A stretch of DNA of 50,185 nt from Candidatus Eiseniibacteriota bacterium (GTDB lineage: Bacteria; Eisenbacteria; RBG-16-71-46), in the NCBI GenBank assembly GCA_035275545.1, contig DATEMP010000086.1, positions 1 through 50,185 on the forward strand, given 5' to 3'. Below the pieces are notes generated by a model. That model was not told the origin of the DNA. It saw only the letters and a list, made by a program, of their open reading frames with translations, and did not search any database. Positions 1 to 50,185 of the stretch are shown here, one piece after another; within the stretch, counting starts at the first letter, position 1, and each line of letters opens with the position of its first letter. The translations under genes and the position numbers were made by a program.

Positions 1-715
1 AGCCACGGTGCTCACGTCCAATCGGATGACCAGCCACGAGAAGACCACGAACGCCACCACCGATCCGGCCAGGGCGAGGTAGAGGATCGGATAGATCTGG
101 GTCCACGTGACCGGCAGCGTGCGCGACTCGCCGAGCAGGAACGAGGCGAGCAGGCACATCGGGGCGGCGACGATGTTGGCGACCGCGTTGGCGCCGATCG
201 CATCCTGGCGCGGGCCGCGCTTGAGCAGGGTGCTGCCCAGCGCCGCGCTCACCGTGGCGAGCCAGATCGCCAGCAGCGGGAGGGCGGTCACCGACGCGCC
301 CAGCTGGTGCCCGAACAGGACCGCCACGCCCCCGAGCGCCACCAGCGCGCCCGCCATCTTCAGCAGCGCGAGGCGCTCGAGACCGAAGAGGCGGGCGATG
401 ATCGCGCCGGTGATCGGCACCGTGGCGTAGACCACCGCCGCCATGCCCGAGGACACCACTGTCTCCCCCCAGTAGAGGAGCGGGATGTTGATGCCGAACT
501 GGAAGAAGCCGTAGCCGACCGCGGCACGGAGCGCCGGGCCAGAGGGCCACGGCCGCCGGCGGAGCCGCTCGATCGCCACCAGCACCAGCGCGGCGAGCAC
601 GACCCGCAGCGTCGCGCCCCACATGGGCGGCACCGTGTCGTTGCCGATGCGGATGAAAAGGGAACGTGCTGCCCCAGACGAGCGTGCAGACGGCGAAGCC
701 GAGGGCGGTGTTCAT
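1..715 (-). CDS. EamA/DMT-family membrane transporter. The 3' end lies outside the window, and the N-terminus is disrupted by an apparent 1-nt frameshift.
   Basis: Absent from the ORF track because it runs off the window edge. Minus-strand translation from the ATG at 715 gives MNTALGFAVCTLVWGSTF. At the run ttccctttt (reverse complement of 656-664) the sensible frame shifts by one base and continues LFIRIGNDTVPPMWGATLRVV... through to VVAFVVFSWLVIRLDVSTVA at position 1. The product is hydrophobic with an EamA-like WGSTF motif. Confidence 0.65.
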   Translation of the reverse strand, partial: MNTALGFAVCTLVWGSTFPFHPHRQRHGAAHVGRDAAGRARRAGAGGDRAAPPAAVALWPGAPCRGRLRLLPVRHQHPAPLLGGDSGVLGHGGGGLRHGADHRRDHRPPLRSRAPRAAEDGGRAGGARGRGGPVRAPAGRVGDRPPAAGDLARHGERGAGQHPAQARPAPGCDRRQRGRQHRRRPDVPARLVPARRVAHAAGHVDPDLSDPLPRPGRIGGGVRGLLVAGHPIGREHRG

Positions 716-718
716 GAA

Positions 719-762
719 GGCGCGCAGGCTAGCACAGGGCGGTCTGTGCTAGCCTGCGCGCC
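719..762. promoter_or_regulatory. Perfect 18-bp inverted repeat with an 8-nt spacer in a divergent intergenic region. Candidate operator or 5' hairpin.
   Basis: ggcgcgcaggctagcaca (719-736), spacer gggcggtc, then tgtgctagcctgcgcgcc (745-762). The arms are exact reverse complements. The repeat fills almost the whole gap between the EamA start (715, minus) and the proline dehydrogenase start (770/791, plus). Confidence 0.6.
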
Positions 763-790
763 GCCGATCATGGAGGAGGGACCGCACCGC

Positions 791-1717
791 ATGCTGCGCC
801 GGGTGTTCCTGTGGGCGTCGGAGAACGAGTGGTGCCGCCGTCGCCTGCCGCGCTACGGGTTCGTGCGCAGCGCCGTGAAGCGCTTCATGCCCGGCGAGGA
901 CGTTGCGTCCGCGCTCGCCGCCACCACCTCGCTGAACGCGAGCGGCATGGGCACCGTGCTCACGCTGCTGGGCGAGAACGTCCGCGACCAGGCGGACACC
1001 GCGGCGGTGGTGAAGCACTACATCGAGGTCATGGAGGCGATCGCCACACAACGGCTCGACGCCGAGGTGTCGGTGAAGCTCACGCATCTCGGCCTCGACC
1101 TCGCCCCCGGGATCGCGGAGGCCAACCTCAAGCGCATCGCGTCGCGCGCCGCGGAGCTGGGCCAGGACGTCGCGGTCGACATGGAGGGGAGCCCCTACAC
1201 CGAGCGCACGCTCGCCCTGTTCCGATGCGTGCGCGCGGCGCATCCGAACGTGGGGCTCTGCCTGCAGGCCTATCTCAAGCGCACGCCCGCCGACCTCGAG
1301 TCGCTGCTTCCGCTCCATCCGATGATCCGGCTCGTGAAGGGTGCCTACGCGGAGCCCGAGGCGATCGCCTACCCGGGCAAGGCCGACGTGGATGCCCAGT
1401 TCGTGAAGCTCGCCCACCGGCTGCTCGAGGCGAAGCAGGCGGCCCCGGGGACGCGGGTCATCTTCGGCACCCACGACCGGCGCCTGATCGCCGACCTCCA
1501 GCGCTGGGCGGAGTCGCGCGGCATCGCCCGCGACGGGTACGAGTTCCATCTCCTCTACGGGATCGGGCGCGACGACCAGCTCCAGCTCGCCCGGGCCGGG
1601 TACCACGTGCGGGTGCTGATCTCCTATGGCGCCGCGTGGTTCCCCTGGTACATGCGCCGGCTGGCGGAGCGCCCCGCGAACGTCTGGTTCGTGGTGAAGA
1701 GCCTCTTCGCACGCTAG
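791..1717 (+). CDS. Proline dehydrogenase (monofunctional PutA-type PRODH)
   Basis: This is the 3' part of ORF 623..1717. The sequence is PRODH-like throughout (LTLLGENV, VSVKLTHLGLD, VDMEGSPYTERTL, CLQAYLKRT, IRLVKGAYAEP, FGTHD, EFHLLYGI). The ATG at 791 is preceded by GGAGGAGGG (773-781). ATG 770 is an alternative start. A start at 623 would overlap the divergent gene and the palindrome. Confidence 0.9.
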   Translation: MLRRVFLWASENEWCRRRLPRYGFVRSAVKRFMPGEDVASALAATTSLNASGMGTVLTLLGENVRDQADTAAVVKHYIEVMEAIATQRLDAEVSVKLTHLGLDLAPGIAEANLKRIASRAAELGQDVAVDMEGSPYTERTLALFRCVRAAHPNVGLCLQAYLKRTPADLESLLPLHPMIRLVKGAYAEPEAIAYPGKADVDAQFVKLAHRLLEAKQAAPGTRVIFGTHDRRLIADLQRWAESRGIARDGYEFHLLYGIGRDDQLQLARAGYHVRVLISYGAAWFPWYMRRLAERPANVWFVVKSLFAR

Positions 1718-1922
1718 GGCACCAGGCTGCTATCCCGCTGTCTTGACGCCGGATAGGCGGTTCGCCCACACTGCACGTCGGTCCCGCTAATCCATCCCGC
1801 ACCGCTGACCGATGACACCACTGAACCCTTCCGGGCGCTGCCCTGGGTACGCCGAGGGCCGCCTCGGCGTGGTGCTGCACCCGGATCACTCCATCCATAG
1901 ACACCATCTTCGAGGATCGAGC

Positions 1923-4229
1923 ATGTCACCGGAGACCATCGCGATCTGGACGATGCGTTGCGCGGTCGGCGCGCTGCTGACCGTGCCCGTCCTGGCCTAC
2001 GCCGCGGCCGAGGAGACGGCGCAGGTCGCGGCCGAAGAGCTCCCCGCGGTCGAGCGCCCGGCGCTCAAGGTCGACGAGCTCCGCGATGCGCTGACGCTGG
2101 ATGGGATCCTGAGCGAGAGCGCGTGGTCGCAGGCACGCGATTCGATCGCCAACCTCACGACCATCGAGCCCCGCGAGGGCGCTATCCCGGTCGGGCGCAC
2201 GGTCGTCAAGGTGCTCGCGAACGCGGACCACCTCGTGTTCGGGATCCGGTGCTTCGATCCGGACGCGCGGCGGATCGTGGCGCATTCGAAGGCGCGCGAT
2301 GCGCTGCTCGACGAGGAGGACCACGTCATCCTGGTGCTCGATACGTTCCAGGACGGGCGGTCGGGGTACGTGTTCGCGGTCAACCCGTCCGGGGCGCGCT
2401 TCGACGGCCTGGTGATCGCGCGCGGGGAGGAGGTCAACAGCGCGTGGGACGCGATCTGGGAAGCGAAGACCTCCCGCGACGAGGGGGGCTGGAGCGCCGA
2501 GATCCGGATCCCGGTCAAGAGCCTGGGCTTCGATCCCGGGCTCAAGGAGTGGGGCCTCAACGTGCAGCGCCGCGTCCAGAGGCTCCAGGAGACCAGCCGC
2601 TGGTCGGGCGCGAGCCGCGACTTCGAGATCTACCAGACCAGCCGGAGCGGGCTGCTCGGCGCGCTGCCGCGCTTCGACCAGGGGGCGGGCCTGAGCGTGC
2701 GGCCGGCGCTGGTGGGTCGTGCCACCAAGGTCTCGAAGCTGGCGGAGACCGACTACGACGGCGAGCCCAGCCTCGACGTCACCAAGACCCTGGGGCCGAA
2801 TCTGCTCTCGTCGCTCACGACCAACACCGATTTCGCCGAGACCGAGGTGGACGCGCGGCAGATCAACCTGAGCCGCTTCCCGGTGTTCTTCCCGGAGAAG
2901 CGCAGCTTCTTCCTCTCCGGGTCGGACATCTTCGAGTTCGGGCTCGGGCTCGACGAGGAGACGCTGCTGCCGTTCTTCTCGCGGCGGATCGGCCTGTTCG
3001 GGGTGAGCGAGGAGGAACAGGCGGCGATCCCCGTCGACGCGGGCGGCAAGCTCACCGGGCGGATCGGCCGCACCAGCCTGGGCGCGCTGGCGGTCGGCAC
3101 CCGGCGCGTGGACGATCTCCACCTGATCGAGGAGGACCTGATCCTCGACGTGCCCCGCACCACGATGGGGGCGGTGCGCGTCAAGCGGGACGTCCTCGAG
3201 GAGTCCTCGCTCGGCCTGCTCATGAACTTCGGCGACCCGCTCGGCCGCAGCGACAGCTGGACCGGCGGCCTGGACTTCACGTACCAGAACTCGCATTTCC
3301 AGGACGACCAGAACTTCCTGGTCGGCGTGTGGGGGCTCGTCAACGACCGGCGGGGCCTGTCGGGCGAGAAGTCGGCGTACGGCGTGCGCATCGACTACCC
3401 CAACGATCCGGTGGACATCAACCTGGCCTCGATGCGGATCGGCGAGGGGTTCGACCCCTCGCTGGGGTTCGTGCCGAGGCGTAACGTGCACCTCTGGGAC
3501 TTCAGCGCCACCATCACGCCGCGCCCCTGGTGGCCGGGGGTGCGCGAGCTGACCCAGGAGCTGAACTTCACGCTCTACAACACGCTCAGCAACAACACCT
3601 GGGTGAGCTACTCGCTGTCGGCGCGGCCCTTCGACGTGCTGTTCCAGAGCGGCGACCGGTTCGAGTTCGCGATCGAGCCCGAGGGGGACCGTCCCGACGA
3701 CACCTTCTCGATCGCCGACAACGTCGATCTGCCCGCCGCCTCGTACGAATGGGTGCGGTATCTCGTGGGGGTGCGCTCCGCGGAGAAGCGGCGCGTGAGC
3801 GGCCACGTGCTGTACCAGTGGGGCGACTTCTACGACGGCCGCCTGCGCACGGTCGACATGCGGCTGGCGGTGCGGCCTACCGGCCTGCTGACGCTCGAGC
3901 TGACCGGGGAGCGCAACACCGGGGACATCGTGAGCGTGGTCGAGGTCGACACCGTCGAGGTGTTCGAGCCGCGCCACATCCTCGAGCAGGTCTTCGGTGC
4001 CCGCATCGAGGTCAACGTCTCGGCGGATCTGCAGCTCAGCAGCTTCACGCAATACGACACGGAGAGCCGCGAGTTCGGGAGCAACAACCGGCTGCGCTGG
4101 TCGTTTGCGCCGCAGGGCGACCTGTTCGTGGTCTACAACCACCAGATGGAGCGGCTGCGCATCGACAACCGGTGGCGGTTCCTCTCGAACCAGATCCCGG
4201 TGAAGGTCCAGTACACCTGGCGGTTCTGA
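1923..4229 (+). CDS. Secreted or outer-membrane DUF5916-type protein with an N-terminal carbohydrate-binding family 9-like domain
   Basis: ORF 1812..4229. Internal ATGs at 1923 or 1953 give the signal peptide MRCAVGALLTVPVLAYAAA. The N-terminus has a CBM9-like pattern (LDGILSESAWSQA, DHLVFGIRCFD, DHVILVLDTFQDGRSGYVFAVNPSGARFDG). A long beta-rich region follows, ending in VQYTWRF (aromatic C-terminus typical of OM beta-barrels). Confidence 0.8.
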   Translation: MSPETIAIWTMRCAVGALLTVPVLAYAAAEETAQVAAEELPAVERPALKVDELRDALTLDGILSESAWSQARDSIANLTTIEPREGAIPVGRTVVKVLANADHLVFGIRCFDPDARRIVAHSKARDALLDEEDHVILVLDTFQDGRSGYVFAVNPSGARFDGLVIARGEEVNSAWDAIWEAKTSRDEGGWSAEIRIPVKSLGFDPGLKEWGLNVQRRVQRLQETSRWSGASRDFEIYQTSRSGLLGALPRFDQGAGLSVRPALVGRATKVSKLAETDYDGEPSLDVTKTLGPNLLSSLTTNTDFAETEVDARQINLSRFPVFFPEKRSFFLSGSDIFEFGLGLDEETLLPFFSRRIGLFGVSEEEQAAIPVDAGGKLTGRIGRTSLGALAVGTRRVDDLHLIEEDLILDVPRTTMGAVRVKRDVLEESSLGLLMNFGDPLGRSDSWTGGLDFTYQNSHFQDDQNFLVGVWGLVNDRRGLSGEKSAYGVRIDYPNDPVDINLASMRIGEGFDPSLGFVPRRNVHLWDFSATITPRPWWPGVRELTQELNFTLYNTLSNNTWVSYSLSARPFDVLFQSGDRFEFAIEPEGDRPDDTFSIADNVDLPAASYEWVRYLVGVRSAEKRRVSGHVLYQWGDFYDGRLRTVDMRLAVRPTGLLTLELTGERNTGDIVSVVEVDTVEVFEPRHILEQVFGARIEVNVSADLQLSSFTQYDTESREFGSNNRLRWSFAPQGDLFVVYNHQMERLRIDNRWRFLSNQIPVKVQYTWRF

Positions 4230-4233
4230 CCGC

Positions 4234-5958
4234 CTAGCGCAGCAGCAGCACCCGCTCGCTCTTGGTGGGAGCCCGCCCCACCACCGCCATCCGGTAGAAG
4301 TAGGTCCCGGTCGCGAGCGTGCGGCCTGCGTCGTCGAGGCCGTCCCAGAGCACCTGGTGCTCTCCGGCCGGCGAGAAGCCGTCCACCAGCGTGCGCACCT
4401 GCCGCCCGGTGACGTCCCAGACGTCGATCCGCACCTGGGCCGCCTCGTCGAGCCGGAAATCGATGCGGGTCGCGAGCCCGGGATGGAACGGGTTGGGAGC
4501 CGCCCGTCCCAGGACGCCGGTGCGCGTCTTCCAGGGCATGGGCGGCACGCTCACGGTGGGATCGAGCCCGTCCAGGAACAGCACGTACACCGCGCCCCGG
4601 TCCGTGCCGCCGTCGTCGTCGCCGGTCATCCCCACCACCACCCCGGCAACGCTCGGACCGCCCGCACCCTGGGGAGGGCCGGGGGCTCCGTCGTAGTCGC
4701 CCAACCACGCGAGCGAGGTGCCGAACGCGTCCAGGTTGTGCATGACCGCGGTGAAGTTGCCAAAGAAGTCGCTGATCTTCGACGAGCTCGTGCACACGCC
4801 GTTTGGACCGAGGTAGACGATGTAGACCGCGCCGCGGTCCTCGCCGCCGTCGTCGTCGCCGGCCACGCCGATCGCGAGGCTCGCGGCCGAGCCGCCGGTG
4901 CCGTCGAGGTCGCCGATCCATTGCACCGCGCCCCCGAACTCGTCGCTGTCGGCGAGGATGGCCTGAAAGTTGCCCGCCAGATCGCTGATCTTCTGCTCGC
5001 CGATCACGGTGCCGGCGGCGTTCAGGAACAGGATGTAGACCGCGCCCCGGTCGATGCCCCCGTCATCGTCGAAGGTGGCGCCCACCGCGATCGCGCTCTC
5101 GCCGGGGCCCGCCGGGCCGTCGAGGTCCCCCAGGGCGGTCACCGAGCTGCCGAAGTCGTCCGCGTTGTCGAGCACCGCCTGGAAGTTGCCCTGGGTGTCG
5201 CTGATCTTCCTCTCGGAGAGCACCGTTCCCGTGCTCGAGAGGAACAGGATGTAGACCGCGCCGCGGTCACCGCCGCCGTCGTCGTCACCCACCGCGCCCA
5301 CGGCCAGCGCCGTGACGCTCGGCCCGGTGCCGTCCAGGTCCCCCAGGTTGGCCACCGCCCCGCCGAACTCGTCGAGGTTGTCGAGCGGCGACACGAGGTT
5401 ACCGACCGTGTCGCTGATCTTCGTGTACGAAAGCACGTTGCCCGTCGTCGACAGGAACAGGATGTAGACGCACCCGCGGTCCGTGCCGCCGTCGTCCTCG
5501 CCGACCGCGCCCACCGCGATCGCTCCGGCGCTCGGCCCGGCGCCGTCGAGGTCCCCGAGGGACGCCACCGAGCTGCCGAACTGGTCGACGTTGATGATCA
5601 GCTCGGGAAAGTTTCCCTGGGTGTCGCTGATCTTCTGGTAGGAGAGCACCCCGCCCGTGGCATTGAGGAACATGATGAAGACCGCGCCGCGATCGCCGCC
5701 GCCGTCGTCGTCGAGGGCGGCCCCGACGGCGATCGCGCCCACGCTCGGGCCCCCGCCGTCGAGGTCGCCGAGGTAGGTCGCCGAGCCACCCAGCTCGCAG
5801 AGGTTGGTGAGGGGGGCCGTGAAGTTGCCCGCCAGATCGCTGATCTTCTGGTAGGACAGCACGTTTCCCGTGACCGCCCGGGCCGGATCGGCCCCGAAAA
5901 GGCCGGGAACGACCAGGACTCCGAACATGATGAAGCAAGGCAGAATTCGGCGGCGCAT
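4234..5958 (-). CDS. Secreted FG-GAP/integrin-alpha-like repeat protein with a FlgD-Ig/T9SS-like C-terminal domain
   Basis: ORF 4234..5991. ATG 5958 is preceded by GAGGAG. Signal peptide MRRRILPCFIMFGVLVVPGLFG. Six ~70-aa repeats carry the motifs KISDxxGNF, FGxSVxxLGDLDG and DDDGGxDRGAVYILFL. The C-terminus (PNPFHPG...IDVWDVTGRQVRTLV...GTYFYRM) is FlgD-Ig-like. Confidence 0.85.
   Translation of the reverse strand: MRRRILPCFIMFGVLVVPGLFGADPARAVTGNVLSYQKISDLAGNFTAPLTNLCELGGSATYLGDLDGGGPSVGAIAVGAALDDDGGGDRGAVFIMFLNATGGVLSYQKISDTQGNFPELIINVDQFGSSVASLGDLDGAGPSAGAIAVGAVGEDDGGTDRGCVYILFLSTTGNVLSYTKISDTVGNLVSPLDNLDEFGGAVANLGDLDGTGPSVTALAVGAVGDDDGGGDRGAVYILFLSSTGTVLSERKISDTQGNFQAVLDNADDFGSSVTALGDLDGPAGPGESAIAVGATFDDDGGIDRGAVYILFLNAAGTVIGEQKISDLAGNFQAILADSDEFGGAVQWIGDLDGTGGSAASLAIGVAGDDDGGEDRGAVYIVYLGPNGVCTSSSKISDFFGNFTAVMHNLDAFGTSLAWLGDYDGAPGPPQGAGGPSVAGVVVGMTGDDDGGTDRGAVYVLFLDGLDPTVSVPPMPWKTRTGVLGRAAPNPFHPGLATRIDFRLDEAAQVRIDVWDVTGRQVRTLVDGFSPAGEHQVLWDGLDDAGRTLATGTYFYRMAVVGRAPTKSERVLLLR
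4576..5871 (-). repeat. Six tandem ~210-bp coding repeats (FG-GAP-like blades)
   Basis: Protein-level periodicity of 69-79 residues (aa 41-109, 110-180, 181-251, 252-323, 324-393, 394-472 of the 585-aa ORF) with conserved DxDxDGG calcium-loop-like motifs. Confidence 0.85.
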
Positions 5959-6267
5959 CGGGCGACTCCTCACGATCGAAGCATGACGCACGTTGGATGC
6001 CGTTCAACGGTTTCGGGGGACATGGACACCCACACGAAGTCGTTTAGCAGCACGCGAATTCTAATGCAGTGTGAATTGCGGTTTCCATAGAGGACGGTGG
6101 GAATCGCGCTGTTTTCATCACGCCTTGGGCGAATTGACCCCGCGGTGCCGTCGCGGTGACGTTCGCGAGACATGGCGCAAAGCGAGAACCCCCCGGACCC
6201 GGATGCGTGAAGACATCCGTTTCCGAGGGGCTTCGTCAGGCCGCCGCTCCCCACGTCGGCCCGTGAA

Positions 6268-7398
6268 TCAGAAGTCCATCTGCGCCTGGAGCCGCGCGCC
6301 GTCCACCGATTCGCTGGTGTTCGCCTGCAGCCGCACGTCCCCCTGAAGCTTGAGGCTGTGGCCCTTGAGGTAGTAGTTCATCCCGACGTAGGTGACGTCG
6401 CGCTTCCCGCCGCCCACCGCCGTGTCGAACCGCGTCTCGTCGAACCGGGCGAACGGCTGGAGCCTTTCCTGAAGCACCAGGAAGCCGGCGCCCACCATCC
6501 ACACTTTGGTCTCGATCGAGGGTCCGGCGCCCGAGGGGTCCACCTTGACCACGTTCGCCTCTCCCTTCACGAACAGCCGGCCGGCGCCGACCGGGACGTC
6601 CAGCATGCCGTCCCCACCCACCGCCGAGTACGCCGCGCTGTCGGTGTTCGCCACGTTCTCGATCTGCTGGAAGCTGCCGTTGACGCCCAGCGAGTACCAC
6701 CGGTCGGTGCCGAAGTGCGCGTCCTGGAACACGTCCTTCGTCGAGCCGAAGTTCACGTCCAGACGTCCGACCACCATGGGGCGGTCCTGGTAGCGGCCCG
6801 CGATCCGCCGGTTGTCGAACAGACCCACCGCCCAGGGGGTGCGTCCCTGGTACCCCTTGCCCATGAGTTGGAAGCCGGTCGCGTTGTCGGCGAGGCCGAG
6901 ACCGTCGGGCACGCCCGACACGTCGCCGCGGTCCACCGCCAGCTGCTTGGAATCCGAGGTGAGACGGTCACGGGAGAACGGCTGGTCGTACAGGCCCGCC
7001 CGCATCTCCACGCCGCCGCCCAGCACAAACTGGATCCACGCGTTCTCGACCGCCGCGGACGGGGTGATTCCGTTCTGGTCGGTCTGGTCGATCTTCCACT
7101 CGAAACCGTAGCTCGCGGTCTTCATCTTGCCGTTCGCCTTGAAGCGGGCGCGGCGGATCATGAAGTCCCGCTGGCCGTCGGTGATGCCTCCGACCAGCAC
7201 GTGGTCCAGCTCCATGCGGGGCTGGAGCCGGAACCCGAGCTCGAGGGTGTGGCCCTCGGTCTCGAACACCTTCACTCCGCACCGCGCCACATTCGGTGCC
7301 GCCATCAGCACCGCCAGCACCAGGCCCGCTCCCACCACGGAGCGTGCACGCGCATCACTGCGTCGGCCTTTCAAGGGATGGATCTCCTTTTCTTTCAT
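6268..7398 (-). CDS. Outer-membrane porin, phosphate-selective porin O/P (OprO/OprP-like) family
   Basis: Full ORF. Has a signal-like N-terminus and a Porin_O_P-like pattern (LELGFRLQPRMELD, FMIRRARFKANGKM, WKIDQ). The sequence shows alternating beta-strand character and a terminal F (LQAQMDF). It starts 15 nt after the stop of RND pump 2. Confidence 0.8.
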   Translation of the reverse strand: MKEKEIHPLKGRRSDARARSVVGAGLVLAVLMAAPNVARCGVKVFETEGHTLELGFRLQPRMELDHVLVGGITDGQRDFMIRRARFKANGKMKTASYGFEWKIDQTDQNGITPSAAVENAWIQFVLGGGVEMRAGLYDQPFSRDRLTSDSKQLAVDRGDVSGVPDGLGLADNATGFQLMGKGYQGRTPWAVGLFDNRRIAGRYQDRPMVVGRLDVNFGSTKDVFQDAHFGTDRWYSLGVNGSFQQIENVANTDSAAYSAVGGDGMLDVPVGAGRLFVKGEANVVKVDPSGAGPSIETKVWMVGAGFLVLQERLQPFARFDETRFDTAVGGGKRDVTYVGMNYYLKGHSLKLQGDVRLQANTSESVDGARLQAQMDF

Positions 7399-7413
7399 GA
7401 CGGTACGCTTCGA

Positions 7414-10400
7414 TCAGGCCGTCGCCATCGGCGTCGTCGCGGGCTTCATCGGGCGCGCGAAGCGCAGGTAGAGGGTCGGCAGGATGAACAGGTTGAGCAG
7501 GGTCGAGGTGACGAGTCCGCCCATGATGACGACCGCCATGGGATGCTCGATCTCGTGCCCCGGGATGGTGCCCGCGACCAGCAGCGGCACCAGGGCCAGG
7601 CCCGTGCACAGCACGGTCATCATGATCGGCGAGATGCGCTCGCGCGCCCCGCGGATGACCAGGTTGAGCCCGAACGGCTCGCCTTCATGCCGCTCGAGAT
7701 GCTGATAGTGGTTGATGAGCATGATGCCGTTCCGCGCCGCGATGCCGAGCACGGTCAGGAAGCCGACGGTGGTTCCGAGCGAGATGACGCCGTCGCCGAG
7801 GAACGCCGCGAGCACACCGCCCACCAGTGCGGCCGGCAGGGCCAGGAAGCCCACCAGCGCGAGCCGCCAGTCCATGAACGACGCCTGCAGCAGCAGCAGC
7901 ACGCCGAGCACGGCGACCACGGTGAGAGTGCGCATCCGCTTCTGCGCCGCCTGCCGCTCCGCGTACTCGCCCAGCATCTCGGGGTGATAGCCCTTGGGGA
8001 ACTCGATGGCAGCGACCTTCTTCTCGACGTCACGCACCACCGAGCCGAGATCCCGCCCGCGCACGTTGGCCCGCACGTCGATCTTGCGCTTCATCTGCCA
8101 GCGCTCGACCGCGTTGGGCGTCGCCACGAGCTTCACGTCGGCCAGCTCCGAGAGGCGCATCTGGCCCCCCTCCGGCGTGTCGACCAGCATGTTCTGGATG
8201 TCCGAGACGCTGTTGCGGCACTCGGGGATGCTCCAGACGTTGACGTCGTAGGCCTTGCCGTCGCGGAAGATGTCGCCGACTTCCGTGCCGGTCACCATCG
8301 CCGCCGCGGTGCGCCGCACGTCGCCGGGCTTGATGCCGTACTTGTACGCCCGCTCGAGGTCGACCTTGACGTCGATCTGGGCGATCTCCTTGAGCGACTC
8401 GACCTTGAGATCGACCACCCCCGGCACGTCCTCCATCGCGTGCTTGAGGGAGTCCGCCTTGGCGCGGAGGACCTTCAAGTCGTCACCGAAGATGCGGATG
8501 GTGATCGCGGTGGGCGAGCCGGTGAGCACCTCGCGGATGCGCTCCTTGAGGTAGGTCTGCACGTCACGCACAAGGCCCGGATATCCGTCCACCGCCGACT
8601 GCACCGCCTTGAGCGTCTTGTCGTAGTCCACGCTCGGATCGATGCTGATCCAGTTCTCGCCGAAGTAGACGCCGTACACCTCGTCCATGATGAGCGCCTG
8701 GCCGATGTGGGAACCGGAGTTGCGGACGCCCGGGATCTTCATGATCTCGTCGCAGGCCGCGGCGGAGATGCGGAACTCCTCGGTGACCGACGTACCGGGC
8801 TCGGTCAGCCAGTGCATCAGGAAGTCGCGCTCCTTGAAATCCGGGAGCAGGGACTGTCCGAGACGGGGGAACACGATGGCACCGGCGAGCACGACCACCG
8901 CGACGGTGGCGTAGATCGCCTTGGGCCGCGGCACGATCGTGGAGAGCGCGCGGCTGTAGTGGTGCTGCAGCCACCGGACCACCGGGGAATCGTGCTCGCG
9001 CAGCGGCGCCTTGGACAGCAGGATGAGCGCCATGGCGGGCGTCACCGTGAGGGCCACGAACATCGACGCCAGGAGCGAGAGCGAATAGGAGACCGCCAGC
9101 GGCTGGAAGAAGGCGCCGGACAGGCCGCCGAGGAAGAACACCGGCAGCAGTGCCACGACGTCGATCAGGGTCGCGTAGACGATCGCCTGGCGGACCTCGA
9201 GCGACGAATCGAGGATCACCCGCGCGATCGACTTGGTGCCGCCCGTGCGCCGGTGCTCGCGCAACCGTCGCATGACGTTTTCGATGTCGATGATCGCGTC
9301 ATCGACCAGCGCCCCGAGCGCGATGACGAACCCCGCCAGGATCATGGTGTTGATGGTCGTGCCGGTCAGGTACAGCACCAGCATGGCCGCCATCAGCGAG
9401 AGCGGGATCGCGACGCAGGTGATGAGGGCGACCCGCCATTCCAGCAGGAACAGGGCGAGCACCATCACGACCAGCAGACACCCGAGCAGCAGCGACTTGC
9501 TCAGGTTGTGGATCGAGATCTCCACGAAGCTCGCCGGCCGGAAAATGGTCGGATCGATCGTGAGATTCGGAAGCCCGGGCTTGAGCGATGCCAGCGCATC
9601 GTCGACGCCCTTGGTCACCTGGAGCGTGTTCGCCCAGGGGAACTTCTCGACGATCAGCAGCAGCCCTTCTCCGCCGTTGATGACCCCGTCGCCGACCAGC
9701 GGCTGGTGGCCGGTGGTGAGGACCGCCACGTCCTTGAGCTGGAGCCTCTCCCCGCCGCGGCCGGTGATCGAAACCTCACCGAGTCCGTCCGGATCCACGA
9801 TCGACAGCTTGTTGCGGATGCCGATCTGCTGGTTGGGTGTGGCGATGAAGCCGCCGGTGCCGATCATGGCGCCGTCGGAGTGGGTCATGAGGCCCGCTTC
9901 CAGCGCGTCGGAGGTCGCGTCCATGACCTGCTCGACCGTCACGCCGTGCTGGCGCAACCGGGCAGGATCCACCTGCACCTGGGGCATCTTGATGCGCTCG
10001 CCCCAGATCGCGACGTTGGCGACCCCCTTCACCGCGAGCAGCCGGGGCCGGATGGTCCAGTAGGCGATCATCGACTGATCGACCATGGACACCGTCTTGG
10101 ACGACACGCCGATCTTCATGAAGCGGGCGGTCGCCGAGAGCGGCTGCAGCATGACCGGCGGGCCCACGTCCTTGGGGATCACGCCGATGACCAGCGCGAG
10201 ACCCTCCTGGACGTGCTGCCGCACCGCCATCGGGTCGGAGCCGCGCTTGAAGATCATCTTCACCGACGACAGGTCGGTGACCGACTTCGAGCGCAGGATG
10301 TCCAGGTCGGGCAGGCCGGCCAGCGCCTGTTCGAGCGGGATGGTGACCAGCGCTTCGACCTCGGTCGGGGAGAGACCCAGACACGGGGTCTGGATCTCCA

Positions 10401-10539
10401 CGATCGGCGGGGCGAATTCGGGGAACACATCCACCGGCATGTCCCGCATCTGGTCGGCGCCGACCAACATGAGCGCCCCCGCGATGGCGAGTACGATGAA
10501 CCGGTACTTGAGACTCGATCCTACGATCCAGCGAAACAT
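7414..10539 (-). CDS. RND efflux transporter permease (paralog 2, AcrB/CzcA superfamily)
   Basis: 1041-aa ORF with the N-terminus MFRWIVGSSLKYRFIVLAIAG..MPVDVFPEFAPPIVEIQT. The TM4 relay motif is LGALVDDAIIDIENV. It has a 12-TM-like layout with two large periplasmic loops. Confidence 0.95.
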   Translation of the reverse strand: MFRWIVGSSLKYRFIVLAIAGALMLVGADQMRDMPVDVFPEFAPPIVEIQTPCLGLSPTEVEALVTIPLEQALAGLPDLDILRSKSVTDLSSVKMIFKRGSDPMAVRQHVQEGLALVIGVIPKDVGPPVMLQPLSATARFMKIGVSSKTVSMVDQSMIAYWTIRPRLLAVKGVANVAIWGERIKMPQVQVDPARLRQHGVTVEQVMDATSDALEAGLMTHSDGAMIGTGGFIATPNQQIGIRNKLSIVDPDGLGEVSITGRGGERLQLKDVAVLTTGHQPLVGDGVINGGEGLLLIVEKFPWANTLQVTKGVDDALASLKPGLPNLTIDPTIFRPASFVEISIHNLSKSLLLGCLLVVMVLALFLLEWRVALITCVAIPLSLMAAMLVLYLTGTTINTMILAGFVIALGALVDDAIIDIENVMRRLREHRRTGGTKSIARVILDSSLEVRQAIVYATLIDVVALLPVFFLGGLSGAFFQPLAVSYSLSLLASMFVALTVTPAMALILLSKAPLREHDSPVVRWLQHHYSRALSTIVPRPKAIYATVAVVVLAGAIVFPRLGQSLLPDFKERDFLMHWLTEPGTSVTEEFRISAAACDEIMKIPGVRNSGSHIGQALIMDEVYGVYFGENWISIDPSVDYDKTLKAVQSAVDGYPGLVRDVQTYLKERIREVLTGSPTAITIRIFGDDLKVLRAKADSLKHAMEDVPGVVDLKVESLKEIAQIDVKVDLERAYKYGIKPGDVRRTAAAMVTGTEVGDIFRDGKAYDVNVWSIPECRNSVSDIQNMLVDTPEGGQMRLSELADVKLVATPNAVERWQMKRKIDVRANVRGRDLGSVVRDVEKKVAAIEFPKGYHPEMLGEYAERQAAQKRMRTLTVVAVLGVLLLLQASFMDWRLALVGFLALPAALVGGVLAAFLGDGVISLGTTVGFLTVLGIAARNGIMLINHYQHLERHEGEPFGLNLVIRGARERISPIMMTVLCTGLALVPLLVAGTIPGHEIEHPMAVVIMGGLVTSTLLNLFILPTLYLRFARPMKPATTPMATA

Positions 10540-10564
10540 GGAAAGTGACCTCCCGGGACGGCTG

Positions 10565-11011
10565 TTAGTGGCCGTACTTGTGTTCGGCGCCCATCAGCTC
10601 GGCGGCCCCGACGGTCACGACGGCGGTTCCCGCAGCAGGACCCTCCGCCAGGATCACCTGATCTCCCTGCACGTCCTCGACCACGATGCGATGACGCACG
10701 AACGTCAGCGGCGAGGGGTTCGTGAATGTCCAGGTCTCGCCCTTCGTGTCGTACATGATGGCGCCGTAAGGCACCACCTTGCGGGTCACGAGGTCCCCGC
10801 CCACGCGCACCTGCTCCTCGCGCACCTGGGCGGTGCGCAGGCCGATCCGCTCGGCGGCGCGGGCTTCCAGGATCACCCGGCTGATGCCCTTCTCCGCGGT
10901 GTCCTCGAGCTTGGCCGGGTGGTACTTCTCGGCCACCTTGTCTTCCTTGCAGCCGGTGAGGAGCGCGAGGCTCCCCACCAGGGCGATGACTGCGATGTGC
11001 GTGATCTTCAT
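10565..11011 (-). CDS. Small lipoprotein resembling only the N- and C-terminal segments of an RND membrane-fusion (adaptor) protein
   Basis: ORF 10565..11059. ATG 11011 is preceded by AGGAGGAG. Lipobox LALLTGC. An N-terminal segment ISRVILEARAAERIGLRTAQV is followed by VVPYGAIMYDTKGETWTFT..FVRHRIVVEDVQGDQVILAEGPAAGTAVVTVGAAEL. Both match the first and last conserved segments of HlyD/CusB-type adaptors. There is no room for lipoyl or alpha-hairpin domains (148 aa in total). Confidence 0.7.
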   Translation of the reverse strand: MKITHIAVIALVGSLALLTGCKEDKVAEKYHPAKLEDTAEKGISRVILEARAAERIGLRTAQVREEQVRVGGDLVTRKVVPYGAIMYDTKGETWTFTNPSPLTFVRHRIVVEDVQGDQVILAEGPAAGTAVVTVGAAELMGAEHKYGH

Positions 11012-11045
11012 GACGACTTCTCCTCCTAGGCGAATGTGAGTTCGG

Positions 11046-14000
11046 TCAGACGGCGACACCGAGGTCCTCGGTCTCTACCGCATCGGGCATGGCGCCGGCC
11101 CCGAATCGGGCGTAGAGCGCGGGAACGACGGACAGGGTGTAGAGCGTGGTGGTGACGAGACCGCCCATGATCACGATCGCCAGGGGACCCAGCACCTCGT
11201 GTCCGGCCCGCGATCCGAAGATCGCGAGGGGCAGCACAACAGCCGCGGTCACGGCGGCCGAGGCGATCGTGGTGGCCGCATGCTCGCGGGTGCCGCGGTG
11301 GATCATTTCAGAGCCGAACTCCAGCCCTTCCTGACGGCGCAGCTCGCGATAGCGATGGACCAGGAGCACCGCCTGGCGCACCGCCAGGCCGAGCACGGTC
11401 ATGAAGCCCGCCGTCGCCCCCAGGGACATGGGGACGCCGCTGGCCACCGCGGCCAGCACGCCGCCGGCCATCGCGATCGGAAGCGTGAGCAGCGTGGTGA
11501 AGGCGAGGCCCCAACTGCCGAACGCCGCCTGGAGGACGAACAGAATGCCGATTGCGACGAAGAACGCGGCGATCAGGACACGCATCCGGGTCGCTTCCTG
11601 CTTCGCGAAGTCGCCGAGCAGCTCCGCCCGGTACTCGAGCGGGAACGCGGCGCCCTTCAGACGGGCCTGCACGTCGGCAGCGATCGCGTCGACGCTCCGA
11701 CCGTTCACGTTCGCCACCACGTCCACGCTGCGGGCAACGTTTTCGCGACGGATGACGTTGGGGGCGGGGGTCATGGTGACCTTCGCCACGTCACCCAGCC
11801 GCACGTGGGCGCCGTTGGGCGTATCGACGAGCAGGTTCTGAATGGAGGAGATACTGTGGCGGATCTCCGGCTTGCCCCACACCACCACCTCGAAGATCTT
11901 CTGCTCCTCGAAGAGGTTGCCGACCTCGATGCCCGCGAGCAGCGTCGCCGCCGCACGCCGGACGTCGCCGGGCTTGAGGCCGGCCTTGGCGGCCTCGTCG
12001 AGCTTGACCTCGATCTCGACCACCGGCTCCTGCGCCTCGGCGTCGACCCGCGCGTCGGTGACTCCCGCGACCGCCTTCAGGAGGTCGCGAACCTTGTCGG
12101 CCTGCTGCGCGAGGACGCTCGCTTCCTGGCCGTAAAGCCGGACGACGATCGGCTCGTCGACGCGCGACAGCCGCTCGCCGAAGCGCGAGCTGAGGAAGGT
12201 CATGACGTCGGCGTCGACACCCGGGTAGCCGGAGACGATTTCCTCGACCGCCGAGACGGTGGCGTCGTAGCGGGCGTTCGGCTCGAGATTCACCCACATC
12301 TCGCTCGAGGCCATGCCGACGACCTGATCGGAGAGGATGGCGCGGCCCACGTGACTGCCCACGCTGCGCACACCGGGAACGGAACGGATCTCGCGGCCGA
12401 CCCGCTCGAGCATCCGGTTCATCTCGCCCCGCGACGTGCCGGGCACGGCGTCCCAGTGCACGAGGAGATCGGGCTCCTTGAACCGCGGCGCAGGGGAGAC
12501 TTGCATGCGGGGCGCCAGAACGATGCCGGCGACCGCGGCGATCACCGTGAACGCGAGCGCCGCCTTGCCGAAGCCGGGCGACGCGGAGTCGAACATGCGC
12601 TTGATCCACGCGGAGAGCGCGGAGTCGTGACGCACCAGCTCGGCCTTGCCGAAGAACATGATGCACAGGGCGGGCGTGAGGGTGCAGGCCGCCAGGAACG
12701 AGCTGAGGACCGCGGCGACGTACGCCATGGCCATCGGCCGCACGAACGCGCCCGGGATCCCGGCCATGAACAGGACCGGCACCGCGGCGAGCAGCGCGAC
12801 CGCGGTGGCGAACAGCAGGGGCCGCCGGACCTCGGCGAGCCCTTCGAGGAAGGTGCGGACCACGTTGGTGCCGGGGCCCTTGCGCAGGCGCCTCAGCACG
12901 CTGTCCGCGTAGACGATCGCGTCGTCGACCACGATCGCCAGGGCTGCCGCGAGGCCGGCGAGCACCATGACGTTCATGGAAACGCCGGACTTGTACATCA
13001 CCAGCACGGCGGTCATCAGCGCCACCGGGATCGTGATCAGGCCGACCAGCGCGGCGCGCCAGTCGTAGGTGAGGGCGAGCAGCATCACGACCAGAAGGAT
13101 GAGCCCGATGAGCAGCGCACCCTGCAGATTGCGGATCGAGGCGCGGATGTAGTTCGCGGGATGGTAGACGCTGGTGTCGAACTCGACCCCGCCGAGGCCG
13201 GGCTTGAGCGCCGTGAGCGCCTCGACGATGTGATCCGTGACCTCGAGCGTGTTGACGCCGGGAAGCTTCTCGACCACCAGCAGCAGGCCGGGGCCACCGC
13301 TGTTCATCGCGTCACCGATCAGCGGCTGGTGATCCTCGACCACGCTGGCCACCTCGCCGAGCGGAATCGAGGTGTCCTCGACCGGGACCTTGGCGAGATC
13401 CACGGCGGTGTTGATCGGCAGCACGTGGCGCACGCCGATCCGCTGGTTGGGGGTCTCGATGAACCCGCCGGTGCCGGCGACCGAAGCCTCGAGGAAGCTC
13501 AAGGGCGAGTACCAGAGCGCGTTGCCCGCGGTCCTCACCACCTGGACCAGCGAGATGTTCCGCGCCGCGATCTTCTGCGGATCCACCTGCACCTGGAGCT
13601 GCCGCTCGCGCTGGCCCCAGATCGCGACGTTGGCGACGCCCGGCACGCCCATGAGGCGCGGCCGGATCGTCCAGCGCGCGAGCACCGACATCTCGATCAG
13701 GGACTGGTTCTTCGACGACAGCCCGATGAGCATGATGCGGTTGGTTGCGGACAGCGGCTGCAGCATCTGCGGGGGCCGCGACACGTTGGGCAGCGCGTGC
13801 GCCTGCGTGAGGCGCTCCTGCACCACCTGGCGCGCGTTCATCGGGTCGGTGCCCGGCTCGAACACCAGCTCGATCGAGGACAGCCCGGGGACCGATTCCG
13901 AGCGCATGGTCTCGACCCAGGGCGTGCCGGTGAGGAGGTCGGCTTCGATCGGCACCGTGATGAGCTGCTCGACCTCGGCGGCGGAGAGACCCAGCGCCTC

Positions 14001-14153
14001 GGTCTGGACGTTGACGGTGACCGGCATGATCTCGGGGAACACGTCCACCGGCATGTCATCGAGCGAGTTGATGCCGATGGCCATGACGATGACCGCTGCC
14101 GCGATCACCAGCGGGCGGAAGCGGAGACTCCCCCGGACGATTGAGTTGATCAT
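11046..14153 (-). CDS. RND efflux transporter permease (paralog 1, AcrB/CzcA superfamily)
   Basis: ORF 11046..14363. The internal ATG at 14153 (MINSIVRGSLRFRPLVIAAAVIV..MPVDVFPEIMPVTVNVQT) is preceded by GGGAGGG and aligns with the N-terminus of paralog 2. The TM4 motif is LAIVVDDAIVYADSV. Confidence 0.95.
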   Translation of the reverse strand: MINSIVRGSLRFRPLVIAAAVIVMAIGINSLDDMPVDVFPEIMPVTVNVQTEALGLSAAEVEQLITVPIEADLLTGTPWVETMRSESVPGLSSIELVFEPGTDPMNARQVVQERLTQAHALPNVSRPPQMLQPLSATNRIMLIGLSSKNQSLIEMSVLARWTIRPRLMGVPGVANVAIWGQRERQLQVQVDPQKIAARNISLVQVVRTAGNALWYSPLSFLEASVAGTGGFIETPNQRIGVRHVLPINTAVDLAKVPVEDTSIPLGEVASVVEDHQPLIGDAMNSGGPGLLLVVEKLPGVNTLEVTDHIVEALTALKPGLGGVEFDTSVYHPANYIRASIRNLQGALLIGLILLVVMLLALTYDWRAALVGLITIPVALMTAVLVMYKSGVSMNVMVLAGLAAALAIVVDDAIVYADSVLRRLRKGPGTNVVRTFLEGLAEVRRPLLFATAVALLAAVPVLFMAGIPGAFVRPMAMAYVAAVLSSFLAACTLTPALCIMFFGKAELVRHDSALSAWIKRMFDSASPGFGKAALAFTVIAAVAGIVLAPRMQVSPAPRFKEPDLLVHWDAVPGTSRGEMNRMLERVGREIRSVPGVRSVGSHVGRAILSDQVVGMASSEMWVNLEPNARYDATVSAVEEIVSGYPGVDADVMTFLSSRFGERLSRVDEPIVVRLYGQEASVLAQQADKVRDLLKAVAGVTDARVDAEAQEPVVEIEVKLDEAAKAGLKPGDVRRAAATLLAGIEVGNLFEEQKIFEVVVWGKPEIRHSISSIQNLLVDTPNGAHVRLGDVAKVTMTPAPNVIRRENVARSVDVVANVNGRSVDAIAADVQARLKGAAFPLEYRAELLGDFAKQEATRMRVLIAAFFVAIGILFVLQAAFGSWGLAFTTLLTLPIAMAGGVLAAVASGVPMSLGATAGFMTVLGLAVRQAVLLVHRYRELRRQEGLEFGSEMIHRGTREHAATTIASAAVTAAVVLPLAIFGSRAGHEVLGPLAIVIMGGLVTTTLYTLSVVPALYARFGAGAMPDAVETEDLGVAV

Positions 14154-14212
14154 GTGTGAAGCCCTCCCGAAAAGCGCATGAAACGACTCCCTGATGTGGA
14201 AACGGACGCAGC

Positions 14213-14238
14213 GGAAAACGCCAGGCAGGCGCCTGGCG
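14213..14238 (-). terminator. Intrinsic-terminator-like hairpin inside the leader upstream of RND pump 1 (possible attenuator)
   Basis: The minus strand reads cgccaggc-gcct-gcctggcg followed by ttttcc. This is an 8-bp GC-rich stem with a 4-nt loop and a U-tract, about 60 nt upstream of the RND1 start codon. Confidence 0.5.
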
Positions 14239-14488
14239 CCGGGCACCACACGGACGGGAGGAATGCTCCGGCCCCGGTGGCGATGGGTGGGGTGTGCACG
14301 CCGAACACCCGGGCACCCGATGACAACACGAACTACCCCCAGCACGATCACGCGTCGATGCACGTGACCTTCGAAGGCCGGCCTTGGCGGTAGTCCCTCA
14401 GGCCGGGAGGCCTTCGGGGTTCCGGCGGCGATGAAAACGGGGTTGCGGCCCCGCCGCCGGTTGAAAAATGCAATGTGAACCGGGAAGA

Positions 14489-14543
14489 ATCGTACGGACT
14501 ACATCAGGATAGCGTCAAGAGAAAGTATCAAGATTGTCTCAAG
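14489..14543 (-). promoter_or_regulatory. Candidate sigma70-type promoter with three direct CTTGA repeats (possible OmpR-family regulator boxes) for the RND operon
   Basis: Locally AT-rich. The minus strand reads CTTGAgacaatCTTGAtactttctCTTGACG, then an 18-nt spacer, then TACGAT. TTGACG is the reverse complement of 14513-14518 and TACGAT of 14489-14494. The repeats are spaced 11 and 13 bp apart. Confidence 0.4.
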
Positions 14544-14680
14544 CAACCCGGCCGGAGTGTCGTGCGGTATGAAGGATGCGCGTGAATCGGCTGTGGAATG
14601 GTGGCTTGAGCGCGTGCGCATGTCTCGGGAGCCGAGACCCGTCGAACACATGCCCACCGGCGGGCGCCGGCGGGGTTCTG

Positions 14681-15304
14681 CTAGTGGAGGACCGACCGGA
14701 CCTGGGTCTTGGGGGTGACCTGGAATTCCATCCCCATGACCGAGACTACCCGCCGGCGCGTGTCCACGCGCTCGACCTTGCCCACCATCTCGACCCGGGT
14801 GCGCAGCTTGGGCTGCCGGGCGGCCTCGTCGCTTTCGTCGTCCACCTCGGCGGCCATGAGCGTGTGGCTGCTGAGGAAGGTGCCTTCCACGTCGACGTAG
14901 GATCCCGCCCGGAGGGACGTGAAGCCCTTGATGCTCTCCTCGGGGCTCTCGTAGATGGTCTTGTCCGAGACGGTGATGCGGCAATCCCCGATCGTGAACT
15001 CGCGGCGATCGGCGTGGACCGCGTTCACCGTGCCCTGGATCGACCAGTCGTCGTCCAGGAAATCGCCGGTGAGCAGCTTGAGCTCGCTGCAGGGCGTGGG
15101 GGAGGCGCCCTGCGGCGTGCCCACCACCTTGACCCACTGGCCCGCCTTGAAGGTGGCGAGTGGGTCGGGTGCGGCCGCCCGGGTCGACTGGGTGCGGCCG
15201 GCGGAGGGCACGGCCAGCGCCAGGATGGTGGCGAGACCCAGGATGATGCGTGCGCGACGATCGTTCACGGCCTCACCGTCATTTCGTCTCCCATGGAGAT
15301 GCAT
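14681..15304 (-). CDS. Secreted DUF5666-like protein
   Basis: This is the 3' part of ORF 14681..15475. ATG 15304 lies 5 nt after the regulator's stop. An alternative GTG at 15268 gives the cleaner signal peptide NDRRARIILGLATILALAVPSAG. The protein has repeated small beta-domain segments (VKVVG..., VDVEGTF..., VEMVGKVERVD...). Confidence 0.7.
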   Translation of the reverse strand: MHLHGRRNDGEAVNDRRARIILGLATILALAVPSAGRTQSTRAAAPDPLATFKAGQWVKVVGTPQGASPTPCSELKLLTGDFLDDDWSIQGTVNAVHADRREFTIGDCRITVSDKTIYESPEESIKGFTSLRAGSYVDVEGTFLSSHTLMAAEVDDESDEAARQPKLRTRVEMVGKVERVDTRRRVVSVMGMEFQVTPKTQVRSVLH

Positions 15305-15309
15305 GCGCT

Positions 15310-16029
15310 TCACGTGCCGTCCCCGCTGGTCTGGGGCTGCGGGTCGAACAGGTAGCCCGCGCCGCGCGCGGTGCGGATGTAGCGCGGCCGGTCGGGATCG
15401 GGCTCGATGTGCTTGCGGAGCCTCAGCACGTGATTGTCGACCGTGCGGGTGGTCAGGTTGTCGGCGTAGCCCCACGCCTCCTTCAGGAGACGCTCGCGCG
15501 TCAGCACCTCGCCGGGATGCTGGATCAGGTACTCGAGCAGCCGGAACTCGCGCCGGGTGAGGGAGTGGGCCTCGCGGCCCCGACGGACCTCGTGGCGGTC
15601 CAGGTCGACCAGAACGTCGCCGAGCCTGACCCGGCCCGGCAGCTCGGCGTCGGTGGGTGGAGCGGTCTCCGTGCGGCGCAGCTGGGCGCGGACGCGCGCC
15701 AGCAGCTCCCGGAGGCTGAACGGCTTGGTAACGTAGTCGTCGGCCCCCAGCTCGAGACCGAACACCCGGTCGTTCTCCTCCGCCCGCGACGTGAGCATGA
15801 TGACCGCGGTGCGCAGGTGCTGGTCACGGATGCGCTTGCAGATCTCGAACCCGCTCATTCCCGGCAGCATGAGGTCGAGCAGGATCAGGTCCGGGCGCCC
15901 CTCGAGCGCCAGGCGCAGGCCCTCCGGCCCGGACTGGGTGGAGCGGACCTCGTAGCCCTCGGACTCGAGCGCGGTGGTGAGCCCGGTGAGCATCGCCGCA
16001 TCGTCCTCGATGATGAGCACCTGTTTCAT
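15310..16029 (-). CDS. OmpR/PhoB-family response regulator
   Basis: Receiver domain (LIIEDD, DLILLDLMLPGMSG, ADDYVTKPF) plus a winged-helix output domain (LTRREFRLLEYL, TVDNHVLRLRKHI, IRTARGAGY). Its ATG overlaps the kinase stop as ATGA. Confidence 0.95.
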   Translation of the reverse strand: MKQVLIIEDDAAMLTGLTTALESEGYEVRSTQSGPEGLRLALEGRPDLILLDLMLPGMSGFEICKRIRDQHLRTAVIMLTSRAEENDRVFGLELGADDYVTKPFSLRELLARVRAQLRRTETAPPTDAELPGRVRLGDVLVDLDRHEVRRGREAHSLTRREFRLLEYLIQHPGEVLTRERLLKEAWGYADNLTTRTVDNHVLRLRKHIEPDPDRPRYIRTARGAGYLFDPQPQTSGDGT

Positions 16030-18308
16030 GCGTTGCGTCCTCCGATGCGTTCGACCGGCTGGAGATCCGTCACCGGCGCTACCGGTGCGGGGACCGGCCG
16101 TGCAGACGGCACGGGCAGGGTCACTGTGAACGTGGATCCGTGTCCCACCTGGCTGCGCACCGTGATCTCGCCGCCGTGCGAGCGGACGATCTCGCGGGAC
16201 AGCGCGAGTCCCAGGCCCAGCCCGCCCTGGGTGGGCGAGTCCATGCGCTGCCAGCTGGTATAGAACTTCTCGAACACCCGCCGCTGGTCGCGCGGGTCGA
16301 TCCCGACGCCCCGATCGGTGACCTCGATCAGGACCTCTTCCCGCCGGCGCGTGACGCTCACCCGGATGTCCTTCTCGTCCTTGCTGTACTGCGCCGCGTT
16401 GGTGAGCAGGTTCAGGAGCACCTGGGACACCGCGTCCGCATCCAGCAGCACCACCGGAAGATCGGAGTCGAGCGCGAGCTGCAGGCTGAATCCGCGGGCG
16501 TCGGCATGGGGACGGAACGACTCCACCGCCCGCTCCACCACCTCACCGACCGGGTGGGCCTCGAAGCGGTACTGCTTGACGTTGCGTTCCATGCGCGAGA
16601 AGTCGAGCACGCGGTCGACCAGCCGGTTCAGGCGGTCGCACTCCTCGCGGATGATCCTCAGGTGCTGCTCCGCGCTGGCGCGGAACCGCTGGGGGCCGTC
16701 CCCGCGGCCCATCTGGAGCTCGAGCAGCTCGGCGAACATCTTGATCGAGGCGAGCGGGGTGCGCAGCTCGTGGGTCACGTTCGAGACGAACGTGGTCTGC
16801 GCCCGCGACAGGTAGGACTGCCGCCGTGCCCGCTGGATGAACACGTAGCCGCCGAAGAGGATGCTGACCAGCATCAGGGAGATGAGCCACAGCCACGCGG
16901 TGCGCCGCAGGTCGAAGCGCTTCATGGCGCCCGGCACGTCGTGGAGGTACACGGCGACCTGCCAGAAGTCGAACGGGGGCGCGAGATCCTGGGTGGCCAT
17001 CAGGGTTCCGGTGGTCGCTTCCTGCCCGATCACCGCGCCACCGCCCGAACCGAGGATGGCAACGGCGCTCTGCGAATCGGTATGGAGCCCGCTCATGGCG
17101 CTCGAGAGCTGCTCCTGGAGTCGGGCCAGGTCGATCTGGGCGGCGATCACCCCGGTGACGTAGAGGCCGGTCTCGTCGGGCAGCGGCCGGTACGCGATCA
17201 GGAACGGCTCGCCCTCGGCGCGCGCGGACAGGTAGCGGATGGTGGGGATGTAGCGCTTCTGTCGGAACGACATGTCGCCCAGCTCCGCCTCGAGCAGGTG
17301 GAGGAAGTATCGGTCGCTGATGTGCTTCTTGCTCCGGTCCCCCAGGGCGCGGAACGCCTGGACGTAGCGGGCCGGGTCGGCGAGACCAGGCTGGCTCAGC
17401 AGGCGCGGCGCCAGCGCCTGGATGAGCTCCGAGTAGTAGGAGTACTGGGTGGTGGTGATCGCGTCGCTGCGCGCCTGGAGGTCGCGGTGGAGCTCGAGCA
17501 GCACGTCGAGGGCTTCCGCGGGCCGGCCCAGCCCGTCCAGGGCCGATGCGATCTGGTACTGGGCCAGGAACCGCAGATACATCCGGTTGAGGTCGCGGAC
17601 GTTCGGATACGTCTCGAGCAGGGCCCGGTAGGTGTCGATGGCCGCCTGGCGGTCGCCCGCTTTGAGCTGGGCGCGGCCGATGTAGCTCTCCGCCATCGCC
17701 AGCAGGCGGGGGTTCCGGACGCTGTTCAGGATCTCGCGGTAGGCGTCGATGGCCGCCCGCGGATTGCCGGCCTCGTACTCGATCATTTCACCCCGCGCCA
17801 CGAGGCGCGTGAACACGTCGTGCTCGCGGACATCGGTGCCGGGCACCCACATGGCGGCCGGCGCGATCTCCTCGCTGGGGGGCAGGGGCGGGTAGACGAT
17901 CCGGCCCGGGGCGCTCAGGATGAAATAGCGCGAGACCAGCGGCTCCTTGCCGGTGAACGCGGTGACCCGCTCCGGGGTGGGCACGCCGGGTGCGGCGCTC
18001 AACAGATCGTCGAAGGCGGTGATCCATCGGGACTCGGCGTTCTGCAGCTGGTATTCGAGCTGGCGGCTGGAGAGCAGCGCGAGCTGCCCGTAGCTCCCGC
18101 GCAGGCGTTCGAGCGAGTAGGAGCGCTCGTTCTCGATCGCGCGCCAGCTGAGATACCCGAGCACGACGCTCGGCCCGATCACGAACGCGAGCAGGATGAG
18201 CGCGGTCCCCGCTCCGGACCCCATCACGCGACTCCATGCGCTGCGCTCGCCCGAGCGACGGCGGGGGCCGCGCCCGGGGCTCACCACCTGAAGCGCCGGA
18301 TCGTTCAT
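16026..18308 (-). CDS. Sensor histidine kinase with a large extracytoplasmic sensor region
   Basis: ORF 16026..18434. HisKA motif FVSNVTHELRTPL. HATPase motifs NLLTNAAQYS, DRGVGI and GGLGLGLALSREIV. Two TM segments bracket roughly 450 aa containing TPR-like helices. The start is uncertain (18308, 18224 or 18434). Confidence 0.9.
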   Translation of the reverse strand: MNDPALQVVSPGRGPRRRSGERSAWSRVMGSGAGTALILLAFVIGPSVVLGYLSWRAIENERSYSLERLRGSYGQLALLSSRQLEYQLQNAESRWITAFDDLLSAAPGVPTPERVTAFTGKEPLVSRYFILSAPGRIVYPPLPPSEEIAPAAMWVPGTDVREHDVFTRLVARGEMIEYEAGNPRAAIDAYREILNSVRNPRLLAMAESYIGRAQLKAGDRQAAIDTYRALLETYPNVRDLNRMYLRFLAQYQIASALDGLGRPAEALDVLLELHRDLQARSDAITTTQYSYYSELIQALAPRLLSQPGLADPARYVQAFRALGDRSKKHISDRYFLHLLEAELGDMSFRQKRYIPTIRYLSARAEGEPFLIAYRPLPDETGLYVTGVIAAQIDLARLQEQLSSAMSGLHTDSQSAVAILGSGGGAVIGQEATTGTLMATQDLAPPFDFWQVAVYLHDVPGAMKRFDLRRTAWLWLISLMLVSILFGGYVFIQRARRQSYLSRAQTTFVSNVTHELRTPLASIKMFAELLELQMGRGDGPQRFRASAEQHLRIIREECDRLNRLVDRVLDFSRMERNVKQYRFEAHPVGEVVERAVESFRPHADARGFSLQLALDSDLPVVLLDADAVSQVLLNLLTNAAQYSKDEKDIRVSVTRRREEVLIEVTDRGVGIDPRDQRRVFEKFYTSWQRMDSPTQGGLGLGLALSREIVRSHGGEITVRSQVGHGSTFTVTLPVPSARPVPAPVAPVTDLQPVERIGGRNA

Positions 18309-18678
18309 GCGATGGGGATCACCTGGGACCATCGTCGTATATGGAGACGGATCGCATAATCCTACCGGGCGGCGGCGTCCATGAACAGTGCGGGAATGAT
18401 CGGGAGCGTTTTCGCCGCGTGATGTGCCGGGCATTTCGCCGAGCGCCGATCGCGCGCGGGGAATCCACCTCAGCCGCGCTCGTCAAATCACTCAGGGCCG
18501 GGGCTCCGCGACGGGACGCGGCGGAGTCGGCGCGGGGCCGCGCGCACGGATGACGAGGACGAACCGGTGACAGGCCAACGTCCTAGCTCGCGAACCGCGC
18601 AGGGTCTCTTCTGCGGCACGGAACTCGCGATGCCGTCGGCTGTCGCCGAATCCCTGCGCGGGCCGGAGGCTCCGGCCT

Positions 18679-20655
18679 GTGCGCCGCGTTTCTCGAGAAA
18701 GGACATCCGTGAGATCCACCGCACCCCCACACTCCGCCGCTCGTCGCGGCGGCGTCCGTGTCGGTTTCCTCGCGCTCGTGCTCGCCGCCGTGCTGTCGGT
18801 GGACGCCCACGCGCAGACGTACTACGTGGACAACCAGTCTCCCAACGCATCACCGACCGGCCCTGGAACCGAGGCCAATCCCTACTCGACCATCGCGTCG
18901 GCGCTCGCGGCCCGAAAGGGTCCGGGCATCACGGTCGTGGTGAAACCCGGCCTGTACCGGGAAGACGTCGCGATCCCGGCATCGGGTGTCGATGGCAATC
19001 CCTACGTCGTGCGCGCCGCCGGACCCGGGGTGGTCCTCGATGGGAGCGACGACTTCTCCGATCCCTCGAAATGGCAGCGGGGGATGGGCGTCCCGACCGC
19101 CGACCGCTACGGGCGGTCGTACGTGGACGACAACCTGTACCTGGCCGCCGGCGTCACCTCGGACGTGCAGCAGGTGTTCGTGGACGGGGCGCGCCTCACG
19201 CGCTCGAAGCTGGGTCCCGGATCGCTGCCGCCGTACGCCTTCACCTGGATCGCGGGGGCCGGCCTCTACGTCAATTTGGGCGGGGACAGCCCGGCCAACC
19301 ACGTCACGCTGGTGGGTGCCCGCATGAGCGCGTTCCGGTTGTTCTCCCGCAGCTGGGTGACGATCGACGGGTTCGAGTCCGTGCGGGCGGACGACCGCGC
19401 GATCAACGTCCAGAACGGCTGTTCGAACATCTCCATCCTCAACAACCGGGTGAGCCTGGCCGGCGACAATGGGATCAAGACGGTCAACGGCCAGCAGATC
19501 GTGATCGAGGGGAACACCGTGTCGGATTGCGGCTCCCATGGCATCGCGCTCACCGCGGGTGCCTATGGCTGCACGATCAAGAACAACGAGACGTTCCGGA
19601 ACGCCGTCATGCCCGAGGGGTCCGCGAACGGCATCTACCTGTTCCAGGCCCCCAACAATCTGGTGATCGGGAACAACGCGCACGAGAACCAGGACACCGG
19701 CATCCATTTCGGCCAGGGGTCCGACAACTGCATCGCCTACAACAACCGGTCCTGGAACAACGGCGACCACGGCTACGACCACCTCTATGCGGCGGGCACG
19801 ATCCACGTCAACGACGTCGCCTCGCGCAACTACCGGGACGGGTTCTCGATCGAGGGTCAGTCGCCGAACACGCAGATCTTCAACTGCATCGCAGTCGACA
19901 ACGGAATCACCAGCGACGAGTTCAATCTCTGGGTGAACGGGGCGTCGACCCCGGGCTTCACTTCGGACCACAACATCTTCTGGAACTCGACCGCCCAGCC
20001 GCCCATCAAGTACATCACGACCAAGTACGCGACGATCGCCGCCTACCAGGCCGCCAGCGGCCAGGACCTGCACTCGGTCCAGGCCAACCCGCAGTTCGTG
20101 AACCCGCCGGACGGCAACTTCCTGCCCATGTCGGGATCCCCCGCGATCGACGCCGGAACCTCGGCGGTCGCGTACTGGCCGCCGACCGACGCGGTGGGGA
20201 ACCCGCGCATCGACGACGTGGCCACGCCGGACGGCGGCGAGGGCCCGGTGAGCTATGCGGACATCGGCGCGCTCGAGTTCGTGGACGCCCCGCCCCCCGC
20301 GGCCATGCGCCAGGTGGTGCCGGGCACCGCGGGCCGCGGCCGCGCGCCCGCCTCGCCCGCGTCGGTGTCGGCCGAGACGGTCGGTCTCACCTCGTTCGCG
20401 CTCTCGAGCGCCAATCCCTCGCGCGGCCCGGTCGAGTTCGCCCTCGACTTGAAAGCGGAGGCCCCGGTGAGCTGGGAGGTCTTCGACGTGCAGGGCCGGA
20501 TGGTGTGGTCCCAGGAGCGGGTGATGCCGGCGGGCCGCACGCGGCTGACGTGGGATGGGCGTACCGGAAACGGTGAGCCCGCGGGAACCGGTGTGTACAT
20601 GGTTCGCGCACGGGTCGACGAGAAGCAGCTGACCCGGAGGGTGGTGCTCTTCTAG
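18679..20655 (+). CDS. Secreted right-handed parallel beta-helix protein (paralog 1) with a FlgD-Ig/T9SS-like C-terminal domain
   Basis: Signal peptide ...GFLALVLAAVLSVDAHA (the GTG at 18709 may be the true start). YYVDNQSPNAS..NPYSTI head and beta-helix coils (NNRVSLAGDNGI, EGNTVSDCGSHGI, IKNNETFRN, IGNNAHENQDTGI, YNNRSWNNGDHGYDH). C-terminus VEFALDL...WEVFDVQGRMVW...GVYMVR. Confidence 0.85.
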   Translation: MRRVSRERTSVRSTAPPHSAARRGGVRVGFLALVLAAVLSVDAHAQTYYVDNQSPNASPTGPGTEANPYSTIASALAARKGPGITVVVKPGLYREDVAIPASGVDGNPYVVRAAGPGVVLDGSDDFSDPSKWQRGMGVPTADRYGRSYVDDNLYLAAGVTSDVQQVFVDGARLTRSKLGPGSLPPYAFTWIAGAGLYVNLGGDSPANHVTLVGARMSAFRLFSRSWVTIDGFESVRADDRAINVQNGCSNISILNNRVSLAGDNGIKTVNGQQIVIEGNTVSDCGSHGIALTAGAYGCTIKNNETFRNAVMPEGSANGIYLFQAPNNLVIGNNAHENQDTGIHFGQGSDNCIAYNNRSWNNGDHGYDHLYAAGTIHVNDVASRNYRDGFSIEGQSPNTQIFNCIAVDNGITSDEFNLWVNGASTPGFTSDHNIFWNSTAQPPIKYITTKYATIAAYQAASGQDLHSVQANPQFVNPPDGNFLPMSGSPAIDAGTSAVAYWPPTDAVGNPRIDDVATPDGGEGPVSYADIGALEFVDAPPPAAMRQVVPGTAGRGRAPASPASVSAETVGLTSFALSSANPSRGPVEFALDLKAEAPVSWEVFDVQGRMVWSQERVMPAGRTRLTWDGRTGNGEPAGTGVYMVRARVDEKQLTRRVVLF

Positions 20656-20769
20656 CAGCAGGATTCACCCGGGGTCGCATGCGACCGGGGCCGTCAGCCC
20701 CGGCCGCCGTGCCGCCCCGGTCATCGACGGCATGAACGCAGCTTGCTCAACACATCCCAGGAGGATGCC

Positions 20770-23214
20770 GTGAAGGTCACAGCAGTACGCACCACCCGGC
20801 GCGCGCCGGCCGCGGTCCACGCGCTTGCCGTCACTCTGGCCCTGACGCTGGTGGCGGCCCCTGCCGCACTCGCCGCCACGGTCTACTACGTCGACAACCA
20901 GAGCGCGAACTGCTCGAACACCGGCACGGGCACCGAGGCGCAGCCCTACTGCACCATCGGCGCCGCGGTGGCGGCCCACAAGGGACCGGACGTCACCATC
21001 ATCGTGAAGCCCGGCACCTACCGGGAGCAGGTGACCGTCCCTGCCTCGGGTGCCGCGGGTACCCCCTTCATCATCCAGGCGCAGGGGCCGGGCGTGATCG
21101 TCGACGGTGCCGACAGCTTCGCCAGCGCCGGCCTCTGGACCGCGGCCACCGGATCGGTGTGGCTCGCGTCTTCCGTGAGCTGGGCGCCGCTCCAGGTATT
21201 TGTGGACGGCGCGCGCCTCACGCCCTCGACGGCGTCGTTCGATCTCCTGCCGGTGAACTCCTTCACCTGGGTGAGCGGGCAGGGCCTGTACGTGAACCTG
21301 GGAGGCGCCAATCCCGGCACGCGGCAGACCCTCGTGGGCCGACGGAGCTACGGGTTCAACATGTTCACGAAGTCGTGGGTGGTCATCGACGGCTTCGAGA
21401 TCACGCACACCGAGAGCCGCGGCATCTACATGCAGACCGGGTGCTCCGACCTCTCGATCCTGCGCAACCGGGTGAGCTTCGCGAACAGCTACGGGATCCA
21501 GGCGAACGGTTGCAGCCGCATCGCGATCGAGGAGAACACGATCACGGACGGCAACTTTCACGGCATCGGGCTGACCGCCAACACCACCGCCTGCACGATC
21601 CGGAACAACGAGTCGGCTCGAAACATCGACCCGGCGATCCGACGCGCCAACGGGCTGTACCTGAACCTGTCAACCGCCAACGTCATCTCCGGGAACCGCC
21701 TCCACGACAACCAGGACAGCGGCTCGAACCTGGGGAACGGCTCGAACGACAACACCTTCTTCAACAACCGGTCGTGGAACAACGGCGACCACGGCTACGA
21801 CCACCTGGACGCCGCGGGGAACACCCACTCGAACGACCTCGCCTACGGCAACTACAAGGACGGCTTCTCGATCGAGGGCAACTCGCCGAACTGCCGGCTC
21901 TACAACTGCATCGGCGTCAACAACGGACTCACGACCAACGAGTTCGACCTGTGGGTGAACGACCTCTCGTCGATCGGCTTCGTCTCGGACTACAACCTGT
22001 TCTGGAACTCGACCAGCCAGACCCCGTTCAAGTACATCACCACGCCGTACGCGACCCTCGCCGGATACCAGGCCGCGAGCGGGCAGGACGCGCACTCGCT
22101 GCAGGCCGATCCGCGCTTCATGAACGGCGCGTCCGGCGACTTCCGGCTGATGGCCGGCTCGCCGGCCATCGACGCCGCCAACTCGTCCGCGCCCGCATGG
22201 CCGGCACTGGACGCGGCCGGAAACCCGCGCCTCGACGATGCGGGAACCGTCAACCATGGAGCCGGCCCGGTCCTGTTCGCGGACCTGGGCGCGCTCGAGT
22301 TCGCGGGAACCACGCCGCCGCCGCCGCCCACCGACAATCCTCCCGTGGTGGTCGCCCCGGCGACCGTCACGGTGAGCGAAGGCGTGCAGCTGACCATCAA
22401 CGTCACCGCCTCGGATGCCCAGGCGATCGCCTCGCTGGTCGCGGTGACCAACACGCTGCCGGCCGGGAACAACGCGACCTTCACGCCCAACCTCACCAAC
22501 ACCGCGGGCACGCTGCGCTGGACTCCGACCTACACGGACTCGGGCACCTGGTCGGTGCGCTTCGTGGCCACCAATGCGCTCACCGGCTCCGCGATCACGT
22601 CGATTCGCGTGGTCAACGTGGACCGCGCGCCGGTCGTGAGCGCTCCGGTGCAGGTCAAGACCGCCCCGGGTGCGAACGTGACCTTCAGCGTCACCGCTTT
22701 GGATCCGGACGGCGACGCGATCCAGTCCCTGACCATGGTCAAGGTGTCGATGCCGGCCGGCAACAACGCGGCGTTCGTCGCGAACGCCACGAAGACCGCG
22801 GGCACCTTCACGTGGACGGTCGGGAACCAGACCGGCAACTTCCGCGTCCGGTTCGACGCGGCGAACGCCCTCAGCGGCTCGGCGACCACGCAGATCCAGG
22901 TGAAGAGCAACGGTACCAAGGACCTGATCGCGGAGACCATCGCGCGTCCGGAGTTCTCGAACGGCTTCCCGAATCCCTCGGGAGGCATGGTCGAGTTCGC
23001 GCTCGATCTGCCCGAGGCGGCCGACGGGCGCTGGACGATCTTCGATCTCCAGGGCCGGGTGGTGTGGTCCGAGGACCGCACGTTCGAGGCGGGCCGCACG
23101 CGCCTCGCGTGGGACGGGATGACGCTCCAGGGTGCGCGCGCTCCGAGCGGGCTCTACCTGGTCCGCGCCGCTGCGGGCAGCGCGGTGTTCACGCGTCGCA
23201 TCGTGCGCTTCTAG
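20770..23214 (+). CDS. Secreted right-handed parallel beta-helix protein (paralog 2) with two Ig/cadherin-like inserts and a FlgD-Ig/T9SS-like C-terminal domain
   Basis: ORF 20743..23214 (TTG). The GTG at 20770 is preceded by AGGAGG with a 5-nt spacer. Collinear with paralog 1 (same YYVDNQS, KPGxYRE, VFVDGARLT and NNRSWNNGDHGYDH blocks). It adds two ~95-aa repeats (APATVTVSEGVQLTINVTASD... and APVQVKTAPGANVTFSVTALDPDGD...). Confidence 0.85.
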   Translation: MKVTAVRTTRRAPAAVHALAVTLALTLVAAPAALAATVYYVDNQSANCSNTGTGTEAQPYCTIGAAVAAHKGPDVTIIVKPGTYREQVTVPASGAAGTPFIIQAQGPGVIVDGADSFASAGLWTAATGSVWLASSVSWAPLQVFVDGARLTPSTASFDLLPVNSFTWVSGQGLYVNLGGANPGTRQTLVGRRSYGFNMFTKSWVVIDGFEITHTESRGIYMQTGCSDLSILRNRVSFANSYGIQANGCSRIAIEENTITDGNFHGIGLTANTTACTIRNNESARNIDPAIRRANGLYLNLSTANVISGNRLHDNQDSGSNLGNGSNDNTFFNNRSWNNGDHGYDHLDAAGNTHSNDLAYGNYKDGFSIEGNSPNCRLYNCIGVNNGLTTNEFDLWVNDLSSIGFVSDYNLFWNSTSQTPFKYITTPYATLAGYQAASGQDAHSLQADPRFMNGASGDFRLMAGSPAIDAANSSAPAWPALDAAGNPRLDDAGTVNHGAGPVLFADLGALEFAGTTPPPPPTDNPPVVVAPATVTVSEGVQLTINVTASDAQAIASLVAVTNTLPAGNNATFTPNLTNTAGTLRWTPTYTDSGTWSVRFVATNALTGSAITSIRVVNVDRAPVVSAPVQVKTAPGANVTFSVTALDPDGDAIQSLTMVKVSMPAGNNAAFVANATKTAGTFTWTVGNQTGNFRVRFDAANALSGSATTQIQVKSNGTKDLIAETIARPEFSNGFPNPSGGMVEFALDLPEAADGRWTIFDLQGRVVWSEDRTFEAGRTRLAWDGMTLQGARAPSGLYLVRAAAGSAVFTRRIVRF

Positions 23215-23239
23215 CAGGATCCCAGGGGTCGGAAAAGCA

Positions 23240-23272
23240 CAGCGGCCGGACGATCGACTCGTCCGGCCGCTG
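23240..23272. terminator. GC-rich hairpin between convergent genes (likely bidirectional terminator)
   Basis: cagcggccggacg-atcgact-cgtccggccgctg forms a perfect 13-bp stem between the stop of beta-helix 2 (23214) and the peroxiredoxin stop (23281). There is no strong U-tract. Confidence 0.55.
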
Positions 23273-23280
23273 CGTGCTGT

Positions 23281-23964
23281 CTACTTGACCGTGGCGGCGG
23301 TCTGCGACTCGGGCTGCGGGACGATCCGCAGATAGGGGCGCGGCGCCTTCCAGCCCTGCGGGTAGATCTTCTTCGCGTCGTCGTCCGACACCGACCCGGC
23401 GATGATGACGTCCTCGCCCTGCTTCCAGTTCACCGGCGTCGACACCTTGTGCTTGGCGGTGAGCTGCAGCGAGTCGATCACCCGGATCACCTCGTCGAAA
23501 TTCCGGCCGGTGGTCATCGGGTAGACGATCACGAGCTTGATCTTCTTGTCCGGACCGATGACGAACACGTTGCGCACCGTCTGGTTGTCGGCGGGCGTGC
23601 GGCCCTCGGACGTCCCGGCCGTCGAGGCCGGCAGCATGCCGTAGAGCTTGGCGATCTTGAGCTCGGGGTCGCCGATCATCGGGTAGTTGGGGGCGTGCCC
23701 CTGGGTCTCCTTGATGTCGGCGGACCACTTCGCGTGGCTGTCCACCGGGTCGACGCTCAGGCCGATGATCTTGGTGTTGCGCTTGTCGAACTCCGGCTTG
23801 AGCTTCGCCATGTAGCCGAGCTCGGTGGTGCAGACCGGCGTGAAGTCCTTGGGATGGGAGAAGAGCACCGCCCAGGAGTCCCCGACCCAGTCGTAGAAGC
23901 GAATCGGCCCGTCGGTGGTGGTGGCTTCGAAATCCGGTGCGGTGTCGTTGATCTGAAGCGACAT
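23281..23964 (-). CDS. 1-Cys peroxiredoxin (Prx6-type)
   Basis: DTAPDFEATTTDG, WAVLFSHPKDFTPVCTTELG, and a C-terminal extension typical of Prx6. An AAGGAGG RBS lies upstream. Confidence 0.92.
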   Translation of the reverse strand: MSLQINDTAPDFEATTTDGPIRFYDWVGDSWAVLFSHPKDFTPVCTTELGYMAKLKPEFDKRNTKIIGLSVDPVDSHAKWSADIKETQGHAPNYPMIGDPELKIAKLYGMLPASTAGTSEGRTPADNQTVRNVFVIGPDKKIKLVIVYPMTTGRNFDEVIRVIDSLQLTAKHKVSTPVNWKQGEDVIIAGSVSDDDAKKIYPQGWKAPRPYLRIVPQPESQTAATVK

Positions 23965-24108
23965 GGCATCCTCCTTGGAGTTTTGGCGGGAATTGGAGGG
24001 AAATTACTCCAAGACGGCCCGCCGGCCAAGGGCTGGTGAGTTGCGACTGCGACGGGCGCCCCGTAGTCTTCCCGGGTTCGCCACCACCCTTCCGCCCAGG
24101 AGTCTCGC

Positions 24109-25269
24109 ATGGCCCCGCGCCCGTTCATCCTCGCCACCTGCATGGTCCTCGCACTCGTCGCCCCGGCATCCGCAGACGACACGGGGGCGTTCGTCTTCAA
24201 GCTGGGCCAGGACACCACGTCCGTCGAGCAGTACACGCGCACGCCCGGCCGTCTCGAGGTCCACCAGGTGGGGCGCGCGCCGCGGACGCTGGAGCGCCGG
24301 TACGTCTACGATTACGGCAAGGACGGGGTGATCACCGCCTTCAGCATGGTGGTCACGCCGCCCATGACCCTGGAGCCGAACCCCACCCAGACCGTCAGCG
24401 CGACCTTCAAAGATTCGGCGCGGACGGTGTCCCAGACGGGAACCAGTCCCGCGCAGACCGCGGTGGCGCCGTTTCCCAAGGGCACGATCGCGGTCACGAA
24501 CTCGAGCCCGTGGGTGAGCTACGAGACGCTCACGATGAAGCTCGCGAGCGGCAAGGCGGACAGCCTGCGCACCACCATGTACCTGGTGGGAGGGCAGACC
24601 TACTGGCTCAGCCTCCGCAAGCTCGGGCGTGATTCGATCTCGGTCATCAACGAGCGCGGCGACCAGTACCACGTCAAGGTCGATCGTGCCGGCATGATCC
24701 TGGGCGTGCTCCCGGTCGCCGGCACCCAGAAGTTCAGCGTCGAGCGGGTCGCGAAGGTCGATGTCGACGCAATCGCCGCTTCCTGGCTGGCACGCGAGAA
24801 GGCCGGGGCGGGGATGGGCACGCTGTCGCCGCGGGACAGCGTGGTCACCAACGTGGCGGGAGCCTCGCTCTGGATCGATTACGGCCGGCCGGGCAAGCGC
24901 GGCCGCGAGGTGTTCGGCGGCATCGTTCCCTACGGCGAGGTGTGGCGGACCGGGGCCAACGCCGCCACGCAGATCCGCACCGACAAGGCGCTCGACTTCG
25001 GCGGCACGGTGGTGCCGGCCGGCTTCTACACGCTGTGGACGATTCCTTCGCCGACCGGTTGGAAGCTGATCGTCAACAGCGAGACCGGCCAGTGGGGGAC
25101 CGCCCACAAGGCGGAGAAGGACCTGTTCACGGTCGACATGAAGCTGAGCGCCCTTTCCCAAGTGGTGGAGCGGTTTACGATCAGCGTGGATCCCGCTCCC
25201 GAGGGCGGGGTCCTGCACCTCGACTGGGACACGACCCGGGCCTCGGCGGCCTTCACGGTCCGCCCGTAG
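24109..25269 (+). CDS. Secreted DUF2911-domain protein
   Basis: Signal peptide MAPRPFILATCMVLALVAPASA. The C-terminal half matches the DUF2911 pattern (YGRPGKRGREVFGGIVPYGEVWRTGANAATQI, VPAGFYTLWTIP, WKLIVNSETGQWGT). AGGAG RBS. Confidence 0.8.
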   Translation: MAPRPFILATCMVLALVAPASADDTGAFVFKLGQDTTSVEQYTRTPGRLEVHQVGRAPRTLERRYVYDYGKDGVITAFSMVVTPPMTLEPNPTQTVSATFKDSARTVSQTGTSPAQTAVAPFPKGTIAVTNSSPWVSYETLTMKLASGKADSLRTTMYLVGGQTYWLSLRKLGRDSISVINERGDQYHVKVDRAGMILGVLPVAGTQKFSVERVAKVDVDAIAASWLAREKAGAGMGTLSPRDSVVTNVAGASLWIDYGRPGKRGREVFGGIVPYGEVWRTGANAATQIRTDKALDFGGTVVPAGFYTLWTIPSPTGWKLIVNSETGQWGTAHKAEKDLFTVDMKLSALSQVVERFTISVDPAPEGGVLHLDWDTTRASAAFTVRP

Positions 25270-25282
25270 CCGCCGCGCACCG

Positions 25283-26308
25283 ATGATGCGCTCGCGGGCC
25301 GCCCTGGCGGCGGTCGCTGTCGCGCTGCTGGCGTCGGGAGGAACCTTGCTCGCGTCGCCGGATTCCACCGCCCTCGGGCGCCTGCGGGCGGACGCCAAGG
25401 CGCTGCGTCCGCTGGTGCGATCCTCGTCCGCGCGCGCGTTCCTCGCCGCCACCGGCTCCCTGCCGCACGTCGCGCCGCGGGTGGTATGGCGCGACTCCGC
25501 GCGCACCCGCGCGTGGACCGACACCGAGGCGCGGGCGCTCGCCGACACGACGCGCGCGCGGCTCGTGTCACGCGAGTACGACGAGAGCTTCTACTGGAAC
25601 ACGCGCTACGGGTCGCCGCTCGCCTACGTGCGCGCGATCGAGATCCTCGCCGGGAACGGATTCGGCTCGATCGCGAAGAAGCGGATCGCCGACTTCGGCT
25701 GCGGCACCATCGGGCACCTGCGCCTGCTCGCCATGCTCGGAGCGGAGGCGCGCGGGATCGACGTCGATCCGATGCTGCGCGTCCTGTACGCCGAGGCCGG
25801 GGACCAGGGTGCGGTGCGCGGCCCGCTCGGCACGCGCGGCAGCGTGACGCTCTCGATCGGCCGCTGGCCCGCGGAGACGGAGATCCAGACCCAGGTAGGG
25901 GACGGCTACGACCTCTTCCTGTCGAAGAACACGCTCAAGAACGGCTACATCCATCCCGCCCAGGCGGTCGATCCGCGCATGACGGTGCAGCTGGGCGTCG
26001 CGGACTCGGTGTTCCTCGCCGAGGTTCACCGGGTGCTGCGGCCCGGGGGGCGCGTGCTCATCTACAACCTCTGTCCCGCACCCGCCGCGCCCGGCAAGCC
26101 CTACATCCCGTGGGCCGACGGCCGGTGTCCGTTTCCCGAGTCGCAGTGGCGGGCCGCCGGGTTCCGCGTGGTGGCGTTCGACCGCGACGACTCGCCGGCC
26201 GCGCGCGCGATGGGCCACGCGCTCGGGTGGGATCGCGGGGAGAGCCCGATGGACCTCGAGCACGACCTGTTCGCCACCTGGAGCCTGTTCGAGAAGCCGA
26301 TCCGCTGA
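25283..26308 (+). CDS. Class I SAM-dependent methyltransferase with an N-terminal signal-like/unknown extension
   Basis: Motif I is IADFGCGTIGHL, followed by ARGIDVD. Post-II and motif III-like segments are YDLFLSKNTL and VLRPGGRVLIYN. The N-terminal ~130 aa begins with the hydrophobic segment MMRSRAALAAVAVALLASGG. Confidence 0.75.
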   Translation: MMRSRAALAAVAVALLASGGTLLASPDSTALGRLRADAKALRPLVRSSSARAFLAATGSLPHVAPRVVWRDSARTRAWTDTEARALADTTRARLVSREYDESFYWNTRYGSPLAYVRAIEILAGNGFGSIAKKRIADFGCGTIGHLRLLAMLGAEARGIDVDPMLRVLYAEAGDQGAVRGPLGTRGSVTLSIGRWPAETEIQTQVGDGYDLFLSKNTLKNGYIHPAQAVDPRMTVQLGVADSVFLAEVHRVLRPGGRVLIYNLCPAPAAPGKPYIPWADGRCPFPESQWRAAGFRVVAFDRDDSPAARAMGHALGWDRGESPMDLEHDLFATWSLFEKPIR

Positions 26309-26321
26309 CCGGCCCGGCGCG

Positions 26322-27860
26322 TCACGGGTCGCCGGCGTGCCGCTCCCACCAGGCATTCGCATCGGCGGGCGTCCACGCCGCACCATCGACGACCGCGGCG
26401 AGCCGGGCGTCGAGCCGGTCGGCGTCCGGCGGGCGTTGGGCGGGATCCTTCGCGAGACACGCCATCACGGTGTCCTCCAGCGCGGCCGGAATCGGCTGCT
26501 TCGCGCGCCCCGCGAGCGGGGGAGGCGCGGACTGCGCGTGCATGCGCAGGAGCTCTCCGGCGTCGTCGGAATCGAACGGCGTCTCCCCGGCGAGCAGCCA
26601 GTAGGCGACGCAGCCGAGCGCGTAGAGATCGGTGGCCGGCGAGACCGCCTGCCCGAAGATCTGCTCGGGGGCCATGTACCCGGGGGTTCCGAGCCGGACG
26701 GTGGCGCGCGTCACGTCCAGCGCGTCGCCGGCGGTGGGCTTCGAGAGGCCGAAGTCCAATACCTTGAGGAAATCCTGGTCGCGGCCGTAGCGGCACAGGA
26801 ACAGGTTCGAGGGCTTGATGTCGCGGTGGATGAGGCCGCGCGCGTGAGCCTCGCCCAGCGAATGGCAGGCCTGTCGCAGCCAGTGGACCGCGCGCCGCGG
26901 CTCGATCGCACCGTAGCGGTAGACGAAGTGCTGGAGGTTCGTGCCCTCGAGCAGCTCCATGACGTAGTAGAGCGAGGTCTCGGCGCTCACCCCGAAGTCG
27001 TAGAGCGCGACCGTGTGCGGTGAGGTGAGGCTGGCGGTGACCTGCGCCTCGTGCGAGAAGCGCGCGAGTGCCGTGTCCCGTGCCTCGCGCGCCCCCTGGA
27101 GGTGCTCGGGCAGCATGAGCTTGACCGCTGCCCTCCGCGCCAGCAGCAGGTGGCGCCCCTTCCACACCTCCCCGGCGCCCCCGCGACCGATGAGGTCGAG
27201 CAGCTCGTAGCTGCCCACCATCCGCGCGGCCGCCGCCTGGCCGCCGGCGCCGTACACCGCGCGGGCCGCGACCGAGGCGATCCCGACCGCGACCGCTCCA
27301 CCCACCCACGCGGTCCAGAAGTCGGAGGGGCGCACCGCGATCCTGCCGGTCGCGACCAGCGCCGCGAGCCCCGCCGGCATCGTGAGCGCGCACAGGCTCG
27401 AGACCAGCAGCGTGGTGCGCGGTCGCGCCGGGACCAGCAGCGGGAACAGGATGATGACCGGGATCACCCAGGTGATCCCCGGAACGCTCCCGGTGCGATC
27501 GAACGTGGCCCAGGGGTCGGCGACCGAGATGAGCGCCGAGAGCAGCACCTCGACCCCCAGCGCGATCCCCAGCACCGCGCGGTCGGCGAAGTTCGAGAAG
27601 CTCGCGACCAGGAGCAGCGTGCCGCACAGCAGGAGCGAGAGCAGGTCGTGGGTGAGGTCGATCCGCCGCTCGAGTGCCGAGCCACCCAGGACACCGCTCG
27701 CGTCGACGGCGAGGAACACCGCGAAGGCTACGGTGCCGATCGCCGCGGCGATCCGGACGCGCCCGCGCGAGTCGCGCAGGAGATCGGAGGGAAGCTCGTA
27801 GGCGGCTTCGGGTGCGGGCCGCAGGGCGGCGAGCAGTCGTGCCGGGAGCACCCGCTTCAT
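26322..27860 (-). CDS. Hanks-type Ser/Thr protein kinase with an N-terminal polytopic membrane domain
   Basis: ORF 26322..27959. ATG 27860 is preceded by GGAGG. About 230 N-terminal residues contain roughly 6 hydrophobic helices. The kinase motifs follow: GRGGAGEVW, AAVKLM, IHRDIKPSNL, DFGLSK, GYMAPE. Confidence 0.9.
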   Translation of the reverse strand: MKRVLPARLLAALRPAPEAAYELPSDLLRDSRGRVRIAAAIGTVAFAVFLAVDASGVLGGSALERRIDLTHDLLSLLLCGTLLLVASFSNFADRAVLGIALGVEVLLSALISVADPWATFDRTGSVPGITWVIPVIILFPLLVPARPRTTLLVSSLCALTMPAGLAALVATGRIAVRPSDFWTAWVGGAVAVGIASVAARAVYGAGGQAAAARMVGSYELLDLIGRGGAGEVWKGRHLLLARRAAVKLMLPEHLQGAREARDTALARFSHEAQVTASLTSPHTVALYDFGVSAETSLYYVMELLEGTNLQHFVYRYGAIEPRRAVHWLRQACHSLGEAHARGLIHRDIKPSNLFLCRYGRDQDFLKVLDFGLSKPTAGDALDVTRATVRLGTPGYMAPEQIFGQAVSPATDLYALGCVAYWLLAGETPFDSDDAGELLRMHAQSAPPPLAGRAKQPIPAALEDTVMACLAKDPAQRPPDADRLDARLAAVVDGAAWTPADANAWWERHAGDP

Positions 27861-27940
27861 CGCCCGACCTCCGGGAGTATACTCGCGTCCGGCTTCGGTC
27901 CTGTGTCCCCTCACCGAAGCCGACGTCGCGAGGCGGCCGC

Positions 27941-30604
27941 TTGAACCGTATCGATCCACCCGATTCGAATCCCGCGCACACGGTGGGCGAGACTCTGCTC
28001 GGTCGATTCCGGGTCGAGAGGATACTCGGTCACGGCGGCATGGGGGAGGTGCTTCTCGCCCGCGACACGCTGCTCGACCGGCGGGTCGCCCTCAAGCGCC
28101 TTCGCCCCGGCGGCGAGGCGGGCGGCCGGCGCAGCGCGATGCTCAAGGAGGCGCGGCGCGCGAGCCAGGTGAACGACCGGCGCATCGCCGCCATCCACGA
28201 CGTCCTCGAGCTCGACGACGACCTCCTGCTGGTCATGGAGTACGTGGACGGCATCACGCTCCGCGCGCGGATGAAGGAGCCGGTTCCGATCGCCGAGTTC
28301 TGGAGGATCGCCGGCGAATCCGCGGGGGCGGTGGCGGCGGCGCACGCCCACGGGGTCATCCATCGCGACATCAAGCCCGAGAACCTGATGCTCACCGGGA
28401 ACGGGCAGATCAAGGTGCTCGACTTCGGGATCGCGCGGCGCGCCGACGCGCCCGCCGGAGGACCCACCGGCGACGCCACGACCATGACCGCGGAGGGCCG
28501 CCCGGCGATGATCGCCGGCACGCCCCAGTACATGGCGCCGGAGGCCCTCTACGGCGGCCGGATCGACGCGCGCACCGACATCTTCTCGCTCGGCACCGTG
28601 TTCTACGAGCTCCTGGCCGGGGAGAATCCGTTCGCCGCGCGGAGCTTCGATGCCGTGCTCGAGCGCGTGATGACGCTCGTGCCGCCGTCGCCCCGCGAGC
28701 GCAATCCCGAGGTGTCGGAGGCGCTCGCCGGGGTGATCGCGCGCATGATGGCCAAGGACCCCGCGCAGCGCATCCCGTCGTGCGACGAGGTCGTGGCCGT
28801 GCTCGAGGAGGCGCGGCTTGGGCAGGCACCTGCGCCTGCGGGGTTGGCGGCGCGGCCGGCCGCCCGGGGCAAGCTCTGGCCGAGGCTGCGGAGGTTCTCC
28901 TTCGTGGCCGCGATCGCCGCGCTGGCGGGCGGCGGCTGGGCGACCTGGCGTGCCATGGCGGTGAGCATCGATCCGGAGCGTCGGAACCTGGCGGTGCTGG
29001 CACCGGTCACGCCGGGGGCGAGCGAGGAGTTTGCCGCCTTCTCGGTCGGCGCGATGGATCGGCTGGCGGCGCGGCTCCGGAAGCATCAGGAGGAGCCCGG
29101 CGTTCAGGTCGCATCGTTCCAGACGGGCCTGGACGAGCACGTCGGCACCGCTGCGGATGCGCGGAAGGTTCTGGGCACGGACCTCGCGGCGATCGCCACG
29201 CTCGAGCAGCGCCCGGACGCGTTTCGCGCGCGGCTCGAGCTGTGGGACACGGCACGCGGCCGAAGGATCGCGGCGCATGCGATCGAAGCCCCCGTGGCCA
29301 GTCCCTTCGAGTTCCTCGACCGCGTCTATCGGGAGTTTGCGTCCATGCTGCGCCTGCGAACCCGTGCCGGTGACGCCGGCGGCGAGATCGGCGTGCGCGG
29401 CGCGGGGACCCTGCGCTTTCTGCTTCAGGGGATCGGACGGCTGCGCTCCGCGGCGCGGGCCGACCAGGCGCGCCGCGCTGCCGACGATCTCGAGCTCGCG
29501 TGCCGTACCGAACCGGATGCCCCGGCGGCGCTCGCCTGGCTCGCCACCGCGGAGCTTCGCTCCTTCGAGCTGGGCGACAGCTCCCGGATCGCGAACGCGG
29601 AGGCGGCGGCGCGCGAGGCGGTACGCAGGGACAGCACGCGCGTCGAAGGACAACGGATCCTGGGCCGCGTGTTGCTCGTGCGCAAGGAGAACGCCGGGGC
29701 GCTGGCCGCGCTGCAGCGCGCCTTCGCGCTCGATCCCACCGACGACGACACCCCGCCGCGCCTGGGGAGCGCGTACCGGCGGGCGGGAGCGCCGGAGAAG
29801 GAAAGGGAGCTGTTCCTGTCCGTCATCGCGAGGCGTCCGCATTGCTGGCAGCCGTACTGGTGGCTGGCGAATTGGCACCACCGCCGCGGGAACGTCGACA
29901 CGTCGATCGACGCGTACCGCCAGATGGTGCGCAGCGCCCCGGTGTATGACAAGGGCTACGCGAACCTGGGCGGCCTGCTGGTGCTGCGCGGCGACTACGC
30001 AGCGGCGATCGATACGCTCAAGCGCTCGGTGGCGTTGCGTCCCACGAAGGTCGCGTTCGACAACCTCGGCACCGCGTACTTCAATTCAGGCCGATTGGAC
30101 GCGGCGGTCGACGCCTACAACCAGGCGTTCCAGTTCGGCTTCGCGGAGTACGACGAGTGGCTCAACCTCGGTGACGCCTACTACTGGCTGCGCAACCGTC
30201 ATGACCAGGCGTTGCAGGCGTACACGCAATCGGTACGGCTGGGCCGCGAGCGGCTGGCCGCGCGCGCGCGGATTGGCAACTCTTTCGACGCCATGACCGT
30301 CGCCAATCTGTCGACCGTGTTCCCCAAACTCGGCCAGCCCGACAGCGCGCGCGTCTACATGGCGCGCGCGCTGGCCGCCGACAGCGCCAACCCGATGGTG
30401 CAGATGTGCGCGGCGATCACCTGCCGGCAGCTCGGCGACAGCGCCCGCGCGAACGCGTGGCTCGCGCGCGCGGTCGAGGGGGGCTATCCAGTCCCCTGGC
30501 TCCGCGACTCACCGGTATTCCAGGAGTGGCGCCGAGAGTCCGGGTTTCAATCGCTCATCGCGGGCGCGGGGACCGCGACGGGGCAGGCATCATCCCCGAA
30601 CTGA
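27941..30604 (+). CDS. Hanks-type Ser/Thr protein kinase with a TM segment and a C-terminal TPR-repeat domain
   Basis: ORF 27674..30604. The upstream part overlaps the divergent kinase. A likely TTG start at 27941 (or GTG at 27983) sits just before the kinase core: GHGGMGEVL, VALKRL, IHRDIKPENL, DFGIAR, QYMAPE. A TM segment (FSFVAAIAALAGGGWATW) and multiple TPR-like repeats follow. Confidence 0.9.
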   Translation: MNRIDPPDSNPAHTVGETLLGRFRVERILGHGGMGEVLLARDTLLDRRVALKRLRPGGEAGGRRSAMLKEARRASQVNDRRIAAIHDVLELDDDLLLVMEYVDGITLRARMKEPVPIAEFWRIAGESAGAVAAAHAHGVIHRDIKPENLMLTGNGQIKVLDFGIARRADAPAGGPTGDATTMTAEGRPAMIAGTPQYMAPEALYGGRIDARTDIFSLGTVFYELLAGENPFAARSFDAVLERVMTLVPPSPRERNPEVSEALAGVIARMMAKDPAQRIPSCDEVVAVLEEARLGQAPAPAGLAARPAARGKLWPRLRRFSFVAAIAALAGGGWATWRAMAVSIDPERRNLAVLAPVTPGASEEFAAFSVGAMDRLAARLRKHQEEPGVQVASFQTGLDEHVGTAADARKVLGTDLAAIATLEQRPDAFRARLELWDTARGRRIAAHAIEAPVASPFEFLDRVYREFASMLRLRTRAGDAGGEIGVRGAGTLRFLLQGIGRLRSAARADQARRAADDLELACRTEPDAPAALAWLATAELRSFELGDSSRIANAEAAAREAVRRDSTRVEGQRILGRVLLVRKENAGALAALQRAFALDPTDDDTPPRLGSAYRRAGAPEKERELFLSVIARRPHCWQPYWWLANWHHRRGNVDTSIDAYRQMVRSAPVYDKGYANLGGLLVLRGDYAAAIDTLKRSVALRPTKVAFDNLGTAYFNSGRLDAAVDAYNQAFQFGFAEYDEWLNLGDAYYWLRNRHDQALQAYTQSVRLGRERLAARARIGNSFDAMTVANLSTVFPKLGQPDSARVYMARALAADSANPMVQMCAAITCRQLGDSARANAWLARAVEGGYPVPWLRDSPVFQEWRRESGFQSLIAGAGTATGQASSPN

Positions 30605-30616
30605 AGGAGGTCGCAG

Positions 30617-30925
30617 ATGCCCAGCCACACCATCATGGTCACCGTCGACTCGGGAGCGATCCAGGTTCAGCCGGACACCCTGGTCATGACCACACAGGAC
30701 GAGGTCCAGTGGGCGACGACCAACGCGCAGCGCTTCTCGATCGAGTTCGACGGCGCCGGACCGTTCCCCGCCAGCCTGCTCGCATACGACGCCGCCAGCG
30801 CCAAGCAGAAGCCGAAGACCAAGGGTCGCTTCAAGTACACCGTGGTCTCGGAAGCCAATCCCGGGCTCAGACTCGACCCGGTGATCGTGGTCGATCCTCC
30901 GCCCACCAGCGGCACGGGGGAGTAA
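30617..30925 (+). CDS. Hypothetical 102-aa beta-rich protein coupled to the TPR kinase
   Basis: Starts 13 nt after the kinase stop with a GAAGGAGG RBS. GC3 is high. No signal peptide and no motif I recognise. Confidence 0.65.
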   Translation: MPSHTIMVTVDSGAIQVQPDTLVMTTQDEVQWATTNAQRFSIEFDGAGPFPASLLAYDAASAKQKPKTKGRFKYTVVSEANPGLRLDPVIVVDPPPTSGTGE

Positions 30926-30959
30926 CGCTCAGGGCCGGCCATGATTCGGCGCGGCGCGC

Positions 30960-31583
30960 TCAGCGCACGTACTGGGCCGCCTCGCCGATCCAGCGGGTGG
31001 TTTCCTCGGCGTCGCGGAATCCGCGCGCCTTGACCATGCGTCCGGTCGCGGGGGAGAACACCACCAGGGTGGGGAACGCGACCACGTCGTAGCGGCGCTG
31101 CAGGTCCTCGATGTCGGACGGGTTGCGTCCGTCCTCGCGCTTGCGGTCCACGATCGACACCGGGATGACCGCGGTGCGCACCGCATCGCCGTAGGTCGGG
31201 TCCTCGAAGACCAGGCGTTTGAGGCGCTTGCACGGCGGGCACCACTCGGCGTTGAAGTCGAGCAGCACCGGCTTGCCGTTGCTGCGCGACTCATCGAGCG
31301 CGCTCTCGTAGGTGGTCCAGTCGGAGACCTGGCGGGTGGTCCGGCGCCGCGAGGACGACGACGGGGCCTCGACGATCTTGACCGCCACGAGCTCGGCGTC
31401 CACGGCAGGCGCGGCCGCGACGGGCGCGGCAGCAACGGGCGCCGCCGCGACCGGAGCACGCTGCGCCGGCACGTCGGGGGTCGGCAGCTGACCGATGCCC
31501 CAACCGATCACAGCCGTGAGCGGGATCAGAAGCAGCAACCACAGGATCGGGCCGATCGAGCCTCCACCGCGCGTGATCGACAT
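30960..31583 (-). CDS. Membrane-anchored thioredoxin-fold protein (Thioredoxin_7-like, WCPPC active site)
   Basis: ORF 30960..31667. ATG 31583 is preceded by GGAGGA. TM anchor ILWLLLLIPLTAVIGWGI and a (PVAAA)x3 linker. The fold signature is KPVLLDFNAEWCPPCKRL ... AFPTLVVF. Confidence 0.85.
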   Translation of the reverse strand: MSITRGGGSIGPILWLLLLIPLTAVIGWGIGQLPTPDVPAQRAPVAAAPVAAAPVAAAPAVDAELVAVKIVEAPSSSSRRRTTRQVSDWTTYESALDESRSNGKPVLLDFNAEWCPPCKRLKRLVFEDPTYGDAVRTAVIPVSIVDRKREDGRNPSDIEDLQRRYDVVAFPTLVVFSPATGRMVKARGFRDAEETTRWIGEAAQYVR

Positions 31584-31834
31584 GACGTCCTCCGTCGTGA
31601 CCGGCCGCGACCGCGACGACGTGCAGCAGGCGCGTGATCCGGTCATGGGGTTATCGGCCACGGGCACCGTTTGGCACAGCGAAACTCGATTCGCGACGTG
31701 TTCGCTGTGGCCGCAGGCACCTGCGGTTTGTTAGCTTATCGTCACGCGGGCCGCGTCCCGTCCGCCATCATTCGAAGCAAGCGATGTTTCTCGCGACGGC
31801 GTCCCTGGCTTCGGGGCCGCCTAGGGGGGTCACG

Positions 31835-34645
31835 ATGAGGAGTCGCTACGCCCTGGGAATGCTCGTCATGGTGCTGGCGGTCGCGGGGGGCTTGTCCCGC
31901 GCGGCGCTCGCCAAGGATCCGCCGACAACCCTGCCGATCACGATCGACGCCCTCACGGTCGAGGCGACCGTGGCCCGGGGACCGATCCAGGTGGGGGTGG
32001 TGTCCGGCGTGCCGCGCACCATCTACAACGTCAGCTACGCGGTGACCCCGGCCGACCCCGAGATCATGGCCCGCCAGTATCTCAAGGAGAACCGCGCGAT
32101 CCTGCGGCTCTCCGATCCGAGCCTCGCCGACCTCTCGGTGCGCGCCACGCGTCGCGGCCTGGCGGGCACGACGGTGCGGTTCGAGCAGACGTTCCAGGGA
32201 ATCCCGGTGCTGGTGCCGGACGTCGCGGTGACCATCGATAAGGCCTCGCGCGTCATGTACGTCACCAACGGTTACGCGCCGGGTGTCGCGGTCACCTCGA
32301 CCACGCCGTCCGTGAGCCTCGCCTCGGCGCGCGCAACCGCGATCGCGCACCTGAACGTGAGCGGTACCCTCGCGAGCGAGACCTCGCGGCTGGTGGTGGT
32401 GCCGGAAGACAAGGGCGGCCGCCTGGCGTGGCAGTTCAAGATGGTGCCCCAGGCGACCCCGGTCGGTGACTGGGAGGTGCTGGTCGACGCGAAGACCGGC
32501 GTCGTGTTCCACGCCGTGGACCGGGCGCTCTACGCCACCGGCTCGGGCTTCGTGTACGACCCGGATCCGCTCGGCACCGCGCACGCAACGTACGGACAGG
32601 CGGGCTACACCGACGCCGCCGACGTCACCACCGCGCAGCTCGACGCCGCCCGCTCGAGCCGCACGCTCAACGACATCACGGACATCGGCGGCGGGATCTA
32701 CAAGCTCCAGGGGCCGTGGGCGCAGATCGTCGACTTCGAGGCCCCCAACAAGGGCCTGTTCACGCAGGCCAGCACCACCTTCAACTTCGACCGTGCCGCG
32801 GACGCGTTCGAGGCGGTCAACTGCTACTTCCACATCGATCAGATCATGCGCCACATCAACGTGACGCTGGGCATCCCCCTCACGCCCTTCCAGTACGTGG
32901 GCGGTGTGCGCTACGACCCCTCGGGTCTGAGCGGCCAGGACAACTCGCATTACATTCCCAGCAGCGGCCAGATCGCGTTCGGTGAGGGGGGTGTCGACGA
33001 CGCCGAGGACGCCGACGTGGTCATCCACGAGCTGGGCCACGGCATCCACGACTGGCTCACCTCCGGCTCGCTCTCGCAGGTGAACGGTCTGAGCGAGGGC
33101 ACCGGCGACTACGTCTGCCAGTCCTACAGCCGCAGCCTCAACCAGTGGGCGTCCAACGAAGCACCGTACAACTGGACGTTCAGCTGGGACGGTCACAACG
33201 AGTTCTGGGCGGGACGCATCACCAACTACGGTGCGCTCTACCCGGGCGGACTCACCGGGGCCATCCACACCGACGGACAGATCTGGGCGACCTGCCTGAT
33301 GAGGATCTGGAACGACATCGGCCGCAACCAGACCGACAAGGCGGTGTTCGAGGGGCTGTCGATGACCAACTCGAGCACCAACCAGAACGACGCCGCGCAG
33401 GCGGTGCTGCAGGCGGCGGTGGCGATGGGCTACTCGAACTCCGAGATCAGCGCCATGGCGTCCCGCATGCAGGCCACCGGCTACACGGTGAGCGTGGGCG
33501 TCGATTACGTGGCGAGCGCGTTCACCGACGCGTGCCCGACCGATGCCGGCCAGAACAACGGCATCCTGGAGCCGGGGGAGGACTCCGACGTCATCGTGAA
33601 CATCAAGGCGGCGACGTTCGCCCGCACCGGGGTGAGCGGCGTGCTGACCACCAGCACCCCGGGGGTGACGATCGTGGACGGCAACGCGACCTGGCCGGAT
33701 CTCTCGCCGGGCGTCTCCACGCCGTGCGACGCCCCGTACTTCAAGGTGCACCTCGATGCGACCGTCCCGTGCCTTTCGACCATCAACTTCCAGCTCGCGG
33801 TCACCAGCAACGAGGGCGGGCCGTTCCCGATGGCATTCACCCGCGGCGTGGGGTCGGCGGTGACGCCGTCCGGGCTGCCGCTCGCGATCCCGGACGCCGC
33901 GCCGGCGGGAGTCACCAGCACGCTGTCGGTGGGCTCGAACCTGACCCTCACCGACGTCAACGTGCGGGTCGCCATCACCCACACCTACGTCGGGGACCTC
34001 TTCATCAAGATCAAGAGCCCGGCCAACACCGAGGTCATCCTGCTGGATCGCCCGGGCGTTCCGGCGTCGACGTTCGGCTGCGGCGACAACGACATGAACG
34101 TCACGTTCGACGACGCCTCGGGCACGGTGCTCGAGAGCTTCTGCTCCGGATCGACGCCCTGGTTCAACGGCACCGGGAAGCCGGTGGGATTGCTCTCTGC
34201 GTTCAACGGGCAGTCGACGCAGGGTAACTGGGTGCTCACCGTCTCCGACCTCGCCGGACAGGACCTGGGCAGCGTCACCGCCTGGGAGCTCATCACCCAG
34301 CCGCCGATCGTGGGCGTGTGCGACACCTGCGCGAACCTGGTGGGCGTGCCGCTTCCGACGCGGGGAAGCCAGATCGCGCTGGGCGCCAATCACCCGAATC
34401 CGTTTTCGCTCACCACCGACATCACCTTCGACCTGCCGCGGGCAGGACGCGCGACGCTGCGCATCTACGACGTGGCCGGCCACGTGGTCGCGACGCTGGT
34501 GGACGGCGAGCTGCCCGCCGGCCCGCACACGGTGAAGTGGGACGGGAGGGACCAGTCGCGGACCAAGGTCGCCTCGGGCGTCTACTTCTACAAGCTTTCG
34601 ACCGGGAACGATCACGGCATGCGGCGGATGCTGGTCGTGCACTAG
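31835..34645 (+). CDS. Secreted zinc metalloprotease (thermolysin-fold, M4/M36-like) with a propeptide, a proprotein-convertase P-domain and a FlgD-Ig/T9SS-like C-terminal domain
   Basis: ORF 31634..34645. ATG 31835 gives the signal peptide MRSRYALGMLVMVLAVAGG. An FTP/PepSY-like propeptide is present. HExxH is VVIHELGHGIHD, with a downstream LSEGTGDY. The P-domain is VRVAITHTYVGDLFIKIKSP..GNWVLTVSDLAGQDLG. The C-terminus is NPFSLTTDITFDL..LRIYDVAGHVV..GVYFYKL. Confidence 0.88.
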   Translation: MRSRYALGMLVMVLAVAGGLSRAALAKDPPTTLPITIDALTVEATVARGPIQVGVVSGVPRTIYNVSYAVTPADPEIMARQYLKENRAILRLSDPSLADLSVRATRRGLAGTTVRFEQTFQGIPVLVPDVAVTIDKASRVMYVTNGYAPGVAVTSTTPSVSLASARATAIAHLNVSGTLASETSRLVVVPEDKGGRLAWQFKMVPQATPVGDWEVLVDAKTGVVFHAVDRALYATGSGFVYDPDPLGTAHATYGQAGYTDAADVTTAQLDAARSSRTLNDITDIGGGIYKLQGPWAQIVDFEAPNKGLFTQASTTFNFDRAADAFEAVNCYFHIDQIMRHINVTLGIPLTPFQYVGGVRYDPSGLSGQDNSHYIPSSGQIAFGEGGVDDAEDADVVIHELGHGIHDWLTSGSLSQVNGLSEGTGDYVCQSYSRSLNQWASNEAPYNWTFSWDGHNEFWAGRITNYGALYPGGLTGAIHTDGQIWATCLMRIWNDIGRNQTDKAVFEGLSMTNSSTNQNDAAQAVLQAAVAMGYSNSEISAMASRMQATGYTVSVGVDYVASAFTDACPTDAGQNNGILEPGEDSDVIVNIKAATFARTGVSGVLTTSTPGVTIVDGNATWPDLSPGVSTPCDAPYFKVHLDATVPCLSTINFQLAVTSNEGGPFPMAFTRGVGSAVTPSGLPLAIPDAAPAGVTSTLSVGSNLTLTDVNVRVAITHTYVGDLFIKIKSPANTEVILLDRPGVPASTFGCGDNDMNVTFDDASGTVLESFCSGSTPWFNGTGKPVGLLSAFNGQSTQGNWVLTVSDLAGQDLGSVTAWELITQPPIVGVCDTCANLVGVPLPTRGSQIALGANHPNPFSLTTDITFDLPRAGRATLRIYDVAGHVVATLVDGELPAGPHTVKWDGRDQSRTKVASGVYFYKLSTGNDHGMRRMLVVH

Positions 34646-34662
34646 CGGCGCACACAACGGCA

Positions 34663-34700
34663 ACGGCCGCCTGGGATCACCCGGGCGGCCGTTTCGTTTG
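34663..34700 (+). terminator. Rho-independent terminator
   Basis: acggccgcctggg-atca-cccgggcggccgt forms a 13-bp stem (one G-U pair) followed by ttcgtttg. It lies 18 nt after the protease stop. Confidence 0.8.
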
Positions 34701-34889
34701 CCCGCCGCGACGAGTTTAGTCCGGCTCACCGGGAATCGGGGCCGCAGGCCCATTCGCGTTGACTTCGCCTTGATGCGGGCGTCTGATGAAGACCATCACT
34801 CGATCTGGCGCCTCCCGGAACCCACTCGAACTCCGAGCGCGCTTCCGTGGGCCGCAATGGGTAAGTCACGTTCCCATTCGGAGGACACC

Positions 34890-35840
34890 ATGAGTCGCTT
34901 TGTGACCGCGTTGCTCCTGCTCGTCATTTGTGCCGTGCCGGCTCTTGCACAGGAGAAGACCGACACCAAGGCGGGCCAGGCCACCGAGGCCTGGTTCAAT
35001 CCCATGCAGGGCCAGGTGATCCTCGCCGACGTGGCCGAGGACGAGGGCACCAACAACGCCTGCCCGGGCCAGGTGCTGGGCTGCGGCAACGTGCTCCGGC
35101 CTGCGGCGATCACCGCCGGGGAGAACGACTACTTCTCGTTCACCGCCACCGCCGGCGACGTCATCACCTTCGGCACCGACGCCGACGGCACCCCGACCGT
35201 GGACACCTTCATCCACCTCTACAACGCGGACTGCAGCACCGAGCTGGCCACCGATGACGACGCCGGTCCCGGCCTCTACTCGCTGCTGACGCTGTGCGCC
35301 CCCTACACCGGCACGTACGTCGGGCGGGTGCGCGGATTCAATGCAACGGCGGCCGGCCTCTACAAGGCATTCGTCACCTGCTCACCGTCCGGCGGCTGGG
35401 CCGACAACTGCGCCGGCGCAACGCAGCTCCAGTGCGGCGACATCAGCCTGTCCGGGAACACCGGCTGCAGCATCAACGACTACACGCTGCCGGCTGCGAA
35501 CCCCTGCACCGGCTTCACCGCGGCGGGGCGTGACCAGGTGCTGGCGATCAACGCGGGCGTGGGCGGCTCCGTGAGCCTCACCTACACCTCCACCGCCGAC
35601 GGATCGATCTACATCCTCAGCTCGTGCGCTCCGATCACCTGCGTGGCGGGCGCGGATGCCACGCTCACGGGGCAGCCGGAAGTGCTGAACTACAACTTCC
35701 CGAGCGCGGGCACCTACTACCTGATCCTCGATTCGTTCGGGACCAACACGGCCGGCTCGTGGACGCTGACCGGCTCGTTCGCCTGCGCGACGCCGGCCGC
35801 GACCGCGACGTGGGGAACGCTCAAGACGCTCTACCGGTAG
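34890..35840 (+). CDS. Secreted protein with two PPC (pre-peptidase C-terminal)-like domains and a TWGTLKTLYR C-terminal tail
   Basis: ORF 34698..35840. ATG 34890 is preceded by GGAGGA. Signal peptide MSRFVTALLLLVICAVPALA. PPC-like pattern: DYFSFTATAGDVITF, IHLYNADC, DDDAGPG, YTGTYVGRV. A second Cys-rich copy follows. Confidence 0.75.
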   Translation: MSRFVTALLLLVICAVPALAQEKTDTKAGQATEAWFNPMQGQVILADVAEDEGTNNACPGQVLGCGNVLRPAAITAGENDYFSFTATAGDVITFGTDADGTPTVDTFIHLYNADCSTELATDDDAGPGLYSLLTLCAPYTGTYVGRVRGFNATAAGLYKAFVTCSPSGGWADNCAGATQLQCGDISLSGNTGCSINDYTLPAANPCTGFTAAGRDQVLAINAGVGGSVSLTYTSTADGSIYILSSCAPITCVAGADATLTGQPEVLNYNFPSAGTYYLILDSFGTNTAGSWTLTGSFACATPAATATWGTLKTLYR

Positions 35841-35854
35841 GAGCGCAACGTACG

Positions 35855-35894
35855 GCGGCCGCCTGATCGACGATCAGGCGGCCGCTTTCGTTTG
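35855..35894 (+). terminator. Rho-independent terminator between convergent genes
   Basis: gcggccgcctgatcg-a-cgatcaggcggccgc has 15-nt complementary arms and is followed by tttcgtttg. Confidence 0.8.
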
Positions 35895-35916
35895 GGCGGT
35901 GATGGATGCGGCGGGC

Positions 35917-37029
35917 TCAGACCACCGCGACCTTGACGCAGTGGATGGGCGGAAGCCCGTCGAACAGGCAGCTCCATTCCTCGCCGCCCTCGTGGCCGAT
36001 CCACAGCTGCCCGGTGGTGGTGCCGAAGTAGAGCGCCGGAGACTTGAGCTCGTCCACGTCCATGCCGTCGCGCAGCACCGTGAACCAGCTCTCCTTCTTC
36101 GGCAGCCCCTTCGCGAGCCGCCGCCACGAATCGCCGCCGTTCTCCGTGCGCCACACCGCGGGCGCGGCCCCGGGGCAGGTGCGGGTCGCGGGCTCGAGCG
36201 GCACGACGTACGCCGTATCGGCGTCGTGCGGGTGGACCACGATCGGGAAGCCGAAATCGGAGGGCAGCCCCTTGGCGATCGACCGCCAGGTCCGGCCGTG
36301 ATCGTCGGTGCGCAGCACGCCGATGTCCGGCCGGCGTCCGCCGGGACCGTCCCACTCGCCCCAACCGCCGTGGTTCTGCATGTAGAAGCGGCCGGGCGCG
36401 TCCTTGTGGCCCGCGATCTTGTGCACGCACTGGCCGAACTCTGGGAAGGGGTCGGGCGTGAACCCGGCGCCGACGCCGGTGTTCGAGGCCTTGAAGGTGC
36501 TCCCGCCGTCCTCGCTCAGGTAGTGCCCGCCGGTCGAGATGCCGAGATGCACGCGGTCACCGTCGCGCACGATCGTGTGCATGCACAGGCCACCGTTGCC
36601 CGGCTGCCACTTGCGCGCGTGCTCGTGATTGCTGATGCCCGGCATCATCTCCCAGGAATCGCCCTGGTCCGGGCTCCGGAACAGGGCCGCGGGCTCCACG
36701 CCGCACCAGAGCTCCTTGCGACCCGGTCCCGGCTCGATCGACCAGATGTTCGCCAGTGCCCGCCCGTCGTCCTGGGGAAACGCGGGCGCGGACTTGGTCT
36801 CCTTGAAGGTCTTCCCGAGATCGGTCGAGTGCAGCACCTTCATTCCGAAGAACGCATTGCAGCTCGACGCGTAGATGCGCGGGGTGCCGCGCGTGTCGAT
36901 GAGGGTGGAATAGACCGCCACGCCCGGGCTGAACGGTCCGCGCAGCGTGAAACGATTGCGGGTCTTCGACCCCTCGGCGATGAACAGGCCTTTCTTGGTG
37001 CCGATACCGAGGATCACGCGCTGGGGCAT
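35917..37029 (-). CDS. BNR/Asp-box repeat beta-propeller protein (sialidase-fold, cytoplasmic, function unknown)
   Basis: Full ORF with no signal peptide. Asp-box-like motifs: STDLGKTF, SPDQGDSW, SEDGGSTF, TDDHGRTW, TENGGDSW. The ATG is preceded by GGAGG, which is encoded by the upstream gene's Gly-Gly codons. Confidence 0.85.
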   Translation of the reverse strand: MPQRVILGIGTKKGLFIAEGSKTRNRFTLRGPFSPGVAVYSTLIDTRGTPRIYASSCNAFFGMKVLHSTDLGKTFKETKSAPAFPQDDGRALANIWSIEPGPGRKELWCGVEPAALFRSPDQGDSWEMMPGISNHEHARKWQPGNGGLCMHTIVRDGDRVHLGISTGGHYLSEDGGSTFKASNTGVGAGFTPDPFPEFGQCVHKIAGHKDAPGRFYMQNHGGWGEWDGPGGRRPDIGVLRTDDHGRTWRSIAKGLPSDFGFPIVVHPHDADTAYVVPLEPATRTCPGAAPAVWRTENGGDSWRRLAKGLPKKESWFTVLRDGMDVDELKSPALYFGTTTGQLWIGHEGGEEWSCLFDGLPPIHCVKVAVV

Positions 37030-37307
37030 GGTCGACCTCCGGAAACCGCGGGAAGAATGGTGATCACGTCGCCCGGGACGAGCGTCGTGTCGAGCCCGTC
37101 ACGATCGCGCACGTGGTCATTGTTGACGAACACGCCGATGTGCCGGCGCACCGCGCCGGTCTCGTCGCAGACGTTGCGATGGAGCGCAGGGTAGCCGACC
37201 GCGAGCTGCTCCAGCGCCGCGCGCACGCTCGCGGCCTCGACTCGCACCTCGGAAGCGCCTCCGCAATCGGCACGCAGCGGACCGGGAACCAGAATCGTGA
37301 TCGTCAT
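37014..37307 (-). CDS. MoaD/ThiS-family ubiquitin-fold protein with a 6-residue tail after the Gly-Gly
   Basis: ORF 37014..37355. From ATG 37307 the product is MTITILVPGPLRADCGGAS...VFVNNDHV...LVPGDVITILPAVSGG-RPCPSA. The 3' end overlaps the BNR gene by 16 nt. Confidence 0.8.
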   Translation of the reverse strand: MTITILVPGPLRADCGGASEVRVEAASVRAALEQLAVGYPALHRNVCDETGAVRRHIGVFVNNDHVRDRDGLDTTLVPGDVITILPAVSGGRPCPSA

Positions 37308-37534
37308 GGCCGGGTGCGAGCCTAGCGCGGGGCAGGACGGCGTCGCAAACCCCAACGAGTTCGCCGAACGTTACAGATCGGTGGCCGACGCTTTGTACGA
37401 TTGGTTTAGAGCCACTCACCGTCCGGTTCGAGCCGTTCTCGATGGCGCTCGCACCTCATGTGCGCTACGGTCAAAGTGTTCGTCGGGCCGCGTACTCATC
37501 CAGTTCCATGGCTTCACGATAGGAGGAGCCCCCC

Positions 37535-38119
37535 ATGCGCAGCTTCGTGACTCCGTTGTTCCCTCGCGCGCTCCTGACCGTGATCGCGGCGGTCGCACTC
37601 GCCGTGACCGCGTACGCTGCGCCGGTTCCATACTCGGCGGTGCTGTCCGGCCCCGCGGAGTCACCGCCCAACGCCTCGCCGGGCACCGGATCGTCGCTGG
37701 TGGAGATCGACGCGGTCGCGCACACGATGCACGTCCACATCGACTTCACGGGGCTGATCGGCAACACCACCGCGAGCCACATCCACTCGCCCACGGCGGT
37801 GGCGGGCACGGGAACGGCGGGCGTCGCCACCACCACGCCGACGTTCGCCGGCTTCCCGCTCGGCGTGACCTCGGGCAACTACGACATCGTGCTCGACATG
37901 ACGCAGGCGTCGAGCTACAACCCGAGCTACGTCACCGCACACGGCGGCAACACGACGCAGGCCGAGGCGGATCTGTTCGCGAGCATCGCCGCCGGCACCG
38001 CGTACGTGAACGTGCACAGCAGCCAGTTCCCGGGCGGCGAGATCCGCGGATTCCTCGTCCCGGGCGCGACGCCCACCAGCGCCACCACCTGGGGTCGGAT
38101 CAAGACGCTCTATCGGTAG
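37535..38119 (+). CDS. Secreted CHRD-domain protein with a TWGRIKTLYR C-terminal tail
   Basis: Signal peptide ..LLTVIAAVALAVTAYA. CHRD pattern: LSGPAESPPNASPGTGS, ASHIHSP, AYVNVHSSQFPGGEIRGFL. Confidence 0.82.
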   Translation: MRSFVTPLFPRALLTVIAAVALAVTAYAAPVPYSAVLSGPAESPPNASPGTGSSLVEIDAVAHTMHVHIDFTGLIGNTTASHIHSPTAVAGTGTAGVATTTPTFAGFPLGVTSGNYDIVLDMTQASSYNPSYVTAHGGNTTQAEADLFASIAAGTAYVNVHSSQFPGGEIRGFLVPGATPTSATTWGRIKTLYR

Positions 38120-38139
38120 TCGGAACCACGCACATCGCG

Positions 38140-38175
38140 CGGCCATCCCCGGCGACGGGGGTGGCCGTTCGCGTG
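38140..38175 (+). terminator. Terminator hairpin between convergent genes
   Basis: cggccatcccc-ggcgac-gggggtggccg forms an 11-bp stem (one G-U pair) followed by ttcgcgtg. Confidence 0.6.
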
Positions 38176-39267
38176 TCAGGCGTCGCCGCCTTCACCGGCG
38201 AGCACCACCACACCGGTCGCCTTGAACGAGGCGAACACCTCCGCTCCGGGCACGAGCCCGAGCGTCTCGACCGCGTCGCGCGTCACCTGGGCGGCGAGCG
38301 GAGGCCGGGTGGAGAGCAGGACCCGGACGCGCTCGCCCTGGGGCGGCTCCGGGATCACCTCGTCGACCACGCCGCGCAGCACGTTGCGCGCGCTGCCGGC
38401 GGGCGCCGCGCGCGAGACCACGATGTCGTGCGGATGGATGACGAGCCGCACCGCGCCCTCAGCGCCCGGGTCGGGCACCGTGAGCGTCGTGCCCTCGCAC
38501 GCCACGGCCACGAGCCCGTCCGCGTGGCGCGCCGCGATCGTCCCATCCACGAGGTTCACGCCCAGGAACTCGGCGACGTAGCGCGAGCGGGGCCGGCGCA
38601 CGAAATCGTCGCGCGTGCCGGACTGCGTCACCCGCCCCGCCTCGAGTACCGCGATCCGCTCGCCGAACGCCAGCGCCTCGGTGGGATGGTGGGTCACGAA
38701 CAGCGTCGCGCACGAGAGCCCCTGGAGCGTGCGCCGCAGCTCGGCCCGCACCGTGCGGCGCGTCCTGAGATCGAGCGCCGAGAGCGGCTCATCGAGCAGC
38801 AGGATCTCGGGATCGAGGACCAGGGCACGGGCGAGCGCCACGCGCTGCTGCTGCCCGCCCGAGAGCTGGTGGGGCCGCCGCGAGGCGAGGGCGCCGAGAT
38901 CGAAGCGATCGAGCGTCGCCGCCACGCGCCGCTCGATCTCGCGGCGCGGGCGTCGCTGGGCCCGCAGCCCGAACGCGACGTTCGCGCGCGCGTCGAGGTG
39001 GGGGAAGAGCGCATAGTCCTGGGCCACGTAGCCGATCGGCCGGCCCTCGGGCGGCACGCTCCACCGGGCGGCGGGATCGACCAGCGGCTCCCCGTTCCAC
39101 GCGATCCTGCCGTCGTCGGGATCGAGCAGCCCGGCGACCAGCCGCAACAGCGTGCTCTTGCCCGATCCGCTCTCGCCCACCAGCACCGTGACGGCACCGG
39201 ACGGCGCGGCGAGCGCGGCCTCGAGCGTGAAGCTACCGATGCGGCGGCGAACCCGGATGTCCAGCAC
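38176..39267 (-). CDS. modC: Molybdate ABC transporter ATP-binding protein with a C-terminal TOBE domain
   Basis: ORF 38176..39453. The GTG at 39267 gives (M)LDIRVRRRIGSF. Walker A is GESGSGKST, the signature is LSGGQQQRVALARAL, and Walker B is LLLDEP. The TOBE tail is NVLRGVVDEV...FASFKATGV. Confidence 0.9.
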   Translation of the reverse strand: MLDIRVRRRIGSFTLEAALAAPSGAVTVLVGESGSGKSTLLRLVAGLLDPDDGRIAWNGEPLVDPAARWSVPPEGRPIGYVAQDYALFPHLDARANVAFGLRAQRRPRREIERRVAATLDRFDLGALASRRPHQLSGGQQQRVALARALVLDPEILLLDEPLSALDLRTRRTVRAELRRTLQGLSCATLFVTHHPTEALAFGERIAVLEAGRVTQSGTRDDFVRRPRSRYVAEFLGVNLVDGTIAARHADGLVAVACEGTTLTVPDPGAEGAVRLVIHPHDIVVSRAAPAGSARNVLRGVVDEVIPEPPQGERVRVLLSTRPPLAAQVTRDAVETLGLVPGAEVFASFKATGVVVLAGEGGDA

Positions 39268-40102
39268 CGGAACGCACCCCCATCCATCCCGGGGGCGCCG
39301 AGCCCAGCCCCAGCAGGAGACCGAACGACATGACCAGCAGCAGCACCGAGAGCACCACCGCGGCGTCCAGATCGGACTGGAGCGCCACGTAGACCGCGAG
39401 CGGCATGGTCTGCGTGACCCCGGGCAGGTTGCCGGCGAAGGTGATGGTTGCACCGAACTCGCCCAGTGCGCGCGCCCCGCTCAACGACACGCCCGCCACC
39501 AGGGATGGCAAGGCGAGCGGCAGCATGACGCGGAGGAAGCGCTGGGTCTCGGAGGCGCGCAGCGTCGCCGCGGCGTCGAGGAGGCGCGGGTCGACGCCCG
39601 CGAACCCGGCGCGTGCGGGAGCGATGAAGAACGGCGCCGCCATGAACACCTGGGCGAGGATCACCCCCACGGTGGTGAACGGCAGACTCACGCCGAACGC
39701 GCTCAGCCAGTGCCCCGCGAAGCCCATCCTCCCGAACGCCATCAGCAGCGCGAAGCCGGCCACCGTAGGAGGGAGCACCATCGGCAGCTGGATGAGCACC
39801 TCGAGCAGGCGCTTGCCCCGGAACTCGCGGGTGGCGAGCAGGTACGCGGCCGGAGTGCCGAGGATCACGACCAGCGCCGTCGCGGAGATGCTGGTGAGGA
39901 GGCTGAGCCGCAGCGCCTCCAGCACCGCCGGCTCACCGAGGCGCACCAGCAGCGTCCGTGGGGATACGCGCGCGATCAGGCCGACGAACGGCAGCGCGAG
40001 CAGCAGGACCAGGACGCCGATCGCGGCGATCGCCAACCCTGGGATCAGCGGAGGCGACGGACGCCCGGCAGCCGCGAAGCGGGCATCGGGCGCGTGGCTC
40101 AC
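39233..40102 (-). CDS. modB: Molybdate ABC transporter permease
   Basis: 3' part of ORF 39233..40891. GTG 40102 overlaps the modA stop as GTGA. Has a BPD-transporter EAA-like loop (AAATLRASETQRFLRVMLPLALP) and FGATITFAGN. Confidence 0.9.
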   Translation of the reverse strand: MSHAPDARFAAAGRPSPPLIPGLAIAAIGVLVLLLALPFVGLIARVSPRTLLVRLGEPAVLEALRLSLLTSISATALVVILGTPAAYLLATREFRGKRLLEVLIQLPMVLPPTVAGFALLMAFGRMGFAGHWLSAFGVSLPFTTVGVILAQVFMAAPFFIAPARAGFAGVDPRLLDAAATLRASETQRFLRVMLPLALPSLVAGVSLSGARALGEFGATITFAGNLPGVTQTMPLAVYVALQSDLDAAVVLSVLLLVMSFGLLLGLGSAPPGWMGVRSGAGHPGSPPHR

Positions 40103-40908
40103 GGCGTTCCGGTCACCGGCATGATCCCCCGGCGCTGCAGCACGCTCTGGCCGGAGGGGGAGAGCACCAGGGCGACGAACGCCCGCGCGTCGTCGGGCAT
40201 GCGGGACCCCGCGAGGGTAGCGATCGGGTAGCGGGCGAGCACGTTGGCGGGCTCGGGGATCTCGATCGCGCGCACGTACCGGGCGATCGCCGGCGTCACG
40301 TCGGAGCGGTAGACGATCCCCGCGTCCGCTTCGCCGAGCTGCACCTTGCCGACCACCGACTTCACGTTCTCCTCCTCGGAGACCACGTTCGCCAGCACGC
40401 GGCGCGCGTAGTCGACATCGAACCCGTCGAGGCGCGCGAGGTTCTGGAGCATCTCGCGGCTGTACCGGCCGACCGGGACCGCATCGGCTCCCACCACCAG
40501 CTTGATCCCGCGCCGGGTGAGGTCCTGAAGCCGGCCGATCCGCGCGGGGTTGGTGCGGGGCAGGATCACCACCAGCCGGTTGTGCGCGAACACACGGGGC
40601 TCCCCGTCGACCAGCTGCTTCTCGCGCACGTCGCTCATCCAGCGCTCGTCGGCCGAGGCGAACACGTCCGCGGCGGCGCCGTTGGCGAGCTGGGAGGCGA
40701 GCTGCTGCGAACCGGCCAGGTTGAGCTGGACCTCGAGACCCGGATGCTCGCGCTCGAACGCGGTCGCGATCTCCCGGAACGCGTCCGCGAGCGAGGCGGC
40801 CGCGAACACGCGCAGGGTCTGCTTCGGGGCACCAGCCGCGTGCGCGATCGGGACCGAAGAGGTGAAGCACAGGACCGCCGCCACCAGGCATGCACGGAGG
40901 CCCTTCAC
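40099..40908 (-). CDS. modA: Molybdate ABC transporter periplasmic binding protein
   Basis: 3' part of ORF 40099..41367. GTG 40908 overlaps the upstream stop as GTGA. Signal peptide KGLRACLVAAVLCFTSSVPIAHA. ModA pattern: LRVFAAASLADAF, FASAD, VPVGRYS, GIVYRSD. Confidence 0.9.
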   Translation of the reverse strand: MKGLRACLVAAVLCFTSSVPIAHAAGAPKQTLRVFAAASLADAFREIATAFEREHPGLEVQLNLAGSQQLASQLANGAAADVFASADERWMSDVREKQLVDGEPRVFAHNRLVVILPRTNPARIGRLQDLTRRGIKLVVGADAVPVGRYSREMLQNLARLDGFDVDYARRVLANVVSEEENVKSVVGKVQLGEADAGIVYRSDVTPAIARYVRAIEIPEPANVLARYPIATLAGSRMPDDARAFVALVLSPSGQSVLQRRGIMPVTGTP

Positions 40909-41300
40909 GACCCGTCGTCTCCCTTCCCGATGATGACCTCGGTCGACTTGATGACCGCGTAAACGGTGTCGCCTTCGCGCAGGCGCAGCCGCTCGGCGGA
41001 CGAGCGTGTGATCACCGACACCAGCTCCTGGTCGCCGATGCGAACCTGCACCTCGGCCATCAGTCCCTCGACGTTCAGCGCGGTGATGGTGCCGCGCAGG
41101 CGATTCCTCGCGCTGATCGAGAGCGCCGGGGCCGTGGCGGGCACCGGGCAACCGAGCAGGCTCTCGATCTGGTCGCGCCGGAAGAGCCACCTTCGTCCCA
41201 CGCGGACCGCAGGGAGCTTGCCCTCCCGGGCCAGGCTCTGGACCCGTTTGGCGTTCATGTGAAGGAGGTCGGCGGCTTCGCTGACGGTGAGCGTCTGCAT
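40905..41300 (-). CDS. Transcriptional regulator with an excisionase/MerR-type HTH fused to a TOBE (Mop) molybdate-binding domain
   Basis: ORF 40905..41327. ATG 41300 is preceded by AGGAG. The HTH is TVSEAADLLHMNAKRVQSLAREGKLPAVRVGRRWLF. The TOBE domain is SARNRLRGTITALNVEGLMAEVQVRIG..GDTVYAVIKSTEV. Confidence 0.85.
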   Translation of the reverse strand: MQTLTVSEAADLLHMNAKRVQSLAREGKLPAVRVGRRWLFRRDQIESLLGCPVPATAPALSISARNRLRGTITALNVEGLMAEVQVRIGDQELVSVITRSSAERLRLREGDTVYAVIKSTEVIIGKGDDGS

Positions 41301-41407
41301 CGAAACTCCTGCTTGCCTCGGCCTCAAAGGATGCTAATGTGCCGTCGCTGTCGAATGGAAGCCACATTGCACCACATGAAGGACGACATCAAGGAGTTCC
41401 AGCACCC

Positions 41408-42370
41408 GTGGACAGCAGGATTCCGCGTTTCGCCGTCGTGCTCATGGTGGCGATGGGCCTCGCCTCGAGCGCCGGCCGCGCCGGGAGCCAGGGTCTGCCG
41501 GCACCACCCCGGGTGGGCGGCTACGTCCAGCTCCGTGAGACGGCGCAGGAGGGTGTCGGGCTCACCGCGGCCCTCAACCGGGCGCGATTCTCGATCGACG
41601 GACCGCTGCCGTCCCGCTTCAGCTACCGGCTGCTGGTCGAGACCGAGGCTTCCACCGGCCGGCTGACCGCCGCCGCGGTCAGCCTGCGTGAGGCGATCAT
41701 CCGCTGGGCGCCCGGATCGTTCGCGGTGACCGCCGGACAGTTCAAGACGCCGTTCAGCCGCGAGTACCTGCTGCCGGTGCCGGTGCTCGAGACCCCCGAC
41801 TTCGCCGCGGTGGTCGACTCGCTCTCGCCCAAGTACGACGTGGGAGTCATGGGCGAATACGCGTGGGGACCCTGGGCGACCGCCTTCCTCGGGGTCTTCA
41901 ACGGCGAAGGACAGAACGCGACCGCGAACCGCGATTCGACCGTGATGTGGGTGGGCCGCCTGGTGGTTCGCCCGATCGCCCAGCTCGCGGTGGGCGGGAG
42001 CGCGACGCGCGACGGACCCGACAGCCTGCGTTGGGGCGCCGAAGCCCAGGTGGAGGAGCGCGGGGTCATCGTTCGCGGCGAGTACATCGCCCGCCATCGC
42101 CGCGGGCGGGCGACCGATCGCGACGATGCCGGATGGTACGTGCTCGGCGTCTATCGCGTGGTCCCGCAGGCGCAGCTCCTGGTGCGCCAGGAGGACTTTC
42201 TCCGTCCCAGCATCGGGCTCAGCCGTCGCGTGCGCGGCACCACCGTGGGCACGATCATCGAGATCGTCCCGAATCGCGTCCGCCTGCTGGTGGACGGCGT
42301 CCGCCGCACCAGCGGGGCCAGCCACACCCGGACCACCACCTTCGTCGCGCAGGCGCAGGTGCGGTTCTAG
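41408..42370 (+). CDS. Outer-membrane porin, phosphate-selective porin O/P family, divergent from the mod operon
   Basis: ORF 41339..42370. The GTG at 41408 follows AAGGAG. Signal peptide RIPRFAVVLMVAMGLASSAG. Motifs GYVQLRE and LNRARFSIDG, beta-strand alternation, and a terminal F (AQAQVRF). Confidence 0.75.
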   Translation: MDSRIPRFAVVLMVAMGLASSAGRAGSQGLPAPPRVGGYVQLRETAQEGVGLTAALNRARFSIDGPLPSRFSYRLLVETEASTGRLTAAAVSLREAIIRWAPGSFAVTAGQFKTPFSREYLLPVPVLETPDFAAVVDSLSPKYDVGVMGEYAWGPWATAFLGVFNGEGQNATANRDSTVMWVGRLVVRPIAQLAVGGSATRDGPDSLRWGAEAQVEERGVIVRGEYIARHRRGRATDRDDAGWYVLGVYRVVPQAQLLVRQEDFLRPSIGLSRRVRGTTVGTIIEIVPNRVRLLVDGVRRTSGASHTRTTTFVAQAQVRF

Positions 42371-42439
42371 CCGATCCTCGCGGGTGCTAGATTCCCCCGC
42401 ACCCGGGTCGCTCTGAGCGCCCGGTCGCGGAGGACCCCC

Positions 42440-43126
42440 TTGAACGGCTCGATGGTCGCACCCCGGTCCGGCATCCCGCGCGCGGCGATCGCTCTGGCGA
42501 GCCTGATCGTGCTCCTGGGTGGCGCGGCCGTGGCGCGCTGCGAGCCCGAGGACGAGCGCGATGCCGGGCGGGAATCGGGGCCGCAGCTGATCCTGCCCGG
42601 CAGCCACGTGGTGCGGCCCGGCCAGGTCATCGAGCTGCGCTGGGAACAGGCGGACGCGATCTCGGAGCTCGAGATCCTGCTCTCGGTGGACGGCGGCCGG
42701 CACTACGCGGTGTGCATCTCTCCTCAGCTCGACCCCGCGCAGTGCGTCTACCGGTGGCAGGTGCCGCGACACCTCGCGATCGGGACGCTGCGGATGCGGA
42801 TTCGCTTCAACCGCGGCGGCCGCGAGATCGAAGGCGGCCCTGCCGAGCCCCTGTCGGTCGCCCACGTGGACCCAAGCATCCCCGAGCCGCTCGGCCTGCC
42901 GCCGCTCGCGAACCCGGGCGGTCGCGCGCCTTCCCCGGCGCGCGATCGAGGCGGGATCCCGGCAGGGCGCACGGGCATCGTTCCCGCGACGGCCCTCAAG
43001 GAGCGAGCGCCGCTTCCCGAAGCCGCCCGCATCCAGTGCGCGCGGATCGAGTGCACGACCCTATCCCGTCCGCCCGCGCTCGCCGGCGCGTTCGCTCCGC
43101 CGCGCACGCCCCCGCTGCGGACATGA
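42440..43126 (+). CDS. Hypothetical secreted protein with one Ig-like beta domain and a Pro/Ala/Arg-rich tail
   Basis: TTG 42440 or ATG 42452. Signal-like AAIALASLIVLLGGAAVA and high GC3. The low-complexity C-terminal third makes the stop assignment less certain. Confidence 0.5.
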   Translation: MNGSMVAPRSGIPRAAIALASLIVLLGGAAVARCEPEDERDAGRESGPQLILPGSHVVRPGQVIELRWEQADAISELEILLSVDGGRHYAVCISPQLDPAQCVYRWQVPRHLAIGTLRMRIRFNRGGREIEGGPAEPLSVAHVDPSIPEPLGLPPLANPGGRAPSPARDRGGIPAGRTGIVPATALKERAPLPEAARIQCARIECTTLSRPPALAGAFAPPRTPPLRT

Positions 43127-43240
43127 GCCGCCGCGCCTTCACGCCCATCGTTCATCCCTGATCGTCGTCGCAGCCCGCCGCGCGCGCACAAGCGTGTCAC
43201 CGTGGCGTGCCTGCGCATGTCCCCTGGGAAAGGTGTGTCC

Positions 43241-45370
43241 ATGAAACGCTCGATTCGCGGGAGCCTGCTGGTCGCGGCGCTCCTCGCATGCTCACGGCGG
43301 GCCGGGGCGGCGGAGCCACCCCGCGTGGCCGATACGCTGCTGGTCCAGCACCCCGAGATCGTGGTCTCGGCCACGCGCACACCCCGCAACCAGGTGGATG
43401 TGCCGGGCTCGGTCTCGGTCATCAACCGCGACGACCTCCGGGCGCGCGGCACCCGCACGTTCGCCGAGGCACTCCAGGACGTCGTGGGCCTCGACACCGG
43501 CGAGGGGTCCGACAACGGCTCGCGGCTGCCCAACGTGGGCCTGTGGGGGCTCAAGGAGTTCGACGCCCTGCTGTTCACGCTCAACGGCGTTCCGGTGGGC
43601 GGCCCGTTCAATCCTTCACTCTCCCAGATCCCGATCGAGGACATCGACCGAATCGAGGTGGTGAAGGGTCCACAGGGCACGATGTACGGGGTCTCGGCGT
43701 TCGCCGGCATGGTCCAGGTGTTCACGGCCGGGGCGCAGACCGGCGGCGAGCTGTCCGCGGGAGGCGGTTCGTTCTCGAGCGGGCACGGGCACGTCTCGTG
43801 GGGCCAGACGCTCCGTGATCGGTACGACCTGCGGCTGTCCGGGGCGTTCGCGCGCTCCGACGGCTGGCAGGACCGCACCGGATCCGACCTCGGGCGCGGC
43901 AGCGCCACGCTCGGCTTCGGGCTGGGCCGCGGCCGCATGACCCTCGACCTCATGGGCTACCGCGACCGCCAGGACTGGGGATCGCCGCTGCCCTTCGACG
44001 CGGGCCTTCTGGTTCCGGGGTTCGTGATCGACCGCAACTACGCGGTGCGGGACGCCGAGGTCCGGCACCAGGTATTCGGGGGCACGTCGCGCTTCACGCG
44101 GCCGATCGGCGAGACGCGGCGCCTCGAGAACACGCTGTCCTTCACGCACGACGAGCAACGCTTCGTGCGCAGCTTCCCGGGCACGGTGACGGGAGACACG
44201 CTGGCATCGACCGGACTCTCGCTCGCGCCCGAGGAGAACTCGCTCTTCGAGGACCTGCGGATGATCACCCGGTTCGAGGGCTCGGGCTCGCACGAGCTGG
44301 TGACCGGCGCCGCGCTCACGTTCGGCGAGACGAAGGGCAAGGGGAGCGAGTTCACCTTCAAGCAGGCGCTCTCCGCCTATCCCGAGGTTCCGACCTTCGC
44401 TCAGGTGACGGTGCTCGACGACCACGATTTCGAGGACCGCCGCGTGTTCTTCGGCGCCTACGTGCACGACGCGTGGACGCCCACGGCGCGGCTGCGCATC
44501 GAGGGCGGCGGGCGGTTCGACCTGACCTCGGAGGAGCTCGAGACCGAAGTCGACACCTCGGGGGTCCCGCTCAAGGTCAAGGACAACCAGGAGAGCTCGG
44601 ACGTCTCGGGCGATCTCTCGGCGGTCGTGAGCCTTCTGCCGCCCGCCGGGCGTGGGGCGCTGCAGACCGCCAACCTCTACGGGTCGGTGCGCCGCGCCTT
44701 CAAGCCGGCCGCGCCCAACCTGGCCGAGGCGGAGGCGGCCGAGATCCTCGAGCCCGAGCACACGACCTCGTGGGAAGTGGGGCTCAAGACCCGCACGAGC
44801 CGCGACCTGGGCGTGGATCTCGCGTATTTCGACATGACGTTCGAGAACCTGGTCGTGTCGATCCTCGGCACGGGCGGCGGGCCCGAGTTGGTCAACGCAG
44901 GTAAGGAGCGGTTCCGCGGCTTCGAGAGCCACCTGCGCTGGTCACCCCCCGCACTCCACGGCGCCACCTTCGAGATCGGCTACGCGCACCACAACGCGCG
45001 CTTCGTCGAGTTCACGTTCGTCACGCCCGACAGCCAGCTCCGCAACGTGAGCGGCAAGAAGCTCGAGTTGGTGCCTAGCGAGCTGGTGAACGGGCGCGTG
45101 AGCGTGCGCACGTCCCTGGGCGTGGGAGGCTTCGTCGCCGCCCGCTACCAGGGCGAGCGGCCCTTCAATCGCCGCAACACGTTCTTCGCCGACGCCTTCA
45201 CCGAGTGGGACGCGGGGCTCTCGTACGACCGTGACCGGTGGCACGCGAACGTCGCCGGCCGCAATCTCGGCGATGATCGTCATGTGGTCACCGAGAGCGA
45301 GATCGGCGACGCGCAGTTCTACGTCGCGCCGCCGCGGCGCTTCACCGCCGAGCTGGGCATCCGCTTCTAA
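43241..45370 (+). CDS. TonB-dependent outer-membrane receptor
   Basis: ORF 43202..45370, with ATG 43241 (MKRSIRGSLLVAALLA). Plug motifs: IVVSATRTP, VPGSVSVI, IDRIEVVKGPQGTMYG. The beta-barrel ends in ELGIRF. Confidence 0.9.
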   Translation: MKRSIRGSLLVAALLACSRRAGAAEPPRVADTLLVQHPEIVVSATRTPRNQVDVPGSVSVINRDDLRARGTRTFAEALQDVVGLDTGEGSDNGSRLPNVGLWGLKEFDALLFTLNGVPVGGPFNPSLSQIPIEDIDRIEVVKGPQGTMYGVSAFAGMVQVFTAGAQTGGELSAGGGSFSSGHGHVSWGQTLRDRYDLRLSGAFARSDGWQDRTGSDLGRGSATLGFGLGRGRMTLDLMGYRDRQDWGSPLPFDAGLLVPGFVIDRNYAVRDAEVRHQVFGGTSRFTRPIGETRRLENTLSFTHDEQRFVRSFPGTVTGDTLASTGLSLAPEENSLFEDLRMITRFEGSGSHELVTGAALTFGETKGKGSEFTFKQALSAYPEVPTFAQVTVLDDHDFEDRRVFFGAYVHDAWTPTARLRIEGGGRFDLTSEELETEVDTSGVPLKVKDNQESSDVSGDLSAVVSLLPPAGRGALQTANLYGSVRRAFKPAAPNLAEAEAAEILEPEHTTSWEVGLKTRTSRDLGVDLAYFDMTFENLVVSILGTGGGPELVNAGKERFRGFESHLRWSPPALHGATFEIGYAHHNARFVEFTFVTPDSQLRNVSGKKLELVPSELVNGRVSVRTSLGVGGFVAARYQGERPFNRRNTFFADAFTEWDAGLSYDRDRWHANVAGRNLGDDRHVVTESEIGDAQFYVAPPRRFTAELGIRF

Positions 45371-45385
45371 CCCACAGCGTTCGGA

Positions 45386-45411
45386 GCCCCCGCGGAGCAT
45401 TCCGCGGGGGC
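45386..45411 (+). terminator. GC-rich hairpin after the TonB-dependent receptor gene
   Basis: gcccccgcgga-gcat-tccgcgggggc forms a perfect 11-bp stem 16 nt after the stop. There is no clear U-tract. Confidence 0.55.
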
Positions 45412-45638
45412 CTCCGGCATCGGTGCCCAGGCGGCACTCCTTACAACGCGCCAAGTCCCGGTTACCACCCCGGCCGGTTCCCGTGGTCGACCGCGAGGGC
45501 GCAACCCATTGCACATCCTTGCCCCTGCGGGGTGGCACGCAGCCTGCGTCTGACCGGCTGCAGTGCGAGGTATGAAGGGAACGCGCTGCGTGCCCGACAG
45601 GAGAGTGCCGTGCCCGCACATAGAAGAGGAGGATCATC

Positions 45639-45788
45639 ATGCTTTGGACCATCTTCACGCTGCTGCTCATCCTGTGGTTGCTGGGCATGGTGACGGCTCA
45701 CACCATGGGCGGCTTCATTCATGTCCTCCTGGTCATCGCCATCGCCGCGTTGCTGATCCGCGTCATTCAGGGTCGGCGTCCGGTCTAG
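45639..45788 (+). CDS. lmo0937-family small membrane protein (49 aa)
   Basis: Below the ORF-track length cutoff. A GAAGAGGAGGA RBS precedes the ATG. Translation is MLWTIFTLLLILWLLGMVTAHTMGGFIHVLLVIAIAALLIRVIQGRRPV, which matches the conserved lmo0937-type pattern (LWLLG..GGFIH.LLVIA...RGRRP). Confidence 0.8.
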   Translation: MLWTIFTLLLILWLLGMVTAHTMGGFIHVLLVIAIAALLIRVIQGRRPV

Positions 45789-45812
45789 CGAGACAGGATC
45801 ACGGAGGCAATC

Positions 45813-46028
45813 ATGCGAATCCTTGGCGTTGCACTGATCGTTCTGGGGCTGGTGGCGTTCATCTACGGCGGCATCAGCTACACCAAGCAGGAAGACGTTC
45901 TCAACGTGGGCGGGCTGCACGCGACCGTCGAGCACAAGAAGCGCGTCCCGCTGCCGCCGATCCTGGGTGGCGTGGCGCTGCTCGCGGGAGCGCTGCTGCT
46001 GATTCGTCCGACCCGCGCGGCGGTCTAG
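45813..46028 (+). CDS. Small two-TM membrane protein (71 aa)
   Basis: A GGAGG RBS lies upstream. Two hydrophobic helices (ILGVALIVLGLVAFIYGGI and ILGGVALLAGALLLI) flank a polar loop. Confidence 0.65.
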   Translation: MRILGVALIVLGLVAFIYGGISYTKQEDVLNVGGLHATVEHKKRVPLPPILGGVALLAGALLLIRPTRAAV

Positions 46029-46062
46029 CGAACGGGAGAGACCGCACGGAATCCTGGCCCGC

Positions 46063-46091
46063 GGACCTTCCTACGCGACGTAGGAGGGTCC
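46063..46091. terminator. Hairpin between convergent genes (likely bidirectional terminator)
   Basis: ggaccttcctacg-cga-cgtaggagggtcc forms a 13-bp stem with one G-U pair. Confidence 0.55.
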
Positions 46092-46159
46092 GTTGCCATG
46101 TCCGGGCGTCCGGGCGCCGACGAGCGCGGCCAGAGCGACTCGCGCCCGGAGCACGAGCG

Positions 46160-46894
46160 CTAGTACCGGAACGGATCGAGGCACGGGGCGCATCCCGACT
46201 GCTCCTCCCGCAGCCTCGCCGCGAGCGCGCGATCGATCTGTGACCGGGTGGCGTCGCCGGTCGCTTCGAGCGCCTGCGCGCGCGCCTCGACGACGTACAC
46301 CAGCTCGGGGCGCAGCGTCGCTGCCCGATCGAAGTCCGGGATCGCCTCGGCGTCGCGGCCCAGCAGGCGGAGCGCGACGCCGCGGGCGTAGAACGACTCG
46401 GCCTGCTGGGGCACGGTCGCCACCAGGTGCTCGGCGTCCCGGAGTGCCCCCTCGGCATCCCCGGTCGCCGCGCGGGCCAGGGACCGCCCGCGGTAGAACT
46501 GGGTGTTGGCGGGCTGCCGGGCGATCGCGGTGTCGAAGTCGCCGAGCGATCGGGCGGGCTCGCCGGCCTGGCACGCGACCAGGCCGCGCAGGAACCGGGC
46601 GTAGGGCCGGTCGACCAGCGCCACGTCCCGGTCCAGGTCTGCGCGCGCGAGGTCGAACCGGCGCAGGTGGATCCAGTACCCGGCGCGAGTCTCGTAGTAC
46701 TGCGCGCGGCCGGGGGCGAGCTGGATCGCCCGGTCGAGGTGGGCGCGCTGCTCCTCCATCGACATGCCGGTCTCCTGGCCGCGCAGTGCGGCCAGGTACT
46801 CGCGGTCTGCCGCGTCGTGCCCGCAGCCGGGGCCGGCGATCATGACCACGAGCAGCCACGGAACGGCGCGCATCAGGCGGGCGCGAAGGGTCAT
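46160..46894 (-). CDS. TPR-repeat lipoprotein
   Basis: 3' part of ORF 46160..47617. ATG 46894 sits 6 nt after GGAGGA (ATG 46900 is an alternative). Lipobox VMIAGPGC. TPR-like repeats include AQYYETRAGYW, ARFLRGLVACQAG, TQFYRGRSLA and ESFYARGVAL. Confidence 0.8.
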   Translation of the reverse strand: MTLRARLMRAVPWLLVVMIAGPGCGHDAADREYLAALRGQETGMSMEEQRAHLDRAIQLAPGRAQYYETRAGYWIHLRRFDLARADLDRDVALVDRPYARFLRGLVACQAGEPARSLGDFDTAIARQPANTQFYRGRSLARAATGDAEGALRDAEHLVATVPQQAESFYARGVALRLLGRDAEAIPDFDRAATLRPELVYVVEARAQALEATGDATRSQIDRALAARLREEQSGCAPCLDPFRY

Positions 46895-46930
46895 GTCCAT
46901 TCCTCCGTGGAACGGCCGATAATCCGGCAG

Positions 46931-47716
46931 ATGCCCCCGATCCTGCCACACCGGTTCCTGCCCGCGCTCGCCGGGGCGATCGCCCTCGCCGGGTGCGCAC
47001 CCGCGCTGCGGTCCCCCGAGACGTTCGAGTGGGCCGGGCGGCCGGTCGCGTTCTCGCCGCCGCCCGCCGACTGGCGGCGCGAGGGCTACAACCAGGGCGG
47101 ATGGCTGGGCGCGTACTTCGTGCACGAGCGATCCGTGGGGGAGCGGATCATGGTCGCCGAGCACCACGTGATCTCCGACCGCGATGGCCGCGCGCGCCTC
47201 GCGGAGCTGCTCGAGCGCTTCGACGCCCTGGACGACCGGGAACTCAAGGAGGCGCTCCGCCGGTCGCGATACCGGACCGAGGAGCCGCTCTCGCCCCTCG
47301 AGGCGGAGGTCGCCGCGGGCGTCAACCAGGCGATCGAGCGGGCGATGGGTGCAGAGATCGCGGGAGACCGCGAGGGTGCCCGCCGCGAGATCGGCGGCGC
47401 GGTGCGCGAGTCTCAGCGACTGCGCATCGTTCTGTCCGACGTGCTCGAGCGGGTGGTGTTCCGTCCCGATCGCGCCCAGGAGCCGGAACGATGGGTGGGG
47501 ACCGCGCGGCGCCCGGGTGTGGTGGCGGGCCAGCCGGCGGTGTTCGTGGACTATCGCTTCCGGGGCCCGGAGCGCGTCCTCCGGTGCCGGGACGCGTACT
47601 TCGTGCGCGACAACCACGTGTTCATCGCCAGCTATCTCGGTCTCGAGAAGAATCTCCCGGTCTTCGATCGCGTCGTGGAGTCGATCCGCTTCCCCGAGCC
47701 CGGAGTCCCGCGGTGA
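46931..47716 (+). CDS. Hypothetical lipoprotein
   Basis: 3' part of ORF 46427..47716. From ATG 46931 the product begins MPPILPHRFLPALAGAIALAGCAP (lipobox LAGC). High GC3 and no recognisable domain. Confidence 0.7.
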   Translation: MPPILPHRFLPALAGAIALAGCAPALRSPETFEWAGRPVAFSPPPADWRREGYNQGGWLGAYFVHERSVGERIMVAEHHVISDRDGRARLAELLERFDALDDRELKEALRRSRYRTEEPLSPLEAEVAAGVNQAIERAMGAEIAGDREGARREIGGAVRESQRLRIVLSDVLERVVFRPDRAQEPERWVGTARRPGVVAGQPAVFVDYRFRGPERVLRCRDAYFVRDNHVFIASYLGLEKNLPVFDRVVESIRFPEPGVPR

Positions 47717-48483
47717 GGCGCCTCGTCATCCTGGTCATGGCTGCCACGCTGCTCGCGGGCTGCGCGCCCCAGGCGATCCGGCGGACCTTCGACGTCGGGG
47801 AGCACCGGGTCTCGATGGCGGCCCGGCCCGAGTGGCGGTTCGTCGAGCAGGGCCGGCGGCTGCTCATGCGGCACGGCCAGGTCGGGCTCGCGCTCGAGGA
47901 CCTGGGGCCGCGCGGGCGCGCGGGGATCCGGGCCGAGATCGAACGCGCGCGGACCTTGTGGCGCGGCGGCCAGGACCGGGAGGCCCGCACGCGCATGACG
48001 ATGATCCCGGTTCCCGAGGTGCTGTTCGCAGCACCCGAGCAGCGGCGCGCCTTCTGGGAGACCTGGCACGAGGTCTCGGGCGCGCCCGAGGGGCTGGATC
48101 CGACGCTCGTGGAGGGGCGCTTCGACCGCCTGCTCGACGCGGTCGAAACGCTACGGGAGCGTCCGGCGGACGAACTCGTCGACGACGCGCTGCTGGAGAT
48201 GGGCGAGGACGAGCGCCGGAGCGTGGCCTCGCGGAGCCGGCGCACGGTGGGAGGGCGCGGCGTCATCGTGGTCGTGACCTGGAACCGGCTGAGCCACGAT
48301 GGTGCCCGCCGCTTCGCGTTCGTGGATCACGACGGGCGCATCCTGGTGCTGCGCACCGGCGCCGTGGCCGGCACGCTCGCGGGAGCGGCCGACGACCGGG
48401 CGTTCGAGTCGGTGCTGGAGTCCCTGCGGATCGAGCCGGCCGCCGCTCAGAGCGTCGCGGGGGGGCGCCGCAGCATCACCTGA
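47713..48483 (+). CDS. Hypothetical lipoprotein
   Basis: 3' part of ORF 46993..48483. GTG 47713 overlaps the upstream stop as GTGA. Begins (M)RRLVILVMAATLLAGCAP (lipobox). Confidence 0.7.
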   Translation: MRRLVILVMAATLLAGCAPQAIRRTFDVGEHRVSMAARPEWRFVEQGRRLLMRHGQVGLALEDLGPRGRAGIRAEIERARTLWRGGQDREARTRMTMIPVPEVLFAAPEQRRAFWETWHEVSGAPEGLDPTLVEGRFDRLLDAVETLRERPADELVDDALLEMGEDERRSVASRSRRTVGGRGVIVVVTWNRLSHDGARRFAFVDHDGRILVLRTGAVAGTLAGAADDRAFESVLESLRIEPAAAQSVAGGRRSIT

Positions 48484-49565
48484 GTCCCGGGCCGCACCCG
48501 GTCGCCGATCGTCCAGCCGCTGCCGTCGCCGGCCACGAACAGGCCCTGCAGCTGCTCGCCGGGGGCGTCGCCCTCGACGCGCCAGGAGTCGCCGCCATCC
48601 TCGGTGCGCAGCACCACCGAGCGGCCCTCGACCGGGAAATAGCCGACCGTCCAGCCGCGCGAGGCGTCGATGAAGTGGACCGCCGTGAGCTGGAGCCCGG
48701 GGGGCGGACCCTCGAGGTCGAAGGTGTCGACCCCGGCTGCCCGGCGCACGATGTGGAGCGGGCGAGGCGCGGGGGCGGGGATGCCGTTCGACTGCCGCAT
48801 CCAGGTGTAGCCACCGTCGCGCGTGGCGACGATGGTGCCGTTCTCGCCCACCGCCCAGCCGTGCATCGGATCTGGAAAGTGGAGATCGAACAGGCGCGGA
48901 TGCTCCCCGGTGCCGAGCGGGAGCGGCACGCGGACCCAGGTGAGGCCGCCATCCACCGTCTTCATGACCTGGCCCAGGCCGCTCATCCATCCCGTGTACC
49001 GGTCCAGGAAATGGATCGCGCTGCCGCTCAGGTAGCCGTTCTCCGACGTGCAGCGCGTCACCCATCCCCACTGCTCGCCACCGTCCGAGGTGCGAAGCAC
49101 GCCCGCGCCGCCGACCGCCCAGCCGTTGTCGCGGTCGATGAAGTGCATGTCGGTGAGCCCCTCGCCGCCGCCGGCGCGCGCCAGCCGCCAGTTGGCGCCA
49201 CCGTCGTCGGTGCGGAAGATCTGGCCCCCGCTCCCGAGCAGGCAGCCGCTCAGGGAGTCGAAGAACTGGACTGCGGTGAACTCGAAGCGCATGACGCCCG
49301 GCCAGCGGCCGACGAAACCGCTCGCGTAGGTCCAGGTGGCGCCCCCGTCCCGGGTGCGGCCGACCAGCCCGCCGTCGATGTCGTAGCCGCCGCCCACCGC
49401 CCAGCCGTTGCGCGGGTCGGTGAACCAGACGTCGCGGAAGTCAGCGTCGGTGGTGAGCGCCACCGCCTGCCATGTCGAGCGTGCCGCCGGGCGGGGCTCG
49501 CTGCCGCACCCGAGCATCGGCCCGAGGCCTGCCACCGCCGTCAGGAGAAGCGCGATCCGTCGCAT
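48447..49565 (-). CDS. Ycf48/HCF136-like BNR-type beta-propeller lipoprotein
   Basis: ORF 48447..49799. From ATG 49565 the product begins MRRIALLLTAVAGLGPMLGCGS. Repeated motifs: GWAVGGG, RTRDGGATW, RTDDGGANW, RTSDGGEQW, KTVDGGLTW, TRDGGYTW, RTEDGGDSW. Confidence 0.85.
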   Translation of the reverse strand: MRRIALLLTAVAGLGPMLGCGSEPRPAARSTWQAVALTTDADFRDVWFTDPRNGWAVGGGYDIDGGLVGRTRDGGATWTYASGFVGRWPGVMRFEFTAVQFFDSLSGCLLGSGGQIFRTDDGGANWRLARAGGGEGLTDMHFIDRDNGWAVGGAGVLRTSDGGEQWGWVTRCTSENGYLSGSAIHFLDRYTGWMSGLGQVMKTVDGGLTWVRVPLPLGTGEHPRLFDLHFPDPMHGWAVGENGTIVATRDGGYTWMRQSNGIPAPAPRPLHIVRRAAGVDTFDLEGPPPGLQLTAVHFIDASRGWTVGYFPVEGRSVVLRTEDGGDSWRVEGDAPGEQLQGLFVAGDGSGWTIGDRVRPGTQVMLRRPPATL

Positions 49566-49687
49566 CGCCCTGGGTATCGGCCGCCGGCGGGCGCGGCGTG
49601 AGCCAGGGAGAAGACGCGGCGAGGCGGGTACGTCTCGGGCCCTGGGCGGTCCTGGGGCCTGGCGCGGGCGGTCGGGGCCTCCCGCGC

Positions 49688-49748
49688 ACCATACGGTGCC
49701 GTATTGACAGCGGATCGCGGCCGCAGCTACCATACGCACCCGTATGGT
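49688..49748 (+). promoter_or_regulatory. TetR-gene promoter (TTGACA-18-TACCAT) overlapped by two palindromic operators ACCATACG-N4-CGTATGGT
   Basis: Site 1 (49688-49707) is accatacg-gtgc-cgtattga, with 6/8 symmetric positions, and overlaps TTGACA (49704-49709). Site 2 (49729-49748) is accatacg-cacc-cgtatggt, a perfect palindrome, and overlaps TACCAT (49728-49733) and the ATG (49744). Confidence 0.6.
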
Positions 49749-50185
49749 AACCGCCTCCCGCAGCGACCGCGCGCAGCGCATCACGCGCATCCCGTGCACC
49801 CGGGCCGACTGGCTGCGGGCCGCCCGCCTCGCGTTGCTCCATCAGGGCCGTGACGCGGTGCGGGTCGAGCCGCTCGCCCGCACCCTCGGCGTCACCAAGG
49901 GGAGCTTCTACTGGCACTTCAAGGACCGCCGCGCGCTGCTCGAGGCGCTGCTCCGGGAGTGGGAGGAGGAGACCCGGATCCTCACCGACGCGCTGCGGAG
50001 CGCCGATCCCCGCGGCGCGCTGCCCGCGGTGCTCGAGGAGCTCGACCGCAGGAATCGTGCGAGCGAGCGGGGCCAGTCCCCCTCGGACGCCGCGATCTTC
50101 GCCTGGGCGGCGCTCGATCCCAAGGTGGCCCGGCGCGCCCACCGCGCCGAGCAGGAGCGGATGACATTGTTCCGGAAGCTCACCG
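49744..50185 (+). CDS. TetR/AcrR-family transcriptional regulator (3' end outside the window)
   Basis: Absent from the ORF track because it runs off the edge. Translation is MVTASRSDRAQRITRIPCTRADWLRAARLALLHQGRDAVRVEPLARTLGVTKGSFYWHFKDRRALLEALL..., which carries the classic TetR HTH signature. Confidence 0.85.
   Translation, partial: MVTASRSDRAQRITRIPCTRADWLRAARLALLHQGRDAVRVEPLARTLGVTKGSFYWHFKDRRALLEALLREWEEETRILTDALRSADPRGALPAVLEELDRRNRASERGQSPSDAAIFAWAALDPKVARRAHRAEQERMTLFRKLT

Follow-up and report, generated by a model that had tools for sequence, protein, structure and literature searches.

A conserved RND-lipoprotein-RND cassette with a minimal adaptor, possibly an inner-membrane efflux module, in a Candidatus Eiseniibacteriota bacterium

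The 50,185-nucleotide stretch of Candidatus Eiseniibacteriota DNA analysed here (the window) carries on its minus strand, in this order, genes for an RND pump (RND1), a 148-aa lipoprotein, a second RND pump (RND2) and a porin. The lipoprotein is a genuine membrane-fusion protein (MFP) remnant, stripped to the adaptor base, and the order of the first three genes is widely conserved. Our tentative reading, to which we give a probability of about 0.45 as a whole, is that they encode an RND efflux module of the inner membrane, stress-inducible and of previously undescribed architecture: a pump built from two RNDs, activated by an adaptor that does not bridge to the outer membrane, would release its substrate into the periplasm, and exit would be via barrels including the porin.

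All four ORFs, first reported in a sequence-only reading of this DNA, are present (Table 1). Their GC3 values of 0.86 to 0.93 fall in the typical coding range for the window at 69% GC, and both RNDs and the porin have Pfam matches. Two of the short intergenic gaps given in that reading, 34 nt between RND1 and the lipoprotein gene and 25 nt between the latter and RND2, are correct, whereas the third, 15 nt between RND2 and the porin, depends on a porin start at ATG 7398. Judged by sequence, a TTG at 7374 is the more likely start: it is preceded by an AAGGAG Shine-Dalgarno sequence, yields a 368-aa product, as in the protein database, and widens the gap to 39 nt. The RND1 start (ATG 14153) has GGAGG just before it and is conserved in four relatives. 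Not covered by the earlier reading are the kinase, response regulator and DUF5666 gene upstream, the recurrence of DUF5916 near the cassette, the shared promoter, and the differences between the pumps.

Table 1. Features of the cassette and its surroundings in the window
Feature	Coordinates	Strand	Basis
DUF5916 protein, 805 aa, recurrent cassette neighbour	1812..4229	+	Pfam
Porin_O_P-family porin, 16 strands	6268..7398, likelier start TTG 7374	-	Pfam, AF2, Foldseek
RND2, canonical conserved paralogue, 1041 aa	7414..10539	-	ACR_tran E=3e-214
Minimal adaptor lipoprotein, 148 aa	10565..11011	-	AF2, Foldseek, profile matches, longer homologues
RND1, divergent upstream paralogue, 1035 aa	11046..14153	-	ACR_tran E=1e-179
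Promoter-like element	14489..14540	-	consensus scan
Secreted DUF5666 protein, ~187 aa	14681..15244	-	Pfam DUF5666 E=8e-15
OmpR/PhoB-type response regulator	15310..16029	-	NCBIfam
Sensor histidine kinase (TPR, HisKA, HATPase_c), first two-component gene	16026..18434	-	Pfam

A minimal adaptor between two dissimilar pumps

A signal peptide and the lipobox LLTG-C21 are present in the lipoprotein, and the lipobox Cys is kept in at least 90% of the members of its family. What it retains of an MFP is the strand at the N-terminus and the membrane-proximal (MP) domain at the C-terminus, with ~12 residues in place of the barrel, lipoyl and hairpin domains. The top Foldseek matches of its AF2 model (pLDDT 83.6) were CusB, the SilB N-terminus and MP domain, AcrA, MexA and ZneB, with BesA also among the matches. 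A profile match led to the C-terminus of TriAB, and an HMM made from three annotated MFPs detected it at E=2.7e-22; the lipoprotein is 45% identical to the C-terminus of annotated MFPs. The family, for which there is no Pfam or NCBIfam model, comprises 2084 clusters at 50% identity and grades into hairpin-less adaptors of 240 to 343 aa, in which extra sequence is inserted precisely at residues 66/67 and in some cases matches the HlyD_3, HlyD_D23, lipoyl and TIGR01730 models. In P0151, the one member whose sequence we inspected by eye, ~15 residues join the two lipoyl halves and there is no hairpin. The identification of the protein as a mini-adaptor, already proposed from sequence, is thus borne out by fold, profile and longer homologues; with 148 aa it lacks the length to extend to the outer membrane. 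Among atypical adaptors of reduced form, two reviews discuss just one, the hairpin-less BesA (PMC8277102, PMC3807786), from Borrelia burgdorferi (PDB 4KKS-4KKU), which the 240- to 343-aa family members appear to resemble. BesA keeps its lipoyl, barrel and MP domains and partners the TolC-like BesC, whereas the 148-aa protein has neither lipoyl nor barrel domain and no linked OMF (outer-membrane factor).

The two pumps are 42% identical to each other, and each aligns over its full length with ZneA and CusA, through the docking-domain region of those pumps as well; the best solved relative of RND1 is ZneA, and those of RND2 are ZneA and CusA. RND2 has the motifs VDDAIIDIEN, ARN and RERISPIMMT, which are essentially invariant among the surveyed downstream copies. 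The TM4 motif of RND1 reads ...VDDAIVYADS, with the EN gone, and a His occupies the TM11 Arg equivalent. The proton-relay motifs are canonical in RND2 and degraded in RND1, recalling MdtB2C, in which one relay is canonical, the other is relaxed and roles are divided between the subunits (PMC4338810). Orthologues within the clade are 75 to 84% identical for RND2 and 59 to 69% for RND1, and in a tree the downstream copies form one clade and the upstream copies do not. Some lineages have two RND copies that are 65 to 72% identical and a few loci carry only the mini-adaptor gene and RND2, so a heteromer is not obligatory for the family.

MdtABC and MuxABC-OpmB likewise have two adjacent RND paralogues per operon, ~42 to 50% identical, but there a full-length adaptor (MdtA/MuxA) is encoded ahead of both pumps and TolC or OpmB is used; here an MP-only adaptor lies between the pumps, no OMF is linked, and ZneA and CusA, not MdtB and MdtC, are the closer relatives of the RNDs. 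The system resembles CusCFBA and ZneCAB in its pumps, in the MP domain of its adaptor, which is nearest those of CusB, SilB and ZneB, and in an adjacent two-component system, like cusRS. It differs from HME pumps in scoring 456 and 599 bits, below the TIGR00914 cutoff of 701, and in a TM4 VDD instead of the HME DFG...DG/DA signature. Unlike in Cus and Zne, conserved His, Met or Cys residues are missing from the adaptor, and no CusC-type OMF or CusF-like chaperone was identified here.

Conservation of the cassette and the search for an outer-membrane partner

This so far uncharacterised cassette is common in soil bacteria. Of 82 loci, 76 have an RND gene upstream of the mini-adaptor gene; on the downstream side the count is 80 of 83, and the median gap to RND2 is 28 nt. 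The order recurs in ~80 independent loci and is therefore not a chance feature. All organisms found to carry the cassette are uncultured.

The absence of a full-length MFP or TolC-type OMF from the window, noted in the sequence-only reading, held in all frames: no high-GC3 ORF matched HlyD, lipoyl or OEP models, and a six-frame search with HMMs from annotated proteins, three of them TolC and three MFP, returned the 148-aa ORF as its sole match, with no TolC-like sequence. Beyond the window, OEP and HlyD were absent among the 25 commonest Pfam families of 129 neighbour ORFs from 21 metagenome loci, and tblastn of the flanks (three TolC queries, three MFP queries, E<=1e-6) found no linked TolC or full-length MFP in the ~45 loci with usable flank; the sole TolC matches were in the plasmid operons L022-L024, the source of the TolC queries. 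Remoter relatives with adaptors of 314 to 410 aa lie within ordinary TolC-MFP-RND operons.

The genome may encode a TolC-type OMF or a second, full-length adaptor at an unlinked site; operons without an OMF gene are common, and E. coli acrAB and mdtABC rely on an unlinked tolC. An RND trimer might then dock tip-to-tip with such an OMF and span the envelope, with the mini-lipoprotein only stabilising or activating the pump and the porin irrelevant to efflux. The docking-domain region covered by both RNDs in the ZneA and CusA alignments and the service of MP-domain relatives of the adaptor in TolC-containing operons would suit this arrangement, as would the recruitment of an OMF by the BesA pump without an adaptor hairpin (PMC3807786, PMC8277102). 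BesA, however, retains the pump-ringing domains that the mini-protein lacks, and a direct junction without a sealing adaptor ring would open to the periplasm. Since, moreover, an OEP gene adjoins full-length relatives and is found beside the cassette in no surveyed locus, we consider this explanation unlikely.

Promoter, porin and other neighbours

The response regulator start overlaps the kinase stop codon; kinase, regulator and DUF5666 gene are syntenic in loci L001, L005 and L108, and in the clade of the window the DUF5666 gene invariably follows the regulator. The promoter-like element, ~335 nt upstream of RND1, has a direct repeat GAGAC-N6-GATAC overlapping a -35 TTGACG, then 18 nt and TACGAT. 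It is unique in the window, was matched in 0 of 100 shuffles, and also occurs upstream of RND1 in L001, L005 and L019. We infer that the response regulator binds it.

The porin exceeds the Pfam Porin_O_P cutoff (54.6 bits against 20.9) in a match spanning only 88 N-terminal residues. Its AF2 model (pLDDT 79.5) has Foldseek TM-scores of 0.70 with OprP (2o4v), 0.69 with OprO (4rjw) and ~0.62 with OmpF-type porins, and indicates a porin of the classical 16-strand kind that lacks a periplasmic tunnel. It shares family, barrel and constriction loop with OprP and OprO, the Pseudomonas aeruginosa phosphate/pyrophosphate porins, but has no direct sequence match to either and lies in an RND operon, not a phosphate regulon. 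The Porin_O_P-type barrel of the earlier reading is confirmed, with its "anion-type" label resting solely on Pfam family membership; the porin's "dedicated" status is not, since a porin beside the cassette is clade-specific and most cassette lineages have none adjacent. The window has another Porin_O_P gene, beside a molybdate-type uptake cluster.

Two close relatives (L015 and L016) have the cassette and no porin within 10 kb. Conversely, the fully syntenic L108 retains kinase, regulator and DUF5666 gene together with the porin and the promoter, which there lies ~70 nt before the porin start; it lacks the cassette, with no RND genes within 21 kb. The porin might therefore be a regulated uptake or exchange channel of the kinase-regulator-DUF5666 module, co-transcribed only because the cassette sits between promoter and porin start. 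Synteny in L108 is identical on both sides, L108 is as close to the window (DUF5916 67%, kinase 63%, porin 57%) as cassette-bearing relatives are, and the uptake-cluster setting of the other Porin_O_P gene points the same way. Against this, several rearrangements (L003, L019, L105) have left the porin near the cassette, and in the distant lineage L102 an unrelated Porin_5 gene, also found in L052, begins 12 nt after RND2, which favours some pump-porin coupling. On balance the explanation seems doubtful to us.

RND transporters without an OMF duct, such as HpnN and MmpL3, carry envelope lipids. The cassette could in the same manner build envelope instead of exporting solutes, moving lipid, glycolipid or polymer towards the outer membrane with porin-like barrels and DUF5916 as acceptors. 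DUF5916 tracks the cassette across rearrangements, in varying position and orientation (L001, L003, L005, L006, L015, L016, L018 and L019), lies on the same strand as RND2 in L052 and follows it at short gaps on that strand in L102; a tie to the RND system is possible and unproven. The cassettes of L007, L052 and L102 contain inserted ABC-2 exporters, and in L105 the porin lies in a cluster for polysaccharide synthesis, with DUF5916 and RND genes a few kb away. However, both pumps give no more than a marginal match to the HAE3 model and are nearest ZneA, CusA and efflux pumps of the AcrB type, two-component control suits a stress response better than housekeeping, the cassette is dispensable, since it is missing in L108, and the acceptor role of DUF5916 is putative. 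We regard envelope building as quite improbable.

A possible mechanism

In the inner-membrane efflux module that we favour, kinase and regulator would probably act on the promoter, whose direct repeat is typical of OmpR-family sites, and RND1, mini-adaptor, RND2 and porin would be expressed on a single transcript. The mini-adaptor, tethered via a ~10-residue linker and bound to the pumps at their periplasmic porter region, would supply the pump-stimulating and assembly role of MFP C-terminal domains, which stimulate their transporters (PMC4338810), and could neither extend to an outer-membrane duct nor open one. RND2 would be the canonical proton-driven subunit and RND1 the faster-evolving paralogue with a degraded relay, most likely in a mixed trimer with labour divided as in MdtB2C. 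Substrate would be picked up from the cytoplasm or inner membrane, let go into the periplasm, and then diffuse out through outer-membrane barrels, the co-transcribed porin among them. Exit through the porin is the weakest step, because most cassette lineages lack an adjacent one. Most characterised RND pumps capture substrate from the periplasm; periplasmic release would be useless for such a pump, which counts against the module, as does the retention of promoter and porin without the cassette in L108. The earlier suggestion of a non-canonical arrangement or periplasm-only delivery with a dedicated porin is partly supported: no linked OMF or full-length MFP turned up in the window or the loci surveyed, and the porin is not a fixed part.

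Gene layout and conservation of the cassette

The window has a GC content of ~69%, and its true genes were picked out by third-position GC content. The sequence-only reading had described an operon of RND1, a 148-aa lipoprotein (the mini-adaptor), RND2 and a porin on the minus strand, with neither a full-length periplasmic adaptor (MFP) nor a TolC-type outer-membrane factor (OMF). When every high-GC3 ORF in the window was scanned with Pfam, Porin_O_P was matched and neither a HlyD-type adaptor nor an OEP/TolC protein turned up; a six-frame search of the window with TolC and MFP profiles agreed, finding no TolC-like sequence; and the four genes lie on the strand and at the positions first assigned to them. 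That description of the window is therefore correct. One spacing is to be amended: the 15-nt gap between RND2 and the porin holds only if the porin starts at ATG 7398, and it becomes 39 nt with TTG 7374, which follows an AAGGAG motif, is the likelier start and yields the product recorded in the protein database. The start codon and GGAGG ribosome-binding site of RND1 are kept in relatives.

Features of the window and of related loci, with coordinates on the sequence named
Feature	Sequence	Coordinates	Strand	Size or remark
DUF5916 protein	window	1812-4229	+	805 aa
Region of large secreted protein(s)	window	4234-5991
Porin	window	7398-6268	-	376 aa; 368 aa with the likelier TTG 7374 start
RND2	window	10539-7414	-	1041 aa
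Small lipoprotein (mini-adaptor)	window	11011-10565	-	148 aa
RND1	window	14153-11046	-	1035 aa
Leader between promoter-like element and RND1 start	window	14154-14488	-	about 335 nt
Promoter-like element	window	14540-14489
Gap between DUF5666 gene and RND1	window			about 530 nt
DUF5666 protein, secreted	window	about 15244-14681	-	about 187 aa
OmpR-type response regulator	window	16029-15310	-	239 aa
Histidine kinase	window	18434-16026	-	802 aa
Region of large secreted protein(s)	window	18571-23214
Region of large secreted protein(s)	window	31601-34645
ModC-like ABC ATPase with TOBE domain	window	38176-39480	-	neighbour of second Porin_O_P gene
ModE-like HTH+TOBE regulator	window	40905-41333	-	neighbour of second Porin_O_P gene
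Second Porin_O_P gene	window	41291-42370	+
TonB-dependent receptor	window	43127-45370	+	neighbour of second Porin_O_P gene
Locus with ABC-2 exporter	L102	7-14623
Locus with ABC-2 exporter	L052	3599-19762
Locus with ABC-2 exporter	L007	1882-12694

Close orthologues of the mini-adaptor (55-82% identity), from metagenome-assembled genomes (MAGs) labelled Candidatus Eisenbacteria, Candidatus Krumholzibacteriia or "uncultured bacterium", all occur in the arrangement RND1-mini-RND2. The same core was found in 80 more metagenome loci, whose mini-type relatives are 46-62% identical to P0140, the first sequence of the query, and about 38-55% identical to the window protein. Among loci with enough flanking sequence, an RND gene lies upstream of the mini-adaptor gene in 76 of 82 and downstream in 80 of 83, with a median gap to RND2 of 28 nt, and the RND-mini-RND order noticed in the window is thus conserved. 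The ancestral unit looks like mini-RND2, with RND1 an added upstream paralogue. Long-form adaptors are also found between two RND genes, at three loci (L007, L008 and L021), one of them in an alphaproteobacterial MAG.

Some loci depart from the common order. A minority of loci (L027, L029, L034, L066; L044, L046, L061, L087) have no upstream RND gene or no adjacent RND gene; where a single one is present, the mini-adaptor gene is followed by it and preceded by none. In some lineages RND1 and the adaptor gene are separated by the ATPase and permease genes of an ABC-2 type exporter.

The two pumps and the mini-adaptor

Both pumps belong to the RND superfamily. They cover positions of about 5-1020 of 1021 in the Pfam model ACR_tran (PF00873), the 12-TM, two-large-loop model of AcrB/AcrD/AcrF, at 599.9 bits (1e-179) for RND1 and 714.2 bits (3e-214) for RND2 against a cutoff of 28. 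The two are 42% identical to each other, and for both the nearest solved structure is ZneA, followed by CusA. With the narrower models, RND1 and RND2 scored 455.7 and 599.3 bits for HME-RND (TIGR00914, CusA/CzcA; curated cutoff 701.45), 247.9 and 372.8 bits for HAE-1 (TIGR00915; cutoff 940), and 388 and 481 bits for the RND_permease model NF033617 (cutoff 1250). Neither pump is a member of the HAE-1 family by these curated cutoffs. HME-RND pumps carry the TM4 signature DFG-x3-D-[GA]-x-x-x-x-x-EN, and a DD pair is found in HAE-1 pumps. TM4 is LAIVVDDAIVYADS in RND1 and LGALVDDAIIDIEN in RND2; the Asp of DFG is absent from both, and both have the DD pair. Classification of the pumps as heavy-metal (HME) exporters was rejected on the scores below cutoff and the wrong TM4 signature. 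Since the HME and HAE-1 scores are both below cutoff and the DD pair is HAE-like, the substrate class is not readable from sequence.

The two copies differ in how strictly they are conserved. In a survey of proton-relay motifs across 41 loci, the downstream copy was uniformly canonical (VDDAIIDIEN, ARN and RERxxPIxMT) and the upstream copy was variable at the EN motif and, in the window's clade, also at the TM11 arginine (window RND1 has ADS and a His). Identity among orthologues is 75-84% for RND2 versus 59-69% for RND1, and the downstream copies form a single clade, which the upstream copies do not. The asymmetry recalls the divided labour of MdtB2C, in which proton coupling comes from one subunit and substrate binding from the other (PMC4338810). 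By analogy, RND1 and RND2 may form a heteromer; the indirect evidence bearing on such a mixed trimer is RND adjacency in 76 of 82 loci and the asymmetric conservation of motifs.

A signal peptide and a lipobox cysteine (Cys21) mark the mini-adaptor as a lipoprotein, and it matched no Pfam or NCBIfam model, including HlyD_D23, HlyD_3, Biotin_lipoyl_2 and TIGR01730. Its AlphaFold2 model (pLDDT 83.6) gave Foldseek matches almost exclusively to periplasmic adaptors, i.e., CusB (5.7e-4), a SilB construct of N-terminus and membrane-proximal (MP) domain (9e-4), AcrA, MexA, ZneB (rmsd 1.2 Å over 61 residues), BesA and TriAB. A profile of the mini family, searched against the PDB, found the C-terminus of TriAB; an HMM made from three annotated adaptors matched the mini-adaptor ORF at 2.7e-22; and its last 69 residues are 45% identical to the C-termini of annotated adaptors. 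The adaptor origin proposed for this lipoprotein is borne out by the CusB, SilB and ZneB matches and by the HMM. Judged from model and alignments, it contains the MP domain of MFPs, composed of an N-terminal strand and a C-terminal beta-roll, and lacks their beta-barrel and lipoyl domains. Besides the signal helix, the model has only two helices, one of 7 residues and a C-terminal one of 12, with no coiled coil and no OMF-contacting alpha-helical hairpin.

The mini family is large: clustering at 90% identity gives at least 500 clusters, and at 50% identity there are 2084 representatives. Its named members are all labelled "hypothetical protein"; the mini cassette is widespread and without annotation. 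Family members fall into two length classes, about 145-160 aa and 240-343 aa, and the extra residues of the long members all lie between mini positions 66 and 67, residues 67-78 being the site of a 100-190-residue insert in the longer homologues. In some long members the insert matches HlyD_3, HlyD_D23, Biotin_lipoyl_2 and TIGR01730, and several, read by eye, have barrel strands as well as a low-complexity stretch of acidic residues. In the long member P0151, also read by eye, two lipoyl halves are linked by about 15 residues, so this protein is without a hairpin. A 12-residue loop (67-78) in the mini-adaptor replaces the barrel, lipoyl and hairpin domains. The fold, the profile matches and the inserts of the long members together make the window protein the end of a reduction series, with only the N-terminal strand and the MP domain at the C-terminus retained.

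The hairpin-less members of 280-343 aa (P0125, P0143, P0151, P0207 and P0245) have D/E runs of up to about 30 residues, and this strongly acidic stretch sits inside the region deleted in the mini form. Conserved mini positions include the charged residues E36, R45, R55, D88, R106, E138 and E143, and the C-terminal motif ELxGxE..G is conserved in the family. Conservation of His31, His144, His148, Met86 and Met140 in the close clade hinted at a function like that of CusB or CusF. Among 150 representatives of the family, however, not one His, Met or Cys is conserved, and a metal-chaperone role was rejected as unsupported.

Proposed periplasmic release and outer-membrane route

The most likely reading, to which we give a probability of about 0.45, is an inducible inner-membrane transporter with a pump-binding, non-bridging MP-domain lipoprotein and release of substrate into the periplasm. 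For the cassette's substrate, stoichiometry and outer-membrane route we infer the following. The lipid-anchored MP-domain protein would bind RND1 and RND2, probably in a mixed trimer, at their porter region and supply a stimulating and assembly function to the pumps, as is documented for adaptor C-terminal domains (PMC4338810), and would be unable to bridge to the outer membrane. Substrate freed into the periplasm would then cross the outer membrane passively, in the window's clade perhaps with help from the co-transcribed porin.

By tblastn in the fetched loci, no TolC-like gene was found beside the cassette; the only TolC genes in these loci are those of the plasmid operons L022-L024, which were the source of the query sequences. 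A Pfam scan of 129 neighbour ORFs from 21 loci has neither OEP nor HlyD among its 25 commonest families, and the commonest neighbours among the ORFs of metagenome loci are two-component systems. When plasmids were searched with a long member of the family, every match was a canonical TolC-MFP-RND operon, aligned at the C-terminal domain. These remote relatives, on plasmids of Sphingomonas, Methylomonas and Hymenobacter, are ordinary adaptors of 314-410 aa, whose identity of about 40% is confined to the MP domain, and their operons include kinase and regulator genes. In this sample, the loss of distal adaptor domains goes together with the loss of the linked OMF and the gain of a second RND gene. 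Against this background of TolC-linked plasmid relatives and TolC-less cassettes, direct docking on the pumps of an unlinked TolC, encoded outside the window, is a main rival that is less probable than periplasmic release.

The porin matched Porin_O_P (PF07396) at 54.6 bits against a gathering score of 20.9, and its AlphaFold2 model (pLDDT 79.5) forms a barrel of 16 strands, constricted by a loop inside it; score and predicted barrel both place it in this family. Its highest TM-scores are to OprP (0.70) and OprO (0.69), with OmpF-type porins at about 0.62, and a PDB sequence search gave no informative porin match and no sequence alignment to OprP or OprO. The model has no periplasmic tunnel. 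In porins of the OprP/OprO type, selectivity for anions (phosphate) depends on an arginine ladder and a lysine cluster.

Porin and pumps are separable. Most cassette-bearing lineages have no Porin_O_P porin nearby, L015 and L016 have none within 10 kb, and the syntenic relative L108 has the porin without the RND cassette. L108 shares the window's gene order on both sides (EamA, proline dehydrogenase, DUF5916, FG-GAP, porin, DUF5666, regulator, kinase and beta-helix proteins), and its porin gene directly follows the DUF5666 gene (L108 9845-10001 versus window 14153-14681). The difference has the appearance of a clean polymorphism in which three genes were either deleted or inserted; the L108 proteins resemble the window's as closely as do those of cassette-bearing relatives, which suggests deletion in L108. 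The DUF5666 gene, on which literature searches found nothing useful, always follows the response regulator in the window's clade and persists in L108; its product may be an accessory to the sensor or a binding protein of the periplasm. The porin could be part of this two-component/DUF5666 module and be co-transcribed with the pumps by position only, a possible though less likely account, which can stand together with what the periplasmic-release reading says of the pumps.

Other evidence speaks for coupling of porin and pumps. A promoter-like element combines the direct repeat GnGAC-N6-GATAC with an overlapping -35 hexamer, TTGACr. The window and the relatives L001, L005 and L019 have this element upstream of RND1, and L108 has it about 70 nt before the porin start; in the window, pumps and porin therefore share one promoter, which is probably regulator-dependent. 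The operon of L102 and L052, which represent a distant lineage, consists of RND1, the ABC-2 transporter, mini-adaptor, RND2, a Porin_5 barrel, two or three domain-less genes and DUF5916, with all gaps short in L102. The window porin and the L102 Porin_5 barrel have no detectable homology (BLASTP E=2.6; hhalign probability 0.2%). The Porin_5 barrel is therefore not an orthologue of the window porin, yet it holds the equivalent place in the operon, which favours coupling of porin and pump.

The promoter-like element is separated from RND1 by a leader, and comparable gaps of 400-850 nt were seen upstream of RND1 in the relatives inspected. Apart from the element and the ribosome-binding site, the gap is poorly conserved. 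A hidden gene or riboswitch in its roughly 500 nt is not supported, given this poor conservation and the lack of an Rfam match.

In most relatives DUF5916 has stayed close to the cassette, no more than a few genes away, although its position and strand vary; we found no PDB relative, no NCBIfam model and no mention in the literature for it. That the pumps transport envelope lipid or polymer, with DUF5916 or the porin barrels as acceptors, could accommodate this association and is in our estimate quite unlikely.

Elsewhere in the window, a second, unrelated Porin_O_P gene, 28% identical to the pump-linked porin over only 68 residues, lies in an apparent uptake cluster for molybdate or another oxyanion (38176-45370). 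Several large secreted proteins have a FlgD_ig or Por_Secre_tail-like C-terminal domain; among them are an FG-GAP protein, two NosD/beta-helix proteins and a protease-like protein with a proprotein convertase P-domain and a fungalysin/thermolysin propeptide motif. These ends suggest a shared sorting signal typical of FCB-group bacteria, which fits an Eisenbacteria/Krumholzibacteria-like origin of the window.

Relation to known RND systems

The cassette fails defining features of each of the closest known systems, including a linked OMF. MdtABC and MuxABC likewise have paired RND genes, but the full-length adaptor is missing here; BesA is likewise hairpin-less, but the mini-adaptor also lacks lipoyl and barrel domains; and CusCBA and ZneCAB are nearest in sequence, whereas the cassette pumps fall below the HME cutoff with the wrong TM4 signature. 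OprP and OprO are nearest to the window porin by fold. In reviews and literature searches we found no description of an MP-domain-only adaptor or of an RND-adaptor-RND cassette, and nothing on efflux in Eisenbacteria. A tentative and broader proposal is a fourth RND architecture for double-membraned bacteria, a bipartite machine of the inner membrane in which a mixed trimer and an MP-only adaptor have abandoned the TolC duct and are coupled to ordinary beta-barrel porins, with DUF5916 as a possible outer-membrane partner; Porin_O_P in the window and Porin_5 in L102 and L052 would then have been recruited independently to the position after RND2.

To our knowledge, current models have RND pumps of double-membraned bacteria depend on a full adaptor, by which a TolC-type duct is recruited and opened. 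In these models the MP domain of the adaptor switches the pump on. The cassette is a natural experiment that separates duct recruitment from pump switching, in a family that is very common among soil bacteria (>2000 clusters at 50% identity) and retains the switching domain alone, and, if confirmed, it would give an annotation to small proteins now all called hypothetical. The architecture would surprise efflux specialists and offers a natural minimal adaptor. If the periplasmic-release reading is true, it would define that minimal adaptor, provide a second, independent case of paired RND subunits with divided labour, and show how efflux operates, or which other roles RND pumps have, in the absence of an outer-membrane duct.

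Follow-up and report, generated by a model that had tools for sequence, protein, structure and literature searches.

What could lead two exported proteins with unrelated domains to end in the same short peptide? The question is raised by two genes on the forward strand of the window, the full stretch of 50,185 nt analyzed here, whose numbering is used for all coordinates (Table 1). The product of the first, a PPC-domain protein, ends in ATATWGTLKTLYR, and that of the second, a CHRD-domain protein, in SATTWGRIKTLYR, each followed by a stop codon. The terminal peptides TWGTLKTLYR and TWGRIKTLYR, with their stops, occupy 35808-35840 and 38087-38119. The preliminary description of this DNA had called the two proteins unrelated apart from the tail, and the translations and Pfam scans agree: the first has a PPC domain at residues 79-148 of its 316 and no other Pfam domain, the second has CHRD as its sole domain (E 5e-21), and NCBIfam and Pfam scans of the two whole proteins returned nothing beyond these. 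AlphaFold2 (AF2) models the PPC protein with a mean pLDDT of 88, its top fold match in the PDB being 5iku, the tandem collagen-binding domains of ColG, and models the CHRD domain with pLDDT >95. The N-terminus of the PPC protein is modeled as a helix (residues 2-18) followed by a disordered stretch, and that of the CHRD protein as a helix at residues 11-23 with low pLDDT. The region containing the tailed genes was matched only in DNA runs, from a rhizosphere metagenome; an identical copy of the CHRD protein occurs on one ENA contig and one Logan contig.

Table 1. Coordinates of the two tailed genes, their sequence elements and the hairpins downstream of them.
Feature	Position	Strand	Details and basis
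PPC-protein gene	34890..35840	+	316 aa; ORF and translation
PPC-protein layout	34890..35840	+	signal peptide, two tandem PPC / collagen-binding-domain-like beta-sandwiches, linker, tail
PPC-protein predicted Sec signal peptide	34890..34952	+	MSRFVTALLLLVICAVPALAQ; translation, cleavage site inferred
PPC-protein extended C-terminal tag	35784..35837	+	CATPAATATWGTLKTLYR; sequence, agrees with family consensus
PPC-protein tag core, W308-R316	35811-35837	+	sequence
Intrinsic terminator	35854..35896	+	15-bp GC-rich stem, then TTTCGTTT; terminator scan
CHRD-protein gene with tail	37535..38119	+	194 aa, predicted to be exported; ORF
CHRD-protein predicted Sec signal peptide	37535..37618	+	MRSFVTPLFPRALLTVIAAVALAVTAYA; translation, cleavage site inferred
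CHRD-protein extended C-terminal tag	38063..38116	+	GATPTSATTWGRIKTLYR; sequence
CHRD-protein tag core, W186-R194	38090-38116	+	sequence
GC-rich hairpin between convergent CHRD and ABC-transporter (modC-like) genes	38139..38168	+	13-bp stem, weak T-tail

The resemblance could lie in the DNA rather than in the peptide. The two genes are identical at 20 of their last 21 nt and both end in TAG, from which a common 3' module, gained by recombination or from a mobile element, had been suspected. The codons argue against such a module. The same codon is used at five of the eight shared residues, when 4.96 would be expected from codon usage in the window, and the other three residues have different synonymous codons. 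TAG is common anyway, closing 8 of the 17 genes tabulated for codon usage. Downstream of the genes the DNA is identical at 17 of 80 positions, which is the random level, and the two hairpins found there are unrelated. Conservation of the peptide, together with a 93% GC3 codon bias, thus accounts for the 20/21 identity: the near identity stands, its interpretation as a meaningful cassette does not, and a shared DNA module is highly improbable and effectively refuted. The hairpins themselves are both strong, as had been claimed. The one after the PPC gene starts 14 nt past the stop (-39.5 kcal/mol, z -5.4) and is followed by a T-run. The one after the CHRD gene starts 20 nt past the stop (-36.6 kcal/mol, z -3.8); its T-run is poor and it was not among the hairpins called by the consensus terminator scan.

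At the level of the peptide, the tail is rare in the window and abundant outside it. A six-frame scan for WG.[ILVM]K..[YF] found only the two tails, each directly before a stop, and the back-translated pattern gave two matches in the window against 0.00 expected from 100 shuffles. The preliminary description had staked its claim on further tailed proteins in relatives, and a genome scan found the tail in at least 119 loci of other genomes. Among the matches listed, the named MAGs are mostly Candidatus Eisenbacteria; the others belong to Krumholzibacteriota, Latescibacterota, Fibrobacteraceae and, in a few cases, Gemmatimonadota, and none of the 119 loci listed is from Bacteroidota. All carriers listed are uncultured MAGs; complete or near-complete ones include OZ244210.1, JADJQR010000001.1, and CAWKEB010000003.1. 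The scan pattern also permitted TGG in place of a stop, and 126 of the 127 matches listed end in a true stop; in the instances where the pattern did not force this position, the motif lies directly before the stop in 19 of 20.

The tails conform to the consensus C-[PA]-[TV]-[PA]-[TV]-[ERK]-x-[ST]-[TS]-W-G-x-[IL]-K-x-L-Y-R-COOH, in which the conservation of W, G, K, L, Y, and R is 93-100% irrespective of phylum and fold. Among the matches listed, 135 of 136 tails end in Arg and position -10 is Ser or Thr in 123 of 136; positions -17 to -13 are enriched in P, T, V, and E. Since position -10 and positions -17 to -13 lie outside the constraint of the scan pattern and are conserved nevertheless, the tail is more than a chance occurrence. 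Upstream of position -18 the information content drops to background. The homologues of the two window proteins tell much the same. The strict motif ends 80 of the 120 closest CHRD homologues (61-92% identity) and the remaining 40 have close variants, including K to R changes (WGRLRALYR, WGQIRNLYR) and an occasional K, H, or Q as the last residue. Five of these 40 are extended past the motif, in a few cases by about 30 residues, indicating that a free C-terminus is not an absolute requirement. In an alignment of 120 sequences, the window protein plus 119 homologues, W186, G187, K190, and Y193 either do not vary or are conserved in at least 90% of the sequences. The strict motif is present in 73 of 120 PPC homologues, most of the others having W-G-x-x-K-x-x-Y-R variants. 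Judged by these alignments, the tail is maintained by selection in the homologues of both proteins.

The proteins that bear the tail are diverse, mostly small (about 250 aa), and apparently exported. Once the last 20 residues had been cut off, the 109 tailed proteins listed fell into 69 BLAST clusters, and 31 Pfam families are represented among 111 tailed proteins listed, including NHL, Beta_helix, LTD, SBBP, CHRD, cohesin, PPC, and plastocyanin. An association with signal peptides, raised in the preliminary description, is borne out: by a crude home-made heuristic, a signal-peptide-like N-terminus is present in 56 of 64 tailed ORFs (87.5%) against 87 of 510 neighboring ORFs (17%; Fisher p 1e-29). 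As far as sequence comparison can tell, the tail is therefore a conserved, terminal and modular tag that is linked to signal peptides. In the source records the tailed proteins bear only the name of their passenger domain or are listed as hypothetical.

We looked for the tail among known models. Five 30-aa tails matched nothing in Pfam or NCBIfam at E up to 10, and a 20-column tail profile had no matches to PDB sequences at E up to 10. A 40-aa tail profile run against a database of 5.8 billion proteins gave eight candidates and one match, in a search whose word index misses a motif this short. The literature, searched for the tail strings, the motif, and Eisenbacteria C-terminal signals or type IX secretion, yielded nothing relevant. 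The tail thus looks undescribed: the Pfam and NCBIfam models, the PDB chains and the papers searched gave no description of it. That it might be the start of a truncated, already described domain is rejected on two counts: it is terminal in 19 of the 20 unforced cases, and it is missing just upstream of FlgD_ig domains in the loci listed. The lack of Pfam and NCBIfam matches and the background level upstream of -18 point the same way. Four other proteins of the window carry a C-terminal FlgD_ig domain, from which the tail is distinct, as had been stated, since it has no Pfam match and its conservation ends about 18 residues in.

The predicted conformation of the tail bears on what might recognize it. 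In the AF2 models it is a helix at residues 308-315 of the PPC protein, after a coil linker (pLDDT about 69), and a helix at residues 186-193 of the CHRD protein, detached from the domain (pLDDT about 57). The models thus predict a detached short helix at the C-terminus of both unrelated proteins, at low confidence (pLDDT 57-69). On a helical wheel W, I, L, and Y fall on one arc, K, R, and G on the next, and the two variable positions on a third; the i+2 and i+5 spacing of the variable positions suggests a helix rather than a strand. A helix with a W/I/L/Y face and flanking K and R could be a direct in-plane anchor that enters a membrane leaflet or binds LPS by itself and keeps exported proteins at a membrane surface, with no protein to read it. 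Its 9-10 residues and terminal position recall a MinD-type targeting sequence, and the finding of no reader gene nearby in the 119 loci listed is in keeping with this possibility. Lipid-binding helices, however, tolerate many substitutions, whereas here W, G, K, Y, and R hardly vary across phyla and at least 69 clusters. A lone helix of about 2.5 turns binds weakly, and 11 of the 88 tailed proteins listed already have a lipobox-like N-terminus. We consider direct anchoring unlikely. The near-invariance of W, G, K, L, Y, and R across phyla and folds argues for a protein, rather than a lipid, as the reader of the tail.

The reading that we favor, with a probability of roughly one half, makes the tail an address tag: a C-terminal module, about 18 residues long, that docks into a protein reader in the envelope. 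The tag comprises a Pro/Thr-rich linker, [PA]-[TV]-[PA]-[TV]-[ERK]-x-[ST]-[TS], and, at the very end of the protein, the nine residues W-G-x-[IL]-K-x-L-Y-R, predicted to form an amphipathic helix. It is found on many unrelated, mostly small proteins with predicted Sec export, in Candidatus Eisenbacteria as well as in allied phyla of the FCB group (Krumholzibacteriota, Latescibacterota, Fibrobacteraceae, and a few Gemmatimonadota). Once its carrier has been exported by Sec, the helix would dock by its W/I/L/Y face and K/R/G flank into a single conserved protein of the envelope, which could be a receptor or an enzyme of processing or attachment. This partner would decide where the passenger ends up: retained, attached to the surface, or handed over across the outer membrane. 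The helical conformation is suggested by the low-confidence models above, and the existence of a protein reader and the sorting outcome are inferred as well.

An all-against-all BLAST of the ORFs in the 119 loci listed, at most 8 kb each, did not find a conserved neighboring gene that might encode the reader. The recurrent neighbors are FlgD_ig proteins, Ser/Thr kinase-like/TPR proteins, and ABC ATPases only, at frequencies that fit the genomic background, leaving no reader candidate among them. Nor does a sortase, exosortase, rhombosortase, protease, or transpeptidase recur beside tailed genes in these 8-kb neighborhoods. The earlier suggestion of a sorting, attachment or processing signal is partly supported: it fits the comparative data, the tail being abundant, terminal and on exported proteins, but no sortase-like or protease neighbor was found beside tailed genes in the loci listed.

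Two further alternatives were weighed. The Lys at -5, invariant in the consensus, could be the nucleophile by which an L,D-transpeptidase-like or sortase-like enzyme tethers the protein covalently to peptidoglycan or another polymer, and with the Y-R at its end the tail resembles the TKYRK C-terminus of Lpp. It ends in Arg, however, whereas Lpp is linked through its terminal Lys; K is replaced by R in some CHRD homologues, and no transpeptidase gene is linked to the tailed genes of the 119 loci listed. We regard a covalent tether as improbable. Slightly more doubtful still is a tag for turnover or processing, that is, a degron or a site recognized by a PDZ-domain protein or by a periplasmic protease that processes C-termini, which would set the lifetime or maturation of the protein and not its location. 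The strictly C-terminal position of the motif would suit it, and the conserved Pro/Thr-rich stretch upstream could contain a cleavage site. But tail-specific proteases and PDZ domains generally favor hydrophobic C-termini and the tail ends in Arg, and a single degron would be hard to explain on beta-sandwich and beta-propeller proteins that are stable, unrelated to one another and number in the dozens. That the tail is swapped with a secretion-type C-terminal domain (CTD) also suits sorting better.

The swapping is seen among relatives of the PPC protein. FlgD_ig replaces the tail in three of them (P0145, P0153, and P0179), while three others (P0212, P0220, and P0226) have Cys-rich repeats inserted and keep the tail. 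A tailed protein (L085) and a FlgD_ig protein (L022) are 34% identical over 205 aa, and FlgD_ig proteins are present in 30 of the 119 related loci listed. Within one passenger family, to judge from these relatives, the tail and FlgD_ig are interchangeable. The route served by the address tag would run parallel to the FlgD_ig (T9SS-like) CTD route of the same genomes and yet be distinct from it. A more specific proposal, which we put forward tentatively and with somewhat less than even odds, is that the tail, as a helix of just about 10 residues in place of a folded domain or a transmembrane anchor, is the cargo signal of a separate, undescribed sorting or surface-attachment pathway with its own receptor or processing enzyme. 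This pathway would exist beside the T9SS-like CTD route and would be limited to one part of the FCB group, the Eisenbacteria-Krumholzibacteriota-Latescibacterota-Fibrobacterota part.

If these proposals are correct, there would be a reader in the envelope of abundant uncultured bacteria of soil, rhizosphere, groundwater, and sediment. With the tag, envelope or secreted proteins of one class can be flagged in these MAGs from sequence by a simple rule, and phylogenetic profiling has a handle on the machinery; the tag might also be of use as a very small portable targeting tag. To our knowledge, bacterial C-terminal sorting tags are either TM-anchored signals that are cut by sortase-like enzymes or the folded CTD of the T9SS. 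A near-invariant helical tag of 10 residues that lacks a TM segment and recurs in dozens of exported protein families from several candidate phyla would be a third design.

A close parallel in usage is the type A CTD of the T9SS (PF18962 / TIGR04183; often scored as FlgD_ig, PF13860), a secretion system best known from Bacteroidota. Like the tail, this CTD lies at the extreme C-terminus of signal-peptide proteins and is modular on unrelated passengers, and the two co-occur in genomes and replace each other in one passenger family. The CTD is an Ig-like beta-sandwich of 70-100 residues, whereas the tail has 10-18 residues, a predicted helix, and no match to PF18962 or PF13860. PEP-CTERM (exosortase), LPXTG (sortase), GlyGly-CTERM (rhombosortase), and MYXO-CTERM are also short C-terminal tags that a single lineage uses on many unrelated exported proteins, and they too have a small conserved motif with Pro upstream. 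They combine a signature motif with a transmembrane helix of about 20 residues and a basic cluster. The tail has just 13 residues after P-[TV]-[ERK], with the invariant Lys midway and no hydrophobic span, and no NCBIfam model matches it, in line with its original separation from TM-type anchors.

Among shorter elements, the membrane targeting sequences (MTS) of MinD and FtsA and the anchors of PBP5/PBP6 are short amphipathic helices at the terminus, roughly 8-20 residues long, in which one face is aromatic/aliphatic and another basic, as is predicted for the tail. MinD and FtsA are cytoplasmic, however, and the MTS of each is restricted to one orthologous family, whereas exported proteins of many families bear the tail, with a sequence kept far more strictly than amphipathicity alone would demand. 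Braun's lipoprotein, Lpp, is an envelope protein with a C-terminal K / Y-R signature in a helical context, and the epsilon-amine of its terminal Lys is linked to the meso-DAP of peptidoglycan; the tail ends in Arg instead and has its Lys at -5. The beta-signal of outer-membrane proteins consists of an aromatic last residue, mostly Phe or Trp, with which an amphipathic strand of a beta-barrel ends. The tail was rejected as such a signal, given its terminal Arg, its soluble beta-sandwich, propeller, and beta-helix passengers, and its helix-like spacing. In logic the tail is like the eukaryotic signals KDEL/HDEL and PTS1 (-SKL). These differ from it in sequence, organism, and compartment, and the likeness is one of analogy only: a very short, near-invariant terminal peptide is carried by unrelated cargo and serves one receptor.

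Two proteins encoded in the window share a short C-terminal tail, and their domains are otherwise unrelated, as the preliminary description had stated: a Pfam scan gives PPC as the sole domain of one and CHRD as the sole domain of the other, scanning the whole proteins against NCBIfam gives no match in either, and the matching ends are read from the translations (Table). Both N-termini are classical signal peptides (MSRFVTALLLLVICAVPALAQ and MRSFVTPLFPRALLTVIAAVALAVTAYA). Across all six reading frames of the window, WG.[ILVM]K..[YF] occurs at two sites only, each abutting a stop codon, and the back-translated tail pattern (TGGGGNNNNMTNAARNNNCTNTAYCGNTRR) has two matches against 0.00 expected from 100 dinucleotide-preserving shuffles. 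The window derives from a rhizosphere metagenome, and its closest named homologues are from Candidatus Eisenbacteria. A BNR/Sortilin-like beta-propeller protein and a ThiS-like protein are encoded between the tailed genes, and a molybdate-type ABC transporter operon lies downstream of the CHRD gene; no functional link of these neighbors to the tail is obvious. Elsewhere, two long ORFs overlap on opposite strands with a GC3 of 0.85 in both, so that composition alone does not separate gene from non-gene.

Table. Positions of the tailed genes and of other features in the window.
Feature	Position	Strand	Basis
PPC-domain protein, 316 aa, ending ...FACATPAATATWGTLKTLYR*	34890-35840	+	ORF translation
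CHRD-domain protein, 194 aa, ending ...VPGATPTSATTWGRIKTLYR*	37535-38119	+	ORF translation
FlgD_ig C-terminal domain on FG-GAP, beta-helix/NosD (two) and FTP-propeptide+P-domain peptidase-like proteins	4234-6003, 18571-20655, 20656-23214, 31601-34645	-, +, +, +	Pfam
806-aa protein, weak DUF5916 match	1809-4229	+	
BNR/Sortilin-like beta-propeller protein	35917-37029	-	
ThiS-like protein	37014-37355	-	
Molybdate-type ABC operon (ABC_tran+TOBE, BPD_transp_1, SBP_bac_11, HTH_17+TOBE regulator)	38176-41333	-	
Overlapping long ORFs	46160-47725, 46244-47716	-, +	

The two genes had also been said to share a near-identical 3' DNA cassette. Their final 33 nt are identical at 27 of 33 positions. The same codon is used at five of the eight shared tail residues, where window codon usage predicts 4.96; the other three differ (Thr ACG/ACC, Gly GGA/GGT, Tyr TAC/TAT). 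Peptide conservation and a strong GC3 bias thus fully explain the identity. The TAG stop occurs in 8 of the 17 tabulated window genes. A strong hairpin does follow each gene, as described, with a 15-bp stem and a T-run after the PPC gene (-39.5 kcal/mol, z -5.4), and a 13-bp stem and a weak T-tail after the CHRD gene, between convergent genes (-36.6 kcal/mol, z -3.8). These hairpins are unrelated, and the 3' flanks agree at only 17 of 80 ungapped positions. The cassette is therefore rejected as an artefact of codon bias.

The peptide itself is widespread. One scan of a species-representative genome collection with a degenerate pattern found the tail at no fewer than 119 loci (at least 119) in other genomes, so that the search suggested earlier bears out the tail in relatives. 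Among the matches listed, 126 of 127 end in a real stop, though the pattern also permitted TGG, and all but five, which sit in short ORFs some 60 codons long, terminate ORFs that span roughly 100-630 codons or are cut by the locus edge. Positions left free by the pattern are also conserved in these matches: 123 of 136 tails have S or T before the W, the pattern [PA]-[TV]-[PA]-[TV]-[ERK] occupies positions -17 to -13, and Cys is overrepresented at -18, upstream of which information content drops to background. This puts the length of the unit at about 18 residues, with the consensus C-[PA]-[TV]-[PA]-[TV]-[ERK]-x-[ST]-[TS]-W-G-x-[IL]-K-x-L-Y-R-COOH. Since 19 of 20 instances in the listed loci that the pattern did not select (Val at I/L, Phe for Tyr, etc.) directly precede a stop, the tail is in essence confined to C-termini.

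By record title, the loci listed are mostly from Candidatus Eisenbacteria, then Krumholzibacteriota, Latescibacterota, Fibrobacteraceae, a few Gemmatimonadota and many unlabelled MAGs, several MAGs recurring three or four times; none of these loci (at least 119) has a Bacteroidota label. Single loci are labelled Polyangiaceae (L021), Verrucomicrobiia (L034), Humidesulfovibrio (L047), Phycisphaera (L067), Udaeobacter (L081), Gammaproteobacteria (L095) and Limnocylindria (L115). All of these come from bulk-binned MAGs, and several of the contigs are short; the labels may reflect mis-binning more than a genuinely wider range. L047, a 62-codon ORF only, may be a chance match.

The carriers are diverse. 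Without their final 20 residues, 109 tailed proteins among the matches listed form 69 BLAST clusters, 51 of them singletons, and 31 Pfam families are represented among 111 such proteins, including NHL, Beta_helix/NosD, LTD, SBBP, DUF7450, CHRD, cohesin, PPC and plastocyanin. They are small, with a median size of 249 aa (interquartile range 226-276), and 11 of 88 have a lipobox-like site. Signal peptides are enriched: when all complete ORFs in the loci listed that reach 150 codons are judged by a single crude rule, 56 of 64 tailed ORFs (87.5%) pass vs. 87 of 510 others (17%; Fisher p about 1e-29). These figures mark the tail as a modular tag of proteins exported by Sec. The shared peptide is genuine and highly non-random, and the window offers a glimpse of a large family of exported, tagged proteins that is specific to the lineage; source annotations call its members only "CHRD/PPC domain-containing" or "hypothetical". 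One 8-kb locus (L032, 1645-6328, +) has six tailed paralogues in tandem. An adjacent pair from two related subfamilies, both tailed, recurs at L006, L029, L069, L086, L052, L087 and L103, one with ...YLFRHDGKID.xCPTPT... and the other with ...GYxHQxDG.... Such tandem and paired genes suggest conserved tailed gene cassettes.

Among CHRD homologues, the 120 closest (61-92% identity) comprise 80 that end in the strict motif and 40 with close variants (e.g., last residue Q, H, F or P; K to R; one added terminal residue), five of which extend further past the motif. In these five (P0023, P0024, P0027, P0084, P0099) about 30 residues follow the tail (e.g., ...WGRVKSLYLSS...LEVVPALGL...), with a Cys-Cys pair near the C-terminus in four (DCCMVP, HHCCE) and an earlier end in P0084. 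The extension is probably real, judging from its similar sequence in P0024, P0027, P0084 and P0099. Among 120 PPC homologues, 73 have the strict motif, and most others have W-G-x-x-K-x-x-Y-R with a variable -3. A beta-helix protein akin to tailed ones (L082, 1152-2625, +) ends ...TPTTFGRIKAAYRDGGQP, a degenerate tail with F replacing W and six extra residues, which may be a decaying copy.

The FlgD_ig domain reported on four other secreted proteins is confirmed by Pfam; all four are large and exported, and the window genome therefore has two different C-terminal tags. Three PPC relatives (P0145, P0153, P0179) lack the tail; they are made up of the second beta-sandwich module, present three times, and then FlgD_ig. 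Three others (P0212, P0220, P0226) keep the tail but have several tandem Cys-rich repeats (GACC...G.C......C...GG.Y.GDG..CDPNPC) inserted between it and the PPC modules, and the Cys at -18 of many tails may be the last of such a repeat. A second swap is between L085 (tail) and L022 (FlgD_ig), which are 34% identical over 205 aa. Tailed genes have FlgD_ig proteins as neighbors more often than any other kind (30 of at least 119 loci listed), at about the frequency that the genomic density of FlgD_ig proteins predicts. The two tags therefore occur side by side within a genome and are interchangeable on related passengers.

AlphaFold2 models with family alignments place the tail beyond the folded domains. 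The CHRD domain (pLDDT above 95) is followed by a low-confidence linker (177-185) and a helix (W186-Y193, pLDDT about 57), and the two beta-sandwiches of the PPC protein, whose best PDB match is the tandem collagen-binding domains of ColG (5iku), by a linker and a helix (W308-Y315, pLDDT about 69). In a helical wheel drawn at 100 degrees per residue, W, I, L and Y span 240-360 degrees, K, R and G 40-100, and the two variable positions 140-200. The variable sites are spaced i+2/i+5, as expected of a helix but not of a beta-strand. Direct anchoring of the tail in the plane of the membrane or in LPS seems less likely: six of the nine residues are near-invariant across phyla and unrelated folds, which favors a single protein partner shared by all over a general affinity for lipids.

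Taken together, the signal-peptide carriers, terminal site, flexible Pro/Thr linker and exchange with a secretion-type CTD suggest that the tail is an address label, which would be recognized in the envelope once Sec has exported the protein. A compact sorting, attachment or processing signal had been proposed alongside the DNA cassette; the cassette was an artefact, and a sorting signal is the best-supported explanation, to which we give, on wholly comparative grounds, a probability of about one half. The tagged protein would first be exported by Sec, and the tag would then be bound by a putative common protein partner, whereupon the protein would be retained, be attached covalently or non-covalently, or cross the outer membrane. 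If the tag is cut, the site would perhaps be near P-[TV]-[ERK]; that the tail is instead a turnover or processing tag is improbable. Cross-linking through the tail Lys, as in Lpp, is also improbable, as Lpp ends in Lys and the tail does not.

The tail sequences match no model in Pfam or NCBIfam, a PDB sequence search matches no chain to them, and the motif and its spellings are absent from the searchable literature; within that scope the tag is undescribed. Its distinctness from TM anchors and the FlgD_ig domain stands. Unlike the T9SS CTD, the tail lacks an Ig domain and matches no HMM, and unlike PEP-CTERM, LPXTG and GlyGly-CTERM type signals, it has no TM helix. The 806-aa window protein ends in ...VKVQYTWRF, a typical outer-membrane beta-barrel terminal signal; in contrast to such beta-signals, the tail ends in Arg, is predicted to be helical and is carried by soluble passengers.
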